IMG/VR virus record: IMGVR_UViG_3300032272_000011
Coordinates: 2,628 to 66,627 of that record
Reading direction: 5' to 3' (one strand)
Source: a virus
Lineage: Duplodnaviria > Caudoviricetes
DNA length: 64,000 nt
In this document: in pieces, positions 1 through 64,000 of the stretch
How the letters are laid out: the number at the start of each line of letters is the position of its first letter
Position numbering within the stretch: position 1 is the first letter of the stretch
Notes under the pieces: generated by a model
Databases searched by the model: none
The model's input: the letters and a program-made list of their open reading frames with translations, nothing else
What the model was told of the DNA's origin: nothing
Position numbers and translations under genes: made by a program

Positions 1-1
1 C

Positions 2-1294
2 GCTGGTCGGTTCCAGGCCGTCGAGGTGGACTTCAGCATGGTGGCCCGCACCGCAGCGGTGACCCCGTCCGGTGCCTACACGGAAGTGGGTCAGGCGGAC
101 GAGTTCATGCTGATCGGCGAGCTGGACGCGGCGCTCACCGCCGACAGCTCCTTCCCCCTGTCGGCGATCGACATCGTCACCACGCCGGATTCCCAAGCAG
201 AGATCCAAGCTGCCTTCACCGCGAGTCCCACGACGGAGGAGGCAGGCCTGAACCTGATCAACCTGCTCTACGTCGGTGGGGAGTTCATGATCGTCCAAGG
301 CACTGCTACGGACCTCGGAGCGGACGTGCGGCTGACCAACGTCTACCGGGGTGTGCTCGACTCCGTCATGATGGACCACTCCGCCGGGGCGCCGGTCTAC
401 CTGCTGTTCGCCGGGGGCAACCTCACGGACGACCTGTTCACCGCCACCTGGGTCGTGGACTTGAAGCTGCTGCCCCGGACGGTGGACACGACGGTCGCGG
501 AAGGTGACGCCACCACGATCCAGATCCAGATGGCGGACCGCGTCCGGCGCCCCTACCCTCCGTGCGAGCTGGACCTGAGCGCCTCACGCTTTGCCAGCAC
601 CACGTCCCTCGAGGGCACTGGCTCCGGCTTCCAAGGGGTGGGCGTGGGCATCGAGCTGGTGCGCCGGAGCATGTTCACGTCGGACGAGATCCTCGCTCTC
701 ACCGCTGACGCAGCCACCCTGGACCCCAACTACCCTACCCTCTACAACAACACCCACACCGTCGAGGTGGTGGACGACCCGGACGGCACCCCTGTCACGC
801 TGTTCACCCTGGACTTGGTCCAGGAGATCGACGGACTGCTCCTCCGCAACACCATCCTCCGCCACACGGACGGGGTGCTGCCGACGAGGATGCAGGTCAA
901 GGTCGCGGCCTTCCACGACTTCGAGGGCACCAACTACGAATCAACCGTGAGTCTGGATTGGTCGTTCGACGTGACGACCTCGCTGACCGGCGACTTCAAC
1001 TTCGGCGCCCTGGACACCAACGACGTTTCCAACTCGTACACGGTCACGGACGCGGGGGACCACGTGTTCGCCCTGGGCGTGGCGACGGCCGTGGGCGACG
1101 TGGAATACCGATTGAATGGAGGATCCTGGACGCAGCTGATAGCACAGGGAGCGACAGCCGGTACCATCGTTGGTGCCTCGGTGTCAGACACGATCGAAGT
1201 CCGGCATGCGAGCACCGATACGGACATGGAAACGTTCCTGGAAATGCAGGGACCTGGAACCGGGGATGACGGCTATGGGATCCTCTTCACGTGA
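2..1294 (+). CDS. Tail/host-specificity structural protein, C-terminal part (5' truncated by the window)
   Basis: Frame open from base 2; Thr/Asp/Gly/Val-rich beta-type sequence; precedes small membrane genes at the end of the tail module. Confidence 0.6.
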   Translation, partial: AGRFQAVEVDFSMVARTAAVTPSGAYTEVGQADEFMLIGELDAALTADSSFPLSAIDIVTTPDSQAEIQAAFTASPTTEEAGLNLINLLYVGGEFMIVQGTATDLGADVRLTNVYRGVLDSVMMDHSAGAPVYLLFAGGNLTDDLFTATWVVDLKLLPRTVDTTVAEGDATTIQIQMADRVRRPYPPCELDLSASRFASTTSLEGTGSGFQGVGVGIELVRRSMFTSDEILALTADAATLDPNYPTLYNNTHTVEVVDDPDGTPVTLFTLDLVQEIDGLLLRNTILRHTDGVLPTRMQVKVAAFHDFEGTNYESTVSLDWSFDVTTSLTGDFNFGALDTNDVSNSYTVTDAGDHVFALGVATAVGDVEYRLNGGSWTQLIAQGATAGTIVGASVSDTIEVRHASTDTDMETFLEMQGPGTGDDGYGILFT

Positions 1295-1301
1295 TAAAGC
1301 T

Positions 1302-1616
1302 ATGACCAAGGAATCGATACTCACCCCAAGGACGAGCCTCAGCTTTGCCGTGGTCGTCGTCCTGCTTGGCGGGCTCACGGCCAACATACGTATGGTGTCC
1401 GCCATCTCAGAGAAGGAGGTGGTCGTGGCCACCGAGGTGAAGGCGATGCGCAGGGATATCAGCTCCATCAGCACCACTCTTCGAACCTATGCCGTGGGGA
1501 ACGACAGGCGGATTGAAGATCTCCGCACCAGTCAGTTCCAGTACCACGTTGACATGGCCAAGAAGATTGCTGCCATGGAGGGCGAACTGAAAGCGCTTCG
1601 CCAACAGCTGAAGTGA
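1302..1616 (+). CDS. Single-TM coiled-coil membrane protein (holin-like position)
   Basis: ATG 1302; hydrophobic SFAVVVVLLGGLTA then coiled coil. Confidence 0.5.
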   Translation: MTKESILTPRTSLSFAVVVVLLGGLTANIRMVSAISEKEVVVATEVKAMRRDISSISTTLRTYAVGNDRRIEDLRTSQFQYHVDMAKKIAAMEGELKALRQQLK

Positions 1617-1891
1617 AATGGCATAAATGGTTTCTATTCGTGATCTTGATCGTAACAGCGGCCACGGCGGCCAACTGGTACTATCACACCAAGGCGATGG
1701 AACGCTTTGACGAATACGAAACGCTGATGACGGAGCTGGACATGACGACTATGACCTCGACGTGGCTGAGTGGCGGTGTGAGCCGCACCATCACGTCCAA
1801 CCGACGAACCTCCGAAGCCCTCGACGTTTTCCTCGCTCGGCACAAGAGCGAAGTGGTGCAGGCCCAGACCCTCTTCCCACTCGATGGCTGA
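1613..1891 (+). CDS. Small N-terminally anchored membrane protein
   Basis: Coupled GTGA overlap; KWFLFVILIVTAATAA anchor. Confidence 0.55.
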   Translation: MKWHKWFLFVILIVTAATAANWYYHTKAMERFDEYETLMTELDMTTMTSTWLSGGVSRTITSNRRTSEALDVFLARHKSEVVQAQTLFPLDG

Positions 1892-1920
1892 CATGAAATG
1901 CGGCATCTGCGGTGCCCAGT

Positions 1921-1963
1921 GAGGGGCGTGTCCCGATCCACGGCGGGACGCGCCCCTCTTTTT
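1921..1963 (+). terminator. Rho-independent terminator
   Basis: gaggggcgtgtcccg / cgggacgcgcccctc stem then TTTTT. Confidence 0.75.
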
Positions 1964-1964
1964 A

Positions 1965-1995
1965 TTGTCCCCTCGGTGCCAAGTAGTGGTACAGT
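1965..1995 (+). promoter_or_regulatory. sigma70-like promoter
   Basis: TTGTCC-N19-TACAGT with TG upstream of -10; resembles the promoter at 3900. Confidence 0.45.
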
Positions 1996-2001
1996 GATGG
2001 T

Positions 2002-2079
2002 GGAACCTGGGTGTTGGGCTCCTGATGCTCCCGCCGCGACCCGTTTCAACCACTCCGGGTCGTGGCGGGGGCTCTTTTT
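2002..2079 (+). ncRNA. Candidate small RNA
   Basis: Lies between predicted promoter (1965-1995) and its own terminator; no credible ORF. Confidence 0.3.
2027..2079 (+). terminator. Rho-independent terminator
   Basis: cccgccgcgacccg / cgggtcgtggcggg stem then T tract. Confidence 0.7.
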
Positions 2080-2106
2080 GTTTTCACGCCCGCACTGCGC
2101 CATGCT
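2078..2106 (+). promoter_or_regulatory. sigma70-like promoter, leaderless start
   Basis: TTGTTT-N17-CATGCT-N6-ATG(2113); no SD. Confidence 0.45.
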
Positions 2107-2112
2107 TCCGGT

Positions 2113-3564
2113 ATGAAGACAACACCCTACGCGCACCAGCGCGATGAGTTCAACAGCTCCCTGGGCCTGGACCCCATCCGCCGGGGCCTGTGGTGGGAGA
2201 TGGGCTGTGGGAAGACCAAGCCCGTCATCGACGTCACCGCAGAGCAGTTCACCCGTGGCGCCATCGATGGCCTCCTTGTCCTGGCTCCCTCAGGCGTTCA
2301 CCGCAACTGGGTCGTGGAGGAGATCCCGACCCACCTGGACGTGGACGTGGCCGCACAAACCCACATGCTCTTCTGGAGCAGCAAGTCCGCCAAGACCAAG
2401 AAGTATCAGGCGGAGGTGGCGAAGCTCTTCGACAAGGAGAAGTATCCGTTCGCCGTGCTCACCATGAACTATGAGGCGGTCATGACGGACGGGGGCCGGG
2501 CCGTCATGAAGCGGTTCCTGGAGCAGCGCACCTGTGTGTACGTGCTGGACGAGAGCCAGTACATCAAGACCCCCGGCGCCAAGCGGACCAAGCGCATCCT
2601 CGCCTCCGCGAAGTACGCGCGCCACCGCTGGTGCCTTTCCGGCACCCCCGTGGACAACAGCCCCTTCGACGTGTTCACTCAGGTGAAGTTCCTCGACCCG
2701 ACCGCGTGGCACCCCTACGGGTGCTCCACCTTCGCCGCGTTCAAGGCGTTCTTCGGCGTGTGGGACACCATGGTCACGACCGCGAACGGGCGCGCCCGAG
2801 AGTTCCCTGTTCTGAAGTTCCACCGCAACCTCGACCGCCTGCACGAGGTGGTGGACCGGGTGGGCACCCGGCTCGTCAAGACCGACGTGCTCGACCTGCC
2901 CCCCAAGAGCTACGTCACCCGTCCTTTCGAGATGAACCCCGAGCAGGTCGCCGCATACAAGGACCTAAAGCTGGAGTTCATGACGTGGCTCGACAGCGGA
3001 GAAACCGTGACCGCCGCTCTTGCCATCGTGCGCATGACCCGGCTGCAGCAAATCACGTCCGGCTTCATCGGTACGGATGACGAGACGCTTGTCCCCCTGG
3101 GCAAGACCAACCCGCGCATCCTCTGCCTCAGCGCCCTCCTGGGCGAGATAGCAGGCAAGGCGATCATCTTCGCCAAGTTCAGGTACGACATCGACCAGAT
3201 CATGGAGCTACTCGGCAGTGAAGCCGTCCGGTACGACGGCGAGGTGGGTGAGGCCCAGCGGGGGCAAGCAATCGAACGGTTCCAACGAGGGGATGCCACG
3301 TACTTCGTTGCCAACCCCGCAGCGGCCGGGACCGGGCTCACTCTCCACGCGGCAAACAACGTGGTGTACTACAACAACAGCTACAAGCTCGGGCAGCGAC
3401 TTCAGTCCGAGGACCGCGCTCACCGCATCGGACAAGAGCACCCAGTAACGTACCACGACATCGTCGGTATCGGCACCCTGGATCTGGGAATAGCCACGTC
3501 GCTTCGACGCAAGCGGAAGCTGGCCGAACAAGTCATGGGCGACGAAATACGTACTTGGCTCTGA
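2113..3564 (+). CDS. SNF2-family (SF2) DNA helicase
   Basis: EMGCGKT Walker A, DESQ, LSGTP, QSEDRAHRIGQ motif VI. Confidence 0.9.
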   Translation: MKTTPYAHQRDEFNSSLGLDPIRRGLWWEMGCGKTKPVIDVTAEQFTRGAIDGLLVLAPSGVHRNWVVEEIPTHLDVDVAAQTHMLFWSSKSAKTKKYQAEVAKLFDKEKYPFAVLTMNYEAVMTDGGRAVMKRFLEQRTCVYVLDESQYIKTPGAKRTKRILASAKYARHRWCLSGTPVDNSPFDVFTQVKFLDPTAWHPYGCSTFAAFKAFFGVWDTMVTTANGRAREFPVLKFHRNLDRLHEVVDRVGTRLVKTDVLDLPPKSYVTRPFEMNPEQVAAYKDLKLEFMTWLDSGETVTAALAIVRMTRLQQITSGFIGTDDETLVPLGKTNPRILCLSALLGEIAGKAIIFAKFRYDIDQIMELLGSEAVRYDGEVGEAQRGQAIERFQRGDATYFVANPAAAGTGLTLHAANNVVYYNNSYKLGQRLQSEDRAHRIGQEHPVTYHDIVGIGTLDLGIATSLRRKRKLAEQVMGDEIRTWL

Positions 3565-3625
3565 AAAGAGACAAACGTACCTTTCACCTTCCGTTTTCTT
3601 TGAAACCCTCCACTGGAGAATCCTC

Positions 3626-3859
3626 ATGCCCCCGAGCATCACCTTCGACGTTCCGCCTGCCTCCTTCGTCACCCTCGCGACCCGCAACGTCGGGTCCTAC
3701 GTCCGCATCGGTTCCGATGCGTTCATCGTCGCGACCCGCGACTTGCCGGGTGGCACCGCGACCCTTCTCAACCTCGCGGACGGCAGCGAGAACGTCACCC
3801 CCCTCACCCAGAACATCGAGGTGATGGAGCTGACCAGCGCCTCCTTCGCAGTCAGCTGA
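3626..3859 (+). CDS. Hypothetical protein
   Basis: GGAGA SD; C-ending codon bias. Confidence 0.6.
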   Translation: MPPSITFDVPPASFVTLATRNVGSYVRIGSDAFIVATRDLPGGTATLLNLADGSENVTPLTQNIEVMELTSASFAVS

Positions 3860-3871
3860 TCTGACCCGGAA

Positions 3872-3901
3872 AAGTTATTGGGTGCGGTGGCCCAATAACT
3901 T
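3872..3901. promoter_or_regulatory. Perfect 11-bp inverted repeat (operator or terminator) touching a -35
   Basis: aagttattggg-N8-cccaataactt. Confidence 0.5.
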
Positions 3902-3929
3902 GTCCCCAGTTCGTGAGGGGTGGTAGGGT
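3900..3929 (+). promoter_or_regulatory. sigma70-like promoter, leaderless start
   Basis: TTGTCC-N18-TAGGGT-N6-ATG(3936). Confidence 0.5.
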
Positions 3930-3935
3930 TCCGGC

Positions 3936-4478
3936 ATGAGTTACGAAATATTCAAGACCGACCCCACCGAAGGTGGCATGTCTCTCCTGAGCAGGCTCGC
4001 GAAAGAGCTGGAAGATGCCCAGGCAAACGAACAGCGCGCAGCGGAAGAGTTGAAAGAGGCGTCGCGCAGAGTCCGGGAGTTGACCGACCGCATCATCCCC
4101 GAGACCATGGAAGAGGTGGGAGTCGAGAAGTTCACCGCCACCGGTGGCCTCGAGATCAAACTCCAGGAGATCGTCACGTGCTCCCTGCCCAAGGAGCGCA
4201 AGGGACCGGCGCTCCTGTGGCTCGACGAGCACAACCACGGCGGGCTCATCAAACGCAAGCTGGAGGTGGCCTTCGGCCGCGACCAGGAAGAGGATGCGGC
4301 GGCTCTGCGCAGTGAGTTGAACCAGCGGTTCCCAGGCGTCCGAGAGGACCGCAAGGTCGAACCGAGCACCTTGCGTGCTTTCATCCGCCAACAGCTCGAG
4401 GATGGGGTAGACTTCCCCATGGAACTGTTTGGTGCGCGACGCTTCGTGCGAGCGAAGGTGACCTCCGCCAAGAAGTAA
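3936..4478 (+). CDS. Conserved phage replication-region protein
   Basis: Coiled-coil N-terminus; WLDEHNHGGLIKR and VEPSTLRAFIR blocks typical of siphophage genes upstream of SSB. Confidence 0.6.
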   Translation: MSYEIFKTDPTEGGMSLLSRLAKELEDAQANEQRAAEELKEASRRVRELTDRIIPETMEEVGVEKFTATGGLEIKLQEIVTCSLPKERKGPALLWLDEHNHGGLIKRKLEVAFGRDQEEDAAALRSELNQRFPGVREDRKVEPSTLRAFIRQQLEDGVDFPMELFGARRFVRAKVTSAKK

Positions 4479-4564
4479 ACAACCTCCGTGCCGGGAGGCC
4501 AATCCGGCGCAGCAACGAACCGTTGAACGTATTCAACGACACACCGACCCAAGGAGAGCCACAC

Positions 4565-5392
4565 ATGGCCAAGCGTACCACCACCCCCGCAACTCGCGGC
4601 AAAGCCGCTCCCCCCGCCGCAGTCCAAGACTATGGCGATCTGGCTGGAGCCGGCTACCAGAACACTGGTTCCGACGACTTCGCGATCCCGTTCCTGGCGA
4701 TCATGCAGTCCAACAGCCCCCAGGTCGAGAGTGAGGAGCATCCGGCGAAGATCGGTAACCTCTTCAACACCGTGACCGAGGAGCTGATCGACCCCAAGGA
4801 CGGCGTCGTCCTCACCCCCTGCCACACGGAGCATCTCTTCGTGGAGTGGCGCACCCGCGACCAGGGAGGAGGGTTCGTGCAGACGCACGCGCTCGACTCC
4901 GACGTGGCGGTGTGGGCTCGCGAGAACTGTGAGTTCGGCGAGTTCAAGACCCCGGAAGGCAACGACCTCTCCGAGACGTTCTACATGTACTGCATGTCGG
5001 TCTCGGACAGCGACGTGGAGCAGGGTGCCACCCCGAGCAACTTCGTCGTGGTGGCGTTCACGGGCACCAAGATCCGTCCCTACAAGCGGATCATGGGGCG
5101 CCTGCGGATGTTCAAGGGCAACCCGCCGCTCTTCGCGCACCGCCTGAAGTTCTCCTCCGTCGCGGAAGAGAACAGCAAGGGCAAGTACCGCAACTTCCAC
5201 ATCGAGCCGGCGATCGACAACGACGTTCAGTCGTCCCTCATCCCGGCCATGCTCGACGGCAACCCGCACCCGGTGCTCCTCGCGGGGCTCGAGTTCGGCA
5301 AGCAGATCGAGAAGGGCTTGGCGCGCCCGTCCCACGAGACCGCAGCTCGTGAGCCGGGCCAGGAGAGCGGCGACGAGGAAGACGCCTTCTAA
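4565..5392 (+). CDS. Putative ssDNA-binding/annealing protein
   Basis: DFAIPFLAIMQSNSPQV motif, acidic C-tail ESGDEEDAF, position between helicases. Confidence 0.55.
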   Translation: MAKRTTTPATRGKAAPPAAVQDYGDLAGAGYQNTGSDDFAIPFLAIMQSNSPQVESEEHPAKIGNLFNTVTEELIDPKDGVVLTPCHTEHLFVEWRTRDQGGGFVQTHALDSDVAVWARENCEFGEFKTPEGNDLSETFYMYCMSVSDSDVEQGATPSNFVVVAFTGTKIRPYKRIMGRLRMFKGNPPLFAHRLKFSSVAEENSKGKYRNFHIEPAIDNDVQSSLIPAMLDGNPHPVLLAGLEFGKQIEKGLARPSHETAAREPGQESGDEEDAF

Positions 5393-5491
5393 GTCGTCGG
5401 TCTCCGACTGAAATCCAGCCTGGACTGAGGCCTCTTCTCCGCGAACGCATGCGCGGGGGAGGGGCCACTTTTATCCGTGGAGAGAAAGACG

Positions 5492-6718
5492 ATGGAGTGG
5501 AACGAACAACAGCTTGGGGCCATACGTGCCGTCGAGAGCTGGTTCAAGTCGGGCGGTGGCCCGGTGTTCAGGCTGTTTGGGTACGCAGGAACGGGGAAGA
5601 CGACGCTGGCCATTGAGTTTGCCAAGCGTGCTCGGGCCTCGGGGGCGCGCAACGTCCACTTCGCTGCCTTCACGGCCAAGGCCGCGTCAGTCATGGAGCA
5701 GAAGGGATGCTGGGGAGCCACCACCATCCATCGGCTCATCTACCTCCCGCGCATCAAGGGGGCCGCTACCCTGCGTGCGCTCATGGAGAGGCGAGAGCAG
5801 CTCGAGACGGCCCTGAAGGATGCTATCGAGCCCACCGACCTGAAGAGGATGACCACTCAGCTCAGCGAGGTGCAGAGGAAGATACGGCGTGAAGAGAACG
5901 GGCTGAAGCAGCCGGCGTGGAACCTCAACCTCGACTCCGTGCTCCACGGTGCCGACCTGCTCATCGTGGACGAGGTTTCCATGGTGGGCCGGGAGATGGC
6001 CGAGCACTTGCTCAGCTTCGACGTGCCGCTCCTCGTCCTCGGCGACCCAGGTCAGCTACCGCCGGTCGCGGACACCGGATACTTCAGCAGCGACCGGCCC
6101 GACATCCTCCTCGACGAGGTTCATCGTCAAGCCCAGGGCAGCCCGATCCTGGCGCTGGCCCACAAAGCCCGGATGGGCGAGCCGCTCCCCCTGGGCGAAC
6201 ACGTCGTTCCCAAGGGCAAGCTCAAAGTGGCTGACCTGATGAAGTACGACCAAGTGCTCGTCGGCACCAACAAGTCACGCCGCAACGTCAACCAGCGCAT
6301 CCGTGAAGCGATGGGCCGCGAGGGACCGATTCCCGTTCCTGGCGATCGTCTCGTCTGCTTGAAGAACAACCCGGACGTGGGCGTGCACAACGGGTCTCTG
6401 TGGCACGTGCTGGAGGCGACTCCGTACCACGACGTGATCGCCTTAGAACTGGAGTCCGTGGAAGGCGGCCAGATGGTATCATGTGCAGCCCACCGCTGCC
6501 TGTTTGAAGGCAAAGAACCCTCCCACTGGGCGTGGAACGACGCATGCAGTTTCGACTTCGGCTATGCGTTGACTGTCCACAAGGCCCAGGGATCTCAGTG
6601 GGACCGAGTCGTCATTCTTGACGAAAGCAAAGTGTTCAGGGAAGCCGCTCGGAAGTGGCTCTATACCGGAATCACCAGGGCGGCGAAAGACGTCGTCATC
6701 ATCAAGACCCGAAAGTGA
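5492..6718 (+). CDS. RecD/Dda-like SF1B helicase
   Basis: GYAGTGKTT, IVDEVSMV, GDPGQLPPV, YALTVHKAQGSQW. Confidence 0.9.
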   Translation: MEWNEQQLGAIRAVESWFKSGGGPVFRLFGYAGTGKTTLAIEFAKRARASGARNVHFAAFTAKAASVMEQKGCWGATTIHRLIYLPRIKGAATLRALMERREQLETALKDAIEPTDLKRMTTQLSEVQRKIRREENGLKQPAWNLNLDSVLHGADLLIVDEVSMVGREMAEHLLSFDVPLLVLGDPGQLPPVADTGYFSSDRPDILLDEVHRQAQGSPILALAHKARMGEPLPLGEHVVPKGKLKVADLMKYDQVLVGTNKSRRNVNQRIREAMGREGPIPVPGDRLVCLKNNPDVGVHNGSLWHVLEATPYHDVIALELESVEGGQMVSCAAHRCLFEGKEPSHWAWNDACSFDFGYALTVHKAQGSQWDRVVILDESKVFREAARKWLYTGITRAAKDVVIIKTRK

Positions 6719-6729
6719 AGCAACTCCCC

Positions 6730-8451
6730 ATGCAAGGACCGAAGACTACCTTTGCGCAACGTCTCCACGCGGAAAAATACCGTGCCCCCGGTGAGACGTT
6801 CCGTGAAGCGATGAGCCGCATTGCCGGCGCCCTCACGGCGGACACAACGTCGTTCCAGAACCTGCGGCAGATACTGCTGGACATGCGGTTCATGCCCGGT
6901 GGTCGGATCCAAGCTGCAGTCGGCAGCACCAAGAACGTCACGCCCTACAACTGCTTCGTCAGTGGGAAGATCGAGGACAGCTTCGTGTCGGGTCACGGCT
7001 CGATCATGGACCGCGCCAAGGAGGCTGCGCAGACCATGCGCATGGGCGGAGGCATCGGTTACGACTTCAGCACGCTCAGGCCCAGGGGAGCGCGGATCAA
7101 GAAGCTCGGGAGTCACAGCAGCGGGCCGATCGCGTTCATGGACATCTTCGACGCGGTGTGCCGTTGCACGGCGAGCAGCGGTCACCGTCGCGGCGCGCAG
7201 ATGGGGGTGTTGCGCGTGGACCACCCGGACGTGGAGGAGTTCATCCACAGCAAGCAGGAGCAGGGTCGCCTAACAGGGTTCAACATCTCGTTGGCTGTGA
7301 CGGACGACTTCATGCGCGCGGTCGAGCAGGACGAGATGTTCCCCCTGCAGTGGGGCGGCGAGGTGTACCGCGAGGTGAAGGCGCGCAACCTGTGGGACGC
7401 GATTATGCGGAGCACGTGGGATTGGGCGGAGCCCGGCGTGCTGTTCATCGACCGCATCAAGAGCATGAACAACCTCCACTACTGCGAGGAGATCGTCGCG
7501 ACCAACCCGTGCGGCGAGCAACCCCTTCCGCCCCACGGTGCCTGCCTCCTGGGCTCGTTCAACCTGACCCGCTACGTCGCCAAGGTCGAGGGTTCGTTCC
7601 ACTTCGACTTCGCGCTCTTCCGTCAGGACATCCCCCGCGTCGTGGAGGCCATGGACATGGTCGTGGACGTGGCCACCTACCCTCTCGAGGAGCAGGAGCG
7701 TGAAGCGCACTCCAAGCGCCGCATGGGCCTCGGAGTCACTGGCCTCGCGAACGCCATCGAGGCAATCGGGTTTCCCTACGGAAGCGAAGGGTTCCTGAAC
7801 GTGCAGCGCGACATCCTCACGGTGCTCCGTGACGAGGCATACTTGGCCTCAGCGCTACTGGCCCAGAGGAAGGGGAGTTTCCCAGCGTTCAACGCGGACA
7901 AGTACATGGCCGGGCAGTTCATCAACACGCTGCCTCCCCACGTTCGTCGTGAAGTCGCTCGTGGCGTCCGGAACAGCCACCTCCTGAGCATCGCCCCGAC
8001 CGGCACCATCAGCATGTGCGCGGACAACATCAGCTCCGGCATCGAGCCGGTGTTCTCTCACAAGGTGGAACGCGAAGTCATCATGCCGGAGGGCAAGATC
8101 CTCGTCGAGCTGGAGGACTACGGGGTGGCGCACTTCGGGGTGGAAGGCCGCACCGTGGAGGAAGTCACGCCGCGCGAGCACCTGGACGTGCTCGCCGTCG
8201 CGTCCGACTTCGTGGACAGCTCCGTGAGCAAGACCATCAACGTGCCCGAGTCCACTTCGTGGGAAGACTTCAAGGGGGTCTACACGAAGGCATGGGCTCT
8301 CGGGGCGAAGGGGTGCACCACGTTCCGCGCCGCAGGGAAACGCATGGCCATGATGGAGGCCGCTGCGAAGGGGGGCGAGGAGGCCGAGGAGGAAGCGGTC
8401 GCGGCCACGTGCCGGATTGACCGGGAAACCGGCCGCAGAGAGTGTGATTGA
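6730..8451 (+). CDS. nrdJ: Class II (adenosylcobalamin-dependent) ribonucleotide reductase
   Basis: PGGRI, NCFV, TNPCGEQPL, SIAPTGTIS, KGCTTFR; no beta subunit gene nearby. Confidence 0.88.
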   Translation: MQGPKTTFAQRLHAEKYRAPGETFREAMSRIAGALTADTTSFQNLRQILLDMRFMPGGRIQAAVGSTKNVTPYNCFVSGKIEDSFVSGHGSIMDRAKEAAQTMRMGGGIGYDFSTLRPRGARIKKLGSHSSGPIAFMDIFDAVCRCTASSGHRRGAQMGVLRVDHPDVEEFIHSKQEQGRLTGFNISLAVTDDFMRAVEQDEMFPLQWGGEVYREVKARNLWDAIMRSTWDWAEPGVLFIDRIKSMNNLHYCEEIVATNPCGEQPLPPHGACLLGSFNLTRYVAKVEGSFHFDFALFRQDIPRVVEAMDMVVDVATYPLEEQEREAHSKRRMGLGVTGLANAIEAIGFPYGSEGFLNVQRDILTVLRDEAYLASALLAQRKGSFPAFNADKYMAGQFINTLPPHVRREVARGVRNSHLLSIAPTGTISMCADNISSGIEPVFSHKVEREVIMPEGKILVELEDYGVAHFGVEGRTVEEVTPREHLDVLAVASDFVDSSVSKTINVPESTSWEDFKGVYTKAWALGAKGCTTFRAAGKRMAMMEAAAKGGEEAEEEAVAATCRIDRETGRRECD

Positions 8452-8458
8452 AAAAGAG

Positions 8459-8487
8459 TTGGCTTCTGCTCCAGGGTAGACGATACT
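8459..8487 (+). promoter_or_regulatory. sigma70-like promoter
   Basis: TTGGCT-N17-GATACT in the intergenic gap. Confidence 0.45.
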
Positions 8488-8550
8488 GATTGTGTCGGCG
8501 GGGAAGCCCGCTGACGCACCGCAACCCAACCCCGAACCTGGAGCAGAACC

Positions 8551-8988
8551 GTGGACCTTACTTCCCTCACCCTCAAGCAGCTTGTCGACCTCTTCAACCA
8601 GCACTCCGACAAGCCCACCAAGAAGTTCTCCGACCGCAAGAGCGCCATCCGACGCACCCTGGCCGTCCTGCCCGGCGCCGAGCCGAAGCCCGAGCCGAAG
8701 CCCGAGCCGAAGCCCGAGCCGAAGCCCGAGACGGACAAGCCCAAGGCCACCCGGAACCGCAAGCGCGTGTTCGAAGCGGACGCCAAGGCGGAGAAGAAAG
8801 CTCCCCGCGCTGACTCCAAGCGTGCCATCGTCCTCGCCATGCTCCTGAAGGGCACCACCCACGCCGAGGTGATGGAGACCATCGGCTGGGACGGTCGCAC
8901 CGCCGCTGAGGGCATCCGCCTCGTCAACAAGGCGTGCGGCTACGGTCTGAGCACCGACGAAGACGGCACCATCGTCGCCTACGACTGA
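8551..8988 (+). CDS. Small basic DNA-binding protein (DUF3489-like wHTH C-terminus) with EPKP linker
   Basis: GGAG SD; SKRAIVLAMLLKGTTHAEVMETIGW helix-turn-helix-like segment. Confidence 0.55.
   Translation: MDLTSLTLKQLVDLFNQHSDKPTKKFSDRKSAIRRTLAVLPGAEPKPEPKPEPKPEPKPETDKPKATRNRKRVFEADAKAEKKAPRADSKRAIVLAMLLKGTTHAEVMETIGWDGRTAAEGIRLVNKACGYGLSTDEDGTIVAYD
8680..8730 (+). repeat. 12-bp tandem repeat x4 (EPKP linker)
   Basis: gagccgaagccc x4. Confidence 0.9.
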
Positions 8989-9045
8989 TCCCTTGCAGCA
9001 CAAAGTATCAGGAGGTGGGGTATCCTTCCTCCAGGAGACAACACC

Positions 9046-9918
9046 GTGGCTTACGAACGATTGAGCATATTGGACTTCGGGAAGACCCTTCTCGAGACTG
9101 GGGACCTGGACCCCATCTACTGCGCCCTGCGCAACACCGGCTGGGACGCCGCTACGACCTCCCGGTTCCTGATGGCCTACTGGTCCTGGTACAACGCTGG
9201 CTCGGCGAGCTGGATGGCGGAGAAGGAAGGGGACGCCTACTGGGACGCCATGATGGTGGCTGCCCGAAACGAAGAGTCTGCCCCGACCCCCTTCGGGGAG
9301 CGCTGGCCTCGAGCCAAGGAGCGGCGCCACGCACGCGGCTCCGCTGCTGTGAAGATGGTCGAGCATCTGGTCTCCCTGGGCCAGGACCCGTTGGAGATCG
9401 TCAGCCGGATGATCTCTCCCCACAGCGACGGCGTCGTGCCCTACAACGACGTGCGGAAGCGCGTCAAGAAGCACTACCTGTTCGGCGAGTGGATCGCCTT
9501 CAAGGTCGCCGACATGGCGGAGCGGTGCATGGGGGTCAAGGTCAACTTCGACAACGCGGCGGTCTTCATGTTCACCGACCCTGTCAAGGCCGCGCTCATG
9601 GTGTGGCGCCAACAGCAGGGCCTCCCCGAAAACGCCATGCCCAGGGACAAGACCGCCGTGCTGAACGGCGTCACCGAGTGGATGGCGGAGCAGTTCAAGG
9701 ACATGACCGCTCCCCCGCTCAACGCACAGATTCAACGCAAGGTGGGGCTCCAAGAGGTGGAGACGATCCTGTGCAAGTGGAAGAGCCACATGGGTGGCCA
9801 CTACCCTGTCCTGAACGACATCCACGAGATCGGTCTTGCCTTGACCCCCTGGGCCAAGCTGGGTGGTCTCGCCAAGGAGTTCAGCGACGCCATGCCGAAC
9901 GGAGAGAAGCTGTCATGA
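9046..9918 (+). CDS. Amino acid:DNA transferase, aGPT-Pplase clade 2 (thymidine hypermodification)
   Basis: GDLDPIY, RWPRAKERRH, FGEWIAFKVADM, FMFTDP, CKWKSHMGGHYP motifs as recalled for M6 gp51/PaMx11 gp46. Confidence 0.8.
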   Translation: MAYERLSILDFGKTLLETGDLDPIYCALRNTGWDAATTSRFLMAYWSWYNAGSASWMAEKEGDAYWDAMMVAARNEESAPTPFGERWPRAKERRHARGSAAVKMVEHLVSLGQDPLEIVSRMISPHSDGVVPYNDVRKRVKKHYLFGEWIAFKVADMAERCMGVKVNFDNAAVFMFTDPVKAALMVWRQQQGLPENAMPRDKTAVLNGVTEWMAEQFKDMTAPPLNAQIQRKVGLQEVETILCKWKSHMGGHYPVLNDIHEIGLALTPWAKLGGLAKEFSDAMPNGEKLS

Positions 9919-10253
9919 AGATGGACCAGATGATCTCGGGCGTCGAGCTGCGTGCATCCGACAGCTCGTTCTTGCCGATGCTTGCCAAGATGCTCGCAGC
10001 AAAGGTCATGAAGCAGACCACGCGAACGGCTGACGGCTACCGGCTCACCGTGGAAGTGCGGCCGGTCTACAGCACCACGGTGTCGGCCTTGTACTGTTGC
10101 GTGAACCAGGAAGGAAACCTCCACCCGAGGACCATAGCCACGAAGCGCGACATCTCGTGGACCCTGCTGCTGGAGCAGCCGGAGATCCTGAGCCTGGACG
10201 AAGACGAGGTGAACGAGTTCTGGGCCGTGACCAAGATGAAAGGTGAAGACTGA
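9915..10253 (+). CDS. Hypothetical protein
   Basis: ATGA coupling to upstream gene; SD ggagag. Confidence 0.55.
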   Translation: MKMDQMISGVELRASDSSFLPMLAKMLAAKVMKQTTRTADGYRLTVEVRPVYSTTVSALYCCVNQEGNLHPRTIATKRDISWTLLLEQPEILSLDEDEVNEFWAVTKMKGED

Positions 10254-10513
10254 TGCCCCCCGATGAAATGACCGAGTTGGCAGCGAAGTTTGCAGAGTCG
10301 TCCAAGAAGCTCGAGGACCTGACCGAAGCGATGAGGTTGGCGGAGATGGAGGCGCAGCGCCTGTCGAAGACGCTCGAGGCAACAATCGACAGGCTCAAGA
10401 TCCTCCAGGACGACATCGAGCCTGGGGGCCAAACCATCTTCACCACGACGGACTGCCACGCCGTGGTGGTTGCCCCTGACTGCGTGATCTTCACCAGCAC
10501 GAGGGAGTGCTGA
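10253..10513 (+). CDS. Hypothetical coiled-coil protein
   Basis: TGATG coupling. Confidence 0.55.
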   Translation: MPPDEMTELAAKFAESSKKLEDLTEAMRLAEMEAQRLSKTLEATIDRLKILQDDIEPGGQTIFTTTDCHAVVVAPDCVIFTSTREC

Positions 10514-10800
10514 TGAATCAGTTCCTTCCACCACCCCTTTTCGAGATGGACCTCGTCGTGGTGAACGCCATCGCAGACTTGGGCATGAGCAACGGCGAGC
10601 CACATCTGGTGAGGTGGGCTCTCGAGCTGGAAGCAGTCGCACCTAAACCGAACGCCGTGGAACTGGACCTTGCCCAATGCGACGTCACTGACTTCCACGT
10701 GTGGAAGGATACGTTCGCCATCCACGCCGTTCTCTGGCTCACCATCGACTTCGAACCCACAGTCCACGGCGTTCGGTACAGACTGAAGAAAGGCAAATAA
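10513..10800 (+). CDS. Hypothetical protein
   Basis: TGATG coupling. Confidence 0.5.
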   Translation: MNQFLPPPLFEMDLVVVNAIADLGMSNGEPHLVRWALELEAVAPKPNAVELDLAQCDVTDFHVWKDTFAIHAVLWLTIDFEPTVHGVRYRLKKGK

Positions 10801-11015
10801 TGCTGACTGAAAAGGACATGCGCCTGATGCTCGAGATCATCGCGCAGAAGGTGGGGCGTGTCGGGTACTCAGAAGTGCGGGAAGAGGCACAGCTCCAAGC
10901 CAAGCTCAGCATCATGCTGGAGGCCCGTTTGCAAGTACTGCACAGGTCAGAAGACATCATCAACGCTTCCCTCAAAGCGATGCATGAAGGCAAAACGAGA
11001 GACAAACAATCGTGA
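10800..11015 (+). CDS. Hypothetical protein
   Basis: TAATG coupling. Confidence 0.5.
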   Translation: MLTEKDMRLMLEIIAQKVGRVGYSEVREEAQLQAKLSIMLEARLQVLHRSEDIINASLKAMHEGKTRDKQS

Positions 11016-11188
11016 GATACTCAGTTGAAATAAAGTGGAACCGAGAGTTCCACTTCGTGTGGCGTAGCAGCCACGAAACGCTCGACGAAGCGAGGTCCAG
11101 GGCCCACTCTCCGCTGAACATGGGAGACGGAGCCTGTGTCAAGGCAACCCGCATCCTCGACGAGAACACAGGAAAGTACGTCCGATGA
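11012..11188 (+). CDS. Small hypothetical protein (resembles 30826-30987)
   Basis: GTGA coupling; MRYSVEIKW...RILDENTGKYVR; not in ORF track. Confidence 0.5.
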   Translation: MRYSVEIKWNREFHFVWRSSHETLDEARSRAHSPLNMGDGACVKATRILDENTGKYVR

Positions 11189-11679
11189 AAACCCTACTCC
11201 TCCTCGTGGCGCTCAGCGCCTCCTCCCTGGCCCAGGGCGCCGACAACGACTGGGACAACTCCCTGGGTCCGTGGACCATCAGCCCCGCGACCCTCTACGT
11301 CGGAAGCTACCTGGATGGGACGCACGTCCCGTTCGAGTTCGGCATCTCCGTCACCGGCCTGAATGAGCCCGGCATCAACTGGCTCGTCTTCGGCTACCTG
11401 GAGCTGGTAGACGCTGACAACAACCCCACCCCCTGGTACAACTGGGTCTCGCGGAAGCCCGTGTTCAGCCTGGATCCAGTGGCCGGCGTGCCTCAGTTCC
11501 AGACCGACAAGAACCCGATCACGGAAGAGGACGAGGACGCTCTTTGGCTCCAGTCCACCTATCAGGCGAACGCCGTGGGTGTGCGAGTGGTCTACAGCGT
11601 CTGGTACCGGATCACCGGCTATGGCTGGTTCCGACAGACCGTCATCGGCCCGAACCTGCTGGGGATGCTGACGTCATGA
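11185..11679 (+). CDS. Signal-peptide-bearing exported protein
   Basis: MKTLLLLVALSASSLAQG signal peptide with SLA cleavage site. Confidence 0.65.
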   Translation: MKTLLLLVALSASSLAQGADNDWDNSLGPWTISPATLYVGSYLDGTHVPFEFGISVTGLNEPGINWLVFGYLELVDADNNPTPWYNWVSRKPVFSLDPVAGVPQFQTDKNPITEEDEDALWLQSTYQANAVGVRVVYSVWYRITGYGWFRQTVIGPNLLGMLTS

Positions 11680-12512
11680 AAGACTTCGACGCAATCGTCA
11701 TCGGTGCGGGCATCTTCGGCTGCACCATCACCCGCGCTCTTCGCGACGCCGGCAAGTCAGTCCTGCTGGTCTCCAAGAAGGAGCGCCTCTCGGGCTCCCA
11801 GGCGTCCGGCAACCTGATGAAGCCGGGTTGGTTTGCGGGGCTCGGCAAGGCGGTGTACGAACCGGCTCTGGCGCTCCTCGAGAGGCAGTACGGGATCCGC
11901 GACCTCACCTTCGCCGCCGGCAAGGGCGTGGTCCGCAAGGACGTGAAGGTGCACTGGGTCCCGCTGGAAAGCGTGCTCAGCGAGGAGAAGCTCGATGCCA
12001 CCGTCACCGATGTCGGTGCGGACGGCACCGTCTTCGTTGAGGGCCAAGGTGAGTTCCGCGCGCCGCTCGTCGTGGTGTGCGCAGGCTACTGGACCCAACA
12101 GCTCCTCGGCACCGGACCCACCGTGGTCGGCAAGCAGGGAGTCAGCCTCCGCTGGACCGAAGAGGAGTGCCCCGCGCAGATCACCCCCTGGGCACCGTAC
12201 AAACAGATCGTCCAGTACAGCTACATCACGGGGCCCGGCAAGTCGGCCATGTGGGCCGGAGACGGTACGGCGATCCTCCCCAAGAACTGGACCGGCGAGC
12301 GGATGCGACAAAGCGTGGACCGCGTCATCAAGCACGTCGGTGCTCACACGAAGCCGCTCCTCGTCCAGGGCATCCGTCCCTACGTCAAGGGGGCCAAGCC
12401 CTGCTTCCTCGAGGAGCTGTGGCCGGGCACGTGGGTCGCGACCGGCGGCGCCAAGAACGGTCAGCTCGCTGCCGGGTGGGCCGCACACAAGATCCTGGAG
12501 GCAACGTCATGA
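11676..12512 (+). CDS. FAD-dependent oxidoreductase (PaMx11 gp47-like flavin-dependent lyase)
   Basis: IVIGAGIFG Rossmann motif, GIRPY, ATGGAKNG; sits in the modification cluster. Confidence 0.8.
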   Translation: MKDFDAIVIGAGIFGCTITRALRDAGKSVLLVSKKERLSGSQASGNLMKPGWFAGLGKAVYEPALALLERQYGIRDLTFAAGKGVVRKDVKVHWVPLESVLSEEKLDATVTDVGADGTVFVEGQGEFRAPLVVVCAGYWTQQLLGTGPTVVGKQGVSLRWTEEECPAQITPWAPYKQIVQYSYITGPGKSAMWAGDGTAILPKNWTGERMRQSVDRVIKHVGAHTKPLLVQGIRPYVKGAKPCFLEELWPGTWVATGGAKNGQLAAGWAAHKILEATS

Positions 12513-12694
12513 GCTACCCCACGTGCCCTCACTGCGGAACGCAGATCACCGAGGGAGAGGACTACGCTCCCGCCGTCTCCGTGTGGGGATCCGACGGTGG
12601 ACGAGTCGCGCTCTGGTGTTCGGAGTGCGACAAGGACTTCTGGGTGGAGGAGCTGGTGAAGCGCACCTTCACGAGTTTCAAGGAGGAGACATGA
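12509..12694 (+). CDS. Zinc-ribbon protein
   Basis: CPHC...CSEC; coupled on both sides. Confidence 0.6.
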   Translation: MSYPTCPHCGTQITEGEDYAPAVSVWGSDGGRVALWCSECDKDFWVEELVKRTFTSFKEET

Positions 12695-13116
12695 TCAAGA
12701 TACGCACAGCGGGCATCCACGAGCACGACAAGGTGATGGAGATCGCCAAGACGTCGAAGTACACGCGGGACTTCAGCCACATGATGTTCAGCGGCGAGGC
12801 AGCCTACCAGAAGGAGTGGATCCGGGTCGCCGAGGAGGAGAGCACCGGTGTGCTCGTCGGGTTCTACTGCGTGCGCCACAAGGTCCGCAGCCCCGAGACC
12901 ACCATGTACTTCATCACCGTGCGCCCAGGGTTCACCAAGCTGGGGGTGGCGTCCGCGCTCCTCGAGGACCTCAAGGCGCAGTGCCCCAACAACCGAATCG
13001 TTCTCAACGTTATGAACGACAACAAACCTGCGCTTGGCTTTTACGCCAAACACGGGTTCAATACTGTTGGTCCTGCCCTGAAGGGCAAGGGCGTCCAACT
13101 TTCACTGGAGTGGTAA
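12691..13116 (+). CDS. GNAT acetyltransferase (PaMx11 gp48-like)
   Basis: VRPGFTKLGVASALL motif A; NKPALGFYAKHGF. Confidence 0.85.
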   Translation: MIKIRTAGIHEHDKVMEIAKTSKYTRDFSHMMFSGEAAYQKEWIRVAEEESTGVLVGFYCVRHKVRSPETTMYFITVRPGFTKLGVASALLEDLKAQCPNNRIVLNVMNDNKPALGFYAKHGFNTVGPALKGKGVQLSLEW

Positions 13117-13117
13117 C

Positions 13118-13351
13118 ATGAGCCAGAACGAAGCCGACAAGGTCGTCAAGTCCCAGAAGAACGACCCGTGCGGCTGCACCAACACTGTCTACGCGGACGA
13201 CACCTCCAACTTCTTTCCCTGCCTGGGCCACGCGCTCCTCAACGCTGGAGTCATGCTCCAAGCAGCCGGGCAGCGGTGGGCCCAGATCCAGGAGCAGGCC
13301 GTCGCGGCTGGCAGGCAGCAGCGCATGAAGAAAGGTCCCCACAAGCGATGA
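13118..13351 (+). CDS. Hypothetical protein
   Basis: Fills gap, coupled to kinase. Confidence 0.5.
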   Translation: MSQNEADKVVKSQKNDPCGCTNTVYADDTSNFFPCLGHALLNAGVMLQAAGQRWAQIQEQAVAAGRQQRMKKGPHKR

Positions 13352-13941
13352 TCTTCAACATCCGTGGAACCAGTGGGTCGGGCAAGACCACACTGGTGAA
13401 AGACGTCATCGGCTGGCTCACTGCCGAAGGCGCGGTGCTCCACGAGCACTTCCATCCTGGCCGCAAGCAACCACTGTGGTTCCAGCTCACCCGGCGCAAC
13501 GGTGAGGTGTGGTCGTTCATCGGCCACTACAACGCAGCGTGCGGCGGGTGCGACACCATCAACAGCATGGACTGGGTCTTCGAACTGGTGAAGGAGCGCC
13601 ACTTCGCCTCCGACCATCTGGTCTTCGAGGGGCTCATCGTTTGCTCCGATGCCCGGCGCATCATCGAGCTGGCAAAGGAGCACCGGGGTCAGCTCAAGGT
13701 CATCAACCTCAAGACCGACAAGGAGGTTTGCCTGGAAGGCATCCGCGCCCGACGCACCGCGCGTGGGGTCGACCCCAACGCACCCTTCAAGGAGTCCGTG
13801 GAACGCAACGTCAAGGCCAAGATGCGCACCTGCGAGAAGACGGCGGAGCGCATCGAGGCGGAGGCTCCCGGCACGGTAAAGCACATGACCCGTGACGAGG
13901 CCCGAGACTACCTGTACCAGTACGTGAGGTGGACGCCTTGA
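13348..13941 (+). CDS. P-loop kinase, probable 5-hmdU DNA kinase
   Basis: NIRGTSGSGKTT, GGCDTI, VFEGLIV; context. Confidence 0.75.
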   Translation: MIFNIRGTSGSGKTTLVKDVIGWLTAEGAVLHEHFHPGRKQPLWFQLTRRNGEVWSFIGHYNAACGGCDTINSMDWVFELVKERHFASDHLVFEGLIVCSDARRIIELAKEHRGQLKVINLKTDKEVCLEGIRARRTARGVDPNAPFKESVERNVKAKMRTCEKTAERIEAEAPGTVKHMTRDEARDYLYQYVRWTP

Positions 13942-14798
13942 AGCCCAACTACACAGAGTTCTTCGACTTCGCGAAGGAGCGGGAGGCGATCCGCGTCCAG
14001 AAGGCAAACCACGCTCGTCTGCCGTGGACCAAGGACAAGGTGCTGCAGGAGTTCCGCTTCTGCAACGTCTTCAGGGAGGACGACAAGACCACGAAGTGGT
14101 TCCGAGGAGAGATCCGCAGTCCGCTCCGCAACGACCCTTCCGTCCTCTTCGCCACCGTCGCCTTCCGCTGGTTCAACCGCATCAGCACCGGCAGGGCGCT
14201 GCTCCCCTGGCTCACTATGGAGAAGGAGTGGAACGAAGACGAGGTGCTGTGGGCCTTGAACGACATCGTCCGTGAAGGTCGCCCAATCGTGACCGGCGCC
14301 TACGTCATCAAGACTCCCAACGGGGCCCCGAAGTCGGAGGGCATCGTCGAGTGCTTGCGCCGGTTCCGCAAGCTGCACGAAAAACAGATCCTGGAAGTCG
14401 CATCGGCGGACGATGCCACGCTCGAGAAAGTGCACGAGCGCCTCATGTATGTGCCCTATCTGGGCTCGTTCATGGCCTACGAGATCGTGACGGACCTGCG
14501 CCACACCTACCTGCTCCGCGATGCGCCGGACATCATGACGTGGGCGGCGGCTGGCCCAGGGGCAGCGCGGGGGCTGGGGTGGCTGTACAACGGTGCCCCG
14601 GCAGGGTACAACTACCAGAGCACCAAGGGGCAATCCGAGTGCCTCTGGAGGATGAGACAAGTGCTCGCCGAGAGCGCCATCCAGTGGCCCATGGACCGCA
14701 TCTGGGAGATGCGCGAAGTCGAGCACACTCTGTGCGAATACGACAAGTGGAAGCGCGGTCACGATGGTGACCACCTGAAAAGGAAGTACCGACCATGA
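13929..14798 (+). CDS. alpha-glutamyl/putrescinyl thymine pyrophosphorylase, clade 1 (aGPT-Pplase1)
   Basis: FRFCNVFREDDKTT, FRWFN, LGSFMAYEIVTDL, EHTLCEYDKW. Confidence 0.8.
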   Translation: MDALKPNYTEFFDFAKEREAIRVQKANHARLPWTKDKVLQEFRFCNVFREDDKTTKWFRGEIRSPLRNDPSVLFATVAFRWFNRISTGRALLPWLTMEKEWNEDEVLWALNDIVREGRPIVTGAYVIKTPNGAPKSEGIVECLRRFRKLHEKQILEVASADDATLEKVHERLMYVPYLGSFMAYEIVTDLRHTYLLRDAPDIMTWAAAGPGAARGLGWLYNGAPAGYNYQSTKGQSECLWRMRQVLAESAIQWPMDRIWEMREVEHTLCEYDKWKRGHDGDHLKRKYRP

Positions 14799-15133
14799 AC
14801 CGTGACAAGCTCACCTGGAGAGAGCGCTTAGTCAAGCTGCACTTCGCCTTGGTCAGCACCCAGCCCAGCTCGTCCATGAGCAAGAAGCAGCACGCGAAGT
14901 GGGCCAAGAAGCACCACGACGAGATGGTCTTGGACCTCTGGCTCCATCACCTGGAGCACGAGGGGGCGCGGACCACCGAAGGCAAGACGTGGCTGAACCA
15001 CGTGCGCGACAACGAGTTTCCGAAAGTCAGCTCGGCCATCAAGCTGGCGGAGTGGTTGACCGACGCAACGCCTGACATGTACGACGGCGGGATGTCGGTC
15101 TGGGAAGAGTTCACTGGGAGATTTTCAACGTGA
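14795..15133 (+). CDS. Hypothetical protein
   Basis: Coupled on both sides. Confidence 0.5.
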   Translation: MNRDKLTWRERLVKLHFALVSTQPSSSMSKKQHAKWAKKHHDEMVLDLWLHHLEHEGARTTEGKTWLNHVRDNEFPKVSSAIKLAEWLTDATPDMYDGGMSVWEEFTGRFST

Positions 15134-16116
15134 TACACGTCAACACCCGGAATCCAGATGAGGGGTTGCAGGAGGTAGCCAAGCACCTGCTTGTCCACGG
15201 TTTCACCCGCAATAGCCGCAACGGCACCGTGCTCGCCTACGGCGAACCCGTCATGACCGAAGTCACCCACCCCACCGAGCGTGCGGTGCTCTGGGCCAAG
15301 CGGGACGCCAACCCGTTCTTCCACGTCATGGAAGCGCTGTGGATGCTGCACGGCGGTCAGGACGTGGCCTTCGTGAAGGAGTTCAACTCCAAGATCGTCA
15401 ACTACAGCGATGACGGGGCGACGTTCAACGGTGCCTACGGTCACCGGTGGCGCCACCACTTCGGCAAGGACCAGCTGAAGCTGATCGTCGCGGCCCTGAA
15501 GAAGGACCCCCAGTGCCGGCGCCAAGTGCTCAGCATGTGGGACGGCCACCGGGACCTCGGGCTCCAGTCCAAGGACCTGCCCTGCAACACCCACGCCTAC
15601 GTGCAGATCGATGCGATGGACAAGCTCGCTCTCACGATGTGCAACCGCTCCAACGACCTCGTGTGGGGCGCCTTCGGGGCGAACGTCGTCCACTTCACCT
15701 TCCTCCAGGAGTACCTCGCCTCCGCCCTGGGCAAGGAGATGGCACCCTACCGCAGCATGAGCGCCAACCTCCACTGCTACCTGGACATCCACGAGGGTCT
15801 CCTCCGGGACTTGGCCAGCCGCGACTTGGTGCCCAGCACCTACAGGTCAATGGAGGAGAGAGAGCGGTGCCCGCTGATGTCACTGCCCGTGAACCGATGG
15901 CAGCGTGAGCTGGACATGTTCATGGCTGACACCGAGACCAGCTTCGACGACCCGTTCTTCACGACCGTCGCTGTGCCGATGCGCAACGCCTGGAGGGCCT
16001 TCAAGAACAAGGCCGACCCTCAGCGAGTCGATGCCGCTCTCGAGCACGTGAAGGACATCGGAACCTGGGACTGGAACGCAGCGTGCGCGACGTGGCTCCA
16101 TCGGAGGTTGAAGTAA
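15130..16116 (+). CDS. Thymidylate-synthase homologue, probable dUMP hydroxymethylase
   Basis: RRQVLSMWD, DLPCN, NRSNDLVWGAFGAN, SANLHCY. Confidence 0.85.
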   Translation: MIHVNTRNPDEGLQEVAKHLLVHGFTRNSRNGTVLAYGEPVMTEVTHPTERAVLWAKRDANPFFHVMEALWMLHGGQDVAFVKEFNSKIVNYSDDGATFNGAYGHRWRHHFGKDQLKLIVAALKKDPQCRRQVLSMWDGHRDLGLQSKDLPCNTHAYVQIDAMDKLALTMCNRSNDLVWGAFGANVVHFTFLQEYLASALGKEMAPYRSMSANLHCYLDIHEGLLRDLASRDLVPSTYRSMEERERCPLMSLPVNRWQRELDMFMADTETSFDDPFFTTVAVPMRNAWRAFKNKADPQRVDAALEHVKDIGTWDWNAACATWLHRRLK

Positions 16117-16640
16117 TGGCTTGGCCCACACAGAAGCTCGTCACGGCTCTCCGCGAAGCAGGAGCCGTCCGACGCTGCCACGCCACCCCCTGGCATGGTG
16201 AGTACAACATCGCCACCCACAGCTACAACGCAGTCAACCTGCTCTTGATGCTGCACCCAAACCCGAGCATGGAACTGGTGAAGGCCATACTCTGGCACGA
16301 CGTGCCGGAACGGTGGCTCGGAGACCTGCCCGCACCCGCGAAGTGGAGCAACGGAGAGTTCGCCAAGCTGTACGAATCGATGGAGCGCAAGGTGGAGTGG
16401 GTCATCGGGACCTACGTTCACCTCACCGCGAGCGAGCGAGTTTGGCTGCACGCAGTCGACAAGATAGAACTGCTGCTATCCGCCAAAGAACAGTTGGCTT
16501 CTGGGAACCAAGCTGCGGCACAATACGTAGCAGCGCTCCTGGGCTGGTTCAAGACCGCCGTGATGCCCCAGTCGTGCACTGACTTCGTGAACGAACACCG
16601 ATACGAAAGGCTCCCCGATGTCGTACCAACAGAATCTTGA
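16116..16640 (+). CDS. HD-domain (YfbR-like) deoxynucleotidase
   Basis: VRRCH, IATHSY, LWHDVPE..GDLPAPAK, DKIE. Confidence 0.8.
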   Translation: MAWPTQKLVTALREAGAVRRCHATPWHGEYNIATHSYNAVNLLLMLHPNPSMELVKAILWHDVPERWLGDLPAPAKWSNGEFAKLYESMERKVEWVIGTYVHLTASERVWLHAVDKIELLLSAKEQLASGNQAAAQYVAALLGWFKTAVMPQSCTDFVNEHRYERLPDVVPTES

Positions 16641-17427
16641 CCAAGTGGCCGCGTCCGACGTGGAGGGCCTGAAGAAGGCCCAGAAGAGTTACGGCGACTC
16701 GTGGATGAAGCGGGGTGGTGTCGGTGCCTTCATGATGCTGGCCCGCAAGTGGGACCGCCTGGAAGTGGCGATGACGAAACCTGGTGAGGCCGACCAGTAC
16801 GACCTCTTCGGTCGAACGCTGGCGGACCCTCGCAGCGAGGGCATAATCGATGACATCCGCGACCTGCGCCGCTACCTGCTCCTCGTCGAGGCCCAGCTCA
16901 TCGAACTGGGGGTGAACCCCGACCACCGTGACAACGCCTGCGCCCACGAGTGGGAGTACGACGACCAGCCCAAGCTGTGGATCTGCATGCGCTGTGGCAC
17001 GAAGTGCGGCCCGGTCGGCGACCCCCACGGACCGATCACCGCGTGGGACACCGAGAAGGGGGTGCAGTGGCCGAAGACCAACGCTACGCGCCAGTGGGAT
17101 CCAGACAAAGACATGGCGACCACCACGACGTGCGTCCACAACTGGGTTCAGTACTCTTCCTCGGACAATCGCTCCGATTGCAGCCACTGCAGTGCTCAGT
17201 GGTTCCGGACCAAGGCGCTCGCTCCGAAGGTTGGTGTCCCCAGAGGCTACGACCTGTGCGGTAGCGGCATCATCCGGAAGGTGGGCGACATGGCGGCGGA
17301 CCTCGCCAAGAAGTCCGAGCCCCGGAAGTGCCCCGCGCTGAAGGACGGGTTGTGCTCGTGGGAGATCTACCACGGCAACGTTCGCTGCTCCACCTGTCTT
17401 GGTTCGCGTCTCTCGAGCGGGAAGTGA
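16618..17427 (+). CDS. Nucleotide-modification-associated (DUF1599/Nmad1-like) protein with Cys-rich tail
   Basis: KSYGDSWMKRGGVGAFMMLARKWDRLE, DLRRYLLLVEA; C-terminal CxxC pairs. Confidence 0.6.
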   Translation: MSYQQNLDQVAASDVEGLKKAQKSYGDSWMKRGGVGAFMMLARKWDRLEVAMTKPGEADQYDLFGRTLADPRSEGIIDDIRDLRRYLLLVEAQLIELGVNPDHRDNACAHEWEYDDQPKLWICMRCGTKCGPVGDPHGPITAWDTEKGVQWPKTNATRQWDPDKDMATTTTCVHNWVQYSSSDNRSDCSHCSAQWFRTKALAPKVGVPRGYDLCGSGIIRKVGDMAADLAKKSEPRKCPALKDGLCSWEIYHGNVRCSTCLGSRLSSGK

Positions 17428-17430
17428 GCC

Positions 17431-19389
17431 TTGGCGAAACCAGCACGCAAACTCGGCAGCGGTGAGCTGCAGATGCCCCTCTTCGCAACCAAGCCCGAGT
17501 GGGAGCTACCGCGCCTCACCGAGCTGCCCTCCTGGGCCGAAGCCCGACGGGTTGCCATCGATGTGGAGACCTGCGACCCCGACATCAAGAAGATGGGCAT
17601 CGGGGTCCGCCACAAAGGGTACATGGTCGGCGTTTCGTTCGCCATCGAGGATGGGCCCAGCGCATACCTCCCGTTCAACCATCTCGGAGGGGGCAACCTC
17701 CCGAAGGATAAGGTGCTGGAGTACCTGCGCGACCAAGTGAAAGTGTTCCGAGGAGAGGGGACTACGATCGTCGGAGCCAACCTCCCCTACGATATCGACT
17801 ATCTCATGGAGAACGGGGTCGACTTCAAGCCCCACAGGTTCAGCGACGTTCAGGTGGCGGAGCCCCTGCTCGACGAGCTGCAGATGTCGTACTCCCTCGA
17901 CAACATCGCTCTCCGCCACGGGCTGCCCGGCAAGGACGAGGACATGCTTCGTCGTGCGGCCGAGGACTTCGGCCTCGACCCGAAGTCGGAGCTGTACAAG
18001 CTCCCGGGCACCTACGTCGGCGCCTACGCCGAGCAGGACGTGCTGCTGCCCCTTCAGCTCCTGCGCCGGCAGGAGGTGCGTCTCGAGGACGAGGGGCTGC
18101 TTCCGATCTTCGACTTGGAGTCCCGAGTGCTCCCTGCCCTCGTCGCCATGCGGCGCAGGGGCGTCCGCATCGACCACCGTCAGCTCGAAGTCGTCGAGAA
18201 GTGGTCCCTCCAGAGGGAGACGGAGGCCCTCGAGGAGCTGTACCACGCCACAGGCGTCCGAGTGGCTGTAGGCGACGTCTGGAAGGCTCCTCCGCTTGCG
18301 AGCGCGCTGGAAGCCATCGGCATCGAGGTGCCTCGCACGGCGAAGACCAACGCACCCTCGATCAAGACCGACTTCCTCGACACGATCAAGCACCCGGTGG
18401 CCGAGCTGATCAAGGGGGCGCGCCGAGCGAACAAGGTCCGGTCGACGTTCGTGGCCTCCGTCCGGCGCTACGCCGTGGGCGACCGGCTCCACTGCACCTT
18501 CAACCAGCTCCGCAAGACCGACGACCAGAGCGGCGACGAGAAGGGGGCCCGGTTCGGTCGCCTGTCCTCGTGCGACCTGAACCTCCAGCAGCAGCCGGTG
18601 CGCCACCCCGAGATTGGGTCGATGTGGCGCAAGGTCTACGTGCCGGAGCCCGGGCAGGAGTGGGCCTGTGCTGACTTCTCCCAGCAAGAGCCGCGCTGGC
18701 TGACCCACTATGCAGCCCTCCTGGGCTTGCCCAGGGCCAGGGAAGTCCGAGCGAAGTACCTGAAGGATCCGAAGACAGACAACCACGACATGATGTCGAG
18801 GCTGGTCAACAGTAGGTGGGACACGCTCCCTGCGAAGCTGAAGAAGCAGGAGCGCGACTTCGCCAAGACCATCTTCCTCGGCCTGTGCTACGGCATGGGT
18901 GACGCCAAGCTGTGCCACAAGCTCGGGCTGCCAACGAAGTGGATCGAACGCAAGTTCGACCGGAAGATGATCGAGGTGGCCGGCGACGAGGGCAAGGCGC
19001 TCCTGAAGCGGTTCCACGCGGCGGTGCCCTACATCAAGGCGCTGTCGGACCGGTGCGCGGCGAAGGCGCAGGCCAAAGGGTACATCATCACGGCCATGGG
19101 CCGGAAGTGCCGGTTCCCTCGAGATGAGTCCGGCGCCTACGATTGGACCCACAAGGCCGGCAACCGGCTCATCCAGGGCAGCGGCGCGGACCAGACCAAG
19201 GCCGCTCTCGCGGACTCCCACGAGGCCGGGTTGCCCCTACAGCTACAGGTTCACGACGAGTTGGACCTCAGCATCGAGAGCCGAGCCCAGGCCCGCGAGC
19301 TGGAAGAGTGCATGTTGAACGCGACGGAGTGCTCGGTCCCGCACCTCGTCGACTCCGAGTTCGGACCCAGTTGGGGAGAGATTGAATGA
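17431..19389 (+). CDS. polA: DNA polymerase family A with 3'-5' exonuclease
   Basis: IDVET exo I; ADFSQQEPR motif A; AKTIFLGLCYGMG motif B; QVHDEL motif C. Confidence 0.93.
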   Translation: MAKPARKLGSGELQMPLFATKPEWELPRLTELPSWAEARRVAIDVETCDPDIKKMGIGVRHKGYMVGVSFAIEDGPSAYLPFNHLGGGNLPKDKVLEYLRDQVKVFRGEGTTIVGANLPYDIDYLMENGVDFKPHRFSDVQVAEPLLDELQMSYSLDNIALRHGLPGKDEDMLRRAAEDFGLDPKSELYKLPGTYVGAYAEQDVLLPLQLLRRQEVRLEDEGLLPIFDLESRVLPALVAMRRRGVRIDHRQLEVVEKWSLQRETEALEELYHATGVRVAVGDVWKAPPLASALEAIGIEVPRTAKTNAPSIKTDFLDTIKHPVAELIKGARRANKVRSTFVASVRRYAVGDRLHCTFNQLRKTDDQSGDEKGARFGRLSSCDLNLQQQPVRHPEIGSMWRKVYVPEPGQEWACADFSQQEPRWLTHYAALLGLPRAREVRAKYLKDPKTDNHDMMSRLVNSRWDTLPAKLKKQERDFAKTIFLGLCYGMGDAKLCHKLGLPTKWIERKFDRKMIEVAGDEGKALLKRFHAAVPYIKALSDRCAAKAQAKGYIITAMGRKCRFPRDESGAYDWTHKAGNRLIQGSGADQTKAALADSHEAGLPLQLQVHDELDLSIESRAQARELEECMLNATECSVPHLVDSEFGPSWGEIE

Positions 19390-19790
19390 GTGAGCGCGCC
19401 ATGAGATCGCGCGTCGTCAAGTGGCTGAAGCCATGGGACGCCGTCGCTGTGGAGAACCCCGCGCATCCGGGCACGCCCGACGTGAACTATGCGGATGGCT
19501 GGATCGAACTGAAGAAGATTGCGTCGTGGCCGAAGCGGGAGACGACAACCGTACAACTGCCCCATTTCACTCCGCAGCAGCGTATTTGGTTGTCGCGTCG
19601 GGCTCGAGCTGGGGGTACAGTTTGGGTACTGCTCCAGGTTGGACAAGAATGGTTGTTGTTTGATGGAGTTGTGGCCGCCAAAGTGCTGGGGGACAGCACT
19701 CAGGCGGAGCTGGTCTCGGCGTCGTTGCACGTGTGGGCAGGTGGAGCTGAAGCGGAACGAGGACTGAAGTGCTTACTTCAAAAGAACTGA
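19386..19790 (+). CDS. VRR-NUC-like nuclease / Holliday junction resolvase
   Basis: PGTPDVNY...WIELK, TPQQRIWL. Confidence 0.7.
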   Translation: MSERAMRSRVVKWLKPWDAVAVENPAHPGTPDVNYADGWIELKKIASWPKRETTTVQLPHFTPQQRIWLSRRARAGGTVWVLLQVGQEWLLFDGVVAAKVLGDSTQAELVSASLHVWAGGAEAERGLKCLLQKN

Positions 19791-20095
19791 CTGACGGCGA
19801 GAAGCTGTTTCTTGACCGTCGTCGACTGGGGGAATCCCAGAGTGTCGCTGCTGAGCGGGTGGGGACTTCTCTCTTCAACTACCGAAGGCTCGAGAAGGCA
19901 CCGGAGCTGAGCAGCGGAAAGCAACCGAAGCTGGGTCGGATCACGAAGGCGGAATCCTGCGTGATCTACCGGCGGCGGTCCGGCATGACCACCCAGGCAG
20001 TGGCTGACGCCGTTGGCTACTGCAGGTGGTGGGTGTTCCGGATGGAGAACGGTCAGGTGGACCCGGCTCCCCTGTTGGAGTACTGGGTAACATGA
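19769..20095 (+). CDS. XRE-type HTH protein (two HTH units)
   Basis: RRRLGESQSVAAERVG; RRRSGMTTQAVADAVG...VFRMENG. Confidence 0.7.
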   Translation: MLTSKELTDGEKLFLDRRRLGESQSVAAERVGTSLFNYRRLEKAPELSSGKQPKLGRITKAESCVIYRRRSGMTTQAVADAVGYCRWWVFRMENGQVDPAPLLEYWVT

Positions 20096-22458
20096 AACGA
20101 CTGCGGCCCCAACACCAAGACTCCGTCGACTTCCTCGAGCGGTGGGACCCCAAAGGACTGTGGGTTCTCGTCGCCATTGGAGCCGACAAGCACCGGGAGA
20201 TATCAGCGGCAACGTTCAGCTCCGAAGAGCGAAGCGCTGCCCTGGGCTGGATCAAGGAGCAGAACAAGGACCGGAACGTCTACTTCACGGTCAACCCGGT
20301 TGCTGAACCGCTCAACAAGAAGCCGAAGCGGGAAGACATCCAGTCCATGTCGTGGTTGCACGTGGACGTGGATCCCCGAGTGGGGGAGAACATCGAAGCG
20401 GAGCGGGCACGTATCCTCGCTCTCTTCAACGAGAACCTCCCGGCAAGCGTGCCCACGCCCACGGCAGTGGTGTTTTCCGGGGGCGGGTACCAGGGCTTCT
20501 GGCGCCTCGAAACCCCGTTCTCGATCAAGGGGGACCCCGGCAAGTACGAAGAGGCGAAGCGGTGGAACATGCAGCTTGAGCTGCTGTTCAGCGGCGACTC
20601 CTGCCACAACGTCGACCGCATCATGCGGCTCCCTGGTACGATCAACTGGCCCGACGAGAGGAAGAAACGCAAGGGCCGCGTGCCCACTCTTGCGGTGCTC
20701 AGCCAGTGGAACGGCCACACCTACGATCTCGAGGACTTCACCCCAGCGGCGCTCGTGCAGTCAAAGGATGCCCAGGACGCGCTGCGGACCGGGGATGCCG
20801 TCAAGATATCGGGCAACGTCAAGCGCCTGAACGACGTCAACGAGCTGGGGGACCAAGTCCAGGACTACTGCAAGGTCATCATCGTCCAGGGCCACGACCC
20901 TGACGAGCCCGACAAGTGGGACTCCCGCTCCGAGACTACGTGGTACGTCGTGTGCGAGCTGGTTCGGTCAGGCGTGGATGATGACACCATCTACTCCGTC
21001 ATCACCGACCCCGGGTTCAAGATCTCGGGGCACATCCTCGACCAGGACGACCCGGAGAAGGCAGCCAAACGCCACATCGAGCGAGCCCGCGAGCATGCTA
21101 TCCACCCCGTGCTCCAGGAGCTGAACGGGAAGCACGCCGTCATCGCCGACTTCGGGGGCAAGTGCCGGGTCACGAACGAAGTGCGCGACCCCATGCTGGG
21201 TCGCACCAACTTCAGCTTCCAGGCGCCGAACGACTTCCGCATGCGGTACATGAACCGCATGATCGAGTACGAGGACGGCGCAGGAAAGTCGCGCTCCATG
21301 CCCCTGGGCGATTGGTGGCTCAAGCACCCCAACAGGAAGCAGTTCGACACCATCGTGTTCGCTCCGGAGATCGAAGTGCCCGGCAGCTTCAACCTGTGGC
21401 GCGGCTTCTCGTGTACGGCCCAGCCAGGGGACTGCCAGCTGTTCCTGGACCACCTTCTCGAGAACATCTGCTGTGGCAACGAGGAGCACTATGCGTACCT
21501 GATCGGGTGGATGGCCCACGCGGTGCAGAAGCCGGCGGTGCCAGGGTACACGGCGGTGGTGCTGCGCGGGGCACAGGGAACGGGGAAGAGTTTCTTCGCC
21601 AAGACCTTCGGCCATCTGTTCGGCCACCACTTCCTCCAGGTGAGCGACCCGAAGCACCTCGTGGGTGCGTTCAACGCCCACCTTCGGGACTGCGTTGTGC
21701 TGTTCGGAGACGAGGCGTTCTACGCCGGGGACAAGCGGCACGAAGGCGCTCTGAAGACCCTCGTCACGGAGGAGATGCTCAGCATCGAGGGCAAGGGCGT
21801 GAACCTCGTCACCACGAGCAACTGCCTCCACATCATCCTCGCTTCCAACTCGGATTGGGTGGTGCCAGCGGGGGAGTCGGAGCGCCGGTACTTCATGCTG
21901 GACGTGAGCGATGCCAAGAAGCAGGACACCACGTACTTCCGGCTCATCCAGAACCAGCTTGACTCAGGAGGGTACGAAGCCCTGCTTCACTTCCTCCGCA
22001 CCTACGATCTGGCCGCGTTCAACGTGCGGAAGATGCCCACGACGCGAGCGCTGCAGGACCAGAAGATTCTCAGCTACGGCGCGGAGCATGCGTGGTGGTA
22101 CAACAAGCTGGTCCAGGGAGAGCTGGTCAACAGCATGGGCTGGCCCGAGGGGGTCTACACCGAAGTGCTCAGCGAGGACTACCGGGTCTACATGTCCACC
22201 TTCGGGCGCAGCGCCGGCAACGGATCCCAGGTGAACATGCACCGCTTCCTGAAGACGGTGCTGCCGGGTGGCGAAGTCGTGAAGCGTCAGCAGTCCTCGG
22301 GCATGTACGAAATCAACGGACGCACGAAGCTTTGCCGACCCTACATCATGGCCGTGCCTCCGTTGGAGAAGTGCCGGGAGCGGTGGGAGAAGCTGAAGGG
22401 CGAAGAGTTCCCCTGGGAAGACATCGAGCAAATCCCAGAGACGGAATCCCACTTCTGA
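20092..22458 (+). CDS. Primase-helicase (RepB-like primase + SF3/DUF5906 helicase)
   Basis: WLHVDVD, FSGGGYQGFW, RIMRLPGT; GAQGTGKS, LFGDEA, ASN. Confidence 0.85.
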   Translation: MKRLRPQHQDSVDFLERWDPKGLWVLVAIGADKHREISAATFSSEERSAALGWIKEQNKDRNVYFTVNPVAEPLNKKPKREDIQSMSWLHVDVDPRVGENIEAERARILALFNENLPASVPTPTAVVFSGGGYQGFWRLETPFSIKGDPGKYEEAKRWNMQLELLFSGDSCHNVDRIMRLPGTINWPDERKKRKGRVPTLAVLSQWNGHTYDLEDFTPAALVQSKDAQDALRTGDAVKISGNVKRLNDVNELGDQVQDYCKVIIVQGHDPDEPDKWDSRSETTWYVVCELVRSGVDDDTIYSVITDPGFKISGHILDQDDPEKAAKRHIERAREHAIHPVLQELNGKHAVIADFGGKCRVTNEVRDPMLGRTNFSFQAPNDFRMRYMNRMIEYEDGAGKSRSMPLGDWWLKHPNRKQFDTIVFAPEIEVPGSFNLWRGFSCTAQPGDCQLFLDHLLENICCGNEEHYAYLIGWMAHAVQKPAVPGYTAVVLRGAQGTGKSFFAKTFGHLFGHHFLQVSDPKHLVGAFNAHLRDCVVLFGDEAFYAGDKRHEGALKTLVTEEMLSIEGKGVNLVTTSNCLHIILASNSDWVVPAGESERRYFMLDVSDAKKQDTTYFRLIQNQLDSGGYEALLHFLRTYDLAAFNVRKMPTTRALQDQKILSYGAEHAWWYNKLVQGELVNSMGWPEGVYTEVLSEDYRVYMSTFGRSAGNGSQVNMHRFLKTVLPGGEVVKRQQSSGMYEINGRTKLCRPYIMAVPPLEKCRERWEKLKGEEFPWEDIEQIPETESHF

Positions 22459-22459
22459 G

Positions 22460-22489
22460 TTGTCGCTTGTGCGGGGGTGGGGGTACGGT
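22460..22489 (+). promoter_or_regulatory. sigma70-like promoter
   Basis: TTGTCG-N18-TACGGT. Confidence 0.45.
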
Positions 22490-22515
22490 TCTGGCACACA
22501 CCCAGGAGATAACCC

Positions 22516-23316
22516 ATGTCTGACATCAGCCGCATCAAAGACCGCATCAAGAACCTGCTCAACCTCGCCGAGAACGACGGGGCCATGGACGGGGAGGTGG
22601 ACAACGCGCTGAGGTTTGCCCGCCGGTTGATGCTCAAGCACAACCTCGACGAGGCCGACGTCAAGGACGCGCAGGGAGCGCACGAGAAGGCCGCAGACTA
22701 CGAGACCACCGAGTACACCAAGGAGTGGACCCGCACCGTAGGAACGCGGTTCACCGCCTGGGAGACGGAGCTGATGTTCGCCATCCAGGAGTTGATCGGA
22801 ACCGTCAAGTGGTTCCGGGGCTCTACCCGCGACCGCATGACGAAGATGGGCACCATCGAGTTCAACCCCGTGACCGGTATGCCGGCCAAGGTCCGTCAGG
22901 TCGTGTTCTACGGGCCGAAGGGTGACGTGGCGGACGCTCTCGAGATGGTTCGCGAGTGGCAGGAAACCATCGTGACCATGGCTCGCCTTCGCTTCGGGGG
23001 CGCCCTCCGAGGCCCCGGCAAGAGCTACGCCGAGGGGTTCGCCCGCTCCCTGCTCCTGAAGGTGCGGGCCATCCACAGAGAGGAGCGCCTCCAGATCAAG
23101 GGTGGTGGCTCCACCGCGCTAACCTTGGTCCGCTCCACCGACCTCATGCTCGCGAAGCAGAAGCACGCGGACGTGTGGTTGGAGCAGTCAGCCGGCATCC
23201 GCCTCACCAAGGGCACCCCCCTGGGCAATGGCTCCCACGACTCTTCCGCCTTCACCGCCGGCAAGGCCGACGGATCCCGCGCCAACTTCTCCCAGCGACG
23301 CAAGTTAGGAAACTGA
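22516..23316 (+). CDS. DUF2786-family protein
   Basis: RIKNLLNLAE...EVDNALRFARRLMLKHNL. Confidence 0.7.
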   Translation: MSDISRIKDRIKNLLNLAENDGAMDGEVDNALRFARRLMLKHNLDEADVKDAQGAHEKAADYETTEYTKEWTRTVGTRFTAWETELMFAIQELIGTVKWFRGSTRDRMTKMGTIEFNPVTGMPAKVRQVVFYGPKGDVADALEMVREWQETIVTMARLRFGGALRGPGKSYAEGFARSLLLKVRAIHREERLQIKGGGSTALTLVRSTDLMLAKQKHADVWLEQSAGIRLTKGTPLGNGSHDSSAFTAGKADGSRANFSQRRKLGN

Positions 23317-23318
23317 AC

Positions 23319-23870
23319 GTGAAATACCTTTTCTTCGTGGACGTCGAGACGACGGGCATCGACGAGCAGCATGACCTCCTCCTGGAGATTGCCGGGTGCG
23401 TCCTCGACGCGGAAACTCTTGATCAGGTGGCAGGCATGGTAGAGTGGCCCGTTGCCCAGGGGGACACCATCCCGAAGGTGCTCCTGGACCCGTGGGTTCT
23501 CGAGACCCACACCAACAACGGGCTCTTCGACGCGGTGGTCAGCAAGGCAGCGCGTCCAATCAGCGAGATCGACGAAGAGCTGAGCAAGTACCTCGGTTTC
23601 TGGGTCAGCGAGGACGAGCCGAAGATCCGCGTGGCGGGGGCGTCGGTGCACTTCGACTTGCGGTTCATCCGCAGGTGCTTGCCCAAGACTGCGGCGCTGC
23701 TGCACCATCGGGTGTTCGACACCAGCACCCTGAAGGGTGCGCTGAAGACTTGGACTGGCCTGGAGGACGCGGTGTTCGTCAAGAACGAAGCGCATCGGGC
23801 GGTGGCCGATGTAGAGGAAGAGATATGCAACGCTCGAATATTGAAGCACTTGATCTGTGGGACTACGTGA
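23319..23870 (+). CDS. Oligoribonuclease-like DEDDh exonuclease
   Basis: VDVETTG, LEIA, GASVHFDLRFI, HHRVFDTSTLK, HRAVADV align with Orn motifs. Confidence 0.8.
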   Translation: MKYLFFVDVETTGIDEQHDLLLEIAGCVLDAETLDQVAGMVEWPVAQGDTIPKVLLDPWVLETHTNNGLFDAVVSKAARPISEIDEELSKYLGFWVSEDEPKIRVAGASVHFDLRFIRRCLPKTAALLHHRVFDTSTLKGALKTWTGLEDAVFVKNEAHRAVADVEEEICNARILKHLICGTT

Positions 23871-24088
23871 TCGACATGCTGTGGCTGGCCCTGGGCCTGC
23901 TCGCGCTCGGAGTTGGAATCACGCTTGGGCCCAACGGCTGGTGGCTGTCCCTCCCGGGTCTCGTGGTGGTGTGGTGGTTCACGGAACCCTGCCTGGTTCT
24001 GGTGTATCTGTACATGATCTCAGTTCAGAACAACATGACGGTAGGCGAGGTTGCGGACTTAGTTTCCGTGATCCGGAGGGTACGTTGA
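23867..24088 (+). CDS. Small membrane protein
   Basis: Two hydrophobic segments; GTGA coupling. Confidence 0.5.
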   Translation: MIDMLWLALGLLALGVGITLGPNGWWLSLPGLVVVWWFTEPCLVLVYLYMISVQNNMTVGEVADLVSVIRRVR

Positions 24089-24279
24089 TGCGTGACAGTT
24101 TGGCTGCGGCGGCGATCATGATGAGTGTGCTATTCGCGGCGCTGATGCTCTCGTCTGGAGATATGACCACAGTGTGGGTTGTGGGCCTCGTGGTCCTGGC
24201 CGTGCACGTGCTTTTGAAGGTGGCGGTCGTGGTGCGCAACTCCGACCCAGGATACGGAGATACGGATGACAACGACTGA
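24088..24279 (+). CDS. Small membrane protein
   Basis: Two hydrophobic segments; TGATG coupling. Confidence 0.5.
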   Translation: MRDSLAAAAIMMSVLFAALMLSSGDMTTVWVVGLVVLAVHVLLKVAVVVRNSDPGYGDTDDND

Positions 24280-24347
24280 AACGATAGTCCTTTGATGTCG
24301 CCTCTGCCTCGGTTACGCTCATGTCAACCAAGGTCCAAGGAGACATC

Positions 24348-25808
24348 ATGCTTCGTTACGTTGAAAACCCTTCGCCCGACTGGGCGCCACTGCCAGTTCC
24401 CGACGGGACGCCGGAGCCCCACCCCGACTGGGCGATCATGTTCGACGGGGCTGACTTCGACCGGTCGGATCCGCCTCCCGCTCTCACCGACCTGCTGAAC
24501 CACGCAGGCGTCTTCCCCACCGAGCACATGCTCCGCCCCCACACCCGGATCTACTGGGTGGACGGCGACATCCCCGAAGCCCCTGAGCCCGGCTCGCTCC
24601 GCTGGAACGCCGTGGACGCCCTCCTCAAGGGCGACCCCCGCACCCGTCCCGCGATCCCCGCCGTGGATGGATTCACCTCCGAAGTCTTCACCGACGCGGA
24701 CGACATCGACTCCCTCGGCAACTGGTCCCGCAAGTACGTCAGCGAGCTGTACCCCTGGTCCGGCCCCCACCACCACAAGGTGCCTCCGTACCTGAAGGTG
24801 GGTCAGGTGCCCTGGGCCAATGGCTCCGACAACAACGCCCACTACGACCTGCCCCTGTGGGTCCTCGAGGAGTTCCGTCGCACCGGTGACCCCGAGTGCT
24901 GGAAGCTCTTCACCAAGCTGGTGCTCCACCAAGCGGGCCTCGGCATCAACTGGTCCACCGGCAACTGGCGCTATGAGAAGGCGCGCTGGATCTGGACCGG
25001 GGACTTCTACCCCGAAGGCTACGTCAAGTGGTCCCACGCCTTCCCCTCCGGCCTGCTGCTGTACTGGCACCTGACCGGCGAGCTGCAGGAAGCTGCCTCG
25101 ATGGTGATCAACCACACGATCACCAGCGCGCAGCAGAACCGTGCCGACTACAACGGCAACTATGGTCCGCGCCGGACGGCGTGGTACCTCCGCTTCCTCC
25201 AGACCATCGAGCTGGTCACGGCGGAGTACAACATCCCGCTGGTCGCCGAGGAAGCCACCCTGGCCATGGAGTCTGTCTTCCCCTTCCTCCGTCCGGCGGC
25301 GGGTGGGGGCCAGTTCCTCCAGGAGCTGCAAGGCCAGCCCCCTGGACACAACGGAGAGATCTCCGTGCCCTACACGGCGGGCATGTGGGCCAACTGGCTC
25401 TTCGCCAAGGAGGCGCTCTGGTGGGCCGTCTACACCAACAACGAGAGCGCCATCCAGAACCTCCGCCACATGGTGGACTGGATGTCCCAAGGGGTCAACG
25501 CGGAAGGCCGGGTCGCCTACACCGCCACGGTCGCTCCGGACGGCACCCTGTCGAACCAGTTCTACCGGGGTGCGACGCACACGGCCGTGGCGCTCGGAGC
25601 CATGTACGCGCTGACGGCGATGGGCCACTACCCTGCCGCCGAGTTCGTGAAGAGCCGAGACCTCGTGGTCGCTGCCCTGCCTCACGGCATCCTCGGCAAC
25701 GAGACGACGATCCCCGGTGACCGCGATCGGGCCCTGGGCGGTGCTGCTCCGAAGATCTGTGGCGACTTGGCTTTTGGCCTTCGCTCCTGGTATTTCACCA
25801 CCGTCTGA
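24348..25808 (+). CDS. (alpha/alpha)-barrel protein resembling PcRGLX/YetA-like polysaccharide lyase C-domain
   Basis: NNAHYDL...EFRRTGD...H, SHAFPSGLLLYWHLTGE, RRTAWYL; GGAGA SD before 24348 (alternative start 24321). Confidence 0.5.
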   Translation: MLRYVENPSPDWAPLPVPDGTPEPHPDWAIMFDGADFDRSDPPPALTDLLNHAGVFPTEHMLRPHTRIYWVDGDIPEAPEPGSLRWNAVDALLKGDPRTRPAIPAVDGFTSEVFTDADDIDSLGNWSRKYVSELYPWSGPHHHKVPPYLKVGQVPWANGSDNNAHYDLPLWVLEEFRRTGDPECWKLFTKLVLHQAGLGINWSTGNWRYEKARWIWTGDFYPEGYVKWSHAFPSGLLLYWHLTGELQEAASMVINHTITSAQQNRADYNGNYGPRRTAWYLRFLQTIELVTAEYNIPLVAEEATLAMESVFPFLRPAAGGGQFLQELQGQPPGHNGEISVPYTAGMWANWLFAKEALWWAVYTNNESAIQNLRHMVDWMSQGVNAEGRVAYTATVAPDGTLSNQFYRGATHTAVALGAMYALTAMGHYPAAEFVKSRDLVVAALPHGILGNETTIPGDRDRALGGAAPKICGDLAFGLRSWYFTTV

Positions 25809-25833
25809 GCAGGTGTTGGGTTATGCTCCAGGC

Positions 25834-26202
25834 ATGACCAATACTTTCGACATCGGCCTCTGCGCGAGGAAAGTGGGAGCGAGCCAGTGCCAGAACCGTA
25901 GGGGTCATGGCTCTGGTGCTCGCTTCTGTATGGTTCACGCTGGTGAACGTTTCATGCACACTTTCTATTGCCGGGCCCACGGCGCAACCGACTGGGGCGA
26001 CCCTGTCAACGACATCGGCATCGCCGAAGCCGCCCTCGCCTTCGCCCACCGATTCGCTGGCTCGGTCACCACGGTCGACGTGAAACCAGTGCTCAGCGCT
26101 CCCTCCGGGCAGTACTATGTGGTGAATATCGACGCCACGATGGTCTTTTCGGTAAAGTCGATGCGCCCGGCCGACGAAGAGATGGGTGGAGAAACGACAT
26201 GA
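25834..26202 (+). CDS. Hypothetical protein (leaderless start)
   Basis: TATGCT-N6-ATG; coupled to DGC. Confidence 0.5.
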   Translation: MTNTFDIGLCARKVGASQCQNRRGHGSGARFCMVHAGERFMHTFYCRAHGATDWGDPVNDIGIAEAALAFAHRFAGSVTTVDVKPVLSAPSGQYYVVNIDATMVFSVKSMRPADEEMGGETT

Positions 26203-26762
26203 ACGCCCAACAACGACGCATCGACCTTCTGACCCAGCTCCTCGAAGCCCAGACCCGCCGAGCGGACCGGTTGGAGCACGAGTCCCTGACCGACCCCCTC
26301 ACGGGGCTCCACAACCGCCGAGCGTTCGACCGCAAGGTGCAGAAGCTCCAACTCGAGGACACCACCTTCACCGTGGTGCTCATCGACATGGCGAACCTCA
26401 AGGCAGCCAACGAGAAGCTGGGGCACGCCGGGGCCGACGACATCCTCGTCCAGGTGGCCAACTGCCTGCGCCGCGAGGACATGGTCGCCCGCATCGGTGG
26501 CGACGAGTTCGCGGTCGTGCTCCCCGGAGACGCGGGACCCAGTGTCCGTGATCGAATCGAGCGTTCGTTCGACGCAGTGGAGCTGGGGCCCAGGGTGAGC
26601 ATCTTCCTCGTGGCTGCCCTGGGCCAATGGAACCCGGGCATGCAGTTCCGTGACGTGCTGATCCGGGCCGACAAGGCGCTGGAGGCTCGCAAGCTGAAGC
26701 TGAAGGTGGCCCGTGGTGAAGTCACGACCCGTGAGGAAGCGTTGAAGGCGGTAGCGTCATGA
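26199..26762 (+). CDS. Diguanylate cyclase (coiled coil + GGDEF)
   Basis: TDPLTGLHNRRAF, LIDMANLKAANEKLGH, RREDMVARIGGDEF (RxxD I-site and GGDEF). Confidence 0.9.
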   Translation: MNAQQRRIDLLTQLLEAQTRRADRLEHESLTDPLTGLHNRRAFDRKVQKLQLEDTTFTVVLIDMANLKAANEKLGHAGADDILVQVANCLRREDMVARIGGDEFAVVLPGDAGPSVRDRIERSFDAVELGPRVSIFLVAALGQWNPGMQFRDVLIRADKALEARKLKLKVARGEVTTREEALKAVAS

Positions 26763-26941
26763 AGAACAAACCAGCGAGCAAGTGGCTGAAGTCTGTGCTG
26801 TTGAAGCGCAAGTGGAAGTGCAACGGCGAGATGGATGGACCGAACTGGTACCACAAAGGTTTCGGCCTGACGGACATGTGGCCCGCGCATGCGTGGGACG
26901 TTGAGCAGGAAGTGGACCGCAGAATCAAGGAGACAGTATGA
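26759..26941 (+). CDS. Hypothetical protein
   Basis: Coupled ORF. Confidence 0.45.
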   Translation: MKNKPASKWLKSVLLKRKWKCNGEMDGPNWYHKGFGLTDMWPAHAWDVEQEVDRRIKETV

Positions 26942-27165
26942 AACCAGGATGGCAATCAAGCGAGTTCGGGATCACCGCGCTCATGCTGATATGCGGGACC
27001 GCGTTGGTCCTCGCAGGCAAAGACGACGCCGGCATGTTCGTGCTCGGCGGCGGTGTAGGGCAGGCCGTGAACTACACCCGAGGGAGGCAGTCACTGAAGG
27101 AAGTCGAGGCGCAGCCGAAGCCCAACTTCCTCGAACTGATGAAGCAACATGCTCGTCGACCCTGA
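26938..27165 (+). CDS. Holin-like two-TM protein
   Basis: MKPGWQSSEF start, two hydrophobic helices, charged tail. Confidence 0.45.
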   Translation: MKPGWQSSEFGITALMLICGTALVLAGKDDAGMFVLGGGVGQAVNYTRGRQSLKEVEAQPKPNFLELMKQHARRP

Positions 27166-27538
27166 CAGTGATGTCTGGTGGTTCCACCAGAAGTTCGGAC
27201 ACGATGCGCCCAGCAGGCCGACGCCACTGAGCGAGAAAACCCTGGCGCTCCGGCTCAAGCTGCTCCGCGAGGAGTTCGGCGAGCTGATGGAAGCCATGGA
27301 GGCAGGCGACTTCGTCGGCACTGTCTCCGAGGCCATAGACCTCATGTACGTCACGATGGGGACCTTGGTCTCCATGGGCGTAGATGCTGACGGTCCCTGG
27401 GCTGAAGTCCAGCGGGCCAACATGGAGAAGGAGGCCGTCGATGATGTCGACGGCGTCCCTCAGAAACCCCTGAAGCCACAAGGGTGGCTTCCACCGCAGA
27501 TAGCTGCAGAACTGGAGAAGCAAGGATGGCGAAGATGA
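27149..27538 (+). CDS. MazG-like (PRA-PH-like) NTP pyrophosphohydrolase
   Basis: FHQKFG, LLREEFGEL, EAIDLMYVTMG, EVQRANMEK. Confidence 0.8.
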   Translation: MLVDPDSDVWWFHQKFGHDAPSRPTPLSEKTLALRLKLLREEFGELMEAMEAGDFVGTVSEAIDLMYVTMGTLVSMGVDADGPWAEVQRANMEKEAVDDVDGVPQKPLKPQGWLPPQIAAELEKQGWRR

Positions 27539-27897
27539 TGATGTTGGCGGTGTTCGGTCTCACGCTCACGGCGTGCACCGTAACCCAAGCGCGTGAGGAA
27601 GCCTTGCTTCCCGCGATGCGTTCCTCGTGGCCCGCGATCGAAGAGTCGATCGTCCGTGGCGCCGAGGGATCCGAAGGCGGACCGATCATCGAGGAGGGCA
27701 TCCTGCTCTTCCAAGGCGAGCTGGCGAAGGAGGGAGGCCCCACCGTGGACCTGCTCCCGACGTGGCTGGTCCTCAAGCCCTACTCCGAGGCGGACATCGC
27801 CGCGCGCACCCAGGCCGGGGAGATCGGGGTGGGCGTTGCGGCGTCCATGATCGAGCGACTCGCCAACTTCGAAGAGTCCGTCACCAAGATGAGGTAG
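27526..27897 (+). CDS. Lipoprotein
   Basis: Lipobox LTAC after hydrophobic leader. Confidence 0.6.
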   Translation: MAKMMMLAVFGLTLTACTVTQAREEALLPAMRSSWPAIEESIVRGAEGSEGGPIIEEGILLFQGELAKEGGPTVDLLPTWLVLKPYSEADIAARTQAGEIGVGVAASMIERLANFEESVTKMR

Positions 27898-27940
27898 CCT
27901 CGTGGCTGCCGACCGAACCCGAACCTCAAGGAAACCCGTC

Positions 27941-28294
27941 ATGCCCCCGAACGAAAACGAACCCGTCGTCATGAAGAAGGTCGGTGAGGACTTCCTCGCC
28001 TTGATCACTTCCAACCTCACCGGCCTCGGCAGCGACCTCGCGGTCTCCGCCGAGGAGCTGGCCACCTACAGCGCGTCCCGTGCCGCGCACCTCGCTTCCA
28101 TCATGGACGAGCCCGGCTTCTCCGAGGCCGTCGCGGCCGAGAAGGACAACGTGGCCCTACGTGCCGGCATCGCCTCCGTGAACGCCGCGAGCGCCTCCGA
28201 GGCGCGCCTCCTCGGCGTGCTGGAAGGTGGCCTCGTGCTCGGAGCCCGAGCGCTTTCCGGGATTCCCGGCATCATCGCCGGCCTCCTGGGGTAG
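27941..28294 (+). CDS. Hypothetical protein with hydrophobic C-terminus
   Basis: AAGGA SD; Ala/Leu-rich. Confidence 0.55.
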   Translation: MPPNENEPVVMKKVGEDFLALITSNLTGLGSDLAVSAEELATYSASRAAHLASIMDEPGFSEAVAAEKDNVALRAGIASVNAASASEARLLGVLEGGLVLGARALSGIPGIIAGLLG

Positions 28295-28374
28295 ACTCCC
28301 CTCGTGTAGCTCCCTCGGGGACTCATCTCTCTCCACCTCACGCCCACCCGAGGGGGGTAAAGCAACGCGCCTGC

Positions 28375-28417
28375 GAACGGCACCGGGAAGTAACTCCCCC
28401 CGGTGCCGTTCTTTTTT
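28375..28417 (+). terminator. Rho-independent terminator
   Basis: gaacggcaccggg / cccggtgccgttc 13-bp stem then T6. Confidence 0.8.
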
Positions 28418-28452
28418 GTGCGCAGTTGGGTTCTGTGCGGTACCGTTGGGGC

Positions 28453-28908
28453 ATGAAGTACCTTGTCCCTTTGCTGTTGCTGGCCGGTTGTGCCAGCCCT
28501 CCCACCGTGCTCGAGAAGACCGTTGTCGTGATTAGTCGCGTCCAGGTCTCCTCGCTTGACTTCGACGGCGGTCTCGTCACCGTGACCGTGCGCTCCGACG
28601 GCATGAACGAGATCGACGTCATGCTGTTCGACTCCGAAGTCCAGCTCCGGCACACGACCTCAAACCTTCCCGCCACCTTCGCCTTCGGAGGCTACGTCAT
28701 CACGATTTCGGTAAAGCACGAGATCACCGTGGACGAAGAGAAGAGTAGCAGCGAGATTGCTGCCTTGGAGACAACCCATGCCCTGGAAAGCTTCCTTCAG
28801 CGTCTCGAACAACGAGCATCGCGTCCTCGACGACAACTATCAATGCGCGGCTCTTGGAGCGACCTCCGAGATGGCGGAACGCATCGCCGAGGCCCTGAAC
28901 CGCGATGA
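28453..28908 (+). CDS. Lipoprotein (leaderless start)
   Basis: LLLLAGC lipobox; TACCGT-N6-ATG; 3' end overlaps next gene by ~130 nt. Confidence 0.5.
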   Translation: MKYLVPLLLLAGCASPPTVLEKTVVVISRVQVSSLDFDGGLVTVTVRSDGMNEIDVMLFDSEVQLRHTTSNLPATFAFGGYVITISVKHEITVDEEKSSSEIAALETTHALESFLQRLEQRASRPRRQLSMRGSWSDLRDGGTHRRGPEPR

Positions 28909-29050
28909 GAAGATCCTCCGCGCGCTCGGCGTGCTGCGGGGGCTGGTGTACGCTCAGCTGTTGGTGGGCGTGTTAGAGGGTTCCCTGGACGATCGCGACG
29001 AGCGTGTGCTGCGCAAGGCGATCTCCGATGCAGACGAGTTCCTACGATGA
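28778..29050 (+). CDS. Hypothetical protein
   Basis: GGAGA SD. Confidence 0.5.
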   Translation: MPWKASFSVSNNEHRVLDDNYQCAALGATSEMAERIAEALNRDEKILRALGVLRGLVYAQLLVGVLEGSLDDRDERVLRKAISDADEFLR

Positions 29051-29394
29051 CCAAGTTCGAAGACAAGCCCAGCTACTGGAACGGGACCGGCAAGTACCAG
29101 AAGGAGTACAAGCGCCTCCACAAGAAGCTCGTGCCCCTCAGCGGAGTGGCGGACACCCTCGAGGGTGAGCTGCTCCGCACCCTGGGCCGGGTGTACAACG
29201 AGGTGTTCAACAACGGGGGCTGCAACTTCGACCTGCTGCACATGAAGGCCCACGCCCTGTTCTTCCTCCGCTTCGACGACCTGTGGTCGCTGAACACTGG
29301 GAAGGTGGTGAAGTCCATCCTGAAGGGTAAGACCACGCACCTGGATGAGCTGACCGACGCCGTGGTCCTGCTGGTGATGGACAGAGTGAAGTGA
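29047..29394 (+). CDS. Hypothetical phage protein
   Basis: Coupled; SYWNGTGKYQ motif. Confidence 0.6.
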   Translation: MTKFEDKPSYWNGTGKYQKEYKRLHKKLVPLSGVADTLEGELLRTLGRVYNEVFNNGGCNFDLLHMKAHALFFLRFDDLWSLNTGKVVKSILKGKTTHLDELTDAVVLLVMDRVK

Positions 29395-29660
29395 AAGACA
29401 AGCCCAGCTTCCAAGGAAGCGTTGCCCCGAACCCCGATTCAGTGAAGAAGGTGGGTCCTCTGATCACCATGATCTTCGTTCGTCACCGGGCCAATAGCAT
29501 CGACGAAGGTTGGCTGGGGACGTTCGACGTTACACAGTTGCCCGACGTTGAAGACTACGTGTGGGTGGACGGCCAAGAGTGGAAGGTTGTTCGCCGTCGC
29601 TGGGAGTTCCCCGGTGTGCGCCACGCCTGCCAGGTCCTGATCTTTCTGAGAGAATCATGA
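29391..29660 (+). CDS. Hypothetical protein
   Basis: Coupled. Confidence 0.5.
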   Translation: MKDKPSFQGSVAPNPDSVKKVGPLITMIFVRHRANSIDEGWLGTFDVTQLPDVEDYVWVDGQEWKVVRRRWEFPGVRHACQVLIFLRES

Positions 29661-29836
29661 ACCAGTTCGCCTTGATCGTCACCTTCGTGCTCATGAGCAC
29701 CATGGTGACCCGAATCTTTGCCCGCCCCGGCTCCACCAAGGAGAAGGCTGCGGAAATCATCCTTCGGCTGGCCCTGCTGCTGGCCATCATCTGCTGGACC
29801 ACAGTGTGGGTCCATGCGATCATGGAGAGTCCGTGA
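29657..29836 (+). CDS. Small two-TM protein
   Basis: Hydrophobic helices; coupled. Confidence 0.5.
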   Translation: MNQFALIVTFVLMSTMVTRIFARPGSTKEKAAEIILRLALLLAIICWTTVWVHAIMESP

Positions 29837-30243
29837 GAAAAGTCATTGTCTGTGGTTCGCGAGTGGAAGCCTGGGAGAAGGCCGGGTGGGCCGCTGCTGT
29901 TCTGGCCGTGACGGAGCTGGATGCCGGGTGCATCATCTCCGGAGGAGCGACCGGCGTAGACGCTGGAGCGGCCCGCATGTGCGAACAGAGGGGCGTCCCT
30001 CACATGCAGTTCCAAGCGGCGTGGACGGCCTTCCAGAGGAAGGCAGGACCCATCCGAAACGAGTGGATGCTCAGGTGGGGCCTGCCCCAGGCCGTCGTGG
30101 CGGTGCAGACCCCGGTCATGGGGCCTGGCACCAAGAGCATGATCCGCCTCGCGATGCGAGAGCAGATCCCGGTGTGGTTGTACGTACCCAACACCACCGA
30201 GCTGAAGCGGTACGACATGGATCAAAAGAAGCTATGGCCCTGA
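29833..30243 (+). CDS. SLOG-family (DUF2493/YspA-like) protein
   Basis: VIVCGSR, IISGGATGVD, AGPIRNEWM, GTKSMI. Confidence 0.8.
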   Translation: MRKVIVCGSRVEAWEKAGWAAAVLAVTELDAGCIISGGATGVDAGAARMCEQRGVPHMQFQAAWTAFQRKAGPIRNEWMLRWGLPQAVVAVQTPVMGPGTKSMIRLAMREQIPVWLYVPNTTELKRYDMDQKKLWP

Positions 30244-30584
30244 AGGAAGCTGACAAGTGCATCGCCATGCGTGACGATCCGCCCCACTACCTGAGGAAGT
30301 ACCCTTGCTCTCGACGCAACGGTCACGGCCCAGGGGGACTCTTCTGTTGGCAGCACGGCCGCATGGAGGACAGGAAGGTGATGCCGGAGCACGCGGTGAC
30401 GGTCCACGGTCCCTGCGTGTCGTGCAAGAAGAGGTGGGCTGGAGGAACAGAGGAGAGGTGTGGGCTCTGCCACATGGACCAGTCGTGGGTCCGGCTGAAG
30501 TGCCGGTGCGACTGGGAGGGCATGGGCAGGCAGCACAAGGGTGGCGCGACCTGCCCCCGCTGCGATTGGTGGGGCCGTATTTGA
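30234..30584 (+). CDS. Cys-rich zinc-finger-like protein
   Basis: Multiple CxxC. Confidence 0.45.
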   Translation: MALKEADKCIAMRDDPPHYLRKYPCSRRNGHGPGGLFCWQHGRMEDRKVMPEHAVTVHGPCVSCKKRWAGGTEERCGLCHMDQSWVRLKCRCDWEGMGRQHKGGATCPRCDWWGRI

Positions 30585-30619
30585 GTTGTCGTTTGGCGCG
30601 GGACGTGGGATGCTTCGGC

Positions 30620-30826
30620 ATGAGTTACTTATCAACCAAGCCCGGCCTGAACGAGGCCACCGTGAAGATGCTGCGCCGCGTGAACCTGAAGAAGGTGACG
30701 CGGTGGGGTTTCTTCAACCTCGACGTCGCCCTGAGGCAGTTGCCCTCGCACTACAAGATCGACCTGTGCCTCAACGAGGATGCGGCACGCACCATCATCA
30801 ACTCCCGTGTTCGGAGCCGTCGCTGA
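30620..30826 (+). CDS. Hypothetical protein (leaderless start)
   Basis: TTGTCG-N17-GATGCT-N5-ATG. Confidence 0.5.
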   Translation: MSYLSTKPGLNEATVKMLRRVNLKKVTRWGFFNLDVALRQLPSHYKIDLCLNEDAARTIINSRVRSRR

Positions 30827-30987
30827 TGTACGAAGTGGAAGTGAAGTGGCGCGGCGAGATGTGTTGGACGGTTCGTCAGTCGTTCGATGACTTGGTCGAG
30901 GCGCAGATGTGCGTGAAGCGACTGAAGGAGCTGGACGGCCTCAAGAGTGTTCGGATCCGCAACGCGGAAGGGAAGATCGTCGAATGA
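30826..30987 (+). CDS. Small hypothetical protein
   Basis: TGATG coupling. Confidence 0.5.
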   Translation: MYEVEVKWRGEMCWTVRQSFDDLVEAQMCVKRLKELDGLKSVRIRNAEGKIVE

Positions 30988-31205
30988 AACCCGTGACCTA
31001 CCGTCTGCTCACGAACGTGGGCGGAAGCCATTGGACCGTCGACGCTTCGGACCTCGGTCTGAAACCCGGTCAGTTCCCCGACGTGCTGGAAGTGACCAAG
31101 GACTTCGGCAACGGCAAGCCGCTGATGCGGAAGCGGACTGAGACTTGGGGCGTCGGCTACCAGCAGCGCCTGGGCACCGCAACCTTGATGGTCTTCGATG
31201 ATTGA
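30984..31205 (+). CDS. Hypothetical protein
   Basis: ATGA coupling. Confidence 0.5.
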   Translation: MKPVTYRLLTNVGGSHWTVDASDLGLKPGQFPDVLEVTKDFGNGKPLMRKRTETWGVGYQQRLGTATLMVFDD

Positions 31206-31485
31206 CCTGCAGGCCGAACTGAGACGACCGTGCCTCAGCTTCGACGCGCTGCGTGGTCGGGCCCAGCACGACAGCGTGGTGTTGCGTTGGCAGGGCAGAG
31301 ACTTCCAGGTCCTGCTGACCACCACGCGGATCGGCATCCACAAGTGGCTCTGCTCCGTTGTGCCCAGGGAGGGGCTGAGCCTTGCGCGCCATATGTTGTC
31401 GGGAGTGGGCAGGGACGAGAAGGTATACCAGGGTGAACGTGGGACTCACGTCACCCGGCTGGTCGTCAGTGAGGACTTCGAATGA
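31198..31485 (+). CDS. Hypothetical protein
   Basis: Overlap-coupled. Confidence 0.45.
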   Translation: MIDLQAELRRPCLSFDALRGRAQHDSVVLRWQGRDFQVLLTTTRIGIHKWLCSVVPREGLSLARHMLSGVGRDEKVYQGERGTHVTRLVVSEDFE

Positions 31486-31898
31486 TGCGTCTTCTCGCCT
31501 TGCTCCTTCTCTGCGGAACCCTGTCGGCCCAAGGAACGACGTTGCTCTTCAGCAACAACGGGTTCCAGACCTCGACCTTCCACTTTGAGGTGGACCTGAC
31601 GGTGTCCGGGGTGCTCCCGGTGACATCGCTGGACCTCTTCTCCCCGCCCGGACCCTTCTGTGTGTTCTGGGTGCCCGGCCCTCCGCTGGCTGCGGGGCTG
31701 CTGACGCCGGCCAACGGACTCTTGTGGCTCGACCCGGCGCTTGGTCCTCAGATGATCTACGCCGGCAACGCCACCTTCGGACTCACCCTCGTGATGACGT
31801 TCGTCACGAGCGCTTTCCCTCCCGGCATGGACCTGACTTTCCAGGCCATCGCAGGGGGTGGAACGGACCTCTCCACCTCGCTTCACCTGACTACATAG
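31482..31898 (+). CDS. Exported protein 1 of tandem cassette
   Basis: Signal peptide ...GTLSA/QG; C-terminal FPPGMDLTFQAIA. Confidence 0.7.
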   Translation: MMRLLALLLLCGTLSAQGTTLLFSNNGFQTSTFHFEVDLTVSGVLPVTSLDLFSPPGPFCVFWVPGPPLAAGLLTPANGLLWLDPALGPQMIYAGNATFGLTLVMTFVTSAFPPGMDLTFQAIAGGGTDLSTSLHLTT

Positions 31899-31911
31899 GA
31901 AACCCTGAACC

Positions 31912-32511
31912 GTGAAAACCCTCCTCCTCGTGGCGCTCGTCGCCCTCTTCGTCGGCGTCGTGCCGGTGGGTGCGCAGTGCACCAACCCCTTCTGTCCGCC
32001 TGTTTTGGGTCAGCCGCAGGCGCTGCTGACCTCGAACAACGCGGTGCAGTACGACCCAAGCGACCCGTGGACTTACGTGGTCGACCCTCAGAGCTACCCC
32101 GTCCCCGGTGCGCCCGTCGAACCGATCTCGAACGCCCAACAGTGGCAGACCACTACTCTGGAGCTGACCTCGAACGTCGTTACGCCATACTGGATATGGA
32201 TGGACTTCGGCTCTGGCAACGTAGTGGGTGGTGGCCTCGCTGGCCTCTCTTCCGTACCTCCGTTTGCTACTCCTTGGGGTCCGTTCGCCATGATGGCGGA
32301 CCCTTCCTTGGTGATCCTCATCGCTTCCGGCACTCATCCCGGCGGCGGGACCATCACGATCGCCGAGATTCCCACCCCGGCGTGGCCCTCGAACATCTTG
32401 GGGACGCTCGGCATCGGGCTCCAAGGTGCCGTCGGGTTCGGCGCCACTCCCTCACCCATCCTCGGCTCGTTGCCCCCGGTAGGTCTCACCACGTACCTCT
32501 ACTTCGAGTAG
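31912..32511 (+). CDS. Exported protein 2 of tandem cassette
   Basis: Signal peptide ...VPVGA/QC; Pro/Gly-rich. Confidence 0.7.
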   Translation: MKTLLLVALVALFVGVVPVGAQCTNPFCPPVLGQPQALLTSNNAVQYDPSDPWTYVVDPQSYPVPGAPVEPISNAQQWQTTTLELTSNVVTPYWIWMDFGSGNVVGGGLAGLSSVPPFATPWGPFAMMADPSLVILIASGTHPGGGTITIAEIPTPAWPSNILGTLGIGLQGAVGFGATPSPILGSLPPVGLTTYLYFE

Positions 32512-32519
32512 GAACCCTC

Positions 32520-32945
32520 ATGAACATCAAGATCCTCGTCGCCCTCGTGGCGCTCGTTGCCCTCCCCGGCATTTCCTCGGCCCAGACCCTCACCACCAAC
32601 GTGAGCACGTCCGCCGTCACTGGCGGCCGCACCGCCGTCGGTCCCTGGACCGGCCAAGTCACCGTTGACGTCTCCGCCGTCACTGCGGGCCTGTTGGGCA
32701 CCACCGTCATCTACGTCTCGGCTCAGACCCCGTTGAGCGTCGGTCAGTCGATTCCCCCGTTCATCGGCCTCAACTACCTCCGGGCGCCCGCCACGATCTT
32801 CACGACCGTGACCACGGTCACCGTGGGCGTTCCCGTTCCCGTTCTGTCCGCGCCGGGGTCCACCTTCCCGCCGGGACTGGACTTCACCCTCCAAGCGTTG
32901 GCCAACAACACCGCGCTCGGGGCTCACCTTTGGTTCCAGACTTGA
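32520..32945 (+). CDS. Exported protein 3 of tandem cassette
   Basis: Signal peptide ...GISSA/QT; C-terminal FPPGLDFTLQALA. Confidence 0.7.
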   Translation: MNIKILVALVALVALPGISSAQTLTTNVSTSAVTGGRTAVGPWTGQVTVDVSAVTAGLLGTTVIYVSAQTPLSVGQSIPPFIGLNYLRAPATIFTTVTTVTVGVPVPVLSAPGSTFPPGLDFTLQALANNTALGAHLWFQT

Positions 32946-32956
32946 GAGTTCCAACC

Positions 32957-33424
32957 ATGAAGAACTTCCTGCTTCTCTCGGCCTTCATCGGCCTCTTCAG
33001 TGTCACGGGGGTCGCTCAGATCTCCTTGACGATCTACACCACTCCGGGCAGCACTGCTGTCACCGGCTCAGGCAGCTACACCGTCGAGGAAGGCGATTGG
33101 CTCAGTGTCTCGCTCCCGAAGCCCGCGTGGACGGTGCGCTACATCTGGCGGTACTGGGTGCTCCATTCGGACAACACCCTCAGCGCCGTCGGTCGCTCCA
33201 TCCAGAACGCCACGAGCGCTCCCGGCTCTACCGTGTTCAGCGGGGCCGAGATCGATGACGACGACATCACGGACCCTCCGGCACTTGAAGACGGGGACGT
33301 CTACCTCTACGGAGGAAAGCCCGTGCTCACCGTCGAGGTGGACTACAAGGTGATCAACCCGCCCAACCCGCCGGGCCACAACGTCGTGACCTACGACTAC
33401 GACAACGTCTGCTACGACGAGTAG
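32957..33424 (+). CDS. Exported protein 4 of tandem cassette
   Basis: Signal peptide ...VTGVA/QI; beta-rich acidic. Confidence 0.7.
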   Translation: MKNFLLLSAFIGLFSVTGVAQISLTIYTTPGSTAVTGSGSYTVEEGDWLSVSLPKPAWTVRYIWRYWVLHSDNTLSAVGRSIQNATSAPGSTVFSGAEIDDDDITDPPALEDGDVYLYGGKPVLTVEVDYKVINPPNPPGHNVVTYDYDNVCYDE

Positions 33425-33447
33425 CACCTGAGCAGCTCAGGTGGTGG

Positions 33448-33475
33448 GGGCGTGCCGCAGGGTGCGCCCTTTTTT
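33448..33475 (+). terminator. Rho-independent terminator
   Basis: gggcgtgcc-gcag-ggtgcgccc then T6. Confidence 0.7.
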
Positions 33476-33519
33476 GTGGGCTGCGTGGGGAAGCGGTTGT
33501 CGTTTTGTTGGGGTTGTCG

Positions 33520-33547
33520 TTTAGTTCTCGTGTTCTCGAGACGATGA
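33520..33547 (+). promoter_or_regulatory. Degenerate sigma28-type promoter
   Basis: TTTA-N16-GACGATGA, then hairpin and cctggagacgaccgATG leader like the 37-41 kb cassettes. Confidence 0.4.
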
Positions 33548-33601
33548 AGTGAAGGCAAGGGCGACTCGGAAGTCGCCTCTTCCCTCCCCTGGAGACGACC
33601 G

Positions 33602-33997
33602 ATGAAGACTACGACGAACGAAGAGAAGATCGCGGCCTGGATTGAGGGCGCTGAGCGTGAGGTGAAGCGGATTCGGGAGGTGGGCGCACGCGCTGACTTG
33701 CTGCATCTGGTGGGTGAGGCCCAGGAGAACGACCTGCGGTGCGCGGAGCGGGTGAACAACCTGCTGGGCCGGGTTGCCGAGGAGGAACGGATGACGAGGC
33801 TGCTGACGGTGGCGACGAAAAGGTTGGCGGACGGCATCTTCAACACGAAGAAGGTCGGGGGCGCTCTCGACGAGCTGGTGGAGTATGCCTGCGACCAGCT
33901 GGGATGCCAGTCGGGCGACATGATCAGCGTTTGGCGCTCGAACGCGGCGGCGGACTTCTTGTCGTCGATGCGTCGACTGCAGAAGGAGCTGGTCTGA
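33602..33997 (+). CDS. Hypothetical helical protein
   Basis: GGAGA SD. Confidence 0.6.
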   Translation: MKTTTNEEKIAAWIEGAEREVKRIREVGARADLLHLVGEAQENDLRCAERVNNLLGRVAEEERMTRLLTVATKRLADGIFNTKKVGGALDELVEYACDQLGCQSGDMISVWRSNAAADFLSSMRRLQKELV

Positions 33998-34098
33998 TGG
34001 GGCCCGACGACAAGGTGTGCAGCCACCCGGACTACGTCCTGCGAGGCGAGGAGGAGCGGCCCCACTGCTCCCGCTGTGGCAAGGAGCTGGATCTTTGA
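33997..34098 (+). CDS. Tiny zinc-finger-like peptide
   Basis: TGATG coupling; CSH...HCSRC. Confidence 0.35.
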   Translation: MGPDDKVCSHPDYVLRGEEERPHCSRCGKELDL

Positions 34099-34100
34099 CC

Positions 34101-34128
34101 TAAAGTCGTCGGTTGTCGACGACGAAGA
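34101..34128 (+). promoter_or_regulatory. Degenerate sigma28-type promoter
   Basis: TAAA-N16-GACGAAGA then hairpin and GGAGA SD. Confidence 0.4.
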
Positions 34129-34167
34129 GATAAGTGGCGGCGCGATAGGGCGCTGCGGAGATGACCG

Positions 34168-34374
34168 ATGAACACCAACACCCAACACCCCCTTGATGAG
34201 CTGGACGCGGAGATGGCCGCGTGGGCCAAGAGCCATGAGCTGCCGTCCTACTGCCCGAGCTGTGACGAGCACCACCACTCCCTGGTCTGCGAGGACGTGA
34301 CCGAGGAAGACGACTGGTGCGGCTGCGGCGCGTCCGATTACCCCCACGTCCACCTGCGAGAGGAGCAGATATGA
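34168..34374 (+). CDS. Small Cys/His-rich protein
   Basis: CPSC, CGC; GGAGA SD. Confidence 0.5.
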   Translation: MNTNTQHPLDELDAEMAAWAKSHELPSYCPSCDEHHHSLVCEDVTEEDDWCGCGASDYPHVHLREEQI

Positions 34375-34580
34375 GCGTGGGAGCGAACGACAAGCTCGTG
34401 GACCAGCGCTACGGAGACGGTCGGGTGGGCAACCCCTATGAGCGGTACCCCGAGCGATCGTCGTGGGTCGAGTTCGAGACCTGGGAGCGACCCGACGGCA
34501 CCCGGTATACGCTGACGCGACATGCGTCGCGGTGGGGCGGCGTGTTCAGCTACGAACCCTGGCAGAAGGAGCAGTCATGA
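34371..34580 (+). CDS. Hypothetical protein
   Basis: ATGA coupling. Confidence 0.5.
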   Translation: MSVGANDKLVDQRYGDGRVGNPYERYPERSSWVEFETWERPDGTRYTLTRHASRWGGVFSYEPWQKEQS

Positions 34581-34951
34581 AGATCGAAGACATCGTTGAG
34601 GCGAGGGAGCTGGTCGCGGTCCGCGTGCGGCGCACCCGAACGGCGCTGAACGGGTTGGATAGCGGCAACGCGCCCCTGAAGCGAGCGATACTCCGAGAGG
34701 ACTGGCGGCTGGCTCTCGAGGCGTGGCCCCTGGCTCGGGTTCGGCCCCGGCGAGCGGCGCTCCTGCGGGCTGCAGACGCTGCCCTGAAGAACGCCGAGGA
34801 GTTGGAGTGGGTTATTGCCCAGGGAGGGTTGCCGTGCGGGACGGACGACGCATACGGAGACCGGGCCAGGGAGCTGCGCGCCGAGGCAGCGGAGTGGGCG
34901 CGGCTGGCGGCGAAGCTCGAGACGCGAGCGAATGACATGGAGATCTCTTGA
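34577..34951 (+). CDS. Hypothetical protein
   Basis: AGGAG SD; coupling. Confidence 0.5.
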   Translation: MKIEDIVEARELVAVRVRRTRTALNGLDSGNAPLKRAILREDWRLALEAWPLARVRPRRAALLRAADAALKNAEELEWVIAQGGLPCGTDDAYGDRARELRAEAAEWARLAAKLETRANDMEIS

Positions 34952-34989
34952 AAGAGGTAGACTCTTTTCTACAGGAAAGGAAATCTACC

Positions 34990-35562
34990 ATGGGTGTACA
35001 CAAGTTTCGTCAGCCGCTGCTGATCGTGGGCGAGGACGTCGAGTACGTTCTGCCCCTCACCGAGGGTCGCGTCCACGACGCGATCAAGACCGACCTGCCC
35101 GACACGCCGGGCACCGACGACCTGGGGCTGGCGGAAGCCATCGGGTCCGTCCTGACCTCCATCGAGACCAACGGCGGAGCTACCGCGACGACCGTCGCCT
35201 ACGCGCTTTGGCGCGTGGTCCTCGACCCGCTGAAGTACGACGCCGGCTCGGACGTCACGGTGCGGGTGCGTGCGGTGACCTCGGCACTGGGAACGGTGTC
35301 GGACCTCGTCGACGTTGAGGTGAAGCTCGTGGGCGAAGACGCCTCGGTGGGCGCGGACCTCAACGGGACCGCCGCGACCCAGCTCACGACCTCCGCTGCG
35401 GACTACGACTTCGTGGTGGACGGGACGACCCTGACGCCTGGAGCCGAGATCCAGCTGAGGCTGACGATCTCCCGGGATGACACGGCCGGGGCCATCGCCG
35501 GAACCGTTACCGCGACGAAGGTGAGCCTGCTGCACAGCGCTCCGAACATCGACGCGAGCTAA
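34990..35562 (+). CDS. Virion-like beta-sandwich protein
   Basis: GGAAAGG SD; Thr/Asp/Val-rich like head decoration proteins. Confidence 0.5.
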   Translation: MGVHKFRQPLLIVGEDVEYVLPLTEGRVHDAIKTDLPDTPGTDDLGLAEAIGSVLTSIETNGGATATTVAYALWRVVLDPLKYDAGSDVTVRVRAVTSALGTVSDLVDVEVKLVGEDASVGADLNGTAATQLTTSAADYDFVVDGTTLTPGAEIQLRLTISRDDTAGAIAGTVTATKVSLLHSAPNIDAS

Positions 35563-36089
35563 GCAGGCTCGTACCAGTCGAGCGCAAGGCTGACTGCCTG
35601 GTTGCCCCCATCGATGTTGGTCAGACGGAAGAGGTAGTCCTCGCCTGTCTTGAGGATCCACTCGATGGGGGGCTGCCGACCTGCCGTCCCGCCTGGGAGG
35701 ATGCTGGAGGCCAGCAGGGTGCCATCGTCAGTGAGCGTGGGCGTGTGGGAGACGAGGGCCGTGGCTGTGTTGCTCGAGAACCTGTTCAGGTTCGGCGTGA
35801 GGATGCTGGTGCCCGCGCTGGAGTACGTGACGCCCTCGTAAACCTCGATCTGCATGTCCCCGCCTGCGGCTGCGAACCACCGCATGTGGGCCGCTTGGTC
35901 CGCGTGCACTTGGACGATGACCTCCACGTCTCCGTTGTTGGCGACGGAAGCGTTGGCGTGGGACGCCTCGAACATGATGCCCCGGTGGACGTTGGCATGG
36001 ATCTCGTCCATGGTGACCAGCGCGTTGTTCCAGGAATCGACGTGAGCGAGGTCGCCCCCGGTCGCGTCCTTGATGACTGAGATGCTCAT
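35559..36089 (-). CDS. Virion-like beta-rich protein (only clear minus-strand gene)
   Basis: AAGGAG SD and TAGAAT upstream on minus strand; stop overlaps that of the convergent gene. Confidence 0.6.
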   Translation of the reverse strand: MSISVIKDATGGDLAHVDSWNNALVTMDEIHANVHRGIMFEASHANASVANNGDVEVIVQVHADQAAHMRWFAAAGGDMQIEVYEGVTYSSAGTSILTPNLNRFSSNTATALVSHTPTLTDDGTLLASSILPGGTAGRQPPIEWILKTGEDYLFRLTNIDGGNQAVSLALDWYEPA

Positions 36090-36133
36090 GGTTCCTTCTC
36101 CTTCAGGGAGGGGATTCTACCGTGCGGAGCGGA

Positions 36134-36188
36134 GCGAGCGGTGGGTGCCCTGGGCGAGGGGCGAGCGGGTGGGTGCCCTGGGCGAGGG
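36134..36188. repeat. 27/28-bp tandem duplication
   Basis: gcgagcg(g)gtgggtgccctgggcgaggg x2. Confidence 0.8.
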
Positions 36189-36544
36189 AGGAGAGGGGCT
36201 CCAGCAGCGCCGCTGGGGGAGCGGGGAGGCGCCCAGGGGGCTCAGCGCCGCCTTGCGCAGCAGCGGAAAGGCGGCGCTGAGCTGTGTGATCGATATAACT
36301 TCCTGGGGAAGAGGGGGTTGGGCTGGAAAAGCGCTGTTTTGCGGGAAGTTTGTGGAGCACTTGACAAGAGCGGAGTACCGGAGCAACACTATTGGGGGAA
36401 GGAGTTACGACGTTTTGAAAATCGGGAGTGCGATCTTATGGACCCCCTAAACGTCCTGCAAAGTGTGGTTTGCTCACGGACTCACGATTGTCGGCTGTTT
36501 CTGAGGGTGGTAACCTCCTGTGGCCCAGTGGAATGCAACGGAAT

Positions 36545-36752
36545 ACTCATGGATCTCTCTTTTCAAAAGAGAGAGTAGAGAGAGAAAGAGCGTATATAGG
36601 AGTCGAGAGAGCCTCCTCCTCCTCCGTAGCGTTTTGACGCTCTCACGTGAGTTCCATGAGTAATTGTGGGAACCCCCCTGGGCAGAGGGAGTTGCCATGC
36701 TCAAGTGTGACTCATGGATGGGTGCGGGGCGTGAGTCCATGAGTCACGTGAG
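36545..36752. repeat. Left boundary element (ACTCATGGA/CACGTGA motifs and purine tract)
   Basis: 36560-36602 matches reverse complement of 42027-42069 at 38/43; four ACTCATGGA/TCCATGAGT copies. Confidence 0.75.
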
Positions 36753-36771
36753 CAGTGTTAGGGGGATGTTA

Positions 36772-36811
36772 GGCGCGGCGATTTGGCGTGTGGCGCGGCG
36801 ATTTGGCGTGT
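36772..36811. repeat. 20-bp perfect tandem repeat x2
   Basis: ggcgcggcgatttggcgtgt x2. Confidence 0.85.
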
Positions 36812-36981
36812 GACGTGAGAATGTGGACTTGTCGGGTTGACGTGGGAAAAGGCGTTGGGTGCGGGCCCCATGCTCACCGAGGGGCTGTCGCCGATTTTGC
36901 GACGAGGTTCTTGGTGACTCCTGTCGAGCCAACAGGTTACGACGATTACGGCCCTTTAGTCAGCGATAAGAGCCCCCGGAT

Positions 36982-37080
36982 CGCTCTGAGCCTCCTGCCG
37001 ATCCTCTGAGCCTCCTGGACATCCTCTGAGCCTCCCCGGTTTCACGGCCGAGAGCCTCCTGCATCCTCTGAGCCTCCCGG
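36982..37080. repeat. ~20-bp imperfect tandem repeats
   Basis: atcctctgagcctcc core, 4 copies plus a partial. Confidence 0.85.
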
Positions 37081-37292
37081 GATTTGCCCGCGTGCGCTCG
37101 AGAGAGGAAAGGCGCGCCCCCGCGCGGGTTTGATCAAAGGCGCGCGGCGGAAAAGGTTCACGCCGGCAAACCTTTGCCTTGGCAAAGGTTCACGGCGGGA
37201 AAGGTTTTCGACGGCGCGCCTTTGGATAAAGGCAGACCTCCCCGTGCCTTTAGGCACGCGCCCCAGCCGGGGTCGGGCCCCGCCTACTCTCT

Positions 37293-37320
37293 CTATCGTC
37301 GATCGACGCCCGGGGCTTTA
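37293..37320 (-). promoter_or_regulatory. sigma28-type promoter (leftward)
   Basis: TAAA-N16-GACGATAG on minus strand. Confidence 0.65.
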
Positions 37321-37362
37321 CACGTTTCCAGAAACGTCTTTGAACACGTTTCTAAATACGTG

Positions 37363-37390
37363 TTATGGCCGGCGGCCCGATCGCCGATAA
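37363..37390 (+). promoter_or_regulatory. sigma28-type promoter
   Basis: TTAT-N16-GCCGATAA. Confidence 0.6.
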
Positions 37391-37457
37391 GAGAAGTGTC
37401 GGGGGGCGGTAAGTAAGCCGCCCCCGCCGCCCGCGCCCCCTACCGTTAGGTCCCGCC

Positions 37458-37811
37458 GTGCTAAAGCTCGTCCCCGCTAACCCGTCCCTCGTCGCCGATT
37501 TTGGCCTGCTTCCCCTGCCCGGCGGCGCCGCCCCCTTAGTCGCCTGGGATGTAACCTTTGCCGGCTCCCCGGATTCCCTGCTTTACGTGTCCGGTACCCG
37601 TACCGGCGGGGTGGCCGTGGTAATCGTTTCCCCCGACGATTGTTATACGGGGCGCGTATTTACCGCGTGGGTCGGGGCCGGGGCGGTTCCTTGGGTCCGG
37701 CGTTTCTTTCCGTCCGCGCGGGTTTCGGCCGCCGCCGCTAAGGCTGCTGGTCTGGCGCCTTTGGGCGGGGGCGCGTGCGTGGGTACCGCGTTTACCCCCG
37801 CCGCGCTGTAG
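37458..37811 (+). CDS. Early cassette protein, CA-free sense strand
   Basis: GTG start; 117 aa with no E, Q or H; own promoter. Confidence 0.6.
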   Translation: MLKLVPANPSLVADFGLLPLPGGAAPLVAWDVTFAGSPDSLLYVSGTRTGGVAVVIVSPDDCYTGRVFTAWVGAGAVPWVRRFFPSARVSAAAAKAAGLAPLGGGACVGTAFTPAAL

Positions 37812-37823
37812 GTTACCGCCGGG

Positions 37824-37864
37824 GCGCCTTTGGCCTTGGCGCTACGCGCCAAGGCCAAAGGCGC
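37824..37864. repeat. Perfect 19-bp hairpin with 3-nt loop
   Basis: gcgcctttggccttggcgc-tac-gcgccaaggccaaaggcgc. Confidence 0.9.
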
Positions 37865-37877
37865 GCCAAGAAACGTG

Positions 37878-37905
37878 TAAAGGCCGGCGCGCCGATCGCC
37901 GATAA
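37878..37905 (+). promoter_or_regulatory. sigma28-type promoter
   Basis: TAAA-N16-GCCGATAA. Confidence 0.75.
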
Positions 37906-37963
37906 AGAGAGTAGGCCGGGGGAGACCCGGCGCCCTACCCAACCCCCAACCCGGAGACGAACG

Positions 37964-38296
37964 ATGAGTAAGCTTTCCCACGACGCCGAGATGTGGAACG
38001 CCTTCGCTGGCGCCTGCGTTTTCCCGGACGGCACCGAACCTTTCTTCGCGGAAACCTCTCTGCAAAGCTACGACGCAATAATGGTTCTCGACAGCCAGGG
38101 TTACCCCGGCGAGGACCAGAAAACCGTTCTGACGCTGAACGTTATCGACAGCGAAGGAAACCCGAAAGAGGTCTGGGAGCGTAGCTTCAGCGATGAACTC
38201 ACCCGCGAAGAAATCATTCAGTGGGCGGGGGATATCGGAACCAGCGTCACGGAGAAGGAACTGCTGCTGGCCGGTTTCGTCCGCATTCCTTGCTAA
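37964..38296 (+). CDS. Early cassette hypothetical protein
   Basis: GGAGA SD; own promoter. Confidence 0.7.
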   Translation: MSKLSHDAEMWNAFAGACVFPDGTEPFFAETSLQSYDAIMVLDSQGYPGEDQKTVLTLNVIDSEGNPKEVWERSFSDELTREEIIQWAGDIGTSVTEKELLLAGFVRIPC

Positions 38297-38305
38297 GGAA
38301 ACGTG

Positions 38306-38333
38306 TAAAGGGCGCGGCGCCGATCGCCGATAA
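38306..38333 (+). promoter_or_regulatory. sigma28-type promoter
   Basis: TAAA-N16-GCCGATAA. Confidence 0.75.
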
Positions 38334-38392
38334 AGAGAGTAGGCCGGGGGTGACCCCGGCGCTGGCCCAACCCCGCGCCCGAAAGGCAACCC

Positions 38393-38638
38393 ATGAAGAA
38401 GCTAACCCGCTCCCAGGCCCGCTATCTCCTCGTCGAGGGCAAGAATATCGCTCGCCGCCTGCAGGTCATTACTACCCTCCTGGACGCCGCCTGCCCGGCC
38501 GGAGGGCCGCCCTCGGAGCTGGACGCCGAGTTCGCCTCGCCGGACGGCCAGGACTACTCGGAGGCCCTCCTCGGCGCCGTCCGAAAGGTTGCTGCCCACC
38601 TCGATTTGGACGCTGAAGACATCTTGGAAAACGCCTAA
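38393..38638 (+). CDS. Early cassette hypothetical protein
   Basis: Own promoter; its stop is the TAA of the next -35. Confidence 0.7.
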   Translation: MKKLTRSQARYLLVEGKNIARRLQVITTLLDAACPAGGPPSELDAEFASPDGQDYSEALLGAVRKVAAHLDLDAEDILENA

Positions 38639-38663
38639 AGGGCGCGGCGCCGATCGCCGATAA
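38636..38663 (+). promoter_or_regulatory. sigma28-type promoter
   Basis: TAAA-N16-GCCGATAA. Confidence 0.75.
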
Positions 38664-38702
38664 AGAGAGTAGGCCGGGGGAGTCCCGGCCTGGAGCCGAC
38701 CG

Positions 38703-38930
38703 ATGAAAACCGAAACCCGCATCTCCCCTACCCTTTCCCGCGTCGCCGTTGGCGGGGTCCTCCTGGATACCCTGAAAAGCCGCGCTGGAGCGCTGGTTTA
38801 CTTCGTCGCCGATGAACTTACGGACGAAGTTATCTTACAAACCTACGACAAAGCTGCGGCCGAGGAACTGTTCACCGCGCTAACTGTTATCGCGCCTGAA
38901 GATTCAGGCCCGGTCGTCCGGCGCCGCTAA
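38703..38930 (+). CDS. Early cassette hypothetical protein
   Basis: GGAG SD; own promoter. Confidence 0.7.
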   Translation: MKTETRISPTLSRVAVGGVLLDTLKSRAGALVYFVADELTDEVILQTYDKAAAEELFTALTVIAPEDSGPVVRRR

Positions 38931-39069
38931 AGGCACGCCCCGTGCCGCCTTTGCCCCTGGGCTAAAGGCAGCGCGGGGGAAGCATTTAGCCGGGCGCGCC
39001 TGGGTATGAACAGACTCCCCCGTGCCTTTAGGCACGCGCCCCAGGCCGGTCTCCCCCGGCCTACTCTCT

Positions 39070-39097
39070 TTATCGGCGCGATCCGGTCCGGTCTTTA
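39070..39097 (-). promoter_or_regulatory. sigma28-type promoter (leftward)
   Basis: TAAA-N16-GCCGATAA on minus strand, back-to-back with 39113. Confidence 0.7.
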
Positions 39098-39112
39098 GGC
39101 TTTTCTTTTTAC

Positions 39113-39140
39113 TAAAGCCAACCCCGCCGATCGCCGATAT
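39113..39140 (+). promoter_or_regulatory. sigma28-type promoter
   Basis: TAAA-N16-GCCGATAT. Confidence 0.75.
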
Positions 39141-39195
39141 AGAGAGTAGGCCGGGGGTGACCCGGCGACCCAACCCCGCGCCCGAAAGGCACCCG

Positions 39196-39528
39196 ATGAT
39201 GAACCTTGACGACCTGATCGAAGAGCTGACCGACCTGCGGACCGAACTCGCCCACTCACGCGGGATTTCCGAGGAAAAGGCGGGAGAGATCGAAGTGATG
39301 ATCGCCTACCAGCCAAACTACCCCCTGCGCGTAGGAATCAGCTCGGTGACGGGCTTCCAGGATTCCAACCAGCCCGTGTACCTTTCCTCGGGCGGCGAAA
39401 GCAACTACGTGACCAAAGAAGCGTGGGATGGCGGCTTAGTGGAGCTGGAGGACCTCTGCGAGTACTGCGGAAAACACGCGGAGGAAGAAATCTGCGAAGA
39501 GGCGCGGGATTGCGGCGAGCTGCTCTAA
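39196..39528 (+). CDS. Early cassette hypothetical protein
   Basis: Own promoter; IAYQPNYPL motif; C-terminal CxxC. Confidence 0.7.
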   Translation: MMNLDDLIEELTDLRTELAHSRGISEEKAGEIEVMIAYQPNYPLRVGISSVTGFQDSNQPVYLSSGGESNYVTKEAWDGGLVELEDLCEYCGKHAEEEICEEARDCGELL

Positions 39529-39546
39529 GGCGCGCCAGGAAACGCC

Positions 39547-39574
39547 TAAAGGCCCCGGCGCCGATCGCCGATAA
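39547..39574 (+). promoter_or_regulatory. sigma28-type promoter
   Basis: TAAA-N16-GCCGATAA. Confidence 0.75.
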
Positions 39575-39613
39575 AGAGAGTAGGCCGGGGGTGACCCGGC
39601 CTGGAGCCGACCG

Positions 39614-39880
39614 ATGAAGAAAATGACTGGATGCAAGCGTTGCGGGATGGCCGGGGTGGGGTTTGACACGCGCACTGGGTACCACTTGGCGTGTGCCGTT
39701 CTGGCGCAAGAAGCTTTCGTGGTGTACGACTTAGACCCTGAAAAGTGCTCTCACTGCGCGCATACGAAGTTTCGCCGGACCTCCGATTCTGTGGTCCCGT
39801 TTTGCGCCGAATGCGGCTGCAACCAGTTGCTTCGCGACCGGGCAGAAACGTCTAAAGCCGACGCCGCCGATCGCCGATAA
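39614..39880 (+). CDS. Early cassette Cys-rich protein
   Basis: Three CxxC; reads through the next promoter. Confidence 0.6.
   Translation: MKKMTGCKRCGMAGVGFDTRTGYHLACAVLAQEAFVVYDLDPEKCSHCAHTKFRRTSDSVVPFCAECGCNQLLRDRAETSKADAADRR
39853..39880 (+). promoter_or_regulatory. sigma28-type promoter
   Basis: TAAA-N16-GCCGATAA. Confidence 0.75.
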
Positions 39881-39940
39881 AGAGAGTAGGCCGGGGGAGA
39901 CCCGGTCGCTCGCCCAACCCCTCGCCCGAAAGGCACCCCG

Positions 39941-40261
39941 ATGCAAACCACCACCCCGAAGCTGACCCACTCTGGCTCCAAGGCTAACCTCTGGGAGGCT
40001 CTCCACGCCCGCGCTGCTTCGACCGTGAAGCACCACCTGTCGGACTTCTACCACGACGCCATGTGGATCGCGGCCCACCTCTCCGAGGGCCGGACCGGTC
40101 AGTTCTTCTACTCCTGGAACCTTTGCGGCACGCATATCGGGGAAGCAGTAAAGGAATACATGGAGGGCGGAAGCATCGTAACGGCCCCCATGGTGAAGGT
40201 TACCTGGGACCGCACTTCAGACGACGGCCGCGTTCGCTGGTCCGTTGAAGACGTTTCCTGA
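39941..40261 (+). CDS. Early cassette hypothetical protein
   Basis: Own promoter. Confidence 0.7.
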   Translation: MQTTTPKLTHSGSKANLWEALHARAASTVKHHLSDFYHDAMWIAAHLSEGRTGQFFYSWNLCGTHIGEAVKEYMEGGSIVTAPMVKVTWDRTSDDGRVRWSVEDVS

Positions 40262-40267
40262 AACGTC

Positions 40268-40295
40268 TTTAGGTCGGCGCGCCGATCGCCGATAA
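40268..40295 (+). promoter_or_regulatory. sigma28-type promoter
   Basis: TTTA-N16-GCCGATAA. Confidence 0.7.
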
Positions 40296-40335
40296 AGAGA
40301 GTAGGCTGGGGGAGACCCGGCCTGGAGACCCCGCC

Positions 40336-40587
40336 ATGAACCGCACCGCACGCCGAAGCCCTTCCGTCCTTTCCCTCGCAGCTACCCTCTGCGCCGCCAC
40401 CATCGAGGGGCACATCTCCCGCAAGCAGCTCAACGCCGTCCTCGAGACGCTCCAGGACGCCCACATGGGGTTCCAGATGGGGGCCGACTACGACCTGGAC
40501 GGCAACGGCCTGAAACAGGCGCAGGCAGATACCTTGCTCGAGATGCTGAATCACCTCGAGGATAGGTACCCCAAGAAAGGTGTTTGA
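40336..40587 (+). CDS. Early cassette hypothetical protein
   Basis: GGAGA SD; own promoter. Confidence 0.7.
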   Translation: MNRTARRSPSVLSLAATLCAATIEGHISRKQLNAVLETLQDAHMGFQMGADYDLDGNGLKQAQADTLLEMLNHLEDRYPKKGV

Positions 40588-40621
40588 TTTAGCGCGGACT
40601 GGGGGCGCCGATCGCCGATAA
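40588..40621 (+). promoter_or_regulatory. sigma28-type promoter with degenerate -35
   Basis: GCCGATAA at 40614; TTTA 22 nt upstream. Confidence 0.5.
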
Positions 40622-40681
40622 AGAGAGTAGGCCGGGGGTGACCCGGCCTCCCGCTCTGGCCCCTGACCGAAAGCTGATCCC

Positions 40682-40771
40682 ATGGATAACCTTTTCTCCC
40701 GCGTCGCTCGCCTGCTCGTCATCGGTTCCAGCGCTGGAAGCTTTCTCTCGCTCGTCGTAGTTTTCGCCTAA
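40682..40771 (+). CDS. 29-aa hydrophobic peptide
   Basis: MDNLFSRVARLLVIGSSAGSFLSLVVVFA; occupies a full cassette slot; below ORF-track cutoff. Confidence 0.45.
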   Translation: MDNLFSRVARLLVIGSSAGSFLSLVVVFA

Positions 40772-40796
40772 AGCTGACCCCGCCGATCGCCGATAA
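40769..40796 (+). promoter_or_regulatory. sigma28-type promoter
   Basis: TAAA-N16-GCCGATAA. Confidence 0.75.
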
Positions 40797-40842
40797 AGAG
40801 AGTAGACCGGGGCTGACGCCCCCTTGCCCAGGACCCAACGCC

Positions 40843-41097
40843 ATGAAGACCGCAACCCTCACCAAGACCCAAGAGCGCGTGCTCGACCAGATCCACCTCG
40901 CCCTGATCCACGTCACCTGCAAGAACCCCTGCGGCCTCTGGGGCCTGTACGTGACCGACACCGGCAAAGGGTACGCCGTCAAGGGCATCCACAAGGCGAC
41001 GCTGAATGCGCTCGTCAAGGCCGGAAAGGCGAAGTGGCGCCGCATTGACTACCACCAGCTGAACATTCACTACGTCCTCGAATCAGTGCTGGACTGA
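40843..41097 (+). CDS. Early cassette protein, wHTH-like
   Basis: AGGA SD; IHKATLNALVKAGKA. Confidence 0.65.
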   Translation: MKTATLTKTQERVLDQIHLALIHVTCKNPCGLWGLYVTDTGKGYAVKGIHKATLNALVKAGKAKWRRIDYHQLNIHYVLESVLD

Positions 41098-41116
41098 AGG
41101 CGCGCCAAGAAAGGTG

Positions 41117-41144
41117 TAAAGCGTAGGCGCTACGTCGCCGATAA
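41117..41144 (+). promoter_or_regulatory. sigma28-type promoter
   Basis: TAAA-N16-GCCGATAA. Confidence 0.75.
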
Positions 41145-41207
41145 GAGAGGTATAAGGGGGCGCGGCGCGCGTCCTCCCCCGCCCGGCCCCGTAACGGTAA
41201 CCTTGCC

Positions 41208-41441
41208 ATGCCTACCTCTTCCTGCCCCGTCGTCCTTACCGCCGCTAACCTTGCTTACGACGCGCTTCTCGCTAACGGGGCTGCGGCCGTCGCTAACGGG
41301 TTCCCGCTCTGCTCGGACGGTTACCCCCTGGCCTCGTCGCTGCTCCCCCTCTGCGCCGCCCTCGCCGTCCTGGAGGGTCGGGGTCGGCTCGCTGTAAGCG
41401 TCGCTGCCGACTTCCTTTCTGAGGCTGAAGGTATGGTGTAA
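41208..41441 (+). CDS. Early cassette protein, CA-free sense strand
   Basis: 77 aa hydrophobic; no Q, H, K or I; own promoter. Confidence 0.6.
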   Translation: MPTSSCPVVLTAANLAYDALLANGAAAVANGFPLCSDGYPLASSLLPLCAALAVLEGRGRLAVSVAADFLSEAEGMV

Positions 41442-41656
41442 GCCGTCTTTGTTAGGGGTGGGCGTGCGCTGCTAAGGCGCGCGCGTCTGTCTCTTCGTCG
41501 TGGAGAAAGTAAGGAGGGGGGTACCTTCGAGGGCGTGGCGCCACTGCCCCTACTCCAGCCACCAAAATCCATTACCCCACCCAAATCAGTTGTCATACTT
41601 TCCAGAATCGCCTCAAACCACTTGTCGTTCGTTCGTCTTCAGCCGATATCTCTTGT

Positions 41657-41905
41657 ATGACTACTCAAGACAAAGCCAACCTCGCAGCGTACAACGACGG
41701 TCTCCGTGTCAGCAAGAAGGGGCTCGGCCTCACTGCCTCAGGGAAGTACGACTACCGCTCTCTCGAGAGGTTGTTCGCCCGAGGGTTCCGCCGCTTCTGT
41801 CGTGGGCTGGACGCCGCTGAGGCCCAGGACGAGTTCATGCACGGGTTCGTGGACGGGCTCCACACCTCCGCCACCCACTTCGAGTGCGGCCGCCCCCGCG
41901 CGTAG
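41657..41905 (+). CDS. Hypothetical protein (probably leaderless)
   Basis: TTGTCG...GCCGATAT-N7-ATG upstream. Confidence 0.55.
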   Translation: MTTQDKANLAAYNDGLRVSKKGLGLTASGKYDYRSLERLFARGFRRFCRGLDAAEAQDEFMHGFVDGLHTSATHFECGRPRA

Positions 41906-42165
41906 TACTCACGTGACTCACGTCCCTGCAAACACCAAAGCACGCTAAACCCTTCTGGCCCAGGAGGTACTCACGCAACTCACGTGACTCAAGCTTTTTC
42001 AAGGTTGCGAGCAGAGAGCAGCGAGCCTCCTCTATACACCCTTTCTCTATCTCCTCTCTCTTTTGAAAAAGAGTGAGTTCCATGAGTAAACCATTGCAAG
42101 TACCTCCCCGGCAGCGGTTTGCCGTGCTCATGGAACGGTTTTACGACTTGAGCATTCCATGAGTC
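41906..42165. repeat. Right boundary element (inverted partner of 36545-36752)
   Basis: CTCACGTGACTCA and TCCATGAGT motifs; 42027-42069 inverted match to left element. Confidence 0.75.
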
Positions 42166-42339
42166 AAAGTCAGGAGTCGAGACAGCGGCACGCCGGAGCA
42201 AAGCGAACGGCGGGCCGGCTCCCCTCCCCCCACCGTGCGCTCCGCTTCGGCGTGGCGTCCCCTGGGCATCGCGCCCCCGTGCGCTACGCTTCGGCGGCAC
42301 GCCCTTGCTCTTCACGCGCCAAAACGACAGAACAGAGTC

Positions 42340-43005
42340 GTGGCAAAGAAGACCAGCAAAATCGAGGAGCAGTGGCCTGACGGCGTGGACCCCACCAAGC
42401 TGAAGGCAAAGCCCAACTATCGCGGCACGCGCGCGAAGGGGCCGAACAAGAGTAAGGGTGAGAAGGGTCCGAACCTCCACCCCTACACGAAGCTGACTCC
42501 CGCGATCAAGGCCGACATCGTCAGCTGCCTCTCCAAGCGCTTCCACATCGGCAACACCTGCGCCGCGATCGGCGTCAGCTACGGCTCATTCAACAATGAG
42601 CGCAAGAAGGACCCGGAGTTCGCCGCAGCCATCATGGAGGCCAAGCGCCTCTACACGGAGCTGATCGAAGGCACCATTCACTGCCGAGCGATCGACGGGT
42701 GGAAAGAGCCGGTGTTCGGCAAGATCGACAAGGTCTACAAAGACGAGGACGGCAACCTCGTCAAAGAGAGCACCACCGGGGTCGTGGGCCACGTCACCAA
42801 GTACGACAACAAGCTGCTCCTGGCCATGGCCAAGCGGTTCATGCCGGATGAGTGGAACGCCACTCAGAAGATCGAGCAGAAGAGCGAAGTGTCCGGCTCC
42901 CTCGCCGTAGACTCCTCTCTCACCCTCGCTGACTTGGACGCTGAAACGAGAAAGGCGCTGCGGTCGTTCCTACAGAAGGCCAAGCGCAATGAATCGGGAG
43001 ATTGA
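42340..43005 (+). CDS. terS: Terminase small subunit
   Basis: HTH (IGNTCAAIGVSYGSF), RAIDGWKEPVF, KYDNKLLLAM; precedes TerL. Confidence 0.75.
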   Translation: MAKKTSKIEEQWPDGVDPTKLKAKPNYRGTRAKGPNKSKGEKGPNLHPYTKLTPAIKADIVSCLSKRFHIGNTCAAIGVSYGSFNNERKKDPEFAAAIMEAKRLYTELIEGTIHCRAIDGWKEPVFGKIDKVYKDEDGNLVKESTTGVVGHVTKYDNKLLLAMAKRFMPDEWNATQKIEQKSEVSGSLAVDSSLTLADLDAETRKALRSFLQKAKRNESGD

Positions 43006-44494
43006 ATCTGTCCTCGCGTCAGCAGCGCGTAACCCGGCCGCAGCGCTGTGGGAGCTGGACACGATCGACGCGGAGACCTCCCTCCTCGACTTCATCCGCC
43101 TGACCTGGGACATCCTCGAGCCGGGCCGCACCTTCGTCGAAGGGTGGGCCGTCACCGCCATCTGCGAGCATCTCGAGGCCGTCACCCGAGGCGAGATCCG
43201 CAACCTCCTAATCAACGTGCCCCCCGGCTGCATGAAGAGCCTCACCACCAACGTCTTCTGGCCGGCGTGGGAGTGGGGGCCCAAGAACATGCCCACCCTG
43301 CGGTACGTCAGCGCGTCCTACGCGCAGGAGCTGACGATCCGAGACAACCGGCGCTGTCGTAACATCATCGTCAACGAGCAGTACCAAGCTCGCTGGGGCG
43401 ACCGCTTCAAGCTGATGTCGGACCAGAACGCCAAGACGAAGTTCGAAAACGACCACACGGGCTTCAAGATCGCGACCTCCGTTGGCGGCCTGGGCACTGG
43501 TGAACGTGGCGACCGCTTCATCATCGACGACCCCCACAACATCAAGGACGCGGAGTCGGACGCGGTGCGCGAGAGCGCGATTCAGTGGTTCACGGAAGTG
43601 GTTCCCACCCGTATCAACGACGCGGAGAAGTCGGTCCAGCTCTGCATCATGCAGCGGGTTCACGAGCGAGATGTCTCGGGCCTGATCATCGCGCAGGAGC
43701 TGGGATGGGACCACCTGATGCTCCCCATGGAGTACGAAGGCGACCACCCCTCGCTCACCAAGACCACCGTCGACTTCCACGACCCGCGCACCAAGGACGG
43801 CGAGCTGCTCTGGCCGGAACGCTTCTCGAGGCGCTACCTGGAGGAGGACCTGAAGCCGAGGCTACGGGCCTGGGGCGGTGAGTACGCCGAAGCAGGACAG
43901 CTCCAGCAGCGCCCCTCACCTCGTGGTGGTGGTGACTTCAAGCGCGAGTGGTGGCAGTTCATCGATTCCCCTCCAAGCAACATCCGCGCGACCGTTCGCG
44001 GGTGGGACCTCGCGGCGTCCAAGGACCGGGGCGCGTTCACGGCCGGCGCGAAGATGAGCATCACGCACGACGGCGAGATCATCATCGAAGACATCGTCCG
44101 CGCCCAGCGCTCTGCCCTGGGCGTCGAGAAGATGATCCACGCCTGCGCCGAGCAGGACGGGCCGAACTGCACCGTCGACCTGCCTCAGGACCCTGGGCAA
44201 GCAGGAAAGGCTCAAAAGGGGCACTACCTGCGGATGTTCCACGGTTACGATATCCGCTCCTCGCCGGAGACAGGCGCCAAGGAAGACCGGGCGCGACCTC
44301 TCGCGGCTCAGGCGGAGGGAGGCAACGTCTTCCTGGTGCGGGGTGCTTGGAACGATGCGTTCATCGCTGAGTCGTCGTTGTTCCCGAACGGGACCTACAA
44401 GGACCAAGTCGATGCGTGCTCACGTGCCTACGCGAGGCTGATCGCACGCAAGAAGAAATCGCTCGGCGGAGCACCGAAGGTGATCACGGGATGA
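42989..44494 (+). CDS. terL: Terminase large subunit
   Basis: INVPPGCMKS, FIIDDPH, MQRVHERD, RGWDLAA, KDQVDA. Confidence 0.92.
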   Translation: MNREIESVLASAARNPAAALWELDTIDAETSLLDFIRLTWDILEPGRTFVEGWAVTAICEHLEAVTRGEIRNLLINVPPGCMKSLTTNVFWPAWEWGPKNMPTLRYVSASYAQELTIRDNRRCRNIIVNEQYQARWGDRFKLMSDQNAKTKFENDHTGFKIATSVGGLGTGERGDRFIIDDPHNIKDAESDAVRESAIQWFTEVVPTRINDAEKSVQLCIMQRVHERDVSGLIIAQELGWDHLMLPMEYEGDHPSLTKTTVDFHDPRTKDGELLWPERFSRRYLEEDLKPRLRAWGGEYAEAGQLQQRPSPRGGGDFKREWWQFIDSPPSNIRATVRGWDLAASKDRGAFTAGAKMSITHDGEIIIEDIVRAQRSALGVEKMIHACAEQDGPNCTVDLPQDPGQAGKAQKGHYLRMFHGYDIRSSPETGAKEDRARPLAAQAEGGNVFLVRGAWNDAFIAESSLFPNGTYKDQVDACSRAYARLIARKKKSLGGAPKVITG

Positions 44495-45876
44495 AGACTG
44501 CCAAGATCGACGTTGACGCCTCGAGGCGCCCCTCGGCCCCAACCCAAACTCTGGGTGTTGGCGGGACAGTCGTCTACGGTGGCTATGTCCACGAGATAGA
44601 GACTGACCAGACCCTGGTCGGCCAAGCTCGGTGGAAGCGCTACAGCAACATCCTCGTCAACACCAGCATCGTCGGCGCCGGGGTGCGGTTCTACCTGAAC
44701 CTCGTTGCCAAGGCGGGCTGGACGTTCGAGCCGGCGGATGAGTCGCCTGAGGCCGAGGAGCTGGCCGAGAAGGTCACCAAGGCGCTCACCGAGAACCTGC
44801 GGGCACCGTGGCACCGGGTGGTGCGTCGGGCGTCCATGTACAAGTTCTGGGGATTTTCGGTCCAAGAGTGGATCGGACGCCGCTCTCCCACTGGAGAGAT
44901 CGACTTCTTCAGCATCGAGCCGCGACCGCAGCCCACCATCGAGAAGTGGGACCTGGACGACAGCGGGTTCGTGAAGGGCATCGTCCAGCAGTCGCCCCAG
45001 GACTTCACGGAGATATACCTTCCGCGCAACCGGCTCCTCTACATGTGCGACGACAGCCTGAGCGACGACCCACGAGGGATCGGCCTGCTCCGGCACTGCG
45101 CCAACCCCGCGAAGGAGCTGGCTCGCTTCGAGCAGCTCGAGGGCTTCGGCTTCGAGGTTGACCTACGGGGCATCCCCGTCGGGCGCGCCCCCTTCTCGCA
45201 GCTCCGAGAGATGCAGGAGAACGGGGAGCTCACCGAGGCCCAGCGCCTCGCGATCGAAAAGCCGCTCACCGACTTCATCACCGCGCACATCAAGAGCCCG
45301 CAGATGGGCCTGCTGCTCGACTCCATGGTGTACCAGGACGACGACGAGGCGCAGCGGCCCTCCGCCACCCCGCAGTGGGACATGAAGCTCCTCCAAGGCG
45401 GCAGCCAGGGACACGAGGCGATCGCTGCGGCAATCGAGCGCAAGAACCGGGAGATTGCCCGGATCATGGGGGTCGAGGGCTTGCTCCTGGGCGATCGCAG
45501 TGCTGGCTCCTTCGCTCTCAGCAAGGACAAGAGCAACAACTTCGCCCTGCTGATCGACAGCGCGCTCACCGAGCTGCGCGCGACGGTGCGCTCCGACCTG
45601 ATCCAGCCGCTGTTCATGATGAACGGGTGGAACCAGGACCTGATGCCGAAGCCCAAGACGGACCCGGCCCAGTACCAGGACATGGACGAAGTCACTGGGG
45701 CGCTCGAGAACATGTCTCGAGCGGGAGCGATCCTTGCCCCCAACGACCCGGTTATCAACGAGGTGCGAGACCTCCTCGGCCTCTCGAAGGCTCCCGAGGT
45801 GGACGTGTCACTCATTCTTCCCGAGGAGCCGACCAATGCCCCAGTTACCGAAACCCCGGATCCAGATGACGGGTGA
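44491..45876 (+). CDS. Portal protein (DUF935-like)
   Basis: Follows TerL; GFSVQEW, RGIGLLR, GSFALSKDK. Confidence 0.8.
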   Translation: MKTAKIDVDASRRPSAPTQTLGVGGTVVYGGYVHEIETDQTLVGQARWKRYSNILVNTSIVGAGVRFYLNLVAKAGWTFEPADESPEAEELAEKVTKALTENLRAPWHRVVRRASMYKFWGFSVQEWIGRRSPTGEIDFFSIEPRPQPTIEKWDLDDSGFVKGIVQQSPQDFTEIYLPRNRLLYMCDDSLSDDPRGIGLLRHCANPAKELARFEQLEGFGFEVDLRGIPVGRAPFSQLREMQENGELTEAQRLAIEKPLTDFITAHIKSPQMGLLLDSMVYQDDDEAQRPSATPQWDMKLLQGGSQGHEAIAAAIERKNREIARIMGVEGLLLGDRSAGSFALSKDKSNNFALLIDSALTELRATVRSDLIQPLFMMNGWNQDLMPKPKTDPAQYQDMDEVTGALENMSRAGAILAPNDPVINEVRDLLGLSKAPEVDVSLILPEEPTNAPVTETPDPDDG

Positions 45877-45915
45877 GGTGAAGAACCCACCGAAGCCCCC
45901 GGCTGAGGAGAAATC

Positions 45916-46338
45916 ATGATCATTGCAAACGACACTGCCATCGCCGCAGCCAACGCGGCCGTGGACCTCATCGACGTCGGCTCCACCAACGCTGCGGGCG
46001 AGGTGCGCATCTACGACGGCACCGTTCCGACGGACGCCGACACGGCGCTCTCCGGCAACACGCTGCTTGCGACCCTGGTCATGTCCAACCCGGCGTTCGG
46101 CGCCGCAGCGGACGCCGCTCCGGGAGCGACCGCCACCGCCTCGGCCATCACGGATGACAGCTCCGCTGACGCCACCGGCACCGCGTCGTTCTTTCGCATC
46201 GTGGACCGCGATGAGGCCACCATCCTCCAGGGCACCGTCGGGACCTCCGGCGCGGACCTGAACCTCAACACGGTCTCCATCGTGACCGCTGCGGTCGTCA
46301 GCATCACGTCCATGACCTACACCCAGCCGGAGAGCTGA
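45916..46338 (+). CDS. Virion structural protein
   Basis: RIYDGTVPTDAD...LLATL, ATGTASFFRI, YuA-like. Confidence 0.65.
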   Translation: MIIANDTAIAAANAAVDLIDVGSTNAAGEVRIYDGTVPTDADTALSGNTLLATLVMSNPAFGAAADAAPGATATASAITDDSSADATGTASFFRIVDRDEATILQGTVGTSGADLNLNTVSIVTAAVVSITSMTYTQPES

Positions 46339-46340
46339 TC

Positions 46341-46706
46341 GTGGAGAAAGCTTACCTGCTCGTCGTGTCGAAGCCGGGGCCCAAACAGGGCTTGGTCATC
46401 GGCATCGCAGACTGGGACCACCGGTTCGGTCCCAGGGATCTGCGGAGCATGGTGGCTCTCCCCATCGAGTGGACTCACGTCCAGATTGAAGCCCAGCGCG
46501 GGCGAGAGAACAGCAGGTTGGACCTCTCGCTTGTGCTGGACGACCACATGCTCGCTCAGTCGAAGGACCAGGGCCGGTTCGTGGTGCCCTCAACGGCCAG
46601 CGTGCTTCGCCGTTCAGGACAGGGTGTCAAGATCAAAGCGCGACAGATCACCTACCAGACGCTGAAGGCGCCGGTGACGTTCAACATGATCCAGCTCGGG
46701 AGCTGA
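46341..46706 (+). CDS. Hypothetical protein
   Basis: Fills gap in structural operon. Confidence 0.5.
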   Translation: MEKAYLLVVSKPGPKQGLVIGIADWDHRFGPRDLRSMVALPIEWTHVQIEAQRGRENSRLDLSLVLDDHMLAQSKDQGRFVVPSTASVLRRSGQGVKIKARQITYQTLKAPVTFNMIQLGS

Positions 46707-46709
46707 CCC

Positions 46710-48356
46710 ATGCCCACGACTGTTGACAACACGATTGGCTCCACCGGCACCTACTCCACCCCGACGGCATGGGAGGTGGACACTGACAACAATCACGTGA
46801 CGGCGGACGAGCACCACCGTGGGTTGCTCCAGTCACAGGCCCACGCGCTCGGCACCACGCGCCTGCAGATCAACGGTTCGACCACCAGCGCGACTCAGTT
46901 CAGGGAGATGGTGCCGGACGACGGCGCGATCTTCGATCCCGAGGCGGAGACCGGCGCACACCTCACCTACAGCGGCACCCTCGGGGCGCTCCACTTCATC
47001 GAAGCCAACTTCCGCTTCGGTGGTGGCATCGGGATCATCATGAGCGGAGGCGCGACGGGTGAGGTGATTCTCACTCAGGTGGCGGACCAAGTGACGGACG
47101 GCGTCACGATCATCAACCGCTGCACCGGCACCCTCACCTACGGCATTGAGGGATCGTTCACCGCTGCGGGATTGGTCGCCCGCAACGTCATATACATCCA
47201 CGACACCACCAGCGCCATGACCGCCGTGTTTACGGATCTGAACGAGGTGTCAAACTGTACGACCCACGCCCAACAGGGGTCGTTCACGCGGATGAGCGAG
47301 GGGAACGCTTCCAAAACCCAGATTGTCAAGAACTGCGCAGCCTTCGGCTCCTCCGGTGACCCGTTCGACGCGAACACCACGGCAACCACGTGCACCAGTG
47401 ACTTCGCCATCGCCGGGGGTGAAGGCACCGGCTCCCTGACCGATACGGACGAGTTCACTGACCCGGCCAACAGCGACTACTCCCTGAAGGACACCGGGTC
47501 CTCGTACCAGAACGGTGCGGACCTCAGCGCGGACTTCCTCCTGGACTACAACCAGGATACCCGCGACACGTGGGACATCGGGGCGCTCGCCCACGCCGAC
47601 TCCATCCCCGCCACGTCCACGAACGGACCGGCGGTCCTCACCGCTGCCGCAGCAACCATGGCGTCCTCGGGCGTCGAGACCATGGAGGGTGCCACCGCTC
47701 CCTCCGCTGGCGCGGCGACCATGACCTCGTCCGGCTCTTCGCTCCTCGGCGCAGTCGGCGCACCAACCCTTGTCGGTGCCGCTGCCACTATGGCTTCGAG
47801 CGGTTCCGCAGCTGCTGAAGGCTCCGCCCCCTTGGAAACCCCCGCCGCACTACTCAACGCCTCTGGCACCCTGGGCTATACCGGGACCTCGGGCCTCACT
47901 GCCCCCGCTGCAACCTTCGCCACCACAGCGGCGTCTGGTACTCCACTGTCCGTGGTCAAGTCCTTTGCTGCTTGGCTGTGCGGCAAGACGGGCCAAGACG
48001 ACTCCATGTACCTCGCGAACAAGCGAACGCTTCAGTACACCGTGGGCTCGCTCGCGGACGAAGCGGTCGTGGAAGACCTCACCCCCTACGGTGACATCAA
48101 GTGGACCCTGTCCCGAATCAGTCCTTCCGGTCAGATCCTCACTGCTTCGCCCGTGGTCGAGAAGAAGCTGTCCGACCTCACCCTCAGCGCCACCTTGGTG
48201 TCCGGCATCGTGAACGTGCCGCTCCTCAACGAGGACACCGAAGCCCTCCAGCCCGGCACGTACCACATGGAGCTGGAGCTGTTCGACGTGTTCGGTGAGG
48301 CGGCAGTGGTGGCAACCGGAACCATGACGTTGGTCGCCAACGTGGAGAATACCTGA
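46710..48356 (+). CDS. Virion structural protein (beta-helix-like N-terminus, Ala/Ser linker, Ig-like C-terminus)
   Basis: 548 aa Thr/Ala/Gly-rich; DFLLDY...WDIGA. Confidence 0.55.
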   Translation: MPTTVDNTIGSTGTYSTPTAWEVDTDNNHVTADEHHRGLLQSQAHALGTTRLQINGSTTSATQFREMVPDDGAIFDPEAETGAHLTYSGTLGALHFIEANFRFGGGIGIIMSGGATGEVILTQVADQVTDGVTIINRCTGTLTYGIEGSFTAAGLVARNVIYIHDTTSAMTAVFTDLNEVSNCTTHAQQGSFTRMSEGNASKTQIVKNCAAFGSSGDPFDANTTATTCTSDFAIAGGEGTGSLTDTDEFTDPANSDYSLKDTGSSYQNGADLSADFLLDYNQDTRDTWDIGALAHADSIPATSTNGPAVLTAAAATMASSGVETMEGATAPSAGAATMTSSGSSLLGAVGAPTLVGAAATMASSGSAAAEGSAPLETPAALLNASGTLGYTGTSGLTAPAATFATTAASGTPLSVVKSFAAWLCGKTGQDDSMYLANKRTLQYTVGSLADEAVVEDLTPYGDIKWTLSRISPSGQILTASPVVEKKLSDLTLSATLVSGIVNVPLLNEDTEALQPGTYHMELELFDVFGEAAVVATGTMTLVANVENT

Positions 48357-48922
48357 TGCCTTCTGCTATCGTGACGACCGAGCCGGGGATCAACAGCTAC
48401 GACACCGTGGCCAACGCGGATACGTACCACGACGACTCCGCGCGTGGGGCCGATTGGGTGTTTGTGGCCCCGGCCGACAAGACCCGTGCGATGCTGTCCG
48501 CGTTCCAGCTCATCGAGCGGCGGCTCTACACCGGCAGCAAGACGGGCGGCGCCTCACAGGAGGCGCAGTTCCCCCGCTCTGGGCTCACCGACATCAACGG
48601 TGACGCGGTTGCTTCGGACGCGGTGCCCCAGGCCGTGATCGACGCGCAGTTCGAGTTCGCCCTGGACATCTCGGCTGACCCCACGATCATCACCAAGAAG
48701 ACCACCGGCTCGACCATCAAGCGGGTGAAGGGTGGTCCTGCGGAGGTGGAGTTCTTCGGGGGCTCCGGCACGAGCAAGGGCACGCGGTTTCCCACCATCG
48801 TGGAGGAGCTGCTCCGTCCCTTCCTCGGCGCTGCGGGCGCTTCGGCCCCGGTGGTCGGCGCACCGGACTGCACCCCGACCTCCAGCTTCGAGAGCACCCC
48901 CGAAGTGAGCCGAGGGTACTGA
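48356..48922 (+). CDS. Head-tail adaptor (DnaT-like family)
   Basis: NSYDTVANADTYH, QEAQFPR, KRVKGGPAEVEF. Confidence 0.7.
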   Translation: MPSAIVTTEPGINSYDTVANADTYHDDSARGADWVFVAPADKTRAMLSAFQLIERRLYTGSKTGGASQEAQFPRSGLTDINGDAVASDAVPQAVIDAQFEFALDISADPTIITKKTTGSTIKRVKGGPAEVEFFGGSGTSKGTRFPTIVEELLRPFLGAAGASAPVVGAPDCTPTSSFESTPEVSRGY

Positions 48923-48923
48923 C

Positions 48924-49298
48924 ATGCCAGATCTGTTCGGAGTAGACATTCAGGGCATCCTGAAAGATGCCATCGGAGACGGTTTCCCTCTGATCACGCT
49001 CCGCAAGGTGAGCACCGGAGACCGCAGCACGGCCAACCCTTCCCAGGGACGGACGATCACGAAGACCCCCTATCAGGCGAGGGGCATCCTTGCCAGCTAC
49101 GCCGACCGTCAAATCGACGGGACCATCGTGAAGACCGGGGACAGAAACGTGCTGATCGTTGCGGGCACCTTGCCCGACAACATCGAACCAAAACCCCAGG
49201 ACGAGATCGTGGCTGAGACCGCGACCTGGAAGGTCATCAACGTCTCCAGAGACCCGGCAGCAGCGACGTATAGCTGCCAAGTCCGGGAAGCCTCGTAA
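48924..49298 (+). CDS. Head closure/joining protein
   Basis: IDGTIVKTGDRNV, WKVINV..DPA. Confidence 0.7.
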   Translation: MPDLFGVDIQGILKDAIGDGFPLITLRKVSTGDRSTANPSQGRTITKTPYQARGILASYADRQIDGTIVKTGDRNVLIVAGTLPDNIEPKPQDEIVAETATWKVINVSRDPAAATYSCQVREAS

Positions 49299-49303
49299 CC
49301 CGC

Positions 49304-50242
49304 GTGACTTTCACCGACCCCGCATCACGGCTCCTTGCGCTCTTGAACCGGTCTGAGACCGAGTTCAAGCAGCGCTTCCTTTCCGCCGTCCTGTTCGCCC
49401 GCAGGGAGCTGCCCATCCGGCTGATCCAGGAGGCGATCGAGAACGGAACGGAGCAGCAGCTGTTTGCGGTTCTCGACCGCATCGGGGCGCGACTGTCTCA
49501 CCAGTTCAACTCCTCGCTGGCCGCTTCGGCGGACGACACAGCCACCCTGCTGCAGCGGCGCCTCGGAGTCCTCCTCGACTTCGACCAGACCGCCGCGCCA
49601 CGCATGGCCCAGAACCGCCAGAGGCTCGTGAGCGGGTTCTCGCAGGTCCAGCGAGACGCTTCCAGGCAGGCATTGATCGAGGGCATCCGGCGCGGAGAGA
49701 GTCCGCGAGCGCTGGCTCGACGCTTCAGGAACAGCATCGGCCTGACCCCCCACCAGGAGGGGGCGGTCCGTAACTTCGAGGACCTGCTGCGCCTGGGGGA
49801 TCGCCGAGCCCTGACCAGGGCCCTCCGAGATCGTCGCTTCGATCCGACCGTTCTGCGGTCTCTCGAGCGAAAATCGCGGTTGACCGTCGATCAAATCAAG
49901 AAAATGACCCAGCGGTATCGAGAGGGTTTCCTCCGCCACCGGGCCGACGTGATCGCCCGCACCGAGGGGCTCCGGAGCGTTCACGAGGGCGTGGAAGACA
50001 TGTACACACAGGTCATCGCGAACGGTGACCTGGATGCTCAGAAGCTCATTCGAACGTGGAATACCACTCGTGACAAGCTGGTTCGTGATTCCCACGATTC
50101 CATGCACGGGCAGGAGCAACCGTTCGGGCAGCCGTTCGTGACGGGGGCCGGGATCCTGATCCGATTCCCCGGAGATAGCGCCGCTCCAGCAGCCGAGACG
50201 CTCCAGTGCCGCTGTGCCCTGGGCACACGACTCATTGCCTGA
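49304..50242 (+). CDS. Head morphogenesis protein (Mu gpF/SPP1 gp7-like)
   Basis: IARTE, VRDSH...HGQ, QCRC. Confidence 0.8.
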   Translation: MTFTDPASRLLALLNRSETEFKQRFLSAVLFARRELPIRLIQEAIENGTEQQLFAVLDRIGARLSHQFNSSLAASADDTATLLQRRLGVLLDFDQTAAPRMAQNRQRLVSGFSQVQRDASRQALIEGIRRGESPRALARRFRNSIGLTPHQEGAVRNFEDLLRLGDRRALTRALRDRRFDPTVLRSLERKSRLTVDQIKKMTQRYREGFLRHRADVIARTEGLRSVHEGVEDMYTQVIANGDLDAQKLIRTWNTTRDKLVRDSHDSMHGQEQPFGQPFVTGAGILIRFPGDSAAPAAETLQCRCALGTRLIA

Positions 50243-50305
50243 GCGGAACTGAAGACGCATAATCGTGATCAACGGAGGAACCGACAAGATGTATGGAGCA
50301 GTGAC

Positions 50306-50704
50306 TTGAGCCAGTTCGTCGCCACGTCCGCCGAAGTCTGCAAGGTCGACGAGGACCTCGGGCTGGTGTTCGGCTTCGCCATCGTCTCGACGATGGACGG
50401 TGAGCCGTACTTTGACGTCCAGGGCGACCACATCCCCGACGACTCCATGCTGAAGGCGTCCACCGACTTCATGCTCCACAGCCGCGAGGCCAAGGAGATG
50501 CACAAGGGCGGCAAGGCCGGGTCGGTCGTGTTCGCGTTCCCGTTGACGGCCGAGGTGGCCAGGAGCCTCGACATCGTCACCAAGAAGACGGGCCTCATCA
50601 TCGCGATGAAGCCCGACGCCGAGATGCTCGCCAAGTTCAAGTCGGGCGAGCTGACCGGCTTCAGCATCGGCGGTGTGCGCGGCGATGATGAGGAGGTTGA
50701 CTGA
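50306..50704 (+). CDS. XkdF-like prohead protease
   Basis: DVQGDHI, KEMH, GELTGFSIGG. Confidence 0.8.
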   Translation: MSQFVATSAEVCKVDEDLGLVFGFAIVSTMDGEPYFDVQGDHIPDDSMLKASTDFMLHSREAKEMHKGGKAGSVVFAFPLTAEVARSLDIVTKKTGLIIAMKPDAEMLAKFKSGELTGFSIGGVRGDDEEVD

Positions 50705-51555
50705 TGGCGACCAAAAAGAAGCGCATCATGCGCTCGTTCAAGATGGAGGAGCTGAGCGGGGTGGATCGCCCCGCACAGGTGCCCGCAACTGTGGTGCTCC
50801 TGAAGCGCGACGAAACGATTGCCGAGGAAAGGACCCCGGCAAAAACGAAGGCCGACGAGCCGTCCGGAGACGACAACATGAAGACTGAGAAGACGACCGA
50901 AGGGCCGGACTTGGCGGCCGACCTCGCCAAGCTCGCGAAGCGGAACGAGGAGCTGACGGAGATCATGAAGATGTCCGCCGAGCACCGCGCCCACTTCGAC
51001 ACCCTCGAAGGCGAGGCGCGCGAGGACTTCCTCACCGCGCCCGTGTCCAAGCGAGACGAGGCGATCGCGCCGGTCGAGCCGGTTGAGGACCCCGTGGTCT
51101 TCAAGAGCGCCGACGGCACCGAGTTCCGCAAGAGCGACGACCCGCGCCTCGTCCAGATGGCCAAGGCCCGCGACGCGGACCGGGCCGAGCTGGCCAAGGA
51201 GCGGAGCGAGCGCCTCAACGCGGTGCTCGCCAAGCGCGCGGACGAGGAGCTGGCGAACCTTCCCGGTGAGTCCCTCGTGAAGTGCGAGGTGCTCCGTGCT
51301 CTCGACAGCATCGTCGACGAGGATCTGCGCAAGGGTGCGTTCGAGCTGTTGAAGGCCGGCAACGATGCCATGGCCACCAACTTCCAGCGCACCGGCACCG
51401 CGCTCAACAAGAACAACGAGGGCGGCAGCCCCGTCGCCGAGTTGGAGAACCTGGCCAAGCGGTACGCTGCGGACCACAAGGTGGGCATGATCCAAGCCCG
51501 CGTTGACGTCCTTGGCACCCCCGAAGGAGAGCGTCTGTACGCGCAGACGATCTGA
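50704..51555 (+). CDS. Scaffolding protein
   Basis: ELSGVDRPAQ start; charged coiled coil; upstream of capsid genes. Confidence 0.65.
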   Translation: MATKKKRIMRSFKMEELSGVDRPAQVPATVVLLKRDETIAEERTPAKTKADEPSGDDNMKTEKTTEGPDLAADLAKLAKRNEELTEIMKMSAEHRAHFDTLEGEAREDFLTAPVSKRDEAIAPVEPVEDPVVFKSADGTEFRKSDDPRLVQMAKARDADRAELAKERSERLNAVLAKRADEELANLPGESLVKCEVLRALDSIVDEDLRKGAFELLKAGNDAMATNFQRTGTALNKNNEGGSPVAELENLAKRYAADHKVGMIQARVDVLGTPEGERLYAQTI

Positions 51556-51612
51556 AACAGCAACCACAGGTTTCGTCCAAGGTAGACGGGGCTGATTGAA
51601 GGAGACAAGTAA

Positions 51613-51984
51613 ATGGCTACCGTGAACGCGCTTCACACCGTCTCGATTGAGGCGGCCGGCGACTTGAGCGCCGAGCAGTACACCTTCGGCGTGGTCGACT
51701 CCGCTGGCCAAGTGGCCCAGCAGACCACCGCCGGAGGGGACGCCGATGGCGTCATCATGAACAAGCCCGAAGCTCAGGGTGATCCGACCGAGTTCGCCAT
51801 TGGCGGAGTCGCGAAGGTCGTTGCCGGTGCCACTGTGGCGGCCGGTGCGAAGGTTCAGTCCGACACGACCGGTCGGGGCATCACCGCAGCGACCGGGGAC
51901 CACGTCCTCGGCAAGGCCCTCACGGGCGGTGACGTGAACGAAGTGATCGAAGTGCTGCTCGTCAGCAAGCACATCCTCGCCTGA
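51613..51984 (+). CDS. Capsid cement/decoration protein (DUF2190-like)
   Basis: Gly/Ala/Val-rich 123 aa directly before MCP. Confidence 0.7.
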   Translation: MATVNALHTVSIEAAGDLSAEQYTFGVVDSAGQVAQQTTAGGDADGVIMNKPEAQGDPTEFAIGGVAKVVAGATVAAGAKVQSDTTGRGITAATGDHVLGKALTGGDVNEVIEVLLVSKHILA

Positions 51985-52012
51985 TTGGCGATCCCCCAGA
52001 GAAAGGAAAACC

Positions 52013-53023
52013 ATGAACGGCGAGATGATTCGAAAGTCGCAGCCCACGCCTGGAGACGTGCATGTCAACACTCCGTTGACCAACATCTCCATCGCGTACA
52101 TGCAAGACCAGTCCGGCTTCATTGCCGACCGCGTCTTCCCCAACATCCCCGTTGGGAAGCAGTCCGATCTGTTCTACCAGTACGATCGGGGCTTCTTCAA
52201 CCGGGACGAGATGAAGAAGCGCGCACCCAACACCGAGAGCGCCGGTGGTGGGTACGAGCTGGACACGGGCAACTACTTCGCGGATGTGTGGGCCTTCCAC
52301 CACGACATCCCCGACCAGCGCCGAGGCAACTCGGACACCCCGCTCGCCCCGGACCGCGAGGCGACCAACCTCGTCTCCCAGAAGGCGATGATCCGGCGGG
52401 AGAAGTTGTTCGTCACCAACTTCTTCACCGCGTCCACCTGGACCCAGGACTTCACCGGCGTGTCGTCCGGCCCGACCGGTGACCAGTTCCTCCAGTGGAA
52501 CGACGCCGCCTCCACCCCCATCGAGGACATCCGTGCGGGCATGACCCGCATGCTCGAGCGAACGGGCATCATGCCCAACAAGCTCGTCCTCGGCTACCAA
52601 GTGCACACCGCGCTCTTGGACCACCCCGACATCATCGACCGCATCAAGTACGGTCAGACCTCCGGCGTTGCCCGCGAGCGTGCGGCCAACGCGGCCCTGG
52701 CCGAGATCCTCGAGCTGGGTGAGGTGCTGGTGTCCCGCGCCATCGAGAACACGGCGGCGGAGGGGGCGACCAACTCCCACTCCTTCATCGCCGGCAAGCA
52801 GGCGCTGCTCACCCACGCGGCCAGCTCTCCTGGCCTCATGACCCCGACCGGCGGGTACACGTTCTCCTGGAACGGGTACCTCGGTGCCGGCAACGCGGGT
52901 CAGCGCATCAAGCGGTTCCGCATGGAGGCGTTGGCCTCCGACCGCGTCGAGATCGAGATGGCGTTCGACCAGAAGCTCGTTGCCGCCGACCTCGGCAGCT
53001 TCTTCGCCACCGCCGTCGCCTGA
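52013..53023 (+). CDS. Major capsid protein
   Basis: VNTPLTNISIAY, IADRVFP, IIDRIKY, PTGGYTFSW. Confidence 0.85.
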   Translation: MNGEMIRKSQPTPGDVHVNTPLTNISIAYMQDQSGFIADRVFPNIPVGKQSDLFYQYDRGFFNRDEMKKRAPNTESAGGGYELDTGNYFADVWAFHHDIPDQRRGNSDTPLAPDREATNLVSQKAMIRREKLFVTNFFTASTWTQDFTGVSSGPTGDQFLQWNDAASTPIEDIRAGMTRMLERTGIMPNKLVLGYQVHTALLDHPDIIDRIKYGQTSGVARERAANAALAEILELGEVLVSRAIENTAAEGATNSHSFIAGKQALLTHAASSPGLMTPTGGYTFSWNGYLGAGNAGQRIKRFRMEALASDRVEIEMAFDQKLVAADLGSFFATAVA

Positions 53024-53038
53024 TCCACACCAACTGGC

Positions 53039-53072
53039 GAGAGAGGGAGGAGCGCCGCTCCTCCCTCTTCTC
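53039..53072 (+). terminator. Hairpin after MCP (attenuator/terminator-like)
   Basis: gagagggaggagcg / cgctcctccctcttc; weak T tract. Confidence 0.45.
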
Positions 53073-53090
53073 GAGCCTTTGGAGCAACCC

Positions 53091-53441
53091 ATGGCCCGTG
53101 TAGCTTTCATCCCCGTCTCGGCCTTCGACGTGGTCCGACCGTTCAAATACGGCGGCAAACAGTACAAGCCCGGGATGATGTTCAAGTGGCGTCAAGTGTC
53201 CTGCGACCTTCGGCGCCTGCAGCAGCTCTACGCCAAGAAGCTGATCAACGTGCCGACTTCGTCCGTGGACGTGGAGCAAGACTCCGCGCCGGATGAAATC
53301 AAGCACCTCGGCGGCGGCTGGTATGAGGTTGCCCTGGGCGAAGAGACCCGCAGGGTCCACGGCCGCGAAGCAGCCCTCGCTCTGACGAATCCCAGCGAGC
53401 TCGTTGAGGACGAAGAAGTCGAAGTCGAAGTCGAGGACTGA
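53091..53441 (+). CDS. Hypothetical head-associated protein
   Basis: GGAG SD; acidic tail. Confidence 0.55.
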   Translation: MARVAFIPVSAFDVVRPFKYGGKQYKPGMMFKWRQVSCDLRRLQQLYAKKLINVPTSSVDVEQDSAPDEIKHLGGGWYEVALGEETRRVHGREAALALTNPSELVEDEEVEVEVED

Positions 53442-53890
53442 TGGCACGACGCAGTCACAGGGGTCAGGCGATCGACATCACCAAGCAGCTTGGAGCCTTC
53501 ACTTCGAAGAGCGCCAAGCTGCTGGCGGTGGAGGTACATGGCAACCTCGTGGCAGCGCCGTCCCAAGGCGGCACCCCGGTCGACACTGGCTTCGCTCGCT
53601 CCAAGTGGATCCCCAAGGTGGGTGCACCAGGGACCGGGGACACCGCTGAAGGTGGCGCAAGCAACAACACCGAGGGTCAGGCCTCGTCCGGCAACGTTTC
53701 TGATGCGGCTGCCCAGGCAGCACTCGCGCGCATCGTGGCGTTCTACAAGATCGAGCAGGGCTCAATCTTCATGACCAACAGCGCACCGTACATCACCCGG
53801 CTGAACGAGGGCTGGTCGAAGCAGGCCGGAGCCGGGTTCGTGCAGCGAGCTATAGCCAAGGGCATCAAGGCGGTGGAGACTCGACTGTGA
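53441..53890 (+). CDS. Neck protein (HK97 gp10-like)
   Basis: TPVDTGFARSKW, NSAPYITRLNEGWSKQA. Confidence 0.8.
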   Translation: MARRSHRGQAIDITKQLGAFTSKSAKLLAVEVHGNLVAAPSQGGTPVDTGFARSKWIPKVGAPGTGDTAEGGASNNTEGQASSGNVSDAAAQAALARIVAFYKIEQGSIFMTNSAPYITRLNEGWSKQAGAGFVQRAIAKGIKAVETRL

Positions 53891-54294
53891 GCCTGCTACC
53901 AGTTGAGGCCATCGACTTCATCTACGCTCGGTGGACCACCTCGTGGGGCACCACGTCGCCCTACACGTTCGACAACGAGTCGTACGACCCGGACGAGAGC
54001 GAGGCATGGGTGCGGCTCGTGGTTCGCCACGCGGACAGCAACTTCGAAACTCTCGGTGGAGTTGGCAACCGTCGAGTCCGGCGCGAGGGTAGCATCGTGA
54101 TGCAGATCTTCACACCCTCCAACGAAGGAGTCTCCGAAGCGCATACCCTGACGAAGGCCGCAGCAGATATATTCGAGGGGGTCTCCTTCAACGGGATCGA
54201 CGTCACCAACGTCGTGACCAGAGAAGTGGGTCCCAGTGACGCATGGTATTTGATCGTGGCCGAAGCATTCTTCGCCTACGAGGAACGAAAGTAG
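53887..54294 (+). CDS. Tail terminator protein (DUF4128-like)
   Basis: FDNE, WVRL, GSIVMQIFTP. Confidence 0.7.
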   Translation: MSLLPVEAIDFIYARWTTSWGTTSPYTFDNESYDPDESEAWVRLVVRHADSNFETLGGVGNRRVRREGSIVMQIFTPSNEGVSEAHTLTKAAADIFEGVSFNGIDVTNVVTREVGPSDAWYLIVAEAFFAYEERK

Positions 54295-54307
54295 AAGGAG
54301 ACAGCCG

Positions 54308-55867
54308 ATGGCACGCACGCTGACCAATAACTTCTCGCTGGCCTACGCCATCGAGTCCACCGTGGCGGTCCTGCCGGGGTCGCCGGAGTGGCGGCTCCTC
54401 GAGCCGAACACGATCAACGCCTTTGGTGCGAACATCAGCACCGTCGCGCGAACGCCGATCTCGAAGAACCGGCAGCGGTCCAAGGGCACCATCACGGACC
54501 TGGACGCGGCGGTGGAGTTCGAATCGGACCTCACCATGAACGCGGCCCTGGACTTCCTGGAGGGGTTCGCCTTCTCGACCGCCGTGAACGACGACACCTC
54601 CTTCGAGGGTGCCGCTGCGGTGGCCACCACCGACGACTACACCGTGCCGGCGTTGGTGGCTGCGAACGCTGCCAAGATCCAGTTCACCTCCGCGAACATC
54701 ACCAGCCTGCTGTACGCGCGCGGTTACACCAACGCGGCGAACAACGGGCTGAAGACCGTCCTCGTTCAGCCGGTCGCCACGGACACCACTCTCCAGGTGG
54801 CCGAGACCCTGGTGACTGAAACCGCTCCCACCAACGCGATCGTCGAGGTTTGCGGCGTGCGTGTGCTCGCGACGAGTGACCTCACCATCACGCGGGTGAC
54901 CGGCCCCCCGGACACGGCCACGATCGTGTCCGCTGCCTCGGTGGACTGGACTACCCTGGGCCTCACGGTCGGGCAGTTCGTCCATGTCGGCGGCACCGCT
55001 GCCGTCAACCAGCCGGACGACTTGGTCGGCTACGGTCGGATCATCACGATCACTGCGACCACGCTCACGCTTGACAAGCTCAACGGAACGATCGAGACGG
55101 GCTCCTCCCCGGAGAACCCCGCCAAGGTCATCGACATCCTCTTCGGCCGGTTCATCCGAAACGAGACCGTGGATGCGACGGGCTTCTTGGAGCGCACCTT
55201 CCAGTTCGAAGGTACGTACCCTAACCTCTTCGAGACCACGCCCGCGACCCCGGTCGCGGAGCCGGACGGTCACGAGTACACGCTGGGTGCTCACTGCAAC
55301 CAGCTCAGCTTCAACCTGCCCCTCACCGACAAGGCCACTCTTTCCTACGGGTTCGTTGGCACCGATGCCGAAGCGCCCGTGGACGGTGGCTCCAGGAAGA
55401 CCAACGCGGACACCCCGATCGAACCGCTGCAGGTCGAGGCGATCAACACCACCAGCGACATCGCTCGACTCCGCGTCACGGAAGCGGACGAGACCGGGCT
55501 GACCACCGACTTCAAGTCGATGACGATCACGCTCAACAACAACGTGTCCCCGGAGAAGGTGCTCGGCACCCTCGGCGCCGCGTTCGTGAACACGGGTACC
55601 TTCGAGGTGTCCATGGAAACTCAGGTGCTGTTCAGCTCCGCCGAGGTGATCGCGGCCATCCGCGCCAACACCACGGTGACGATGGACTTCCTCCTGGCCA
55701 ACAACGACGGGGGGATCTACGTGGATATCCCGTCGATGACGATTGGTGGCGGCAACCGGGAGTTCCCGGTCAATGAAACCATCCTTGCGTCGCTCACCGG
55801 TGAGGCGTTCGCCGACCCGACGTTCAACACGTCGCTCGGGCTCAGCCTCTTCCCCATCACTCCCTGA
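54308..55867 (+). CDS. Major tail tube protein
   Basis: 519 aa; RTPISKNRQRSKG; position before chaperone and TMP. Confidence 0.8.
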   Translation: MARTLTNNFSLAYAIESTVAVLPGSPEWRLLEPNTINAFGANISTVARTPISKNRQRSKGTITDLDAAVEFESDLTMNAALDFLEGFAFSTAVNDDTSFEGAAAVATTDDYTVPALVAANAAKIQFTSANITSLLYARGYTNAANNGLKTVLVQPVATDTTLQVAETLVTETAPTNAIVEVCGVRVLATSDLTITRVTGPPDTATIVSAASVDWTTLGLTVGQFVHVGGTAAVNQPDDLVGYGRIITITATTLTLDKLNGTIETGSSPENPAKVIDILFGRFIRNETVDATGFLERTFQFEGTYPNLFETTPATPVAEPDGHEYTLGAHCNQLSFNLPLTDKATLSYGFVGTDAEAPVDGGSRKTNADTPIEPLQVEAINTTSDIARLRVTEADETGLTTDFKSMTITLNNNVSPEKVLGTLGAAFVNTGTFEVSMETQVLFSSAEVIAAIRANTTVTMDFLLANNDGGIYVDIPSMTIGGGNREFPVNETILASLTGEAFADPTFNTSLGLSLFPITP

Positions 55868-55881
55868 ACGGAGAACCGCAG

Positions 55882-56325
55882 ATGACTGACTTTTCTCACC
55901 TCCGCCTGTACGACGTGGCGTCCGATGACACGGCGGAGTTGGAGCTGTGCCAGCTCGAAGGCAGTCCCGTGTTGGTGGTCGCCCCAGCGACCGACACCAA
56001 CCGGGGCTACTTCAACGCGCTCCTCAAGCGCAACAAGACCTACGCTCGACGACTGAAGGCCGGGGGCGTCACCCCCGAACTGCTCTCCAAGAACCGCAAC
56101 GAGGACCGCGTGCTCTACGCACGCTTCGTCCTCAAGGGGTGGAAGGGTGTCGTCGACTCAGCCGGAGCGTCGGTCGACTTCAACGTGGAGAACGCGACTG
56201 CCTTCTTGAAGGCGCTCCCGGACTGGATCTTCGACGACGTGCGCAGCTTCGCAGCTGAGCCCTCCAGTTTCGTGGCGGATGGTGACCCGACGCCGGACGA
56301 CATCGAGGAGGCGGCGGGAAACTGA
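55882..56325 (+). CDS. Tail assembly chaperone (G-like)
   Basis: Between tube and TMP; ends at slippery site. Confidence 0.8.
   Translation: MTDFSHLRLYDVASDDTAELELCQLEGSPVLVVAPATDTNRGYFNALLKRNKTYARRLKAGGVTPELLSKNRNEDRVLYARFVLKGWKGVVDSAGASVDFNVENATAFLKALPDWIFDDVRSFAAEPSSFVADGDPTPDDIEEAAGN
56316..56322 (+). promoter_or_regulatory. -1 programmed ribosomal frameshift site
   Basis: G GGA AAC directly before TGA; -1 frame open into 56385-56639. Confidence 0.8.
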
Positions 56326-56639
56326 AGGCGCGGCTACTCTGGGAGCTGAGGTTCAGCAGGGATGGTTGGTCCATAGAGACTGCCATGGCCAAGAACCGAG
56401 CGCTCCCAGAGTGGTACCTCGAGGAGCCTGAGCTCTTGCCGGGAGACGAGTTCTACCTGCGAGAGTTCCGGGTCCTGGGTACCGAGAGGGTCATGGGGGG
56501 CCCGATCCCGCATAGCAAGATCATATCGCGTGCCTTTCAGCTTGGGCTCGATACCTGTATGATCAACGCCATGGCCGAAATCATCATGGCCATGGACGAT
56601 GCATCGCGGGAGTGGTCGTCGCAGCAGAAAACCTCGTAG
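56316..56639 (+). CDS. Frameshift extension of tail chaperone (GT-like)
   Basis: KLKARLLWELRF...PEWYLEEPEL...LGTER..GGPIP. Confidence 0.7.
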   Translation, partial: GKLKARLLWELRFSRDGWSIETAMAKNRALPEWYLEEPELLPGDEFYLREFRVLGTERVMGGPIPHSKIISRAFQLGLDTCMINAMAEIIMAMDDASREWSSQQKTS

Positions 56640-56650
56640 AGGAGTGAGCG

Positions 56651-59600
56651 GTGGCTGACTTCCGGATCAACGTTGTAGTCGACCCTTCGCAGGCCGTGCG
56701 CGGCACGCGGAGAGTTGGTGCCGAGTTGAACCGCGTCGCCAGGACCGCCGACCGGCTCCGCAACCTCCTCAGCCGCACCTTCGCGGTCGTCGGCCTCACC
56801 GCCGGCATCGGCGCCGGCATCTCCCTCCTGGCCAACTTCAGCCAGGAGATGAGCACGGTCGCGGCGGTCACCCAGGCCACCGCGACTGAGTTCGCCGCCC
56901 TCTCGGAAGAGGCGACGAAGCTCGGAGTGAACACCCGGTTCACAGCGACCCAGGCAGCCGAGGGTATGTCCTTCCTCGCGCGCGCCGGGTTCGAGGCGGA
57001 CGAGGTGCTGGCCAGCATCGGAGACACGCTCCTCCTCGCGCAGGCGGGTTCCCTGGGCCTGGGCCGTGCGGCTGACATCGCCTCCAACGTCCTCAAAGCG
57101 TTCCGGCTGGAAGTCGAGGAATCGGCCCGGGTCGTGGACGTGCTTGCGCTCGCCGCCAACTCCTCCAACACCACGGTGGAGCAGCTTGGACAGGCCATGA
57201 AGTTCGTGGCCCCGGTCGCGGCCGGCGTGAGCGTTGAGCTGGAAGAAACCGCCGCAGCTATCGGCGCGCTGTCCAACGCTGGCCTCCAGGCCACCCTGGC
57301 TGGCACTGGCCTGCGCCGTGTCATCAGCGAGCTGGAAAGCCCCACGGAGAAGACCAAGAAGCTCCTCTTCGACATGGGCCTCAGCGCCGACAGCGTCAAG
57401 ATCTCCTCGGTGGGGCTCACCACCGCGCTGACCCGACTGAGGGACAGCGGCATTGACACGAGCCTTGCCCTTGAGCTGTTCGGCGACCGGGGTGGTCCCG
57501 CGTTCGAGGTGCTCAGCAACAGCATCCCCGACATCATCAAGATGACGGAAGCCTTTGAAGGGGCTGACGGAACCGCAAAGCGTATCGCCGCGACGATGGA
57601 CAGAAACTTGAACGGTGCCCTGCTTCGTCTGAGGAGTGCCTTCGAGGGTTTGGTGCTCGCGACGGGGGAGCAGGGCGCCACTTCTGCCTTGACGGGGTTC
57701 GTCGAATCTCTCACCAAGGGCCTGCGCGCCTTGGCGGCCAACGGCGACACCGTCGTGTCCACCTTCCAAACGCTGAGCATCGTCTTGGGTGTGCGCTTCG
57801 CCCAGAAGGCGTTGCCCGCAGCGATTGCTGGAGTGAAGAGGCTGACGATCGCCATGCTGGCCAACCCGGCCACGGCCATGGCCGCAGCGTTCACCGTCTT
57901 GATCGCGGTGATGGTTGGGTTCCGTCACGAGATTCAACTCAGCGGTGATTCGGTAGCCACCCTCGGTGACTTCTTCAGCGTGGCCGTTGACCGCATCAGT
58001 GACGCACTCGACATCCTCTTGAAGAACGTCGGGGTGGTCTTCGAAGCCATCGCGCAAACCTTCGGAGGCACGTTCGACGGATTCGAACTGTCCTTCCAGA
58101 ACGCCTTCCTCGCCGTTGCTGCCGTGCTGGATACGTCCCAAGGGATCTTCGTCGGCTTCGTCCGCTCGATTCAGGCCTCGTTCAGCGCTCTGCCCGCTGC
58201 CATCGGCGAGGCAACCATCGCCTCCATCAACGCCCTGATCACCCAGGTGGAGACCGGCTTCGACGGCGTCTTCGCCCTGGGCGCTACGGTCGGAACGTTC
58301 TTCACCACGATTGCCTTCGCGGTGAGCACTTCGATCAACACCTTGGCCCAGGCCAGCACGCAGCTCCTCGCAGGGAACCTGTCCGAAGCGGGCAAGCTGA
58401 CCCAGGAAGCGGGCAAGCTCCTGGCGGAGAACCTCGGAGGAGCGTTCAGCAACTCCGGCACCGTGCTGGTGGCCAACCTGAAGAAGTTCCAGGAGCAAGA
58501 GCTGCTCCCCCGACTCAACAACAGCTTCGCGGGTGCGGGCGAGAAGCTCGGTGAGTCCGTCAGCGACGGGTTCCTCGAAGGGTTCCAGGCCAGCACCGGA
58601 GCGACCGACCTCGTCCTGGGAGTGATCGCCGATGCAGAAGAGAAGGCCCAACGACGGCAGATTGATCGGTCCAAGGTCGCTGAGGCCGACGCGATCGAAC
58701 GCGCGAAGAAAACGGCGCGGACGACGGCTCAGGCGGTCCAGGACGAGCTGGCTCGAATCCAGCCCCCAGAGATCGCTACCTTCGGGGTGGAAGACGTTCT
58801 ACGGGGCCTTGCTGAGGAAGCCGCCCTGCTGAAGTTCGTGGGCCGGGAGCGAGAGGTTCAGAGCGAGCTGCTCCAGATCGAGAACGACCTCCGCAAGGAA
58901 GGCATTGAACTAAGCGCGGCCGAGCGAGGCAACCTCCAGGAGCGCATCGAGAGCCTACAAGCACTCAACGAGCAGGGCCGCATCCTCGAGGAGCTGCGCG
59001 GCCCACAAGAAGACCTGCTTGCCCGGCAGGCCGCAGCCAACGCGCTGTTCAACCAGGGCAAGATCTCGCTCCAAGAGTTCAACCAAGTCATGCGGGATGC
59101 TGCCCTCGCGGCAGCGGAAGCGGGAACAAGTATCGGTGACGGCCTCACTGTCGGCCTCATCCGGATCCAGGACCAGATCAACGACCTCTCCGGCCTGGCA
59201 GAGAGCACGCTGACCAATGCGTTCAGCGGAGCAGAAGACGCGCTGACCTCGTTCATCACGACGGGCAAGGCCAACTTCAGTGGTCTGGTGGACAGCATAA
59301 TCGCCGACGTCGGGCGGCTGCTCGCACGTCAAGCCATCGGTGGACTGTTGGGGCTCATCGGTGGTGGGGGCGGTGGCGGAGGAGGCGGGTTGACCAGCCT
59401 GATAGGAGGACTCTTCGGTCGTGCCGAAGGTGGGCCGGTCAACCCGTCTCAACCGTTTATCGTGGGCGAGCGAGGCCCCGAGATCTTTCAGCCGAGCATC
59501 GGGGGCAACATCATCCCGGCGCAGGAGACGGCATCCATCCGCAGCGGCGGTGCCTCCCCTGGGCCAGTGAACGTGAACCCGCAGTTCGATGTCACCGTGA

Positions 59601-59731
59601 ACGTGGACAAGGATGGCAACGCGGATGTGCAGATAACTGAGAAGACGTTCGAGACGCGCGCCGCAGAACAGGGCGTCTTGGGCATCCTCCAGCGCAACCC
59701 GCGACAACTGAGAAACATTACTGGATCATGA
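56651..59731 (+). CDS. Tape measure protein (TP901-like core)
   Basis: 1026 aa; TRFTATQAAEGMSFLARAG, NTTVEQLGQAMKFVAPVA, RAEGGPV. Confidence 0.9.
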   Translation: MADFRINVVVDPSQAVRGTRRVGAELNRVARTADRLRNLLSRTFAVVGLTAGIGAGISLLANFSQEMSTVAAVTQATATEFAALSEEATKLGVNTRFTATQAAEGMSFLARAGFEADEVLASIGDTLLLAQAGSLGLGRAADIASNVLKAFRLEVEESARVVDVLALAANSSNTTVEQLGQAMKFVAPVAAGVSVELEETAAAIGALSNAGLQATLAGTGLRRVISELESPTEKTKKLLFDMGLSADSVKISSVGLTTALTRLRDSGIDTSLALELFGDRGGPAFEVLSNSIPDIIKMTEAFEGADGTAKRIAATMDRNLNGALLRLRSAFEGLVLATGEQGATSALTGFVESLTKGLRALAANGDTVVSTFQTLSIVLGVRFAQKALPAAIAGVKRLTIAMLANPATAMAAAFTVLIAVMVGFRHEIQLSGDSVATLGDFFSVAVDRISDALDILLKNVGVVFEAIAQTFGGTFDGFELSFQNAFLAVAAVLDTSQGIFVGFVRSIQASFSALPAAIGEATIASINALITQVETGFDGVFALGATVGTFFTTIAFAVSTSINTLAQASTQLLAGNLSEAGKLTQEAGKLLAENLGGAFSNSGTVLVANLKKFQEQELLPRLNNSFAGAGEKLGESVSDGFLEGFQASTGATDLVLGVIADAEEKAQRRQIDRSKVAEADAIERAKKTARTTAQAVQDELARIQPPEIATFGVEDVLRGLAEEAALLKFVGREREVQSELLQIENDLRKEGIELSAAERGNLQERIESLQALNEQGRILEELRGPQEDLLARQAAANALFNQGKISLQEFNQVMRDAALAAAEAGTSIGDGLTVGLIRIQDQINDLSGLAESTLTNAFSGAEDALTSFITTGKANFSGLVDSIIADVGRLLARQAIGGLLGLIGGGGGGGGGGLTSLIGGLFGRAEGGPVNPSQPFIVGERGPEIFQPSIGGNIIPAQETASIRSGGASPGPVNVNPQFDVTVNVDKDGNADVQITEKTFETRAAEQGVLGILQRNPRQLRNITGS

Positions 59732-61347
59732 CCTGGCAAACTGGAACCTCAACTGACCACATTGACCTGCTGAACCAACTCCGCGAGATCGCGACGTCAG
59801 ACCACGTGTCGGCTGTGGTGGTGAACGCGGGGGGCACCGGCTACGTGGTTGGCGACATCCTCACCGTGGCTGGAGGTACCAGCACGCACACGGCCACCAT
59901 CGAGGTACTCACTGTGAGTACCGGTGCGGTGGCCACCGTCCGCATCAAGACGGGGGGCGCCTACACGGCGGACCCGACCTTGACCGCGAACGCCGTGACC
60001 GGCGGCACGGGCTCGAGCTGCACGCTGGACCTGACCATGACGGCCACCGGATGGACCGTGGTGCGCGAGAGCGAGGAAGTCACGGCCGCAGCCATCAACT
60101 CGGGTGGCACCGGCTATACGGTGAACGACGTGCTCACGGTTGTGGGTGGGCTCGGAGATGGCGTCACAGACGCTGTGGTCGCAGCCACCATCACTGTGGA
60201 CACGGTCAGCTCTGGAGTCATCACTGCGGTGACGGTCACGACCGGCGGTCACTACGAGGAACCGATCTCGCCGACCACAGCGGTGACGGTTACGGGGGGC
60301 ACCGGAACGGGGGCCACGTTCGACCTCACCTTTGCTGTGCTTACCGACGCCGAGAAGATCCTCGTGATGGAGGGCACCGCTGGTGGTGCCGGTGACGACG
60401 TCACCGTGGCCATCAAGACGTTCAACACGGCGTCCGGGTTCAACACCGCCTACAACTGGATGCTGTTGGGCCTTCAGGACTTCAGCGCCGCCCTCACGTT
60501 ACAGGACCAGAGCAACGTTAGCCCAGGGTTAGCGACTTCCGGCAGTGGGCCCGTTGTGGTTACGGAGGACACTACGCAGGGAGCCTACGTTCCGCTGAAG
60601 GACGATGACGGATTCCCGATGGACTTCTGGTTCAGCATCACGGACCGCCGCATCGTTGGCGTGGTGAAACTCGAGACAGCGATCATCACCCACTACGCTT
60701 CGTTCTACCTTGGGTTCCTGAACCAGTTCGGAACCGCAGCCGAGCGTCCATACCCAATCTATGTGTCCGGTTGCCAGAGCCGGTACAACGCCTTCTTTGC
60801 AGACGCGGCTCCCAAGCTGATGAGCGGCATCACTGAGCTGTACGGAGGATCTTCGGAGGACGGGCCGGGCTGGTACCGCCGACACTCCAGCTCTGCCTGG
60901 GTCGAGGTGAGGAACGGTGGCCACACTGAAAGCTCGGGCACCCGTGCCATCTCTACTGGAGACGGCCATCTCTACCCGACAGGGAAACCAGATGTGCAGC
61001 CCACTGGCGCGGACAGAATCGTAGCCGATAACGCTGATTTCGACTGGCAGGAGATGATCCAGATGGGCTCCGCAGTGTCGCCCGTCCTCGAGCTGCGGGA
61101 AACACCTGGATCTCCGGATGACGTTCGACCTCTAATACCCTGCGCAGTTCTCTACACAGACGGCACGGCACCAGGAGACTTCGAGATTCAGGGAGAGCTG
61201 GACAACGTTTTCTGGACCAGCATCGCTGGTGGTTCGCCATCCGTGGGGTCGGAAGACAGCTTCGCCTTCGATGGCGACGTCTACAGCATCTTCCAGAATG
61301 GCAACCGCGCCAACGTCTACAGCTTCATGGTCATCAAGGAGGACTGA
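59728..61347 (+). CDS. Distal tail structural protein with internal duplication
   Basis: MTWQTGTSTDH start; two GGTGY-containing ~75-aa repeats. Confidence 0.65.
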   Translation: MTWQTGTSTDHIDLLNQLREIATSDHVSAVVVNAGGTGYVVGDILTVAGGTSTHTATIEVLTVSTGAVATVRIKTGGAYTADPTLTANAVTGGTGSSCTLDLTMTATGWTVVRESEEVTAAAINSGGTGYTVNDVLTVVGGLGDGVTDAVVAATITVDTVSSGVITAVTVTTGGHYEEPISPTTAVTVTGGTGTGATFDLTFAVLTDAEKILVMEGTAGGAGDDVTVAIKTFNTASGFNTAYNWMLLGLQDFSAALTLQDQSNVSPGLATSGSGPVVVTEDTTQGAYVPLKDDDGFPMDFWFSITDRRIVGVVKLETAIITHYASFYLGFLNQFGTAAERPYPIYVSGCQSRYNAFFADAAPKLMSGITELYGGSSEDGPGWYRRHSSSAWVEVRNGGHTESSGTRAISTGDGHLYPTGKPDVQPTGADRIVADNADFDWQEMIQMGSAVSPVLELRETPGSPDDVRPLIPCAVLYTDGTAPGDFEIQGELDNVFWTSIAGGSPSVGSEDSFAFDGDVYSIFQNGNRANVYSFMVIKED

Positions 61348-61350
61348 CCG

Positions 61351-62358
61351 ATGGCCAACTCAACTGGCACCGCAACCGACATTGACGACCTCTTCGACCA
61401 GCTCATCACGTTCGCCACCGCGAACGGGTGGACCGAGGAAGAGCCCACTTCTACCAACAGCAGTCCAGCGCTGAGCCGTGGGGACTGCTTCGTTCAGTGG
61501 CGCTACGGCGGCACCTCTCCCCCGACCAACCGCACCGTGAGCATGACGCAGGCGTTGGCGTACATCAACTCCAGCACCGACCCCGGCAACCATACTGATG
61601 ACAGCGGCAACGGAGAAGAGACCACGACTCCCACTGACGCCGTCTTGAAAGCTGAACGCTGCATCTCCGACTTTGGTGATGGTCCGTTCAGCTACTGGTT
61701 CTTCGAAGACGACGCGGACCAGCCCTACATCCACGTGGTGGTGGAGGTGCGCACCGAAGAGTACCGACACTTCGGATTCGGAACCATCAGCAAGTTTGGT
61801 TCCTGGACCGGAGGCGAGTACGCATACGGTCATTATCAGGCGGCGGGCGGCACCAACGGTGCAACACTCGCCAGCGCGACCGTGTTGTTGGACGGCCTGT
61901 ACGAGGATGCAACCGTCAGCACGGCCAAACGTGCGGCCACTATTCATATCGAGGGAATGCCGAATCAGGCCGCTGCTGGGAAGTGGGGACAGGTCGCTGG
62001 GGGCAACTCTGCAAGACCAGACGATCGTGCGGGCGAAGACAAGATTAGAATCCAGGGAGGCTTCCGCTCCGGTCCCGTGGCCAACAGCTGGGGAAACTTC
62101 TCCGGCGCAGCCTTGGATGGTTTGGTGCCCATGTACCAGATCGCTCTCTTCTATGTCGACGAAGTGAGCGACCACGCATACTATCTTGGCAACATGATCG
62201 ACGTGCGAGGACTCAACAACCGCCACTTCACGCCGGGTGAAGAGGTGGTCATCGGTTCCGATACCTGGGTCGTCTTCCCCATGAGCATCCGCACTGCCAC
62301 CCTGACGGTTGCGCTCAGCTCCGCCTACTCTGGGATTGCGTACCGGAAGGTGACCTGA
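61351..62358 (+). CDS. Tail structural protein (YuA-like)
   Basis: YRHFGFG, GEEVVIGSDTWVVFP, SGIAYRKV. Confidence 0.7.
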   Translation: MANSTGTATDIDDLFDQLITFATANGWTEEEPTSTNSSPALSRGDCFVQWRYGGTSPPTNRTVSMTQALAYINSSTDPGNHTDDSGNGEETTTPTDAVLKAERCISDFGDGPFSYWFFEDDADQPYIHVVVEVRTEEYRHFGFGTISKFGSWTGGEYAYGHYQAAGGTNGATLASATVLLDGLYEDATVSTAKRAATIHIEGMPNQAAAGKWGQVAGGNSARPDDRAGEDKIRIQGGFRSGPVANSWGNFSGAALDGLVPMYQIALFYVDEVSDHAYYLGNMIDVRGLNNRHFTPGEEVVIGSDTWVVFPMSIRTATLTVALSSAYSGIAYRKVT

Positions 62359-64000
62359 TGACTGTCTTCGCGGGGGCTCAGGAAGTGACCGGCGACACCA
62401 TCATCGCCAAGTGGGGTAGCCGCAAGGCTATCTATGGTTCCCCATCGGTGACGGTGACGGCAGTGGTAGACGACCCGGCGCCACTCGAGGTGCCGATGAT
62501 CGGCGGTGCCGTGGTGGACTCCAACCCTGGCTCGCTTCGCACGCCGCTGAACAACGACCTTGCGGGGGCGCTCGCCGAGGAGCTGGAGGGGCCGGCAGAG
62601 GACTTCTTCGAGCGCATGCACGTGGTGCCCCGAAGCTACCTCCTGGGCAACGTGCTCTCCACCCAGACGGTATCCACCGAGGTGTTCAACGCATGGCGCC
62701 GAGCGACGCGCTCGTGGACCGCGTTCGCGAACAACGGCGGTGCTGGCATCTCCCTCCTGGGCTCACCGGGCCTGCCAGTGGACGTGGTCAACCTCGGCAG
62801 CATCACAGGGCTGAACATCGAGGTGACCACCGTTGGTCCGCCGACGGTCAACTCCACCCTGGACTTCACGTTCGATACCAGCATCGTCTCGCCGGCCATC
62901 GTCTTCGTGCGCGTCGTGCTCTTCGCCATCACTGCGCCGGAGCGACCGTTGAAGGAGCGGTTGGAGTTCCTCACCGGGATCATCGCCGGCAAGAACGGCA
63001 CCGAGCAGCGCATTCGCTACCGGAAGAACGCACGCCAGATCCTCCCCTATGAGTTCTTCATCGAGGAGGGCAACGAGCGCACCCTCGTGGACAACTTCCT
63101 GTTCGCCCAGCAGGGGCAGGCGTTCGGGGTGCCGCTGTGGCAGGAGATGACCTTCCTGACCTCGGCCGCGAGCATCGGCGAAACGGTCATCAACGTGGTG
63201 GACACGGACTACGCCGACTTCAGGGACGCAGGGTTCATCGTGATCTACACGGACGTGGACACCAACGACGTGCTGGAGATCGCGAGCCACACCGCGACCA
63301 CGATCACGGTGACGAACGCGCTCACCAACGACTATCCTCTCCGGACCAGGGTCATGCCCCTGCGCATCTGCGACTCCGAACCCGAAGCTCAGATCACCCG
63401 GTACATCCGCAACCTGAACCGCTACGGCATCACGTTCCGGACGCGCGACAACGACATCGACATCGAGGCCAGCCCGAGCTGGGTCAGCGCCTACAACTCG
63501 AAGATCTTCATCAGCGGCTACAACTGGACGCGCGGTCCGGTGGGCGAGCGGATTCAGCGCGAAGTCATGGTGCTCGACTCCAAGAGCGGGCAGGTCTTCC
63601 AAGGTCGTGTCGGCAACGCGGGCAGCCACGTCAGCCAGCTCACCTTCCTGGCCGTTGGGCGCCAACAGATCTGGGAGCTCAGGCAGCTGCTCCACGCGCT
63701 CCATGGGCGGCAGACCTCCTTCTACCTGCCCACGAACCAGGACGACTTCACGGTCGTCAACGACCCAATCAACACTGACAACCGGCTGGACGTGACCAAC
63801 GTCGGCTATACCCAGTTCGTCGACTCCGCCGCTCCCAAGGACAATATTAGGGTGACGTTCAACGACGGGAGCCCGGATATCATCACTGACGTGACCCTGG
63901 CGGTTGAGCAGTCGGCCACCGTGGAAACCCTCACCCTGGGGCACACCTGGACCTCGACGATCGCCAAGGCCACCATCGCCCGGGTCGAGATCGTGGAACT
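62358..64000 (+). CDS. Tail structural protein (3' truncated by the window)
   Basis: TGATG coupling; frame open to end; ERLEFLT, EQRIRYR, LHGRQTSFYLPT; absent from ORF track. Confidence 0.7.
   Translation, partial: MTVFAGAQEVTGDTIIAKWGSRKAIYGSPSVTVTAVVDDPAPLEVPMIGGAVVDSNPGSLRTPLNNDLAGALAEELEGPAEDFFERMHVVPRSYLLGNVLSTQTVSTEVFNAWRRATRSWTAFANNGGAGISLLGSPGLPVDVVNLGSITGLNIEVTTVGPPTVNSTLDFTFDTSIVSPAIVFVRVVLFAITAPERPLKERLEFLTGIIAGKNGTEQRIRYRKNARQILPYEFFIEEGNERTLVDNFLFAQQGQAFGVPLWQEMTFLTSAASIGETVINVVDTDYADFRDAGFIVIYTDVDTNDVLEIASHTATTITVTNALTNDYPLRTRVMPLRICDSEPEAQITRYIRNLNRYGITFRTRDNDIDIEASPSWVSAYNSKIFISGYNWTRGPVGERIQREVMVLDSKSGQVFQGRVGNAGSHVSQLTFLAVGRQQIWELRQLLHALHGRQTSFYLPTNQDDFTVVNDPINTDNRLDVTNVGYTQFVDSAAPKDNIRVTFNDGSPDIITDVTLAVEQSATVETLTLGHTWTSTIAKATIARVEIVE

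Follow-up and report, generated by a model that had tools for sequence, protein, structure and literature searches.

A 3.9-kb stretch of the phage genome IMGVR_UViG_3300032272_000011 is best explained as an array of compact expression cassettes, in which two boxes that together form a predicted sigma-28 (FliA-type) promoter recur before small genes without relatives. On balance, we consider it somewhat probable that these predicted promoters are read by the host's own sigma-28. The genome is complete (66,627 bp with terminal repeats), and its layout matches that of Pseudomonas phage YuA. The window analyzed here is a 64,000-nucleotide stretch of it, with 2,627 bases lying outside.

Architecture of the repeated unit

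The window contains 13 near-identical copies of TAAAG-N15-GCCGATAA, 11 facing right and 2 facing left (Table 1), each where an earlier reading made from the letters alone (the sequence-only reading) had placed it. Ten have an exact TAAA; the exceptions carry TTTA (−10 at 40288), TTAT (37383), or no −35 box (40614). The count of 12 copies with a 16-nt spacer also stands: the distance from TAAA to the −10 octamer is 16 nt in every copy that has a −35 box. The −10 box is GCCGATAA in 11 of the 13, GCCGATAT at 39133, and GACGATAG at 37300. TAAA-N16-GCCGATA was observed 9 times against 0.00 expected, GCCGATA by itself 16 times against 3.3, and the relaxed form TAAA-N16-GNCGAWRD 13 times against 0.05; across the 66.6-kb genome, every relaxed match lies either 5′ of a gene or inside the array. 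Because much of the likeness of the 13 copies stems from recent duplication, their number taken by itself exaggerates how much independent evidence there is.

All 11 right-facing copies stand 39–67 nt ahead of an ORF, in agreement with the earlier description of 11 short orphan ORFs and two left-facing copies. The ORFs are 29–117 aa long, and the 10 of 11 searched against Pfam and PHROGs gave no family at useful E-values; when cassette ORFs 5 and 7 were compared with 5.8 billion proteins, each found only itself. The coding status of cassette ORF 1 is uncertain because its stretch has no CA dinucleotide.

Table 1. Promoter copies, cassette ORFs, and neighboring features (positions in the window)
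Feature	Position	Strand	−10 first base	Remarks
Diverged copy	26153–26180	+		TAAAG-N15-GACGAAGA; 18 nt before ATG 26199
GGDEF (diguanylate cyclase) gene	26199–26762	+		Downstream of diverged copy 26153
Diverged copy	28712–28739	+		TAAAG-N15-GACGAAGA, then GAAGAGT, hairpin, ribosome-binding site, ATG 28778
Diverged copy	33520–33547	+		TTTAG-N15-GACGATGA, then hairpin, leader CCTGGAGACGACCGATG of ORF 33602–33997
Diverged copy	34101–34128	+		TAAAG-N15-GACGAAGA, then hairpin, leader of ORF 34168–34374
Inverted repeat, left arm	36534–36602			Arms 80–88% complementary
Promoter copy	37293–37320	−	37300	TAAAG-N15-GACGATAG; motif match, leader fold
Promoter copy, degenerate	37363–37390	+	37383	TTAT-N16-GCCGATAA, then GAGAAGT and own hairpin
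Cassette ORF 1	37458–37811	+		117 aa; GTG start; Ala/Gly/Val-rich; familyless
Promoter copy	37878–37905	+	37898	TAAAG-N15-GCCGATAA; perfect 20-bp hairpin just 5′ (37821–37867)
Leader hairpin (example)	37915–37931	+		GCCGGG-GGAGA-CCCGGC; fold
Cassette ORF 2	37964–38296	+		110 aa; familyless
Promoter copy	38306–38333	+	38326	
Cassette ORF 3	38393–38638	+		81 aa; familyless; TAA of the next −35 box serves as stop
Promoter copy	38636–38663	+	38656	
Cassette ORF 4	38703–38930	+		75 aa; familyless
Promoter copy	39070–39097	−	39077	Back to back with copy at 39113
Promoter copy	39113–39140	+	39133	−10 GCCGATAT
Cassette ORF 5	39196–39528	+		110 aa
Promoter copy	39547–39574	+	39567	
Cassette ORF 6	39614–39880	+		88 aa; Cys-rich, zinc-ribbon-like; reads through next promoter; stop is the TAA of GCCGATAA
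Promoter copy	39853–39880	+	39873	
Cassette ORF 7	39941–40261	+		106 aa
Promoter copy	40268–40295	+	40288	−35 TTTAG
Cassette ORF 8	40336–40587	+		83 aa; familyless
Promoter copy	40594–40621	+	40614	No recognizable −35 (GCGG); −10 and all downstream parts intact
Cassette ORF 9	40682–40771	+		29 aa; hydrophobic; stop inside next −35 box; read from sequence
Promoter copy	40769–40796	+	40789	Different hairpin, GGGGC-TGAC-GCCCC
Cassette ORF 10	40843–41097	+		84 aa; familyless
Promoter copy, diverged	41117–41144	+	41137	TAAAG-N15-GCCGATAA, then GAGAGGT
Cassette ORF 11	41208–41441	+		77 aa; familyless; in second stretch nearly free of CA
Inverted repeat, right arm	42027–42098			Just 5′ of ORF 42235–43005

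The boxes belong to a larger unit of ∼60–95 bp that the sequence-only reading had overlooked, along with two of the diverged copies and the presence of the promoter class in related phages. The unit runs from an A-rich GAAACGT(G/C) through the −35 TAAAG, a 15-nt spacer, the −10 GCCGATAA, AGAGAGT, a G/C hairpin, and a leader to the start codon. GAAACGT upstream, and CGCCGATC with AGAGAGT around the −10, are conserved beyond the sigma-28 boxes. Within the array, the first 7 bases of the spacer (its promoter-distal half) vary and TAAAG is constant; leaders are of one of two common types, with GGAG or GAAAGG as ribosome-binding site. The hairpin begins 9–10 nt past the −10 box, and an equivalent follows 15 of the 17 copies (the 13 plus four diverged ones). 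From the match to the boxes we infer promoter activity, with transcription predicted to start 7–8 nt past GCCGATAA, at or just ahead of the hairpin. The hairpin would then form the very 5′ end of the predicted transcript, where it probably shields the mRNA or weakens transcription reading through from preceding units.

Almost all genes of the phage lie on the + strand. The two left-facing copies would form divergent promoter pairs yielding short noncoding leaders. One diverges from the degenerate copy at 37363 and aims into ORF-poor, repeat-rich DNA at 36.9–37.29 kb; the −35 box of the other is separated by 15 nt from that of the copy at 39113, and its leader contains two hairpins and lacks an ORF. 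On the + strand, the hairpin of this second copy and ACTCTCTTTAT score as terminator-like at 39043–39062, and such a terminator would close off cassettes 1–4. On their opposite strand, the left-facing copies may in this way divide the array into blocks. The array is bracketed by the inverted repeat and lies directly 5′ of terS/terL, no terminator being predicted between them; the ORF at 42235–43005, which has no family match, occupies the terS position of YuA and is labeled terS by position alone.

Outside the array, each of the four diverged copies stands just 5′ of a gene, and 15 of all 17 copies sit shortly before a small one. Those at 33520 and 34101, previously noted as degenerate, are real, and further ones were found at 26153 and 28712. 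All that the four have in common is TAAAG (TTTAG at 33520), the spacing, G-CGA-W-R-A, and (A/G)AGT; their hairpin stems differ in sequence from those of the array. The copies at 26–34 kb with the same leader may be older members, and the repeated units probably act as recombination points for the gain, loss, and movement of cassettes.

As judged from their parts, the units resemble the promoter-early stem-loops (PeSLs) of T4-type phages such as RB49 and phi1 (PMC2839356, PMC4122927), built with a sigma-28-type promoter. Both are repeated intergenic cassettes among dense, small, familyless genes; both contain the stop codon of the upstream gene, A-rich sequence, a promoter of consensus strength, a G/C-run stem-loop, a Shine-Dalgarno site, and a start codon; and a role in modular shuffling is proposed for both. 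In one PeSL subclass, the stem-loop lies just past the −10 box, as it does here. However, PeSL promoters are of the sigma-70 type and PeSLs are carried by T4-type myoviruses, whereas the present genome is YuA-like and of siphovirus type. In addition, the coding strand of the phage hairpin lacks a U-tract, and recombination and mini-circles are features described for PeSLs.

Conservation in related phages

In two related uncultured lineages, multicopy promoters share these boxes and their 16-nt spacing but have unrelated spacer sequences. The first, represented by the syntenic L108 (terL 54% identical) and contigs L096, L111, L112, and L117, carries seven copies of T(A/C)AAGTTC-N12-GCCGATAA and has no hairpin; the second, L025 (terL 53%), carries five of TAAAGTCC-N12-G(C/T)CGA(T/A)A(A/T), including a divergent pair. 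In one related lineage, this promoter type occurs within 1.7 kb of terL. Over 1 Mb of terL-relative loci, TAAA-Nx-GCCGATA was found seven times at x = 15–16 and once over nine other spacings. The relatives with the same boxes span 40–64% GC, and their hosts presumably differ. In each of the two lineages, one promoter abuts a start codon (GCCGATAA-AGAGAGC-ATG and GCCGAAAA-GTAAAT-ATG); the A of the ATG is the expected sigma-28 start, so these promoters would give leaderless mRNA. Shared boxes with unrelated spacers in the lineages, together with variable spacers in the array, point to selection on the boxes.

This pattern bears on a different reading, in which the unit is chiefly a module for shuffling cassettes by recombination, in the manner of PeSLs, a terminator or attenuator (formed on the opposite strand by the hairpin with ACTCTCTTTAT), or a signal for RNA stability or processing, its sigma-28 likeness being secondary. 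Copies of 63–95 nt that are 60–100% identical go far beyond what a promoter needs, assembly unitigs are broken at every copy, and diverged units with the same leader lie 4–5 kb off. None of these roles, however, accounts for the survival of just TAAAG, the spacing, and GNCGAWRA in the diverged copies and two other lineages, of which the L108 group keeps the boxes without the hairpin. Although the reverse strand of nine copies is terminator-like by score, terminators there would have little to stop among genes that are nearly all on the + strand, and 11 of the 13 copies are oriented and spaced as the promoter of the next gene. We therefore regard a chiefly nonpromoter role as unlikely; recombination, termination, and RNA roles are in any case compatible with promoter function.

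Match to the sigma-28 consensus

The bacterial sigma-28 consensus is TAAAGTTT-N11-GCCGATAA (PMC2859248, PMC7286023), and its general validated form is TAAAGWWY-N11/12-RYCGAWRN (PMC8762339, quoting Yu et al. 2006). TAAAG and GCCGATAA agree at 13/13 positions with this bacterial consensus. The 16-nt distance from TAAA to GCCGATAA equals the N12 variant of the general form and is one base above the commonest bacterial spacing in all three phage lineages; in the −35 octamer, WWY is A/T-rich in the consensus but G/C-rich here. The proposed sigma-28 family match is thus supported in silico by both boxes and an allowed spacing. Its refinement, that the motif is closest to WhiG/SigD, is not supported, since 16 nt is the general N12 variant and, judged by protein similarity, the closest cultured phages have proteobacterial hosts (Pseudomonas, Shewanella, and Rhizobium), which makes FliA the likelier counterpart.

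Class 3 flagellar promoters, which serve late flagellar genes and are read by sigma-28 (FliA of E. coli, Salmonella, and Pseudomonas; SigD of Bacillus; WhiG of Streptomyces; and sigma-28 of Chlamydia), have the same TAAAG and GCCGATAA. The phage spacer is their N12 variant, the diverged copies retain the CGA core, and the leaderless genes of phage relatives lie at the expected start distance. Unlike class 3 promoters, those of the array occur in up to 13 tandem copies, precede genes without relatives instead of flagellar or chemotaxis genes, and combine a G/C-rich WWY half with GAAACGT, AGAGAGT, and a 5′ hairpin.

Matches to the sigma-70 consensus showed no excess over chance in the window (3 against ∼6 expected), and all three fall inside regions called as coding. 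With no other promoter class recognizable, the host might belong to a group that uses a FliA-like sigma for general transcription, an option that the sequence-only reading had raised, and the cassettes would have ordinary strong promoters with no link to motility. This is very improbable: Proteobacteria, the hosts of the nearest cultured relatives, use ordinary sigma-70 promoters, and most phage genes, those for replication and structure included, are without the motif. To our knowledge, moreover, no bacterial group has housekeeping promoters of the sigma-28-type consensus, which counts against such a host.

Host sigma-28 as the probable reader and a possible phage factor

Throughout the genome, six-frame profile searches at E up to 1–10 found no sigma domain of any kind, and the profiles Sigma70_r2, r4, sigma70-ECF, FliA_WhiG, T7-type RNA_pol, and FlgM gave no match. 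The only r4_2 match scored 11.7 bits along 20 residues of a 31-aa frame lying in noncoding DNA. The earlier statement that the window encodes no sigma factor is confirmed by these searches and now covers the remaining 2,627 bases, the part in which a sigma or RNA polymerase gene had been named as grounds for giving up the proposal. As neither a sigma factor nor an RNA polymerase was detected in the phage, borrowing of host sigma-28 is likely, and the most likely reader would be host core RNA polymerase with the host flagellar sigma factor. With such a reader, infection might be tied to a motile cell state, as the sequence-only reading suggested. The cassettes may be takeover (early) genes, as that reading had it, but the place of the array directly 5′ of terS/terL, and that of the same promoter type near terL in a related lineage, would also allow another timing. 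In the phage literature, we found no paper reporting use of the host motility sigma factor (sigma-28). YuA is reported to be sigma-54-dependent (PMC10914365), and its late promoters are annotated as −24/−12 type; it sets a precedent in this phage group for use of a host alternative sigma factor, but a different one.

The main rival is that real promoters are read by an unrecognized phage-encoded factor, either a divergent or minimal sigma or a protein retargeting the host holoenzyme; in that case host FliA would not be required, and expression of the cassettes would be middle or late. Here too, YuA offers a precedent, as it has the same layout and its own conserved promoter motif is inactive in uninfected cells, without phage factors (PMC10914365). 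GAAACGT, CGCCGATC, and AGAGAGT could be contacts of such a factor, and many phage ORFs have no assignment among which it might be sought, but a factor divergent enough to escape the six-frame profiles is unlikely to read an exact bacterial consensus in both boxes. The uniform spacing of 16 nt, not 15, in three lineages would suit a phage factor, yet the same boxes at 40–64% GC fit a widespread host factor at least equally well. We judge a phage factor possible but distinctly less probable than host sigma-28.

YuA and the present phage share a gene order (helicases, ribonucleotide reductase, thymidylate-synthase-like, PolA, primase, small genes, terS/terL, and structural genes), a GGDEF protein in the small-gene block, and a conserved repeated promoter motif before small-gene blocks. 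Protein identity is only ∼50% (PolA), and the YuA repeat, CTTTACTTCTTCGG-N7-CACTATA, which is annotated 5 times and marks 9 mapped start sites, is not sigma-28-like, unlike the phage motif. The sole public run containing the phage DNA is a DNA metagenome. The genome also carries thymidine-hypermodification genes, so the template actually read may be chemically modified.

The repeated unit and its copies

The array of repeats is genuine and far from random. The sequence-only reading had described 13 promoter cassettes of sigma28/FliA/WhiG type, and with its looser box variants we recovered all 13 copies, 11 rightward and two leftward. The pattern TAAA-N16-GCCGATA occurs nine times against 0.00 expected; the relaxed pattern TAAA-N16-GNCGAWRD occurs 13 times against 0.05 expected, with three of these sites lying outside the array (26153, 28712, and 34101). 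Two degenerate copies that had also been proposed were found as described, and two further diverged copies are additional to them (see the table). All four diverged copies lie 18-60 nt upstream of a start codon, and 11 of 11 rightward array copies stand 39-67 nt before an ORF of 29-117 aa. The 10 cassette ORFs searched gave no Pfam or PHROG family, and two of the cassette ORFs compared with 5.8 billion proteins matched only themselves. The array is compact: the stop codon of the upstream ORF is the TAA of the next TAAAG in two cassettes and the TAA of GCCGATAA in one.

The conserved block is longer than the promoter and reads (AAGGCGCGCCAAG) GAAACGT(G/C) TAAAG nnnnnnn CGCCGATC GCCGATAA AGAGAGT A GGCCGGG-GG(A/T)GA-CCCGGCC. 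Behind the hairpin comes a leader of either of two types, CTGGAGCCGACCGATG or CCCAACCCCGCGCCCGAAAGGCA(C)CC-ATG. Copies differ in the seven spacer bases adjoining the -35 box but not in TAAAG. A hairpin is present in 15 of 17 leaders and starts 6-10 nt past the -10 box; the diverged copies carry other stem sequences at the same position. The argument for the hairpin rests on this conserved position rather than on folding energy, because single z-scores are modest in G+C-rich DNA. On the opposite strand, the hairpin together with ACTCTCTTTAT reaches a terminator-like score, and the second left-facing copy, back to back with a rightward copy, places such an element on the + strand directly after cassette 4. 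At 33.6 and 34.2 kb, the diverged units carry the same leader variant, CCTGGAGnCGACCGATGAA, as array cassettes, so the module has spread inside this genome.

Features of the phage genome discussed in the text (window coordinates)
Feature	Position	Strand	Remarks
Thymidine-hypermodification gene set	9046-17427		amino acid:DNA transferase (PF18724), 5-hmdU DNA kinase and helical domain (PF18747, PF18723), thymidylate-synthase-like enzyme, FAD oxidoreductase, HD nucleotidase
RNase T/DEDDh exonuclease-domain protein	22956-23870		
Diverged promoter copy	26153		weak sigma-28-type copy; heads the GGDEF gene
GGDEF diguanylate cyclase gene	26199-26762		Pfam E = 5e-23
Diverged promoter copy	28712		
Diverged promoter copy	33520		TTTA as -35
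Diverged promoter copy	34101		
Lone leftward gene	35559-36089	-	
Bracketing inverted repeat	36534-36602		faces the lone leftward gene
ORF-poor DNA	36900-37290	-	
Promoter array	37293-41144		13 copies
Left-facing promoter copy	37293-37320	-	
CA-depleted stretch, strand-specific	37347-37849		0 CA vs 16 expected
Unitig breaks at every promoter copy	38327-39569		
Left-facing promoter copy	39070-39097	-	back to back with rightward copy at 39113
CA-depleted stretch, strand-specific	41108-41541		1 CA vs 18 expected
Bracketing inverted repeat	42027-42098		faces the terS-position ORF
terS-position ORF	42235		

Other features surround these units. The two CA-poor stretches coincide with the first and last cassettes, whose promoter copies are the most diverged. 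The array as a whole is flanked by outward-facing inverted repeats of ∼70 nt with 80-88% complementarity. Both contain the CTCTCTTTTCAAAAGAGAG palindrome and CATGAGT-type motifs; they may represent a pair of regulatory regions or else mark the two ends of a DNA segment that can invert or move. The ORF-poor DNA into which the first left-facing promoter points contains hairpins of AAAGG/CCTTT and a 20-nt unit repeated 2.8 times in tandem, which reads GATCCTCTGAGCCTCCTGCA on the + strand. This region may be a non-coding RNA; no Rfam family rose above noise across 35.5-42.5 kb, and a CsrB/RsmZ-type identity for the predicted leftward transcript is therefore unsupported, though still conceivable.

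Comparison with the sigma-28 consensus and with related lineages

The bacterial sigma-28 consensus is TAAAGTTT-N11-GCCGATAA (PMC2859248, PMC7286023), generalized as TAAAGWWY-N11/12-RYCGAWRN (Yu et al. 2006, quoted in PMC8762339). In this phage, the -35 TAAAG is exact in 10 of the 13 array copies and three of the four diverged copies. The WWY half of the -35 octamer is mostly unmatched here (GGC or GCC) and is matched or nearly so in related lineages (TTC, TCC). The -10 box agrees with RYCGAWRN, being GCCGATAA in 11 copies and GCCGATAT in one, and copies with GACGATAG, GACGAAGA, or GACGATGA deviate at the Y position only. Wherever a -35 box exists, the spacing is N12 (TAAA-N16-GCCGATAA), and the related lineages share it. 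The array is best explained as a set of putative promoter-hairpin-leader expression cassettes of sigma-28 type.

The strongest evidence for this reading is comparative. Scanning metagenomes with TAAAG-N15-GCCGATAAAGAGAG recovered a contig (L108, the same as L093 and L023) whose terL is 54% identical to that of our phage and which is syntenic from terL through the head genes, together with four further short contigs from sister samples. The motif scan in related phages that the sequence-only reading had proposed thus shows the boxes and their 16-nt distance recurring in two other lineages. In lineage 2 (L108 and the four short contigs), seven promoters follow T(A/C)AAGTTC-N12-GCCGATAA, with an A-tract upstream and a spacer unrelated to that of this phage; the promoter of this lineage was found in only one IMG/VR contig. 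Lineage 3 (L025, terL 53%) carries TAAAGTCC-N12-G(C/T)CGA(T/A)A(A/T) five times, including a divergent pair as in this phage. The four promoter sets share only TAAAG, the GNCGAWRA box, and the 16-nt spacing. Among loci of terL relatives totalling 1 Mb, TAAA-Nx-GCCGATA was counted seven times at x = 15-16, and the nine other spacings tested together yielded one occurrence. One promoter in each of lineages 2 and 3 abuts a start codon 6-7 nt past the -10 box. This is the expected sigma-28 start distance (∼7-8 nt past the -10 octamer), and the mRNA would therefore be leaderless.

Repeats also precede the sigma-28-type promoters of lineage 2: L096, L112, L117, and positions 1-100 of L108 (reverse complement) carry GCGGTCT in many tandem copies, GGGACGTTCCCGC(A/C)TTG in three to four copies, and a palindrome, recalling the repeat-rich region at 36.1-37.3 kb of this phage.

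G001-G003, the three closest of the near-complete relatives (terL 61-63%), carry repeat families of other kinds, and none has more than one sigma-28-like site. In G001 (L082), the nearest complete relative (terL 63%), separate families occupy positions 9450-9800 and 10785-15120 of that genome, namely TCTTACGTAAGAC iterons and AACACAAGTCACC, the latter also directly before several start codons. The array had no blastn match among 50,697 phage records and the 24-nt promoter core had an exact match nowhere else in IMG/VR; neither search gave a close relative for comparing unit-to-unit indels.

Genome setting and candidate readers of the promoters

The phage record, of which the window covers bases 2628-66627, is 66,627 bp long with terminal repeats, is rated complete, has 63% GC, and carries nearly all its genes on the + strand. 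Pfam and PHROG profiles identified a SNF2 helicase, a Dda/UvrD-like helicase, a class II ribonucleotide reductase, DNA polymerase A, a DUF5906 primase-helicase, a thymidylate-synthase-like enzyme, a MazG-like pyrophosphohydrolase, and a GGDEF protein, as well as a structural module of terminase, portal, head, and tail-tube genes. The gene order is that of Pseudomonas phage YuA, gene for gene, including, in the small-gene block before terS/terL, the GGDEF protein, whose positional counterpart is YuA gp44. Sequence identity is low all the same: PolA shares 50-53% with YuA, PaMx11, and Ab18, and terL shares 50% with Shewanella phage S0112 and a Rhizobium phage. Given the thymidine-hypermodification gene set, the promoters are probably read on modified DNA. 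The motif is absent from YuA, PaMx11, Shewanella phage S0112 (first 32 kb), and Rhizobium phage RHph_X3_2 (17 kb upstream of terL), so these cultured relatives offer no ready model system. As to the host, no tRNA gene was found in the phage as a clue, and the extended motif gave nine scattered single matches in 185,579 species genomes (Methanoregulaceae, Bacteroidales, Pelagibacteraceae, and Salinicola among them), roughly the number that chance would give and no pointer to a host. The sole public run containing the phage DNA is a sediment DNA metagenome, probably from the very sample that yielded the record, with no RNA run listed.

The lack of a sigma factor, claimed earlier for the window, extends to the complete genome. 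Six-frame searches with the Sigma70_r2, r4, ECF, and FliA_WhiG profiles gave no match, even at E values up to 1-10; r4_2 gave a single match of 11.7 bits, a 20-residue fragment in non-coding DNA. The T7-type RNA_pol profile had no six-frame match in the complete genome, a result that counts for less as the search had no positive control, and the FlgM profile had none in the phage genome. Sigma-70-consensus matches number three in the window against ∼6 expected, all inside regions called coding. Because no sigma or RNA polymerase profile was found and sigma-70 matches are not above expectation, the simplest reader would be the host core polymerase with host sigma-28. We rate this reading only slightly above even because of the YuA precedent. 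YuA's own conserved motif, CTTTACTTCTTCGG-N7-CACTATA, marks nine mapped start sites but showed no activity in uninfected cells, pointing to a phage cofactor (PMC10914365). YuA also shows that its group can use a host alternative sigma factor, sigma-54 (PMC10914365). By analogy with this silent motif, an unrecognized phage protein could contact the extra conserved bases and account for the uniform +1 spacing of our units, but the sigma, FliA_WhiG, T7 RNA_pol, and FlgM profiles, negative or negligible in the complete genome, argue against a phage-encoded reader. The lone leftward gene was considered and rejected as such a reader, being a widespread phage protein of unknown function that is not sigma-like; a PDB sequence search with two proteins from the ∼40 unassigned phage ORFs gave no match.

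Possible role in infection and likeness to T4-type cassettes

terS/terL follow the array immediately, and no + strand terminator is predicted over 41.4-42.3 kb. Lineage 2, too, has this promoter type within 1.7 kb of terL. Transcription could therefore run on into the structural genes. The early or "takeover" role first assigned to the cassettes is not supported; their link to motility is one that we infer. An uncultured YuA-like clade may have wired accessory genes, and by read-through perhaps packaging and structural genes, to the host flagellar sigma-28, so that expression would be gated by motility, with the phage's own diguanylate cyclase feeding back; we offer this as a tentative scenario that is somewhat doubtful as a whole. 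Motility gating would mean that FlgM is exported and FliA is free in the infected cell, and the cyclase, behind its weak promoter copy, could act back on motility and sigma-28 activity.

The full-text literature on sigma-28/FliA and phage promoters, of which our coverage is incomplete, contained no report of a phage using sigma-28 promoters. To our knowledge, phage transcription as known from experiment begins from the host housekeeping sigma factor, a virion-carried polymerase, or a phage-made sigma factor or polymerase. Phages that draw on an alternative sigma factor of the host are rare; YuA, with sigma-54, is one. If host sigma-28 reads the sites, cassette expression would depend on the host flagellar checkpoint, a new coupling of infection to host physiology; if the clade is wired to sigma-28, this would be the first virulent-type phage with sigma-28 as a main transcription route.

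In build, the array is closest to the promoter-early stem-loop (PeSL) cassettes of T4-type phages. PeSLs bring together the stop codon of the preceding gene, an A-rich segment, a promoter of consensus type, a stem-loop with G/C runs, and a Shine-Dalgarno sequence with start codon; they lie among small genes without known relatives and are thought to mediate shuffling (PMC2839356, PMC4122927). Our array likewise repeats an intergenic promoter, stem-loop, Shine-Dalgarno sequence, and start codon among small relative-less genes. It differs in that the defining sigma-70 promoter is replaced by one of sigma-28 type, with no sigma-70-like match in 25.5-43 kb. Nothing similar to the YuA-type CTTTACTTCTTCGG-N7-CACTATA, with the YuA repeats read directly, occurs among the repeat families of the window. 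An integron-like array of attC cassettes was dropped, since the repeats hold promoter boxes in fixed orientation ahead of each gene; the subset of ORFs scanned with Pfam/PHROGs also gave no integrase-family match. The array would be a second, independent example of promoter-stem-loop cassettes organizing fast-evolving phage genes, outside T4-type phages, and its units, with upstream element, consensus promoter, 5′ hairpin, and ribosome-binding site, would be compact, strong, and portable expression modules.

Contigs from the only run with this DNA break up into unitigs at the repeats and reveal no alternative junctions, although contigs hide rare forms. Over the stretch in which each promoter copy interrupts the unitigs, those unique to cassettes reach a depth of 63-74; the genome on either side has 33-37. 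Depth taken from contigs is only weakly informative; the raised depth could reflect strain mixture, extra copies, or excised circles.

What the first reader, a model, noticed from the sequence alone, without database searches (positions are those of the whole stretch)
37347..37849. A 500-nt stretch with zero CA: template strand avoids the TG hypermodification context
By manual count there is no CA in 37347-37849, against roughly 17 expected from local composition, while TG is common on the same strand, so the bias is strand-specific. In ORF 37458-37811 all 11 A-starting codons follow a T/A-ending codon (GGT ACC, CGT ACC, TTT ACC, GCT AAC) despite GC-rich codon usage. E, Q and H are absent, and GA appears only in the five Asp codons. 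The template strand thus lacks TG and minimises TC. Restriction surveys of M6/ViI/phiW-14 DNA implicated TG/TC as the modified contexts (recalled). Hypothesis: the first-expressed gene is recoded so host RNA polymerase reads an unmodified template. Alternative: mRNA evasion of a CA-specific ribonuclease. A double-strand restriction explanation fits poorly given the asymmetry.
Basis: partly seen in the sequence, partly recalled or inferred. Interest (0 to 1): 0.9.

Follow-up and report, generated by a model that had tools for sequence, protein, structure and literature searches.

The report
Phage genes purged of CA dinucleotides
Two small early transcription units of a thymine-hypermodifying phage have been rewritten so that their sense strand carries no CA and almost no GA. 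The purge is strand-specific and far beyond chance; it most likely keeps the copied strand free of the phage's own bulky thymine marks, though an RNA-level target is not excluded.

Summary
Window 37346-37850 has no CA on the + strand (16.4 expected locally), and about 10^-10.7 such runs are expected in the whole window. A second unit, 41108-41542, has a single CA. Both are whole transcription units (promoter, leader, orphan ORF, 3' end) behind a variant of a repeated sigma-28-type early promoter.

With the proteins held fixed, CA (z -4.5) and GA (z -3.1) are depleted and TA is enriched, while TG and TC on the same strand are normal. The template strand therefore lacks 5'-TG and keeps 5'-TC only where Asp or Glu codons force it.

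The phage carries a PaMx11-type thymidine hypermodification cluster, and the literature implicates TG/TC as the modified context. Of 22 whole genomes with the same marker gene, two others have islands purged of TG, TC, CA and GA on both strands. M6, PaMx11 and 17 others have none. Relatives also show other purges (TG:CA only, TC only, AG/CT/CC/GG).

Best reading (about 0.4): selection keeps these templates free of modifiable thymidines. Main rival (about 0.25): the mRNA evades an agent that reads (C/G)A.

"First-expressed gene" is unsupported. Earlier notes of this scan report TG/CA-purged early blocks on other phage DNA.

The parts
37354..37397 (+). Sigma-28-type promoter of island unit 1. 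It is a variant copy: the -35 is TTAT instead of TAAA, the -10 is GCCGATAA at 37383-37390, and it is followed by GAGAAGTGT instead of AGAGAGTAGG.
   Evidence: Repeat families D2, D3 and D16; exact variant motif found only here and at 41136; alignment with standard copies; -10 box scan.
37346..37850 (+). CA-free run of 505 nt. It covers the promoter, the 5' leader with a hairpin, ORF1, and the 3' region up to the loop of the terminal hairpin.
37458..37811 (+). ORF1: 117 codons, GTG start, an orphan with no E, Q or H. Coding status is not proven (GC by codon position 0.71/0.61/0.73; no clear ribosome-binding site).
   Evidence: No homologue among 1.8 billion representatives apart from two weak low-complexity hits. 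The Atlas model has pLDDT 0.38.
37824..37864 (+). Perfect 19-bp hairpin with a 3-nt loop at the end of unit 1. Its descending arm holds the first CA (37850-37851), which ends the run.
   Evidence: Sequence; fold.
41108..41150 (+). Sigma-28-type promoter of island unit 2 (-35 TAAAG, -10 GCCGATAA at 41137-41144), with the same variant downstream motif as unit 1.
   Evidence: (D3, D16).
41108..41542 (+). Second purged unit, 435 nt, with a single CA at 41207-41208 (the base before the ATG plus its A).
41208..41441 (+). ORF2: 77 codons, ATG start, an orphan with no H or Q. GA occurs only in Asp and Glu codons.
37898..40830 (+). Nine standard copies of the sigma-28-type promoter element, each ahead of a small + strand gene and none purged. 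The fraction of A preceded by C or G is 0.45-0.72 in these units, against 0.20 and 0.25 in the two islands.
11995..16640 (+). Thymidine hypermodification cluster, whose presumed sequence context matches the purge: GNAT 11995-13116, P-loop kinase 13168-13941, HMUDK_hel protein 13929-14798, thymidylate-synthase homologue 15130-16116, HD hydrolase 16083-16640.
   Evidence: Pfam, PHROGs, synteny with PaMx11 gp46-52.

Best explanation
Selection acting on the nucleic acid, not on the proteins, has recoded two complete early transcription units. As a result the transcribed (template) strand has no thymidine followed by G, and has thymidine followed by C only where an Asp or Glu codon forces it. 5'-T(G/C) is the context in which phages with a 5-hmdU DNA kinase pathway are reported to hypermodify thymidine. 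These two templates would therefore stay free of the bulky adduct (here probably a PaMx11-type 5-acetylaminomethyl-dU) while the rest of the genome is decorated. The inferred benefit is unimpeded reading of the template by host RNA polymerase with a sigma-28-type factor, or avoidance of stalling and transcription-coupled incision.

Shown: the purge, its strand specificity, its extent over a whole unit, the presence of the pathway genes, and the same purged set in two other carriers of the pathway. Inferred: that T(G/C) is this phage's modification context, that the islands are unmodified, and why that helps.
For: (1) The purge is real and strand-specific: CA 0 and GA at its protein-imposed minimum, with TG and TC normal on the sense strand.
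(2) It covers the leader, ORF and 3' region of two unrelated orphan units and stops at the terminal hairpin. Selection therefore acts at the nucleic-acid level. It also cost the proteins His and Gln (expected frequency 5.8%).
(3) The leaders are homologous to the standard leaders but have TA where those have CA or GA, which requires a G-to-T change as well as a C-to-T change. This argues for recoding in place.
(4) The phage has the hypermodification cluster.
(5) The literature implicates TG/TC. Resistant restriction sites in M6, ViI and phiW-14 contain TG/TC, and the M6 kinase acts on TG (PMC6449724). Pbunavirus carries a hypermodified T in a TG motif (PMC12191111).
(6) Of 22 whole genomes carrying HMUDK_hel, the three with strong non-trivial islands (G000, G003, G051) all purge members of the set TG/TC/CA/GA. 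G003 and G051 purge all four on both strands, most strongly in non-coding promoter DNA.
(7) Phosphorylation of hmU DNA by 5-hmdU kinase lowers E. coli transcription to about 10% of the hmU level, and bulky major-groove groups block bacterial polymerases (PMC6457204 and PMC4838386).
Against: M6, PaMx11 (the same pathway type) and 17 other carriers have no island. Only 2 of 11 units in this array are purged. The sense strand of the islands keeps 37-41 T(G/C) per ORF, so the duplex would still be modified on one strand. In relatives the pattern differs: L033 purges TG:CA but enriches TC, L038 purges only TC and on the coding strand, and G010 (no HMUDK_hel found) purges AG/CT/CC/GG. The TG/TC context rests on restriction surveys and unpublished enzyme data, and has not been shown for PaMx11-type enzymes. 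The in vitro data place inhibition at initiation, yet the promoters of purged and unpurged units look alike.
Confidence: 0.4

Rival explanations
1. RNA-level evasion. The two mRNAs are kept free of (C/G)A so that they escape a host or phage agent that reads a dinucleotide in single-stranded RNA, such as an endoribonuclease or an RNA-modifying toxin. This would let these products be made while other transcripts are disabled.
For: The purge lies on the RNA-like strand and spans the transcription unit including the untranslated parts. The only CA dinucleotides near the 3' end sit inside a 19-bp stem. GA-containing Shine-Dalgarno motifs are absent ahead of both ORFs. There is a documented precedent for dinucleotide specificity: CmdT ADP-ribosylates the adenine of GA in single-stranded RNA and blocks translation (PMC11618068). 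L038 has a TC-free coding strand over two normal-looking genes.
Against: No agent specific for CA or (C/G)A is known. In G003, G051, L033 and G010 the purge affects both strands and non-coding DNA, which an mRNA-level agent does not explain. The purged set coincides with the T(G/C) context of a pathway that the phage itself encodes.
Confidence: 0.25
2. DNA-level evasion of a host defence. The islands remove the sites, or the modified sites, recognised by a nuclease that reads a two-base step or a hypermodified base, so that DNA needed early survives.
For: PLD-family END nucleases of Pseudomonas attack hypermodified Yuavirus, Abidjanvirus and Pbunavirus genomes early in infection (PMC12191111). 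Both-strand purges in L033, G003, G051 and G010 fit a duplex-reading agent. From textbook knowledge, the T5 first-step-transfer DNA lacks certain restriction sites.
Against: In this window the purge is on one strand only and the other strand keeps its T(G/C) sites, so the duplex remains a target. Cutting anywhere else in the genome would still kill the phage. No host or defence system is identified.
Confidence: 0.12
3. Mutational footprint. A context-specific deaminase or a repeat-induced-point-mutation-like process converted CA to TA on the exposed non-template strand.
For: The missing CA (about 16) roughly equals the excess TA (26 against 10.5 expected).
Against: Island G+C (68%) is higher than the genome's (63%), and C remains 35% of the bases. 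GA is purged as well, which needs G-to-T transversions. Relatives purge other dinucleotides and replace them with TC, GA and CG rather than TA. Open reading frames are preserved.
Confidence: 0.03
4. Chance or a compositional artefact of two Ala/Gly/Val/Pro-rich orphan ORFs.
For: The proteins are of biased composition and their coding status is unproven.
Against: Shuffles and protein-preserving recodings never reach 0 CA for ORF1 (minimum 2 of 20000), and for ORF2 only with P = 2.5e-4. The purge extends into non-coding flanks and occurs twice.
Confidence: 0.01

Closest known systems
Context-dependent thymidine hypermodification by the 5-hmdU DNA kinase / amino acid:DNA transferase pathway (M6, ViI, phiW-14, PaMx11; TG motif in Pbunavirus F8/14-1)
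   Same: The window encodes the pathway. The purged dinucleotides on the template strand are exactly the reported TG/TC context.
   Different: The published work describes which sites are modified genome-wide. I found no description of genome regions or single strands purged of those sites. The model phages M6 and PaMx11 have none.
Avoidance of short nuclease target motifs by phages (restriction-site avoidance; the T5 first-step-transfer DNA and the T7 early region, from textbook knowledge)
   Same: A short sequence word is removed by selection, sometimes locally in DNA that is used first.
   Different: Here the word is a dinucleotide, the purge is on one strand only, it is confined to single transcription units, and it costs the proteins two amino acids. 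No cognate nuclease is known, and the entry order of the DNA is unknown.
CmdTAC: an mRNA ADP-ribosyltransferase acting on GA dinucleotides
   Same: It shows that an anti-phage effector can read a dinucleotide ending in A in single-stranded RNA. The islands minimise GA and lack GA-containing ribosome-binding sites.
   Different: The complete purge here is of CA, which CmdT is not reported to modify. No such system is linked to this phage's unknown host.
CpG/UpA suppression in RNA viruses of animals (sensed by ZAP and RNase L; from general knowledge)
   Same: Dinucleotide-level recoding of viral genes under pressure from a nucleic-acid sensor.
   Different: That suppression is genome-wide and partial. 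This purge is complete, local and strand-specific, and it is in a DNA phage.
TG/CA-purged early-gene blocks noted earlier in this scan on other phage genomes (e1-5669996, e1-5874065, e1-5352144)
   Same: Early phage genes lacking the TG:CA step, read by those agents as modification-free or agent-avoiding DNA.
   Different: Those are described as purges of both CA and TG. Here only CA (plus GA) is purged, on one strand. The notes are unchecked AI notes and are not independent evidence.

Membership tests
PaMx11-type thymidine hypermodification system (membership of the phage, not of the island) | 5-hmdU DNA kinase (P-loop) | tested here: inconclusive
   ORF 13168-13941 has only weak hits to HMUD2 (8.5e-4) and HMUDK_HMUD1 (5e-3), both below the Pfam cut-offs. 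Its position is syntenic with PaMx11 gp49, and a homologue is present in G003.
PaMx11-type thymidine hypermodification system (membership of the phage, not of the island) | HMUDK_hel / aGPT-Pplase-family protein next to the kinase | tested here: met
   ORF 13929-14798 matches PF18723 at 1.4e-44. It is 44-47% identical to the proteins of Epa5, Ab18 and PaMx11.
PaMx11-type thymidine hypermodification system (membership of the phage, not of the island) | dUMP hydroxymethylase (thymidylate-synthase homologue) and acetyltransferase | tested here: met
   ORF 15130-16116 matches PF00303 at 3.2e-19 and phrog_5131 at 2.8e-109. ORF 11995-13116 has a C-terminal GNAT domain. Activity and the actual base made were not tested.
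PaMx11-type thymidine hypermodification system (membership of the phage, not of the island) | Modification restricted to T followed by G or C | not testable with these tools
   This is known only from restriction surveys and unpublished enzyme data for other phages. No modification data exist for this metagenomic genome.
Motif avoidance against a duplex-reading nuclease (restriction avoidance) | The motif is depleted on both strands, as its reverse complement is the same site | tested here: not met
   CA is 0 but its complement TG is 26 in island 1. With the protein held fixed, TG and TC are at expectation.
First-entering, site-free DNA (T5 first-step-transfer type) | The region lies at the genome end that enters the cell first | not testable with these tools
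   The terminal repeat of the record is a 127-nt assembly overlap. Only contigs, no raw reads, are available.
Sigma-28 (FliA/WhiG) type promoter | -35 TAAA, spacer of about 15-16 nt, -10 GCCGATAA | tested here: met
Eleven + strand copies at 37383-41137 match G[CA]CGATA[ATG], most with TAAAG 16 nt upstream. None matches the sigma-70 consensus. No sigma gene is found in the phage.
Deaminase or RIP-like hypermutation | C-to-T transitions only, with a lowered G+C content | tested here: not met
   Island G+C is 68% against 63% for the window. GA is replaced by TA (a transversion) in the homologous leaders.
Evasion of a dinucleotide-specific RNA-targeting effector (CmdT-like) | The purge is on the RNA-like strand and confined to the transcript | tested here: met
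   However, the same is predicted by the template-strand model.
Evasion of a dinucleotide-specific RNA-targeting effector (CmdT-like) | A known effector with the matching specificity (CA, or C/G before A) | tested here: not met
   Only GA specificity is documented. The literature searches found no CA-specific agent.

The most novel reading that the evidence does not exclude
Thymidine-hypermodifying phages write 'holes' into their own modification map through their primary sequence. Whole transcription units (one strand) or promoter regions (both strands) are purged of the T(G/C) sites that the modification enzymes need. Hypermodification would then act as a cis-encoded, strand-resolved regulator of transcription, and genes are recoded to escape it, even losing His and Gln here and apparently switching to ATT start codons in relative L033.
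Probability: 0.35. Interest if true: 0.9.

Novelty: new variant of a known kind. Interest (0 to 1): 0.8.

Why it matters
If the purge marks DNA that must stay unmodified, then the sequence alone reveals two things. It shows the context specificity of a phage's hypermodification enzymes. It also shows which genes or control regions cannot tolerate the marks. That would turn an open question into something testable with a few constructs: how host polymerases, repair systems and defences cope with hypermodified templates.

If the target is instead RNA, the islands point to an undiscovered class of effectors that read (C/G)A and to the phage genes, probably counter-defence genes, that must escape them. 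Either way, dinucleotide-purged islands are a cheap computational flag for first-line phage genes. They also warn gene callers: these are orphan ORFs with odd codon usage, and a relative appears to use non-ATG starts.

Tried and rejected
- **Homology of the two ORFs.** No related loci in IMG/VR. No homologue of ORF2 among 5.8 billion proteins. For ORF1 only itself plus two weak low-complexity hits among 1.8 billion representatives. The protein Atlas gave no usable hit, and its model has pLDDT 0.38.
- **Non-coding RNA reading.** No Rfam match above noise. Fold z-scores are -1.9, driven by the terminal hairpin, and 0.06.
- **Near-identical cultured phage.** None found.
- **Sequencing runs.** No RNA holder is listed. 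Only Logan contigs of a sediment metagenome (probably the source) and a small share in a soil run are held. Laying them gave no ends, variants or expression data.
- **Extending L033** to learn whether it carries the modification genes failed: no longer relatives or contigs. No homologue was found for its putative ATT-start protein.
- **G010 modification genes.** Only nucleotide-metabolism genes were found, so nothing explains its AG/CT/CC/GG purge.
- **Purine-purine-free runs in G059 and G050** were rejected as trivial codon repeats.
- **Antisense function of the TG-free strand.** Considered and set aside. No leftward promoter faces the islands, and the standard elements look like terminators on the - strand.
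- **CRISPR PAM avoidance.** Considered for G010 (GG/CC, AG/CT). It does not fit a one-strand CA purge.
- **Literature.** The searches found no description of dinucleotide-purged phage transcription units.

Full report
**What the window is.** The window is the last 64,000 nt of a 66,627-nt IMG/VR virus record. The record's "direct terminal repeat" is a 127-nt overlap, which is an assembler artefact of a circular assembly, so the physical ends are unknown. Pfam hits show a siphovirus-like structural module:
- terminase 42989-44494, Mu-type portal, capsid, tail tube and tape measure;
- a replication and nucleotide module with an SNF2 helicase, a Dda-like helicase, ribonucleotide reductase, a family A polymerase and a primase-helicase.

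Between them lies a thymidine hypermodification cluster: a GNAT, a P-loop kinase, an HMUDK_hel protein (E 1.4e-44), a thymidylate-synthase homologue and an HD hydrolase. Gene order matches Pseudomonas phage PaMx11 (Abidjanvirus). Its gp46-gp49 have been shown biochemically to make 5-acetylaminomethyl-dU through a 5-hmdU DNA kinase. No near-identical cultured phage exists. The closest terminases are 50-65% identical.

**The observation.** On the + strand, 37346-37850 contains no CA. Local composition predicts 16.4 and the window average is one CA per 15.4 nt. The expected number of such runs in the window is 10^-10.7. TG occurs 26 times on the same strand. A second run lies at 41208-41542, and the unit 41108-41542 holds one CA, made by the base before the ATG. 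Mononucleotide shuffles never fall below 4 CA. Synonymous recodings of ORF1 with the phage's codon usage average 11.4 CA and never fall below 2. For ORF2 they reach 0 with P = 2.5e-4.
- the 11 A-starting codons follow T-ending or A-ending codons;
- E, Q and H are absent;
- GA occurs only in the five Asp codons.

**Anatomy.** The region 37350-41150 is an array of 11 rightward copies of a roughly 60-nt element. Its conserved core reads TAAAG, a 16-nt spacer, GCCGATAA, then a short leader hairpin. No sigma-70-like promoter is found, and the phage encodes no sigma factor. Each copy precedes one small gene.

The two purged units are the first and the last of the array. They share a variant of the element (GCCGATAA followed by GAGARGTRT) found nowhere else in the window. 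The CA-free run of unit 1 begins at the promoter and ends in the loop of a perfect 19-bp hairpin that closes the unit. Unit 2 runs about 100 nt past its stop codon. The purge therefore covers untranslated parts too.

The leaders align with the standard leaders but carry TA where those have CA or GA. That requires transversions as well as transitions, so it looks like recoding in place.

**What exactly is purged.** With the protein sequences held fixed:
- ORF1 shows CA z -4.5, GA z -3.1 (at the minimum set by five Asp codons), TA z +7.8 and TT z +4.0;
- TG and TC on the sense strand do not deviate;
- ORF2 behaves alike, and control units do not.

Before A-starting codons the third base is T (14) or A (4), never C or G. 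Elsewhere C and G dominate. So the avoided word is (C/G)A on the sense strand, which is T(G/C) on the template strand. The fraction of A preceded by C or G is 0.20 and 0.25 in the two units, 0.45 in one neighbour, 0.56-0.72 in the other eight, and 0.72 genome-wide.

Both ORFs are orphans. Their coding status is plausible but unproven. Neither region looks like a structured or known RNA.

**Link to thymidine hypermodification.** Restriction surveys of M6, ViI and phiW-14 found TG/TC in resistant sites. The authors state that the M6 kinase modifies TG (PMC6449724). Pbunavirus F8/14-1 carries a hypermodified T in a TG motif (PMC12191111). In vitro, hmU templates are transcribed better than T templates by E. 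coli polymerase. Treatment with 5-hmdU kinase reduces this to about a tenth (PMC6457204). Bulky major-groove groups block bacterial polymerases, probably at initiation (PMC4838386).

**Relatives.** I scanned 22 whole genomes that carry HMUDK_hel, including M6 and PaMx11, and 6 terminase relatives in which it was not found. Three carriers have strong, non-trivial islands, and all three purge members of the same set.
- **This phage:** the template strand only.
- **G003:** 2.6 kb upstream of the terminase. TC, TG, GA and CA fall to 0-8 per 200 nt and TA rises threefold. The purge is strongest in intergenic segments.
- **G051:** 1 kb of repeat-rich, promoter-like non-coding DNA. T followed by C or G is 0.06 of T, and A preceded by C or G is 0.01 of A.

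The other 19 carriers, among them the two model phages, have nothing comparable.

Three further islands occur in genomes whose status is unknown or negative.
- **L033:** a 13.8-kb fragment. Over 3.6 kb it has 3 CA and 9 TG where about 190 of each are expected. Over the first ~3.47 kb the few that remain are nearly all start codons. TC and GA are enriched instead.
- **L038/G018:** 491 nt without TC on the coding strand of two ordinary-looking genes. The contig breaks in the primase gene, where the modification cluster would follow.
- **G010:** no HMUDK_hel. It has 1.4 kb without AG, CT, CC or GG.

Two purine-purine-free runs proved to be trivial codon repeats.

**Weighing the explanations.** Chance and protein composition are excluded. 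A deaminase-type footprint is very unlikely. G+C is not lowered, GA is purged through transversions, and relatives substitute other dinucleotides.

A duplex-reading nuclease does not fit a one-strand purge. It could, however, apply to the both-strand islands of relatives, and nucleases aimed at hypermodified DNA of this very phage group exist.

Two models fit this window.
- **Template model.** The template strand is kept free of modifiable thymidines. This is favoured because the purged set equals the context reported for a pathway the phage encodes. The same set is also purged, on both strands and in non-coding DNA, in two other carriers.
- **RNA model.** The mRNA is kept free of (C/G)A to escape an RNA-reading effector, for which GA-specific CmdT is a precedent.

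The template model is weakened in several ways. Most carriers have no island, including PaMx11 with the same pathway type. Only two of eleven units are purged. The sense strand remains modifiable. L033 and L038 each swap one of TG/TC for the other, and L038 does so on the coding strand.

I put the modification-context model at about 0.4, the RNA model at 0.25 and a DNA-level defence target at 0.12. The remainder is unknown. Position in the array, the unknown genome ends and the lack of expression data leave it open.

**Novelty.** Literature searches found work on modification contexts and on motif avoidance, but no description of transcription units or promoter regions purged of a dinucleotide in phages. 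Earlier notes of this scan report TG/CA-purged early blocks in other phage genomes. These are leads, not independent evidence, but they suggest that the phenomenon recurs. This window adds a strictly strand-specific case in which the purged set is T(G/C) on the template strand.

Noticed in passing
L033:1-3616 (IMGVR_UViG_3300037042_003043): A 3.6-kb early region with 3 CA and 9 TG, against about 186 and 208 expected, while TC, GA and CG are enriched. In 1-3470 the surviving CA/TG are start codons (GTG at 732 on +; GTG at 586 and 3169 and ATG at 3264 on -) plus one TG at position 11. Between 990 and 2735 there is none at all.
   Followed up: yes
L033:1022-1934: Two sigma-28-type promoter units each carry GGAGG, an 8-nt spacer and a conserved ATT AAC GCT CCC, which opens frames of 128 and 155 codons (1035-1421, 1467-1934). 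These are probably ATT start codons, used because every canonical start contains TG. No homologues were found.
   Followed up: partly
G010 = IMGVR_UViG_3300033073_000904, 47194-48609 (L105:7194-8609): A 1.4-kb island with no AG, CT, CC or GG on either strand and CG at 239 against 85 expected. It still contains a protein-like ORF without Gly, Pro or Trp. The genome lacks HMUDK_hel but has a thymidylate-synthase homologue, dCMP deaminase, dUTPase and a polymerase A-UDG fusion.
   Followed up: partly
L038:6839-7329 (= L079:3365-3855): A 491-nt stretch without TC on the coding strand of two small genes (Phe as TTT, Ser as AGC in a 62% G+C phage). TG is not depleted.
   Followed up: partly
G051 = IMGVR_UViG_3300033069_001356, 51326-52389 (L184:11326-12389): A non-coding, repeat-rich region in an HMUDK_hel-positive phage, free of TC, TG, GA and CA. 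TA is 125 against 44 expected. It holds TATAAT-like boxes and (GTAGCG)n repeats.
   Followed up: partly
window 37350-41150: Eleven rightward sigma-28-type promoter cassettes (TAAAG, 16-nt spacer, GCCGATAA, leader hairpin), each ahead of one small gene. Read on the - strand, the same element looks like a hairpin plus T-rich terminator. No sigma factor gene is found in the phage, so a host FliA-like factor is implied.
   Followed up: partly
window 37260-37346 and 39048-39107 (- strand): Two leftward copies of the promoter element, each divergent from a rightward copy and followed by a homologous ~77-nt leader (37195-37271 and 38973-39049).
   Followed up: no
   Followed up: partly
window 41543-41660: The spacer between the last early unit and the structural module is unusually rich in CA (CCA/CAA words). 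It contains a further GCCGATAT box at 41642, just before the first late-module gene.
   Followed up: no
window 36100-37340: About 1.2 kb with no convincing ORF, packed with short direct repeats (28-nt, 20-nt and 23-27-nt units), immediately left of island 1. It may be an origin or a regulatory region.
   Followed up: no
G000 record ends: The 'direct terminal repeat' that classes the record as complete is exactly 127 nt (61 nt in G003). This is typical of an assembler k-mer overlap rather than a physical terminal repeat.
   Followed up: yes

Follow-up and report, generated by a model that had tools for sequence, protein, structure and literature searches.

Two orphan phage genes without CA on the sense strand: template strands possibly kept free of the phage's own hypermodified thymidine

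The locus described here raises the question of why a phage gene should lose one common dinucleotide from one of its strands. The window, that is, the whole 64,000-nucleotide stretch of DNA that was analyzed, spans bases 2628-66627 of an IMG/VR record of an uncultured virus that is complete at 66.6 kb. CA is an ordinary dinucleotide in this genome, where it accounts for 6.5% of all dinucleotides with an observed/expected ratio of 1.02. The + strand of interval 41108-41541 contained a single CA (41207-41208, formed with the C preceding the ATG), whereas base composition predicts 18 and the genome-wide average about 28. A sequence-only reading made before this analysis had claimed that CA is nearly absent here and that the one remaining copy overlaps the start codon, and our count agreed with it. 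A gap scan of the whole window showed that the two largest distances between neighboring CAs in 64 kb were 37345 to 37850 (505 nt) and 41207 to 41542 (335 nt), while the third was 131 nt. A geometric model gave per-genome expectations of 7e-12 for a gap of 505 nt and 7e-7 for one of 335 nt. The window contains exactly two CA-purged units, 37346-37850 and 41108-41541.

On the strand that has lost CA, the other dinucleotides of interest were counted in the interval 41108-41541. TG (24) and TC (32) were near expectation, so the purge is strand-specific. TA was enriched (22 versus 12 expected), and the content of A was 13% in the interval and 10% in its ORF, compared with 20% genome-wide. Avoidance of a palindromic restriction site, in which a motif and its reverse complement would be depleted together, did not fit these data, as 1 CA and 24 TG were present in the same 434 nt. 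The depletion at 41108-41541 is therefore confirmed as real and specific to one strand. GA was minimized as well. The six GA in ORF 41208-41441 all lie within Asp or Glu codons (GAC three times, GAG twice, GAA once), which is the floor for this protein, and the five GA in the sister ORF 37458-37811 are all Asp codons, again the floor. The earlier claim that GA is confined to Asp/Glu codons thus held for ORF 41208-41441 but not for the whole interval, in which eight more GA were found in the promoter (GATAAGAGAGG) and the 3' trailer. What is avoided is S-before-A on the sense strand, which is T-before-S (TS) on the template strand.

The contribution of codon choice was determined by synonymous resampling, in which the protein was held fixed and the codons were redrawn by the genome's own usage, with 5000 resamples per ORF. 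The resampling predicted 7.4 CA for the 77-codon ORF 41208-41441 and 12.4 for the 117-codon sister ORF, and none was observed in either. A count of zero was reached in 0 of 5000 resamples for each ORF, which ruled out chance or amino-acid composition as the cause of the CA loss. These data support the proposal, already made from the sequence, that the CA-free state reflects selection. The synonymous CA z-scores of the two purged genes were -4.4 and -3.4, values that cannot fall further because the CA count is already zero, and the score was never below -3.0 among 80 control ORFs. Coding-strand TG and TC in the purged ORFs showed no difference from the resampling expectation. All 18 A-starting codons of the two ORFs follow a codon ending in T or A, and these include the 7 of 7 internal ones in 41208-41441 that had been listed in the first reading; in a control cassette gene, A-starting codons were mostly preceded by codons ending in C or G. 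Both proteins are devoid of His and Gln, and Glu, Lys, Ile, and Thr are reduced in them. Template TG was cleared even at amino-acid cost, and template TC by synonymous choice only.

We also examined whether the two ORFs are real coding frames. ORF length by itself was not significant (P = 0.12 and 0.07) and was dropped as proof of coding; the in-frame position of GA was used in its place. Because every surviving GA is in frame (for six GA, P is about (1/3)^6), the two ORFs are taken as real coding frames. GC2 was lowest in the called frame, and the constraint was frame-specific, as is expected of a protein-coding gene rather than a non-coding RNA.

The elements of the interval 41108-41541 are all on the + strand. 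A pattern scan identified a sigma28/FliA-type promoter at 41117-41144, with a -35 TAAA (41117-41120) and a -10 GCCGATAA (41137-41144) separated by 16 nt, within the 15-16 nt of this promoter type. The promoter has a variant tail, TCGCCGATAAGAGAGGT (41135-41151), which has two matches in 64 kb, carries one A fewer than the standard GATAAAGAGAGTAGG, and lacks the GGCCGGGGG stem. It is followed by a G/C-rich, CA-free 5' leader (41152-41207) without a clear Shine-Dalgarno sequence, for which hairpin prediction was no better than for shuffled sequences. The 77-codon ORF (41208-41441) encodes an orphan protein, and behind it the sequence and the gap scan define a CA-free 3' trailer of 100 nt (41442-41541). 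The CA-free run ends at 41541 on the descending arm of a palindrome, GTGGCGCCAC. A strong Shine-Dalgarno-like sequence, TAAGGAGG, is located in the trailer at 41510-41517, with no obvious ORF or suitably spaced canonical start codon behind it. The sister unit (37346-37850, + strand) consists of a variant sigma28-type promoter (37363-37390), the 117-codon ORF 37458-37811, and a 19-bp hairpin. This hairpin (37821-37866) was predicted at -49.4 kcal/mol with a z-score of -7.7, and its descending arm closes the CA-free run.

Both units belong to an array of single-gene cassettes at 37.3-41.5 kb, upstream of terS and terL (42235 and 42989), in which a conserved repeat precedes each cassette. A scan for TAAA-N14-17-GCCGATAA returned 11 copies, all at 37.3-41.2 kb, nine on the + strand and two on the - strand. 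The cassette promoters number 13 in all and form one sigma28-type class. The 11 standard copies all carry ...GATAAAGAGAGTAGG and continue as ...AAGAGAGTAGGCCGGGGG. The variant tail TCGCCGATAAGAGARGT occurs exactly twice in the window (37381 and 41135), where no copy is expected by chance; these two copies read ...GATAAGAGARGT, followed by a different G-rich segment, and each heads a purged ORF. The suggestion that the two CA-free genes share variant promoter tails was thus upheld, since both variant copies precede purged ORFs and the 11 standard copies differ. The promoter scan found no sigma70-type promoter across the cassette region. Neither a phage sigma factor nor a single-subunit RNA polymerase came to light, a weak negative because the PF00940 control gave no match either, and on this ground the host polymerase is the likely reader. 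The promoters resemble those of the sigma28 family (FliA/SigD/WhiG) in the TAAA-N16-GCCGATAA arrangement, found in 11 copies by scan; they differ in being phage-borne and arrayed before orphan, presumably early genes, and their recognition by a host sigma28 is putative.

A mild synonymous CA deficit (z about -2.1 to -2.4) was found in the cassette genes 38393, 38703, and 39614 and was absent from the last three standard cassettes. Gene 38703 had been described as intermediate on a count of 10 of 15; the count was correct, and the deficit is weak (CA z = -2.4, GA z = -2.9), so that the gene is weakly intermediate. The leftward sigma28-type promoters at 37293-37320 and 39070-39097 (both - strand) each diverge from a + strand promoter, and the unit that starts from 37293 enters ORF-poor repeat DNA and retains TS on its template. 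Inverted repeats some 70 nt long (with 43 nt at 88% and 30 nt at 80% identity), located at 36534-36602 and 42027-42098, bracket the early cassette just upstream of terS.

The proteins encoded by the two purged ORFs are unrelated to each other (BLASTP E = 14), and both ORFs have zero CA, which agrees with the earlier view that a similar recoding exists in two non-homologous genes. No homologue of either protein was found among 5.8e9 clustered proteins, in IMG/VR by pattern search and tblastn, or in 80 loci around related TerL genes. None of the 11 cassette proteins matched a Pfam or PHROG family. AF2 run on the single sequence of the 77-aa protein gave two helices with a pLDDT of 62, which was too weak for a fold search, and ESM Atlas neighbors were all below 0.9 and uninformative.

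Genes for replication and nucleotide metabolism form a module in the genome, and a full thymidine-hypermodification cluster is part of it. This cluster (9052-16637, + strand) is colinear with gp46-gp52 of phage PaMx11, as determined by tblastn (38-48% identity) and Pfam searches, and contains an amino acid:DNA transferase, an FAD oxidoreductase, a GNAT acetyltransferase, a P-loop kinase, a 5-hmdU DNA kinase helical domain, a dUMP hydroxymethylase-like thymidylate synthase, and an HD hydrolase. The homologues of gp46 (9052-9897, 46% identity), gp47 (11688-12497, 38%), and gp48 (12691-13059, 48%) were identified by tblastn, and together with the GNAT Pfam match they supply the transferase, oxidoreductase, and acetyltransferase. 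The two parts of the 5-hmdU DNA kinase, the P-loop (13168-13941, a weak HMUD2/AAA_33 match) and the helical domain (13929-14798, PF18723, 1.4e-44), showed 39-45% identity to PaMx11 gp49/gp50. The thymidylate synthase homologue (15130-16116) matched PF00303 at 3.2e-19 and was 45% identical to PaMx11 gp51. The PaMx11 enzyme set has been reconstituted and makes 5-acetylaminomethyl-dU (5-AcNmdU) (PMC8989533); judged by gene content, the modified base of the present phage is probably of the same 5-acetylaminomethyl-dU type.

The purged contexts were compared with the published sequence contexts of such marks. In phages M6, ViI, and phiW-14, the restriction-resistant sites share TG or TC (Flodman et al. 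2019, PMC6449724), and the 5-hmdU DNA kinase has been proposed to be TS-specific, and the M6 kinase was reported to modify TG (PMC6449724). In phage SH-Ab 15599, a 2026 study found marks mainly at TG, then at TC, and at far fewer TT and TA (PMC13458397). The purge fits this context, because template TG is essentially gone, template TC is minimized, and the leftover T stands before A or T, which follows the order TG > TC >> TT/TA. Ordinary genes of this genome have about 15 CA plus GA per 100 nt of sense strand, which corresponds to a modifiable template T every 6-7 nt. The gene set is therefore like that of the described pathways (PaMx11, M6, ViI, phiW-14, and SH-Ab 15599), being colinear with PaMx11, and the purged contexts are the ones reported for them. 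However, that literature covers the placement of marks and the blocking of restriction, not genes that evade their own phage's marks.

Relatives were investigated by scanning 80 IMG/VR loci around related large terminases for dinucleotide-free runs. The strongest case was L026:11-3616 (IMGVR_UViG_3300037042_003043), in which about 3.5 kb upstream of terL has virtually zero CA and TG on either strand. The longest run free of both is 2434 nt, with an expected number of about 1e-108; TC and GA are raised in this island, and sigma28-type promoters are present. The TGs that remain are only those of GTG or ATG start codons 6-7 nt past a -10 element, a placement that suggests leaderless transcripts. 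Two further ORFs, each preceded by GGAGG, lack a canonical start codon and could only start at ATT. In L004:5600-8200, also upstream of the terminase, a 2.6-kb island has TG, TC, CA, and GA at about a third and TA up 3.5-fold. This locus belongs to a complete genome (G001) that has the kinase (53% identity) and a thymidylate synthase homologue. The L004 island is a mosaic of ORFs purged on the template strand, on the coding strand, or on both: a 28-codon ORF with zero CA and GA and normal TG and TC shows the asymmetry seen in 41108-41541, and two paralogous ORFs have a TC-poor coding strand. Arrays of GTCTTACGTAAGA-like repeats flank this island. L031:6838-7329 and L072:3364-3855 each contain two adjacent small genes whose coding strand is TC-free over 491 nt (expected number about 1e-12), with TG and GA normal or raised; the contig, which is 62% complete, showed no kinase.

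G013 and G014, near-complete relatives that lack the kinase, had no runs free of TS/SA. The pathway-bearing cultured phages M6, PaMx11, and PhiJL001 (for PhiJL001, the first 50 kb) had no dinucleotide-free runs, so the purge is no general requirement of hypermodifying phages. The symmetric purges of L026 and L004, and the fact that the strongly purged dinucleotides of the kinase lineage all fall in the TS/SA set, argue for a cause at the level of DNA, tied to hypermodification, rather than at the level of RNA. In the window only the template strand was cleared, which points to a process that reads the template, namely transcription.

We consider it somewhat probable that the template strands of the two units with variant promoters are maintained without hypermodified T, so that host RNA polymerase can read these units from the fully modified infecting genome, or at any modification state. 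In this proposal, 41108-41541 would be a single-gene transcription unit under a sigma28-type promoter, and selection would have cleared its template strand of the contexts in which the phage pathway turns 5-hydroxymethyl-dU into bulky hypermodified thymidine. Template TG would have been removed completely except for the one at the start codon, template TC would have been removed by synonymous changes and kept for Asp and Glu only, and template T overall would have been halved in the unit. In virion DNA, the template strands of the 41208-41441 gene and of its sister 37458-37811 would then carry essentially no hypermodified base, and the two genes would constitute a privileged, probably immediate-early class. 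We infer the modification at TS in this phage, the hindrance of RNA polymerase by template marks, the timing, and the roles of the proteins. A strand-dependent effect of 5-substituted uracils on transcription has been reported for T7 RNA polymerase (PMC11550810). Several observations stand against this reading. TS-rich templates are found in the other 11 sigma28-type units and in all essential genes, which must nevertheless be transcribed, and the leftward sigma28-type unit at 37293 is unpurged; one template TG is left at the start codon, and GA is kept in the promoter and trailer; and M6, PaMx11, and PhiJL001 have the pathway without purged genes. The logic of a cleared template strand is also not universal, because relatives purge the coding strand only (L031; L004 6007-6451) or both strands (L026). 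A further version, which we regard as tentative and unlikely, makes the two genes pioneers: bulky T marks on the template strand would obstruct host RNA polymerase, the two orphan products would be needed before the marked genome is expressed, and the purged dinucleotides would reveal the modification motif. As a corollary, this motif may be TG in L026, TG and TC in G000 and G001, and other sets elsewhere. The sequence-only reading, which took the two genes as the earliest and suggested that their products may open the rest of the modified genome to transcription, is partly supported: selection, the shared variant promoter, and the fit to the TG/TC context hold, while all 13 cassette promoters fall into one class.

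The main alternative at the RNA level is that the mRNA avoids CpA, together with GpA, to survive an RNase, either a host enzyme of the abortive-infection or toxin kind or a phage enzyme for host shutoff. The purge in the window affects the sense strand only and spans the leader, ORF, and trailer of the presumed transcript, as such protection would demand, and the coding strand of L031 is devoid of UC. In L026, TG is kept only in starts at the predicted 5' end of leaderless transcripts, with internal genes apparently starting at ATT, and an RNase that needs 5' flanking residues could explain this pattern. There is also a parallel in the ACA-less mRNAs that resist the MazF endoribonuclease, where a short motif is likewise purged from the sense strand through synonymous choice and amino-acid bias to give a privileged transcript. 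Unlike in the MazF case, no cognate RNase domain was seen here among about 30 larger phage ORFs scanned, and relatives purge the reverse complement too, which points to DNA: genes of L026 and L004 lack a dinucleotide together with its reverse complement (CA with TG, TC with GA), a double-strand signature. Moreover, the untranslated parts show no avoidance of GA, the ranking CA > GA parallels the published TG > TC, all purged dinucleotides of the lineage lie within the TS/SA set predicted by thymidine hypermodification, and we know of no RNase with S-before-A specificity. Protection of the RNA is for these reasons quite unlikely. Another alternative is proofing against defense, in which a host nuclease or glycosylase damages the hypermodified strands, and the target-free templates stay transcribable and encode counter-defense proteins. 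The sequence evidence for it is the same as for the favored reading. Lesions stop RNA polymerase only when they are on the template strand, and a block of this kind would account for the asymmetry between strands; the products are orphans and presumably early, a profile typical of anti-defense genes. We nevertheless hold this explanation to be improbable: the rest of the genome would still suffer lethal damage in the absence of repair or stepwise entry, the two proteins show no link to defense, and no enzyme that depends on modified T is known to have been characterized (PMC6449724 reports that none was found).

Two other explanations do not involve the phage's own marks. Another recognizer of short motifs in the first-entering DNA, such as a host nuclease, a CRISPR PAM, or a DNA-binding silencer, would be consistent with the AG/CT/CC/GG-free island of G008, which has no kinase, with the location of islands upstream of the terminase in several genomes, and with the inverted repeats that bracket the cassette beside terS. 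However, recognizers of double-stranded DNA select on both strands, while one strand is purged here, and the match of both motif and hierarchy to TS would be a coincidence, which makes this explanation decidedly improbable. A mutational footprint, that is, strand-biased hypermutation in units with very high transcription, for example C-to-T changes at CpA where the non-template strand lies exposed, is the least credible and would be highly improbable. The CA loss is indeed accompanied by a TA gain (22 versus 12 expected), and the junction codons mostly end in T, the product of a C-to-T transition. Such a process would nevertheless have turned CAA and CAG into stop codons, and the ORFs are open; His and Gln are missing, but every GA has been retained in frame in an Asp or Glu codon. 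Codons ending in G have disappeared in front of A too, which deamination of C cannot achieve, A is halved overall, and neighboring cassettes of the same promoter class are unaffected.

Several known systems resemble parts of the favored reading, according to which template strands are kept free of the phage's marks. In the avoidance of restriction sites and other short motifs by phages, for which the T7 early region is an example of a site-poor region, selection strips a short sequence from a region while coding capacity is kept. The present case differs in that a dinucleotide is removed from one strand of two single genes, and in that it would be the target of the phage's own enzyme and not of a host nuclease. 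T4 Alc, which acts on cytosine-containing DNA, and the hmU-dependent transcription of SPO1 are modification-dependent programs in which, as in vertebrate CpG islands by analogy, the modification state of DNA selects the genes that are read, and motif-free islands mark privileged genes. The mechanism there is either the sensing of global modification by proteins or the protection of sites from methylation, whereas here the sites are deleted from the template. Each component is known, from the PaMx11-type pathway and the TS context to sigma28-type promoters and motif avoidance; what is unusual is the strand specificity of the purge and its probable target, that of self-modification. A literature search found no account of a gene or island from which a phage's own hypermodification motif had been purged. 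If the favored reading is true, the two units would be the first sign that thymidine hypermodification costs a phage some of its own gene expression, and that phages compensate by keeping chosen genes motif-free on the strand that is read. A modification-gated gene class would be a form of temporal control not described before. Exact modification motifs in the literature have largely been deduced from restriction patterns, and since the purged dinucleotide would be the target of the enzyme, the purge would provide a computational read-out of modification specificity, from sequence only, for uncultured phages. The two orphan proteins and similar ones in relatives would then be candidates for the first functions of a hypermodified genome. 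The claim is directly testable with the in vitro-reconstituted PaMx11 enzymes.

Additional observations were made on the composition of relatives. The kinase-positive genomes G005 (genome of L011) and G016 (genome of L068) have low TG/CA throughout, with observed/expected ratios of 0.48/0.49 and 0.8, and TC/GA are over-represented genome-wide in both (1.6-1.8). G008 (genome of L016) contains a 1.4-kb island at 47193-48609 (L128:7193-8609), about 11 kb upstream of terL, with zero AG, CT, CC, and GG. C occurs there only before A or G, and the island holds plausible, heavily recoded small ORFs. This genome has no kinase, but it has a thymidylate synthase-like gene, a dCMP deaminase, a dUTPase_2, and a PolA fused to a UDG domain. 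Since the dinucleotides missing from this kinase-less genome's island are others, the cause of motif-free islands may be more general.

Finally, the source of the DNA was analyzed. The 'direct terminal repeat' of the record was rejected as a physical genome end, as it is a 127-bp assembly overlap that gives no entry polarity. No DNA similarity to the cassette was found among 50,697 phage records. The standard promoter sequence was on no other viral contig, the variant sequence had a single viral match, in an unrelated phage of 39% GC, and two metagenome scans for the promoter sequence returned nothing or only single chance or bacterial matches. Among public runs, the stretch was present only in the source sediment metagenome, as assembled contigs, and in no RNA data set; no variants were seen. 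In the contigs of the source run, 38327-39569 was at about twice the depth of its flanks (63-74 versus 33-37), and one contig joined 39044 back to 37300. The rise in depth and this joint may reflect a duplication variant, or the repeated promoters may have made the assembly ambiguous.
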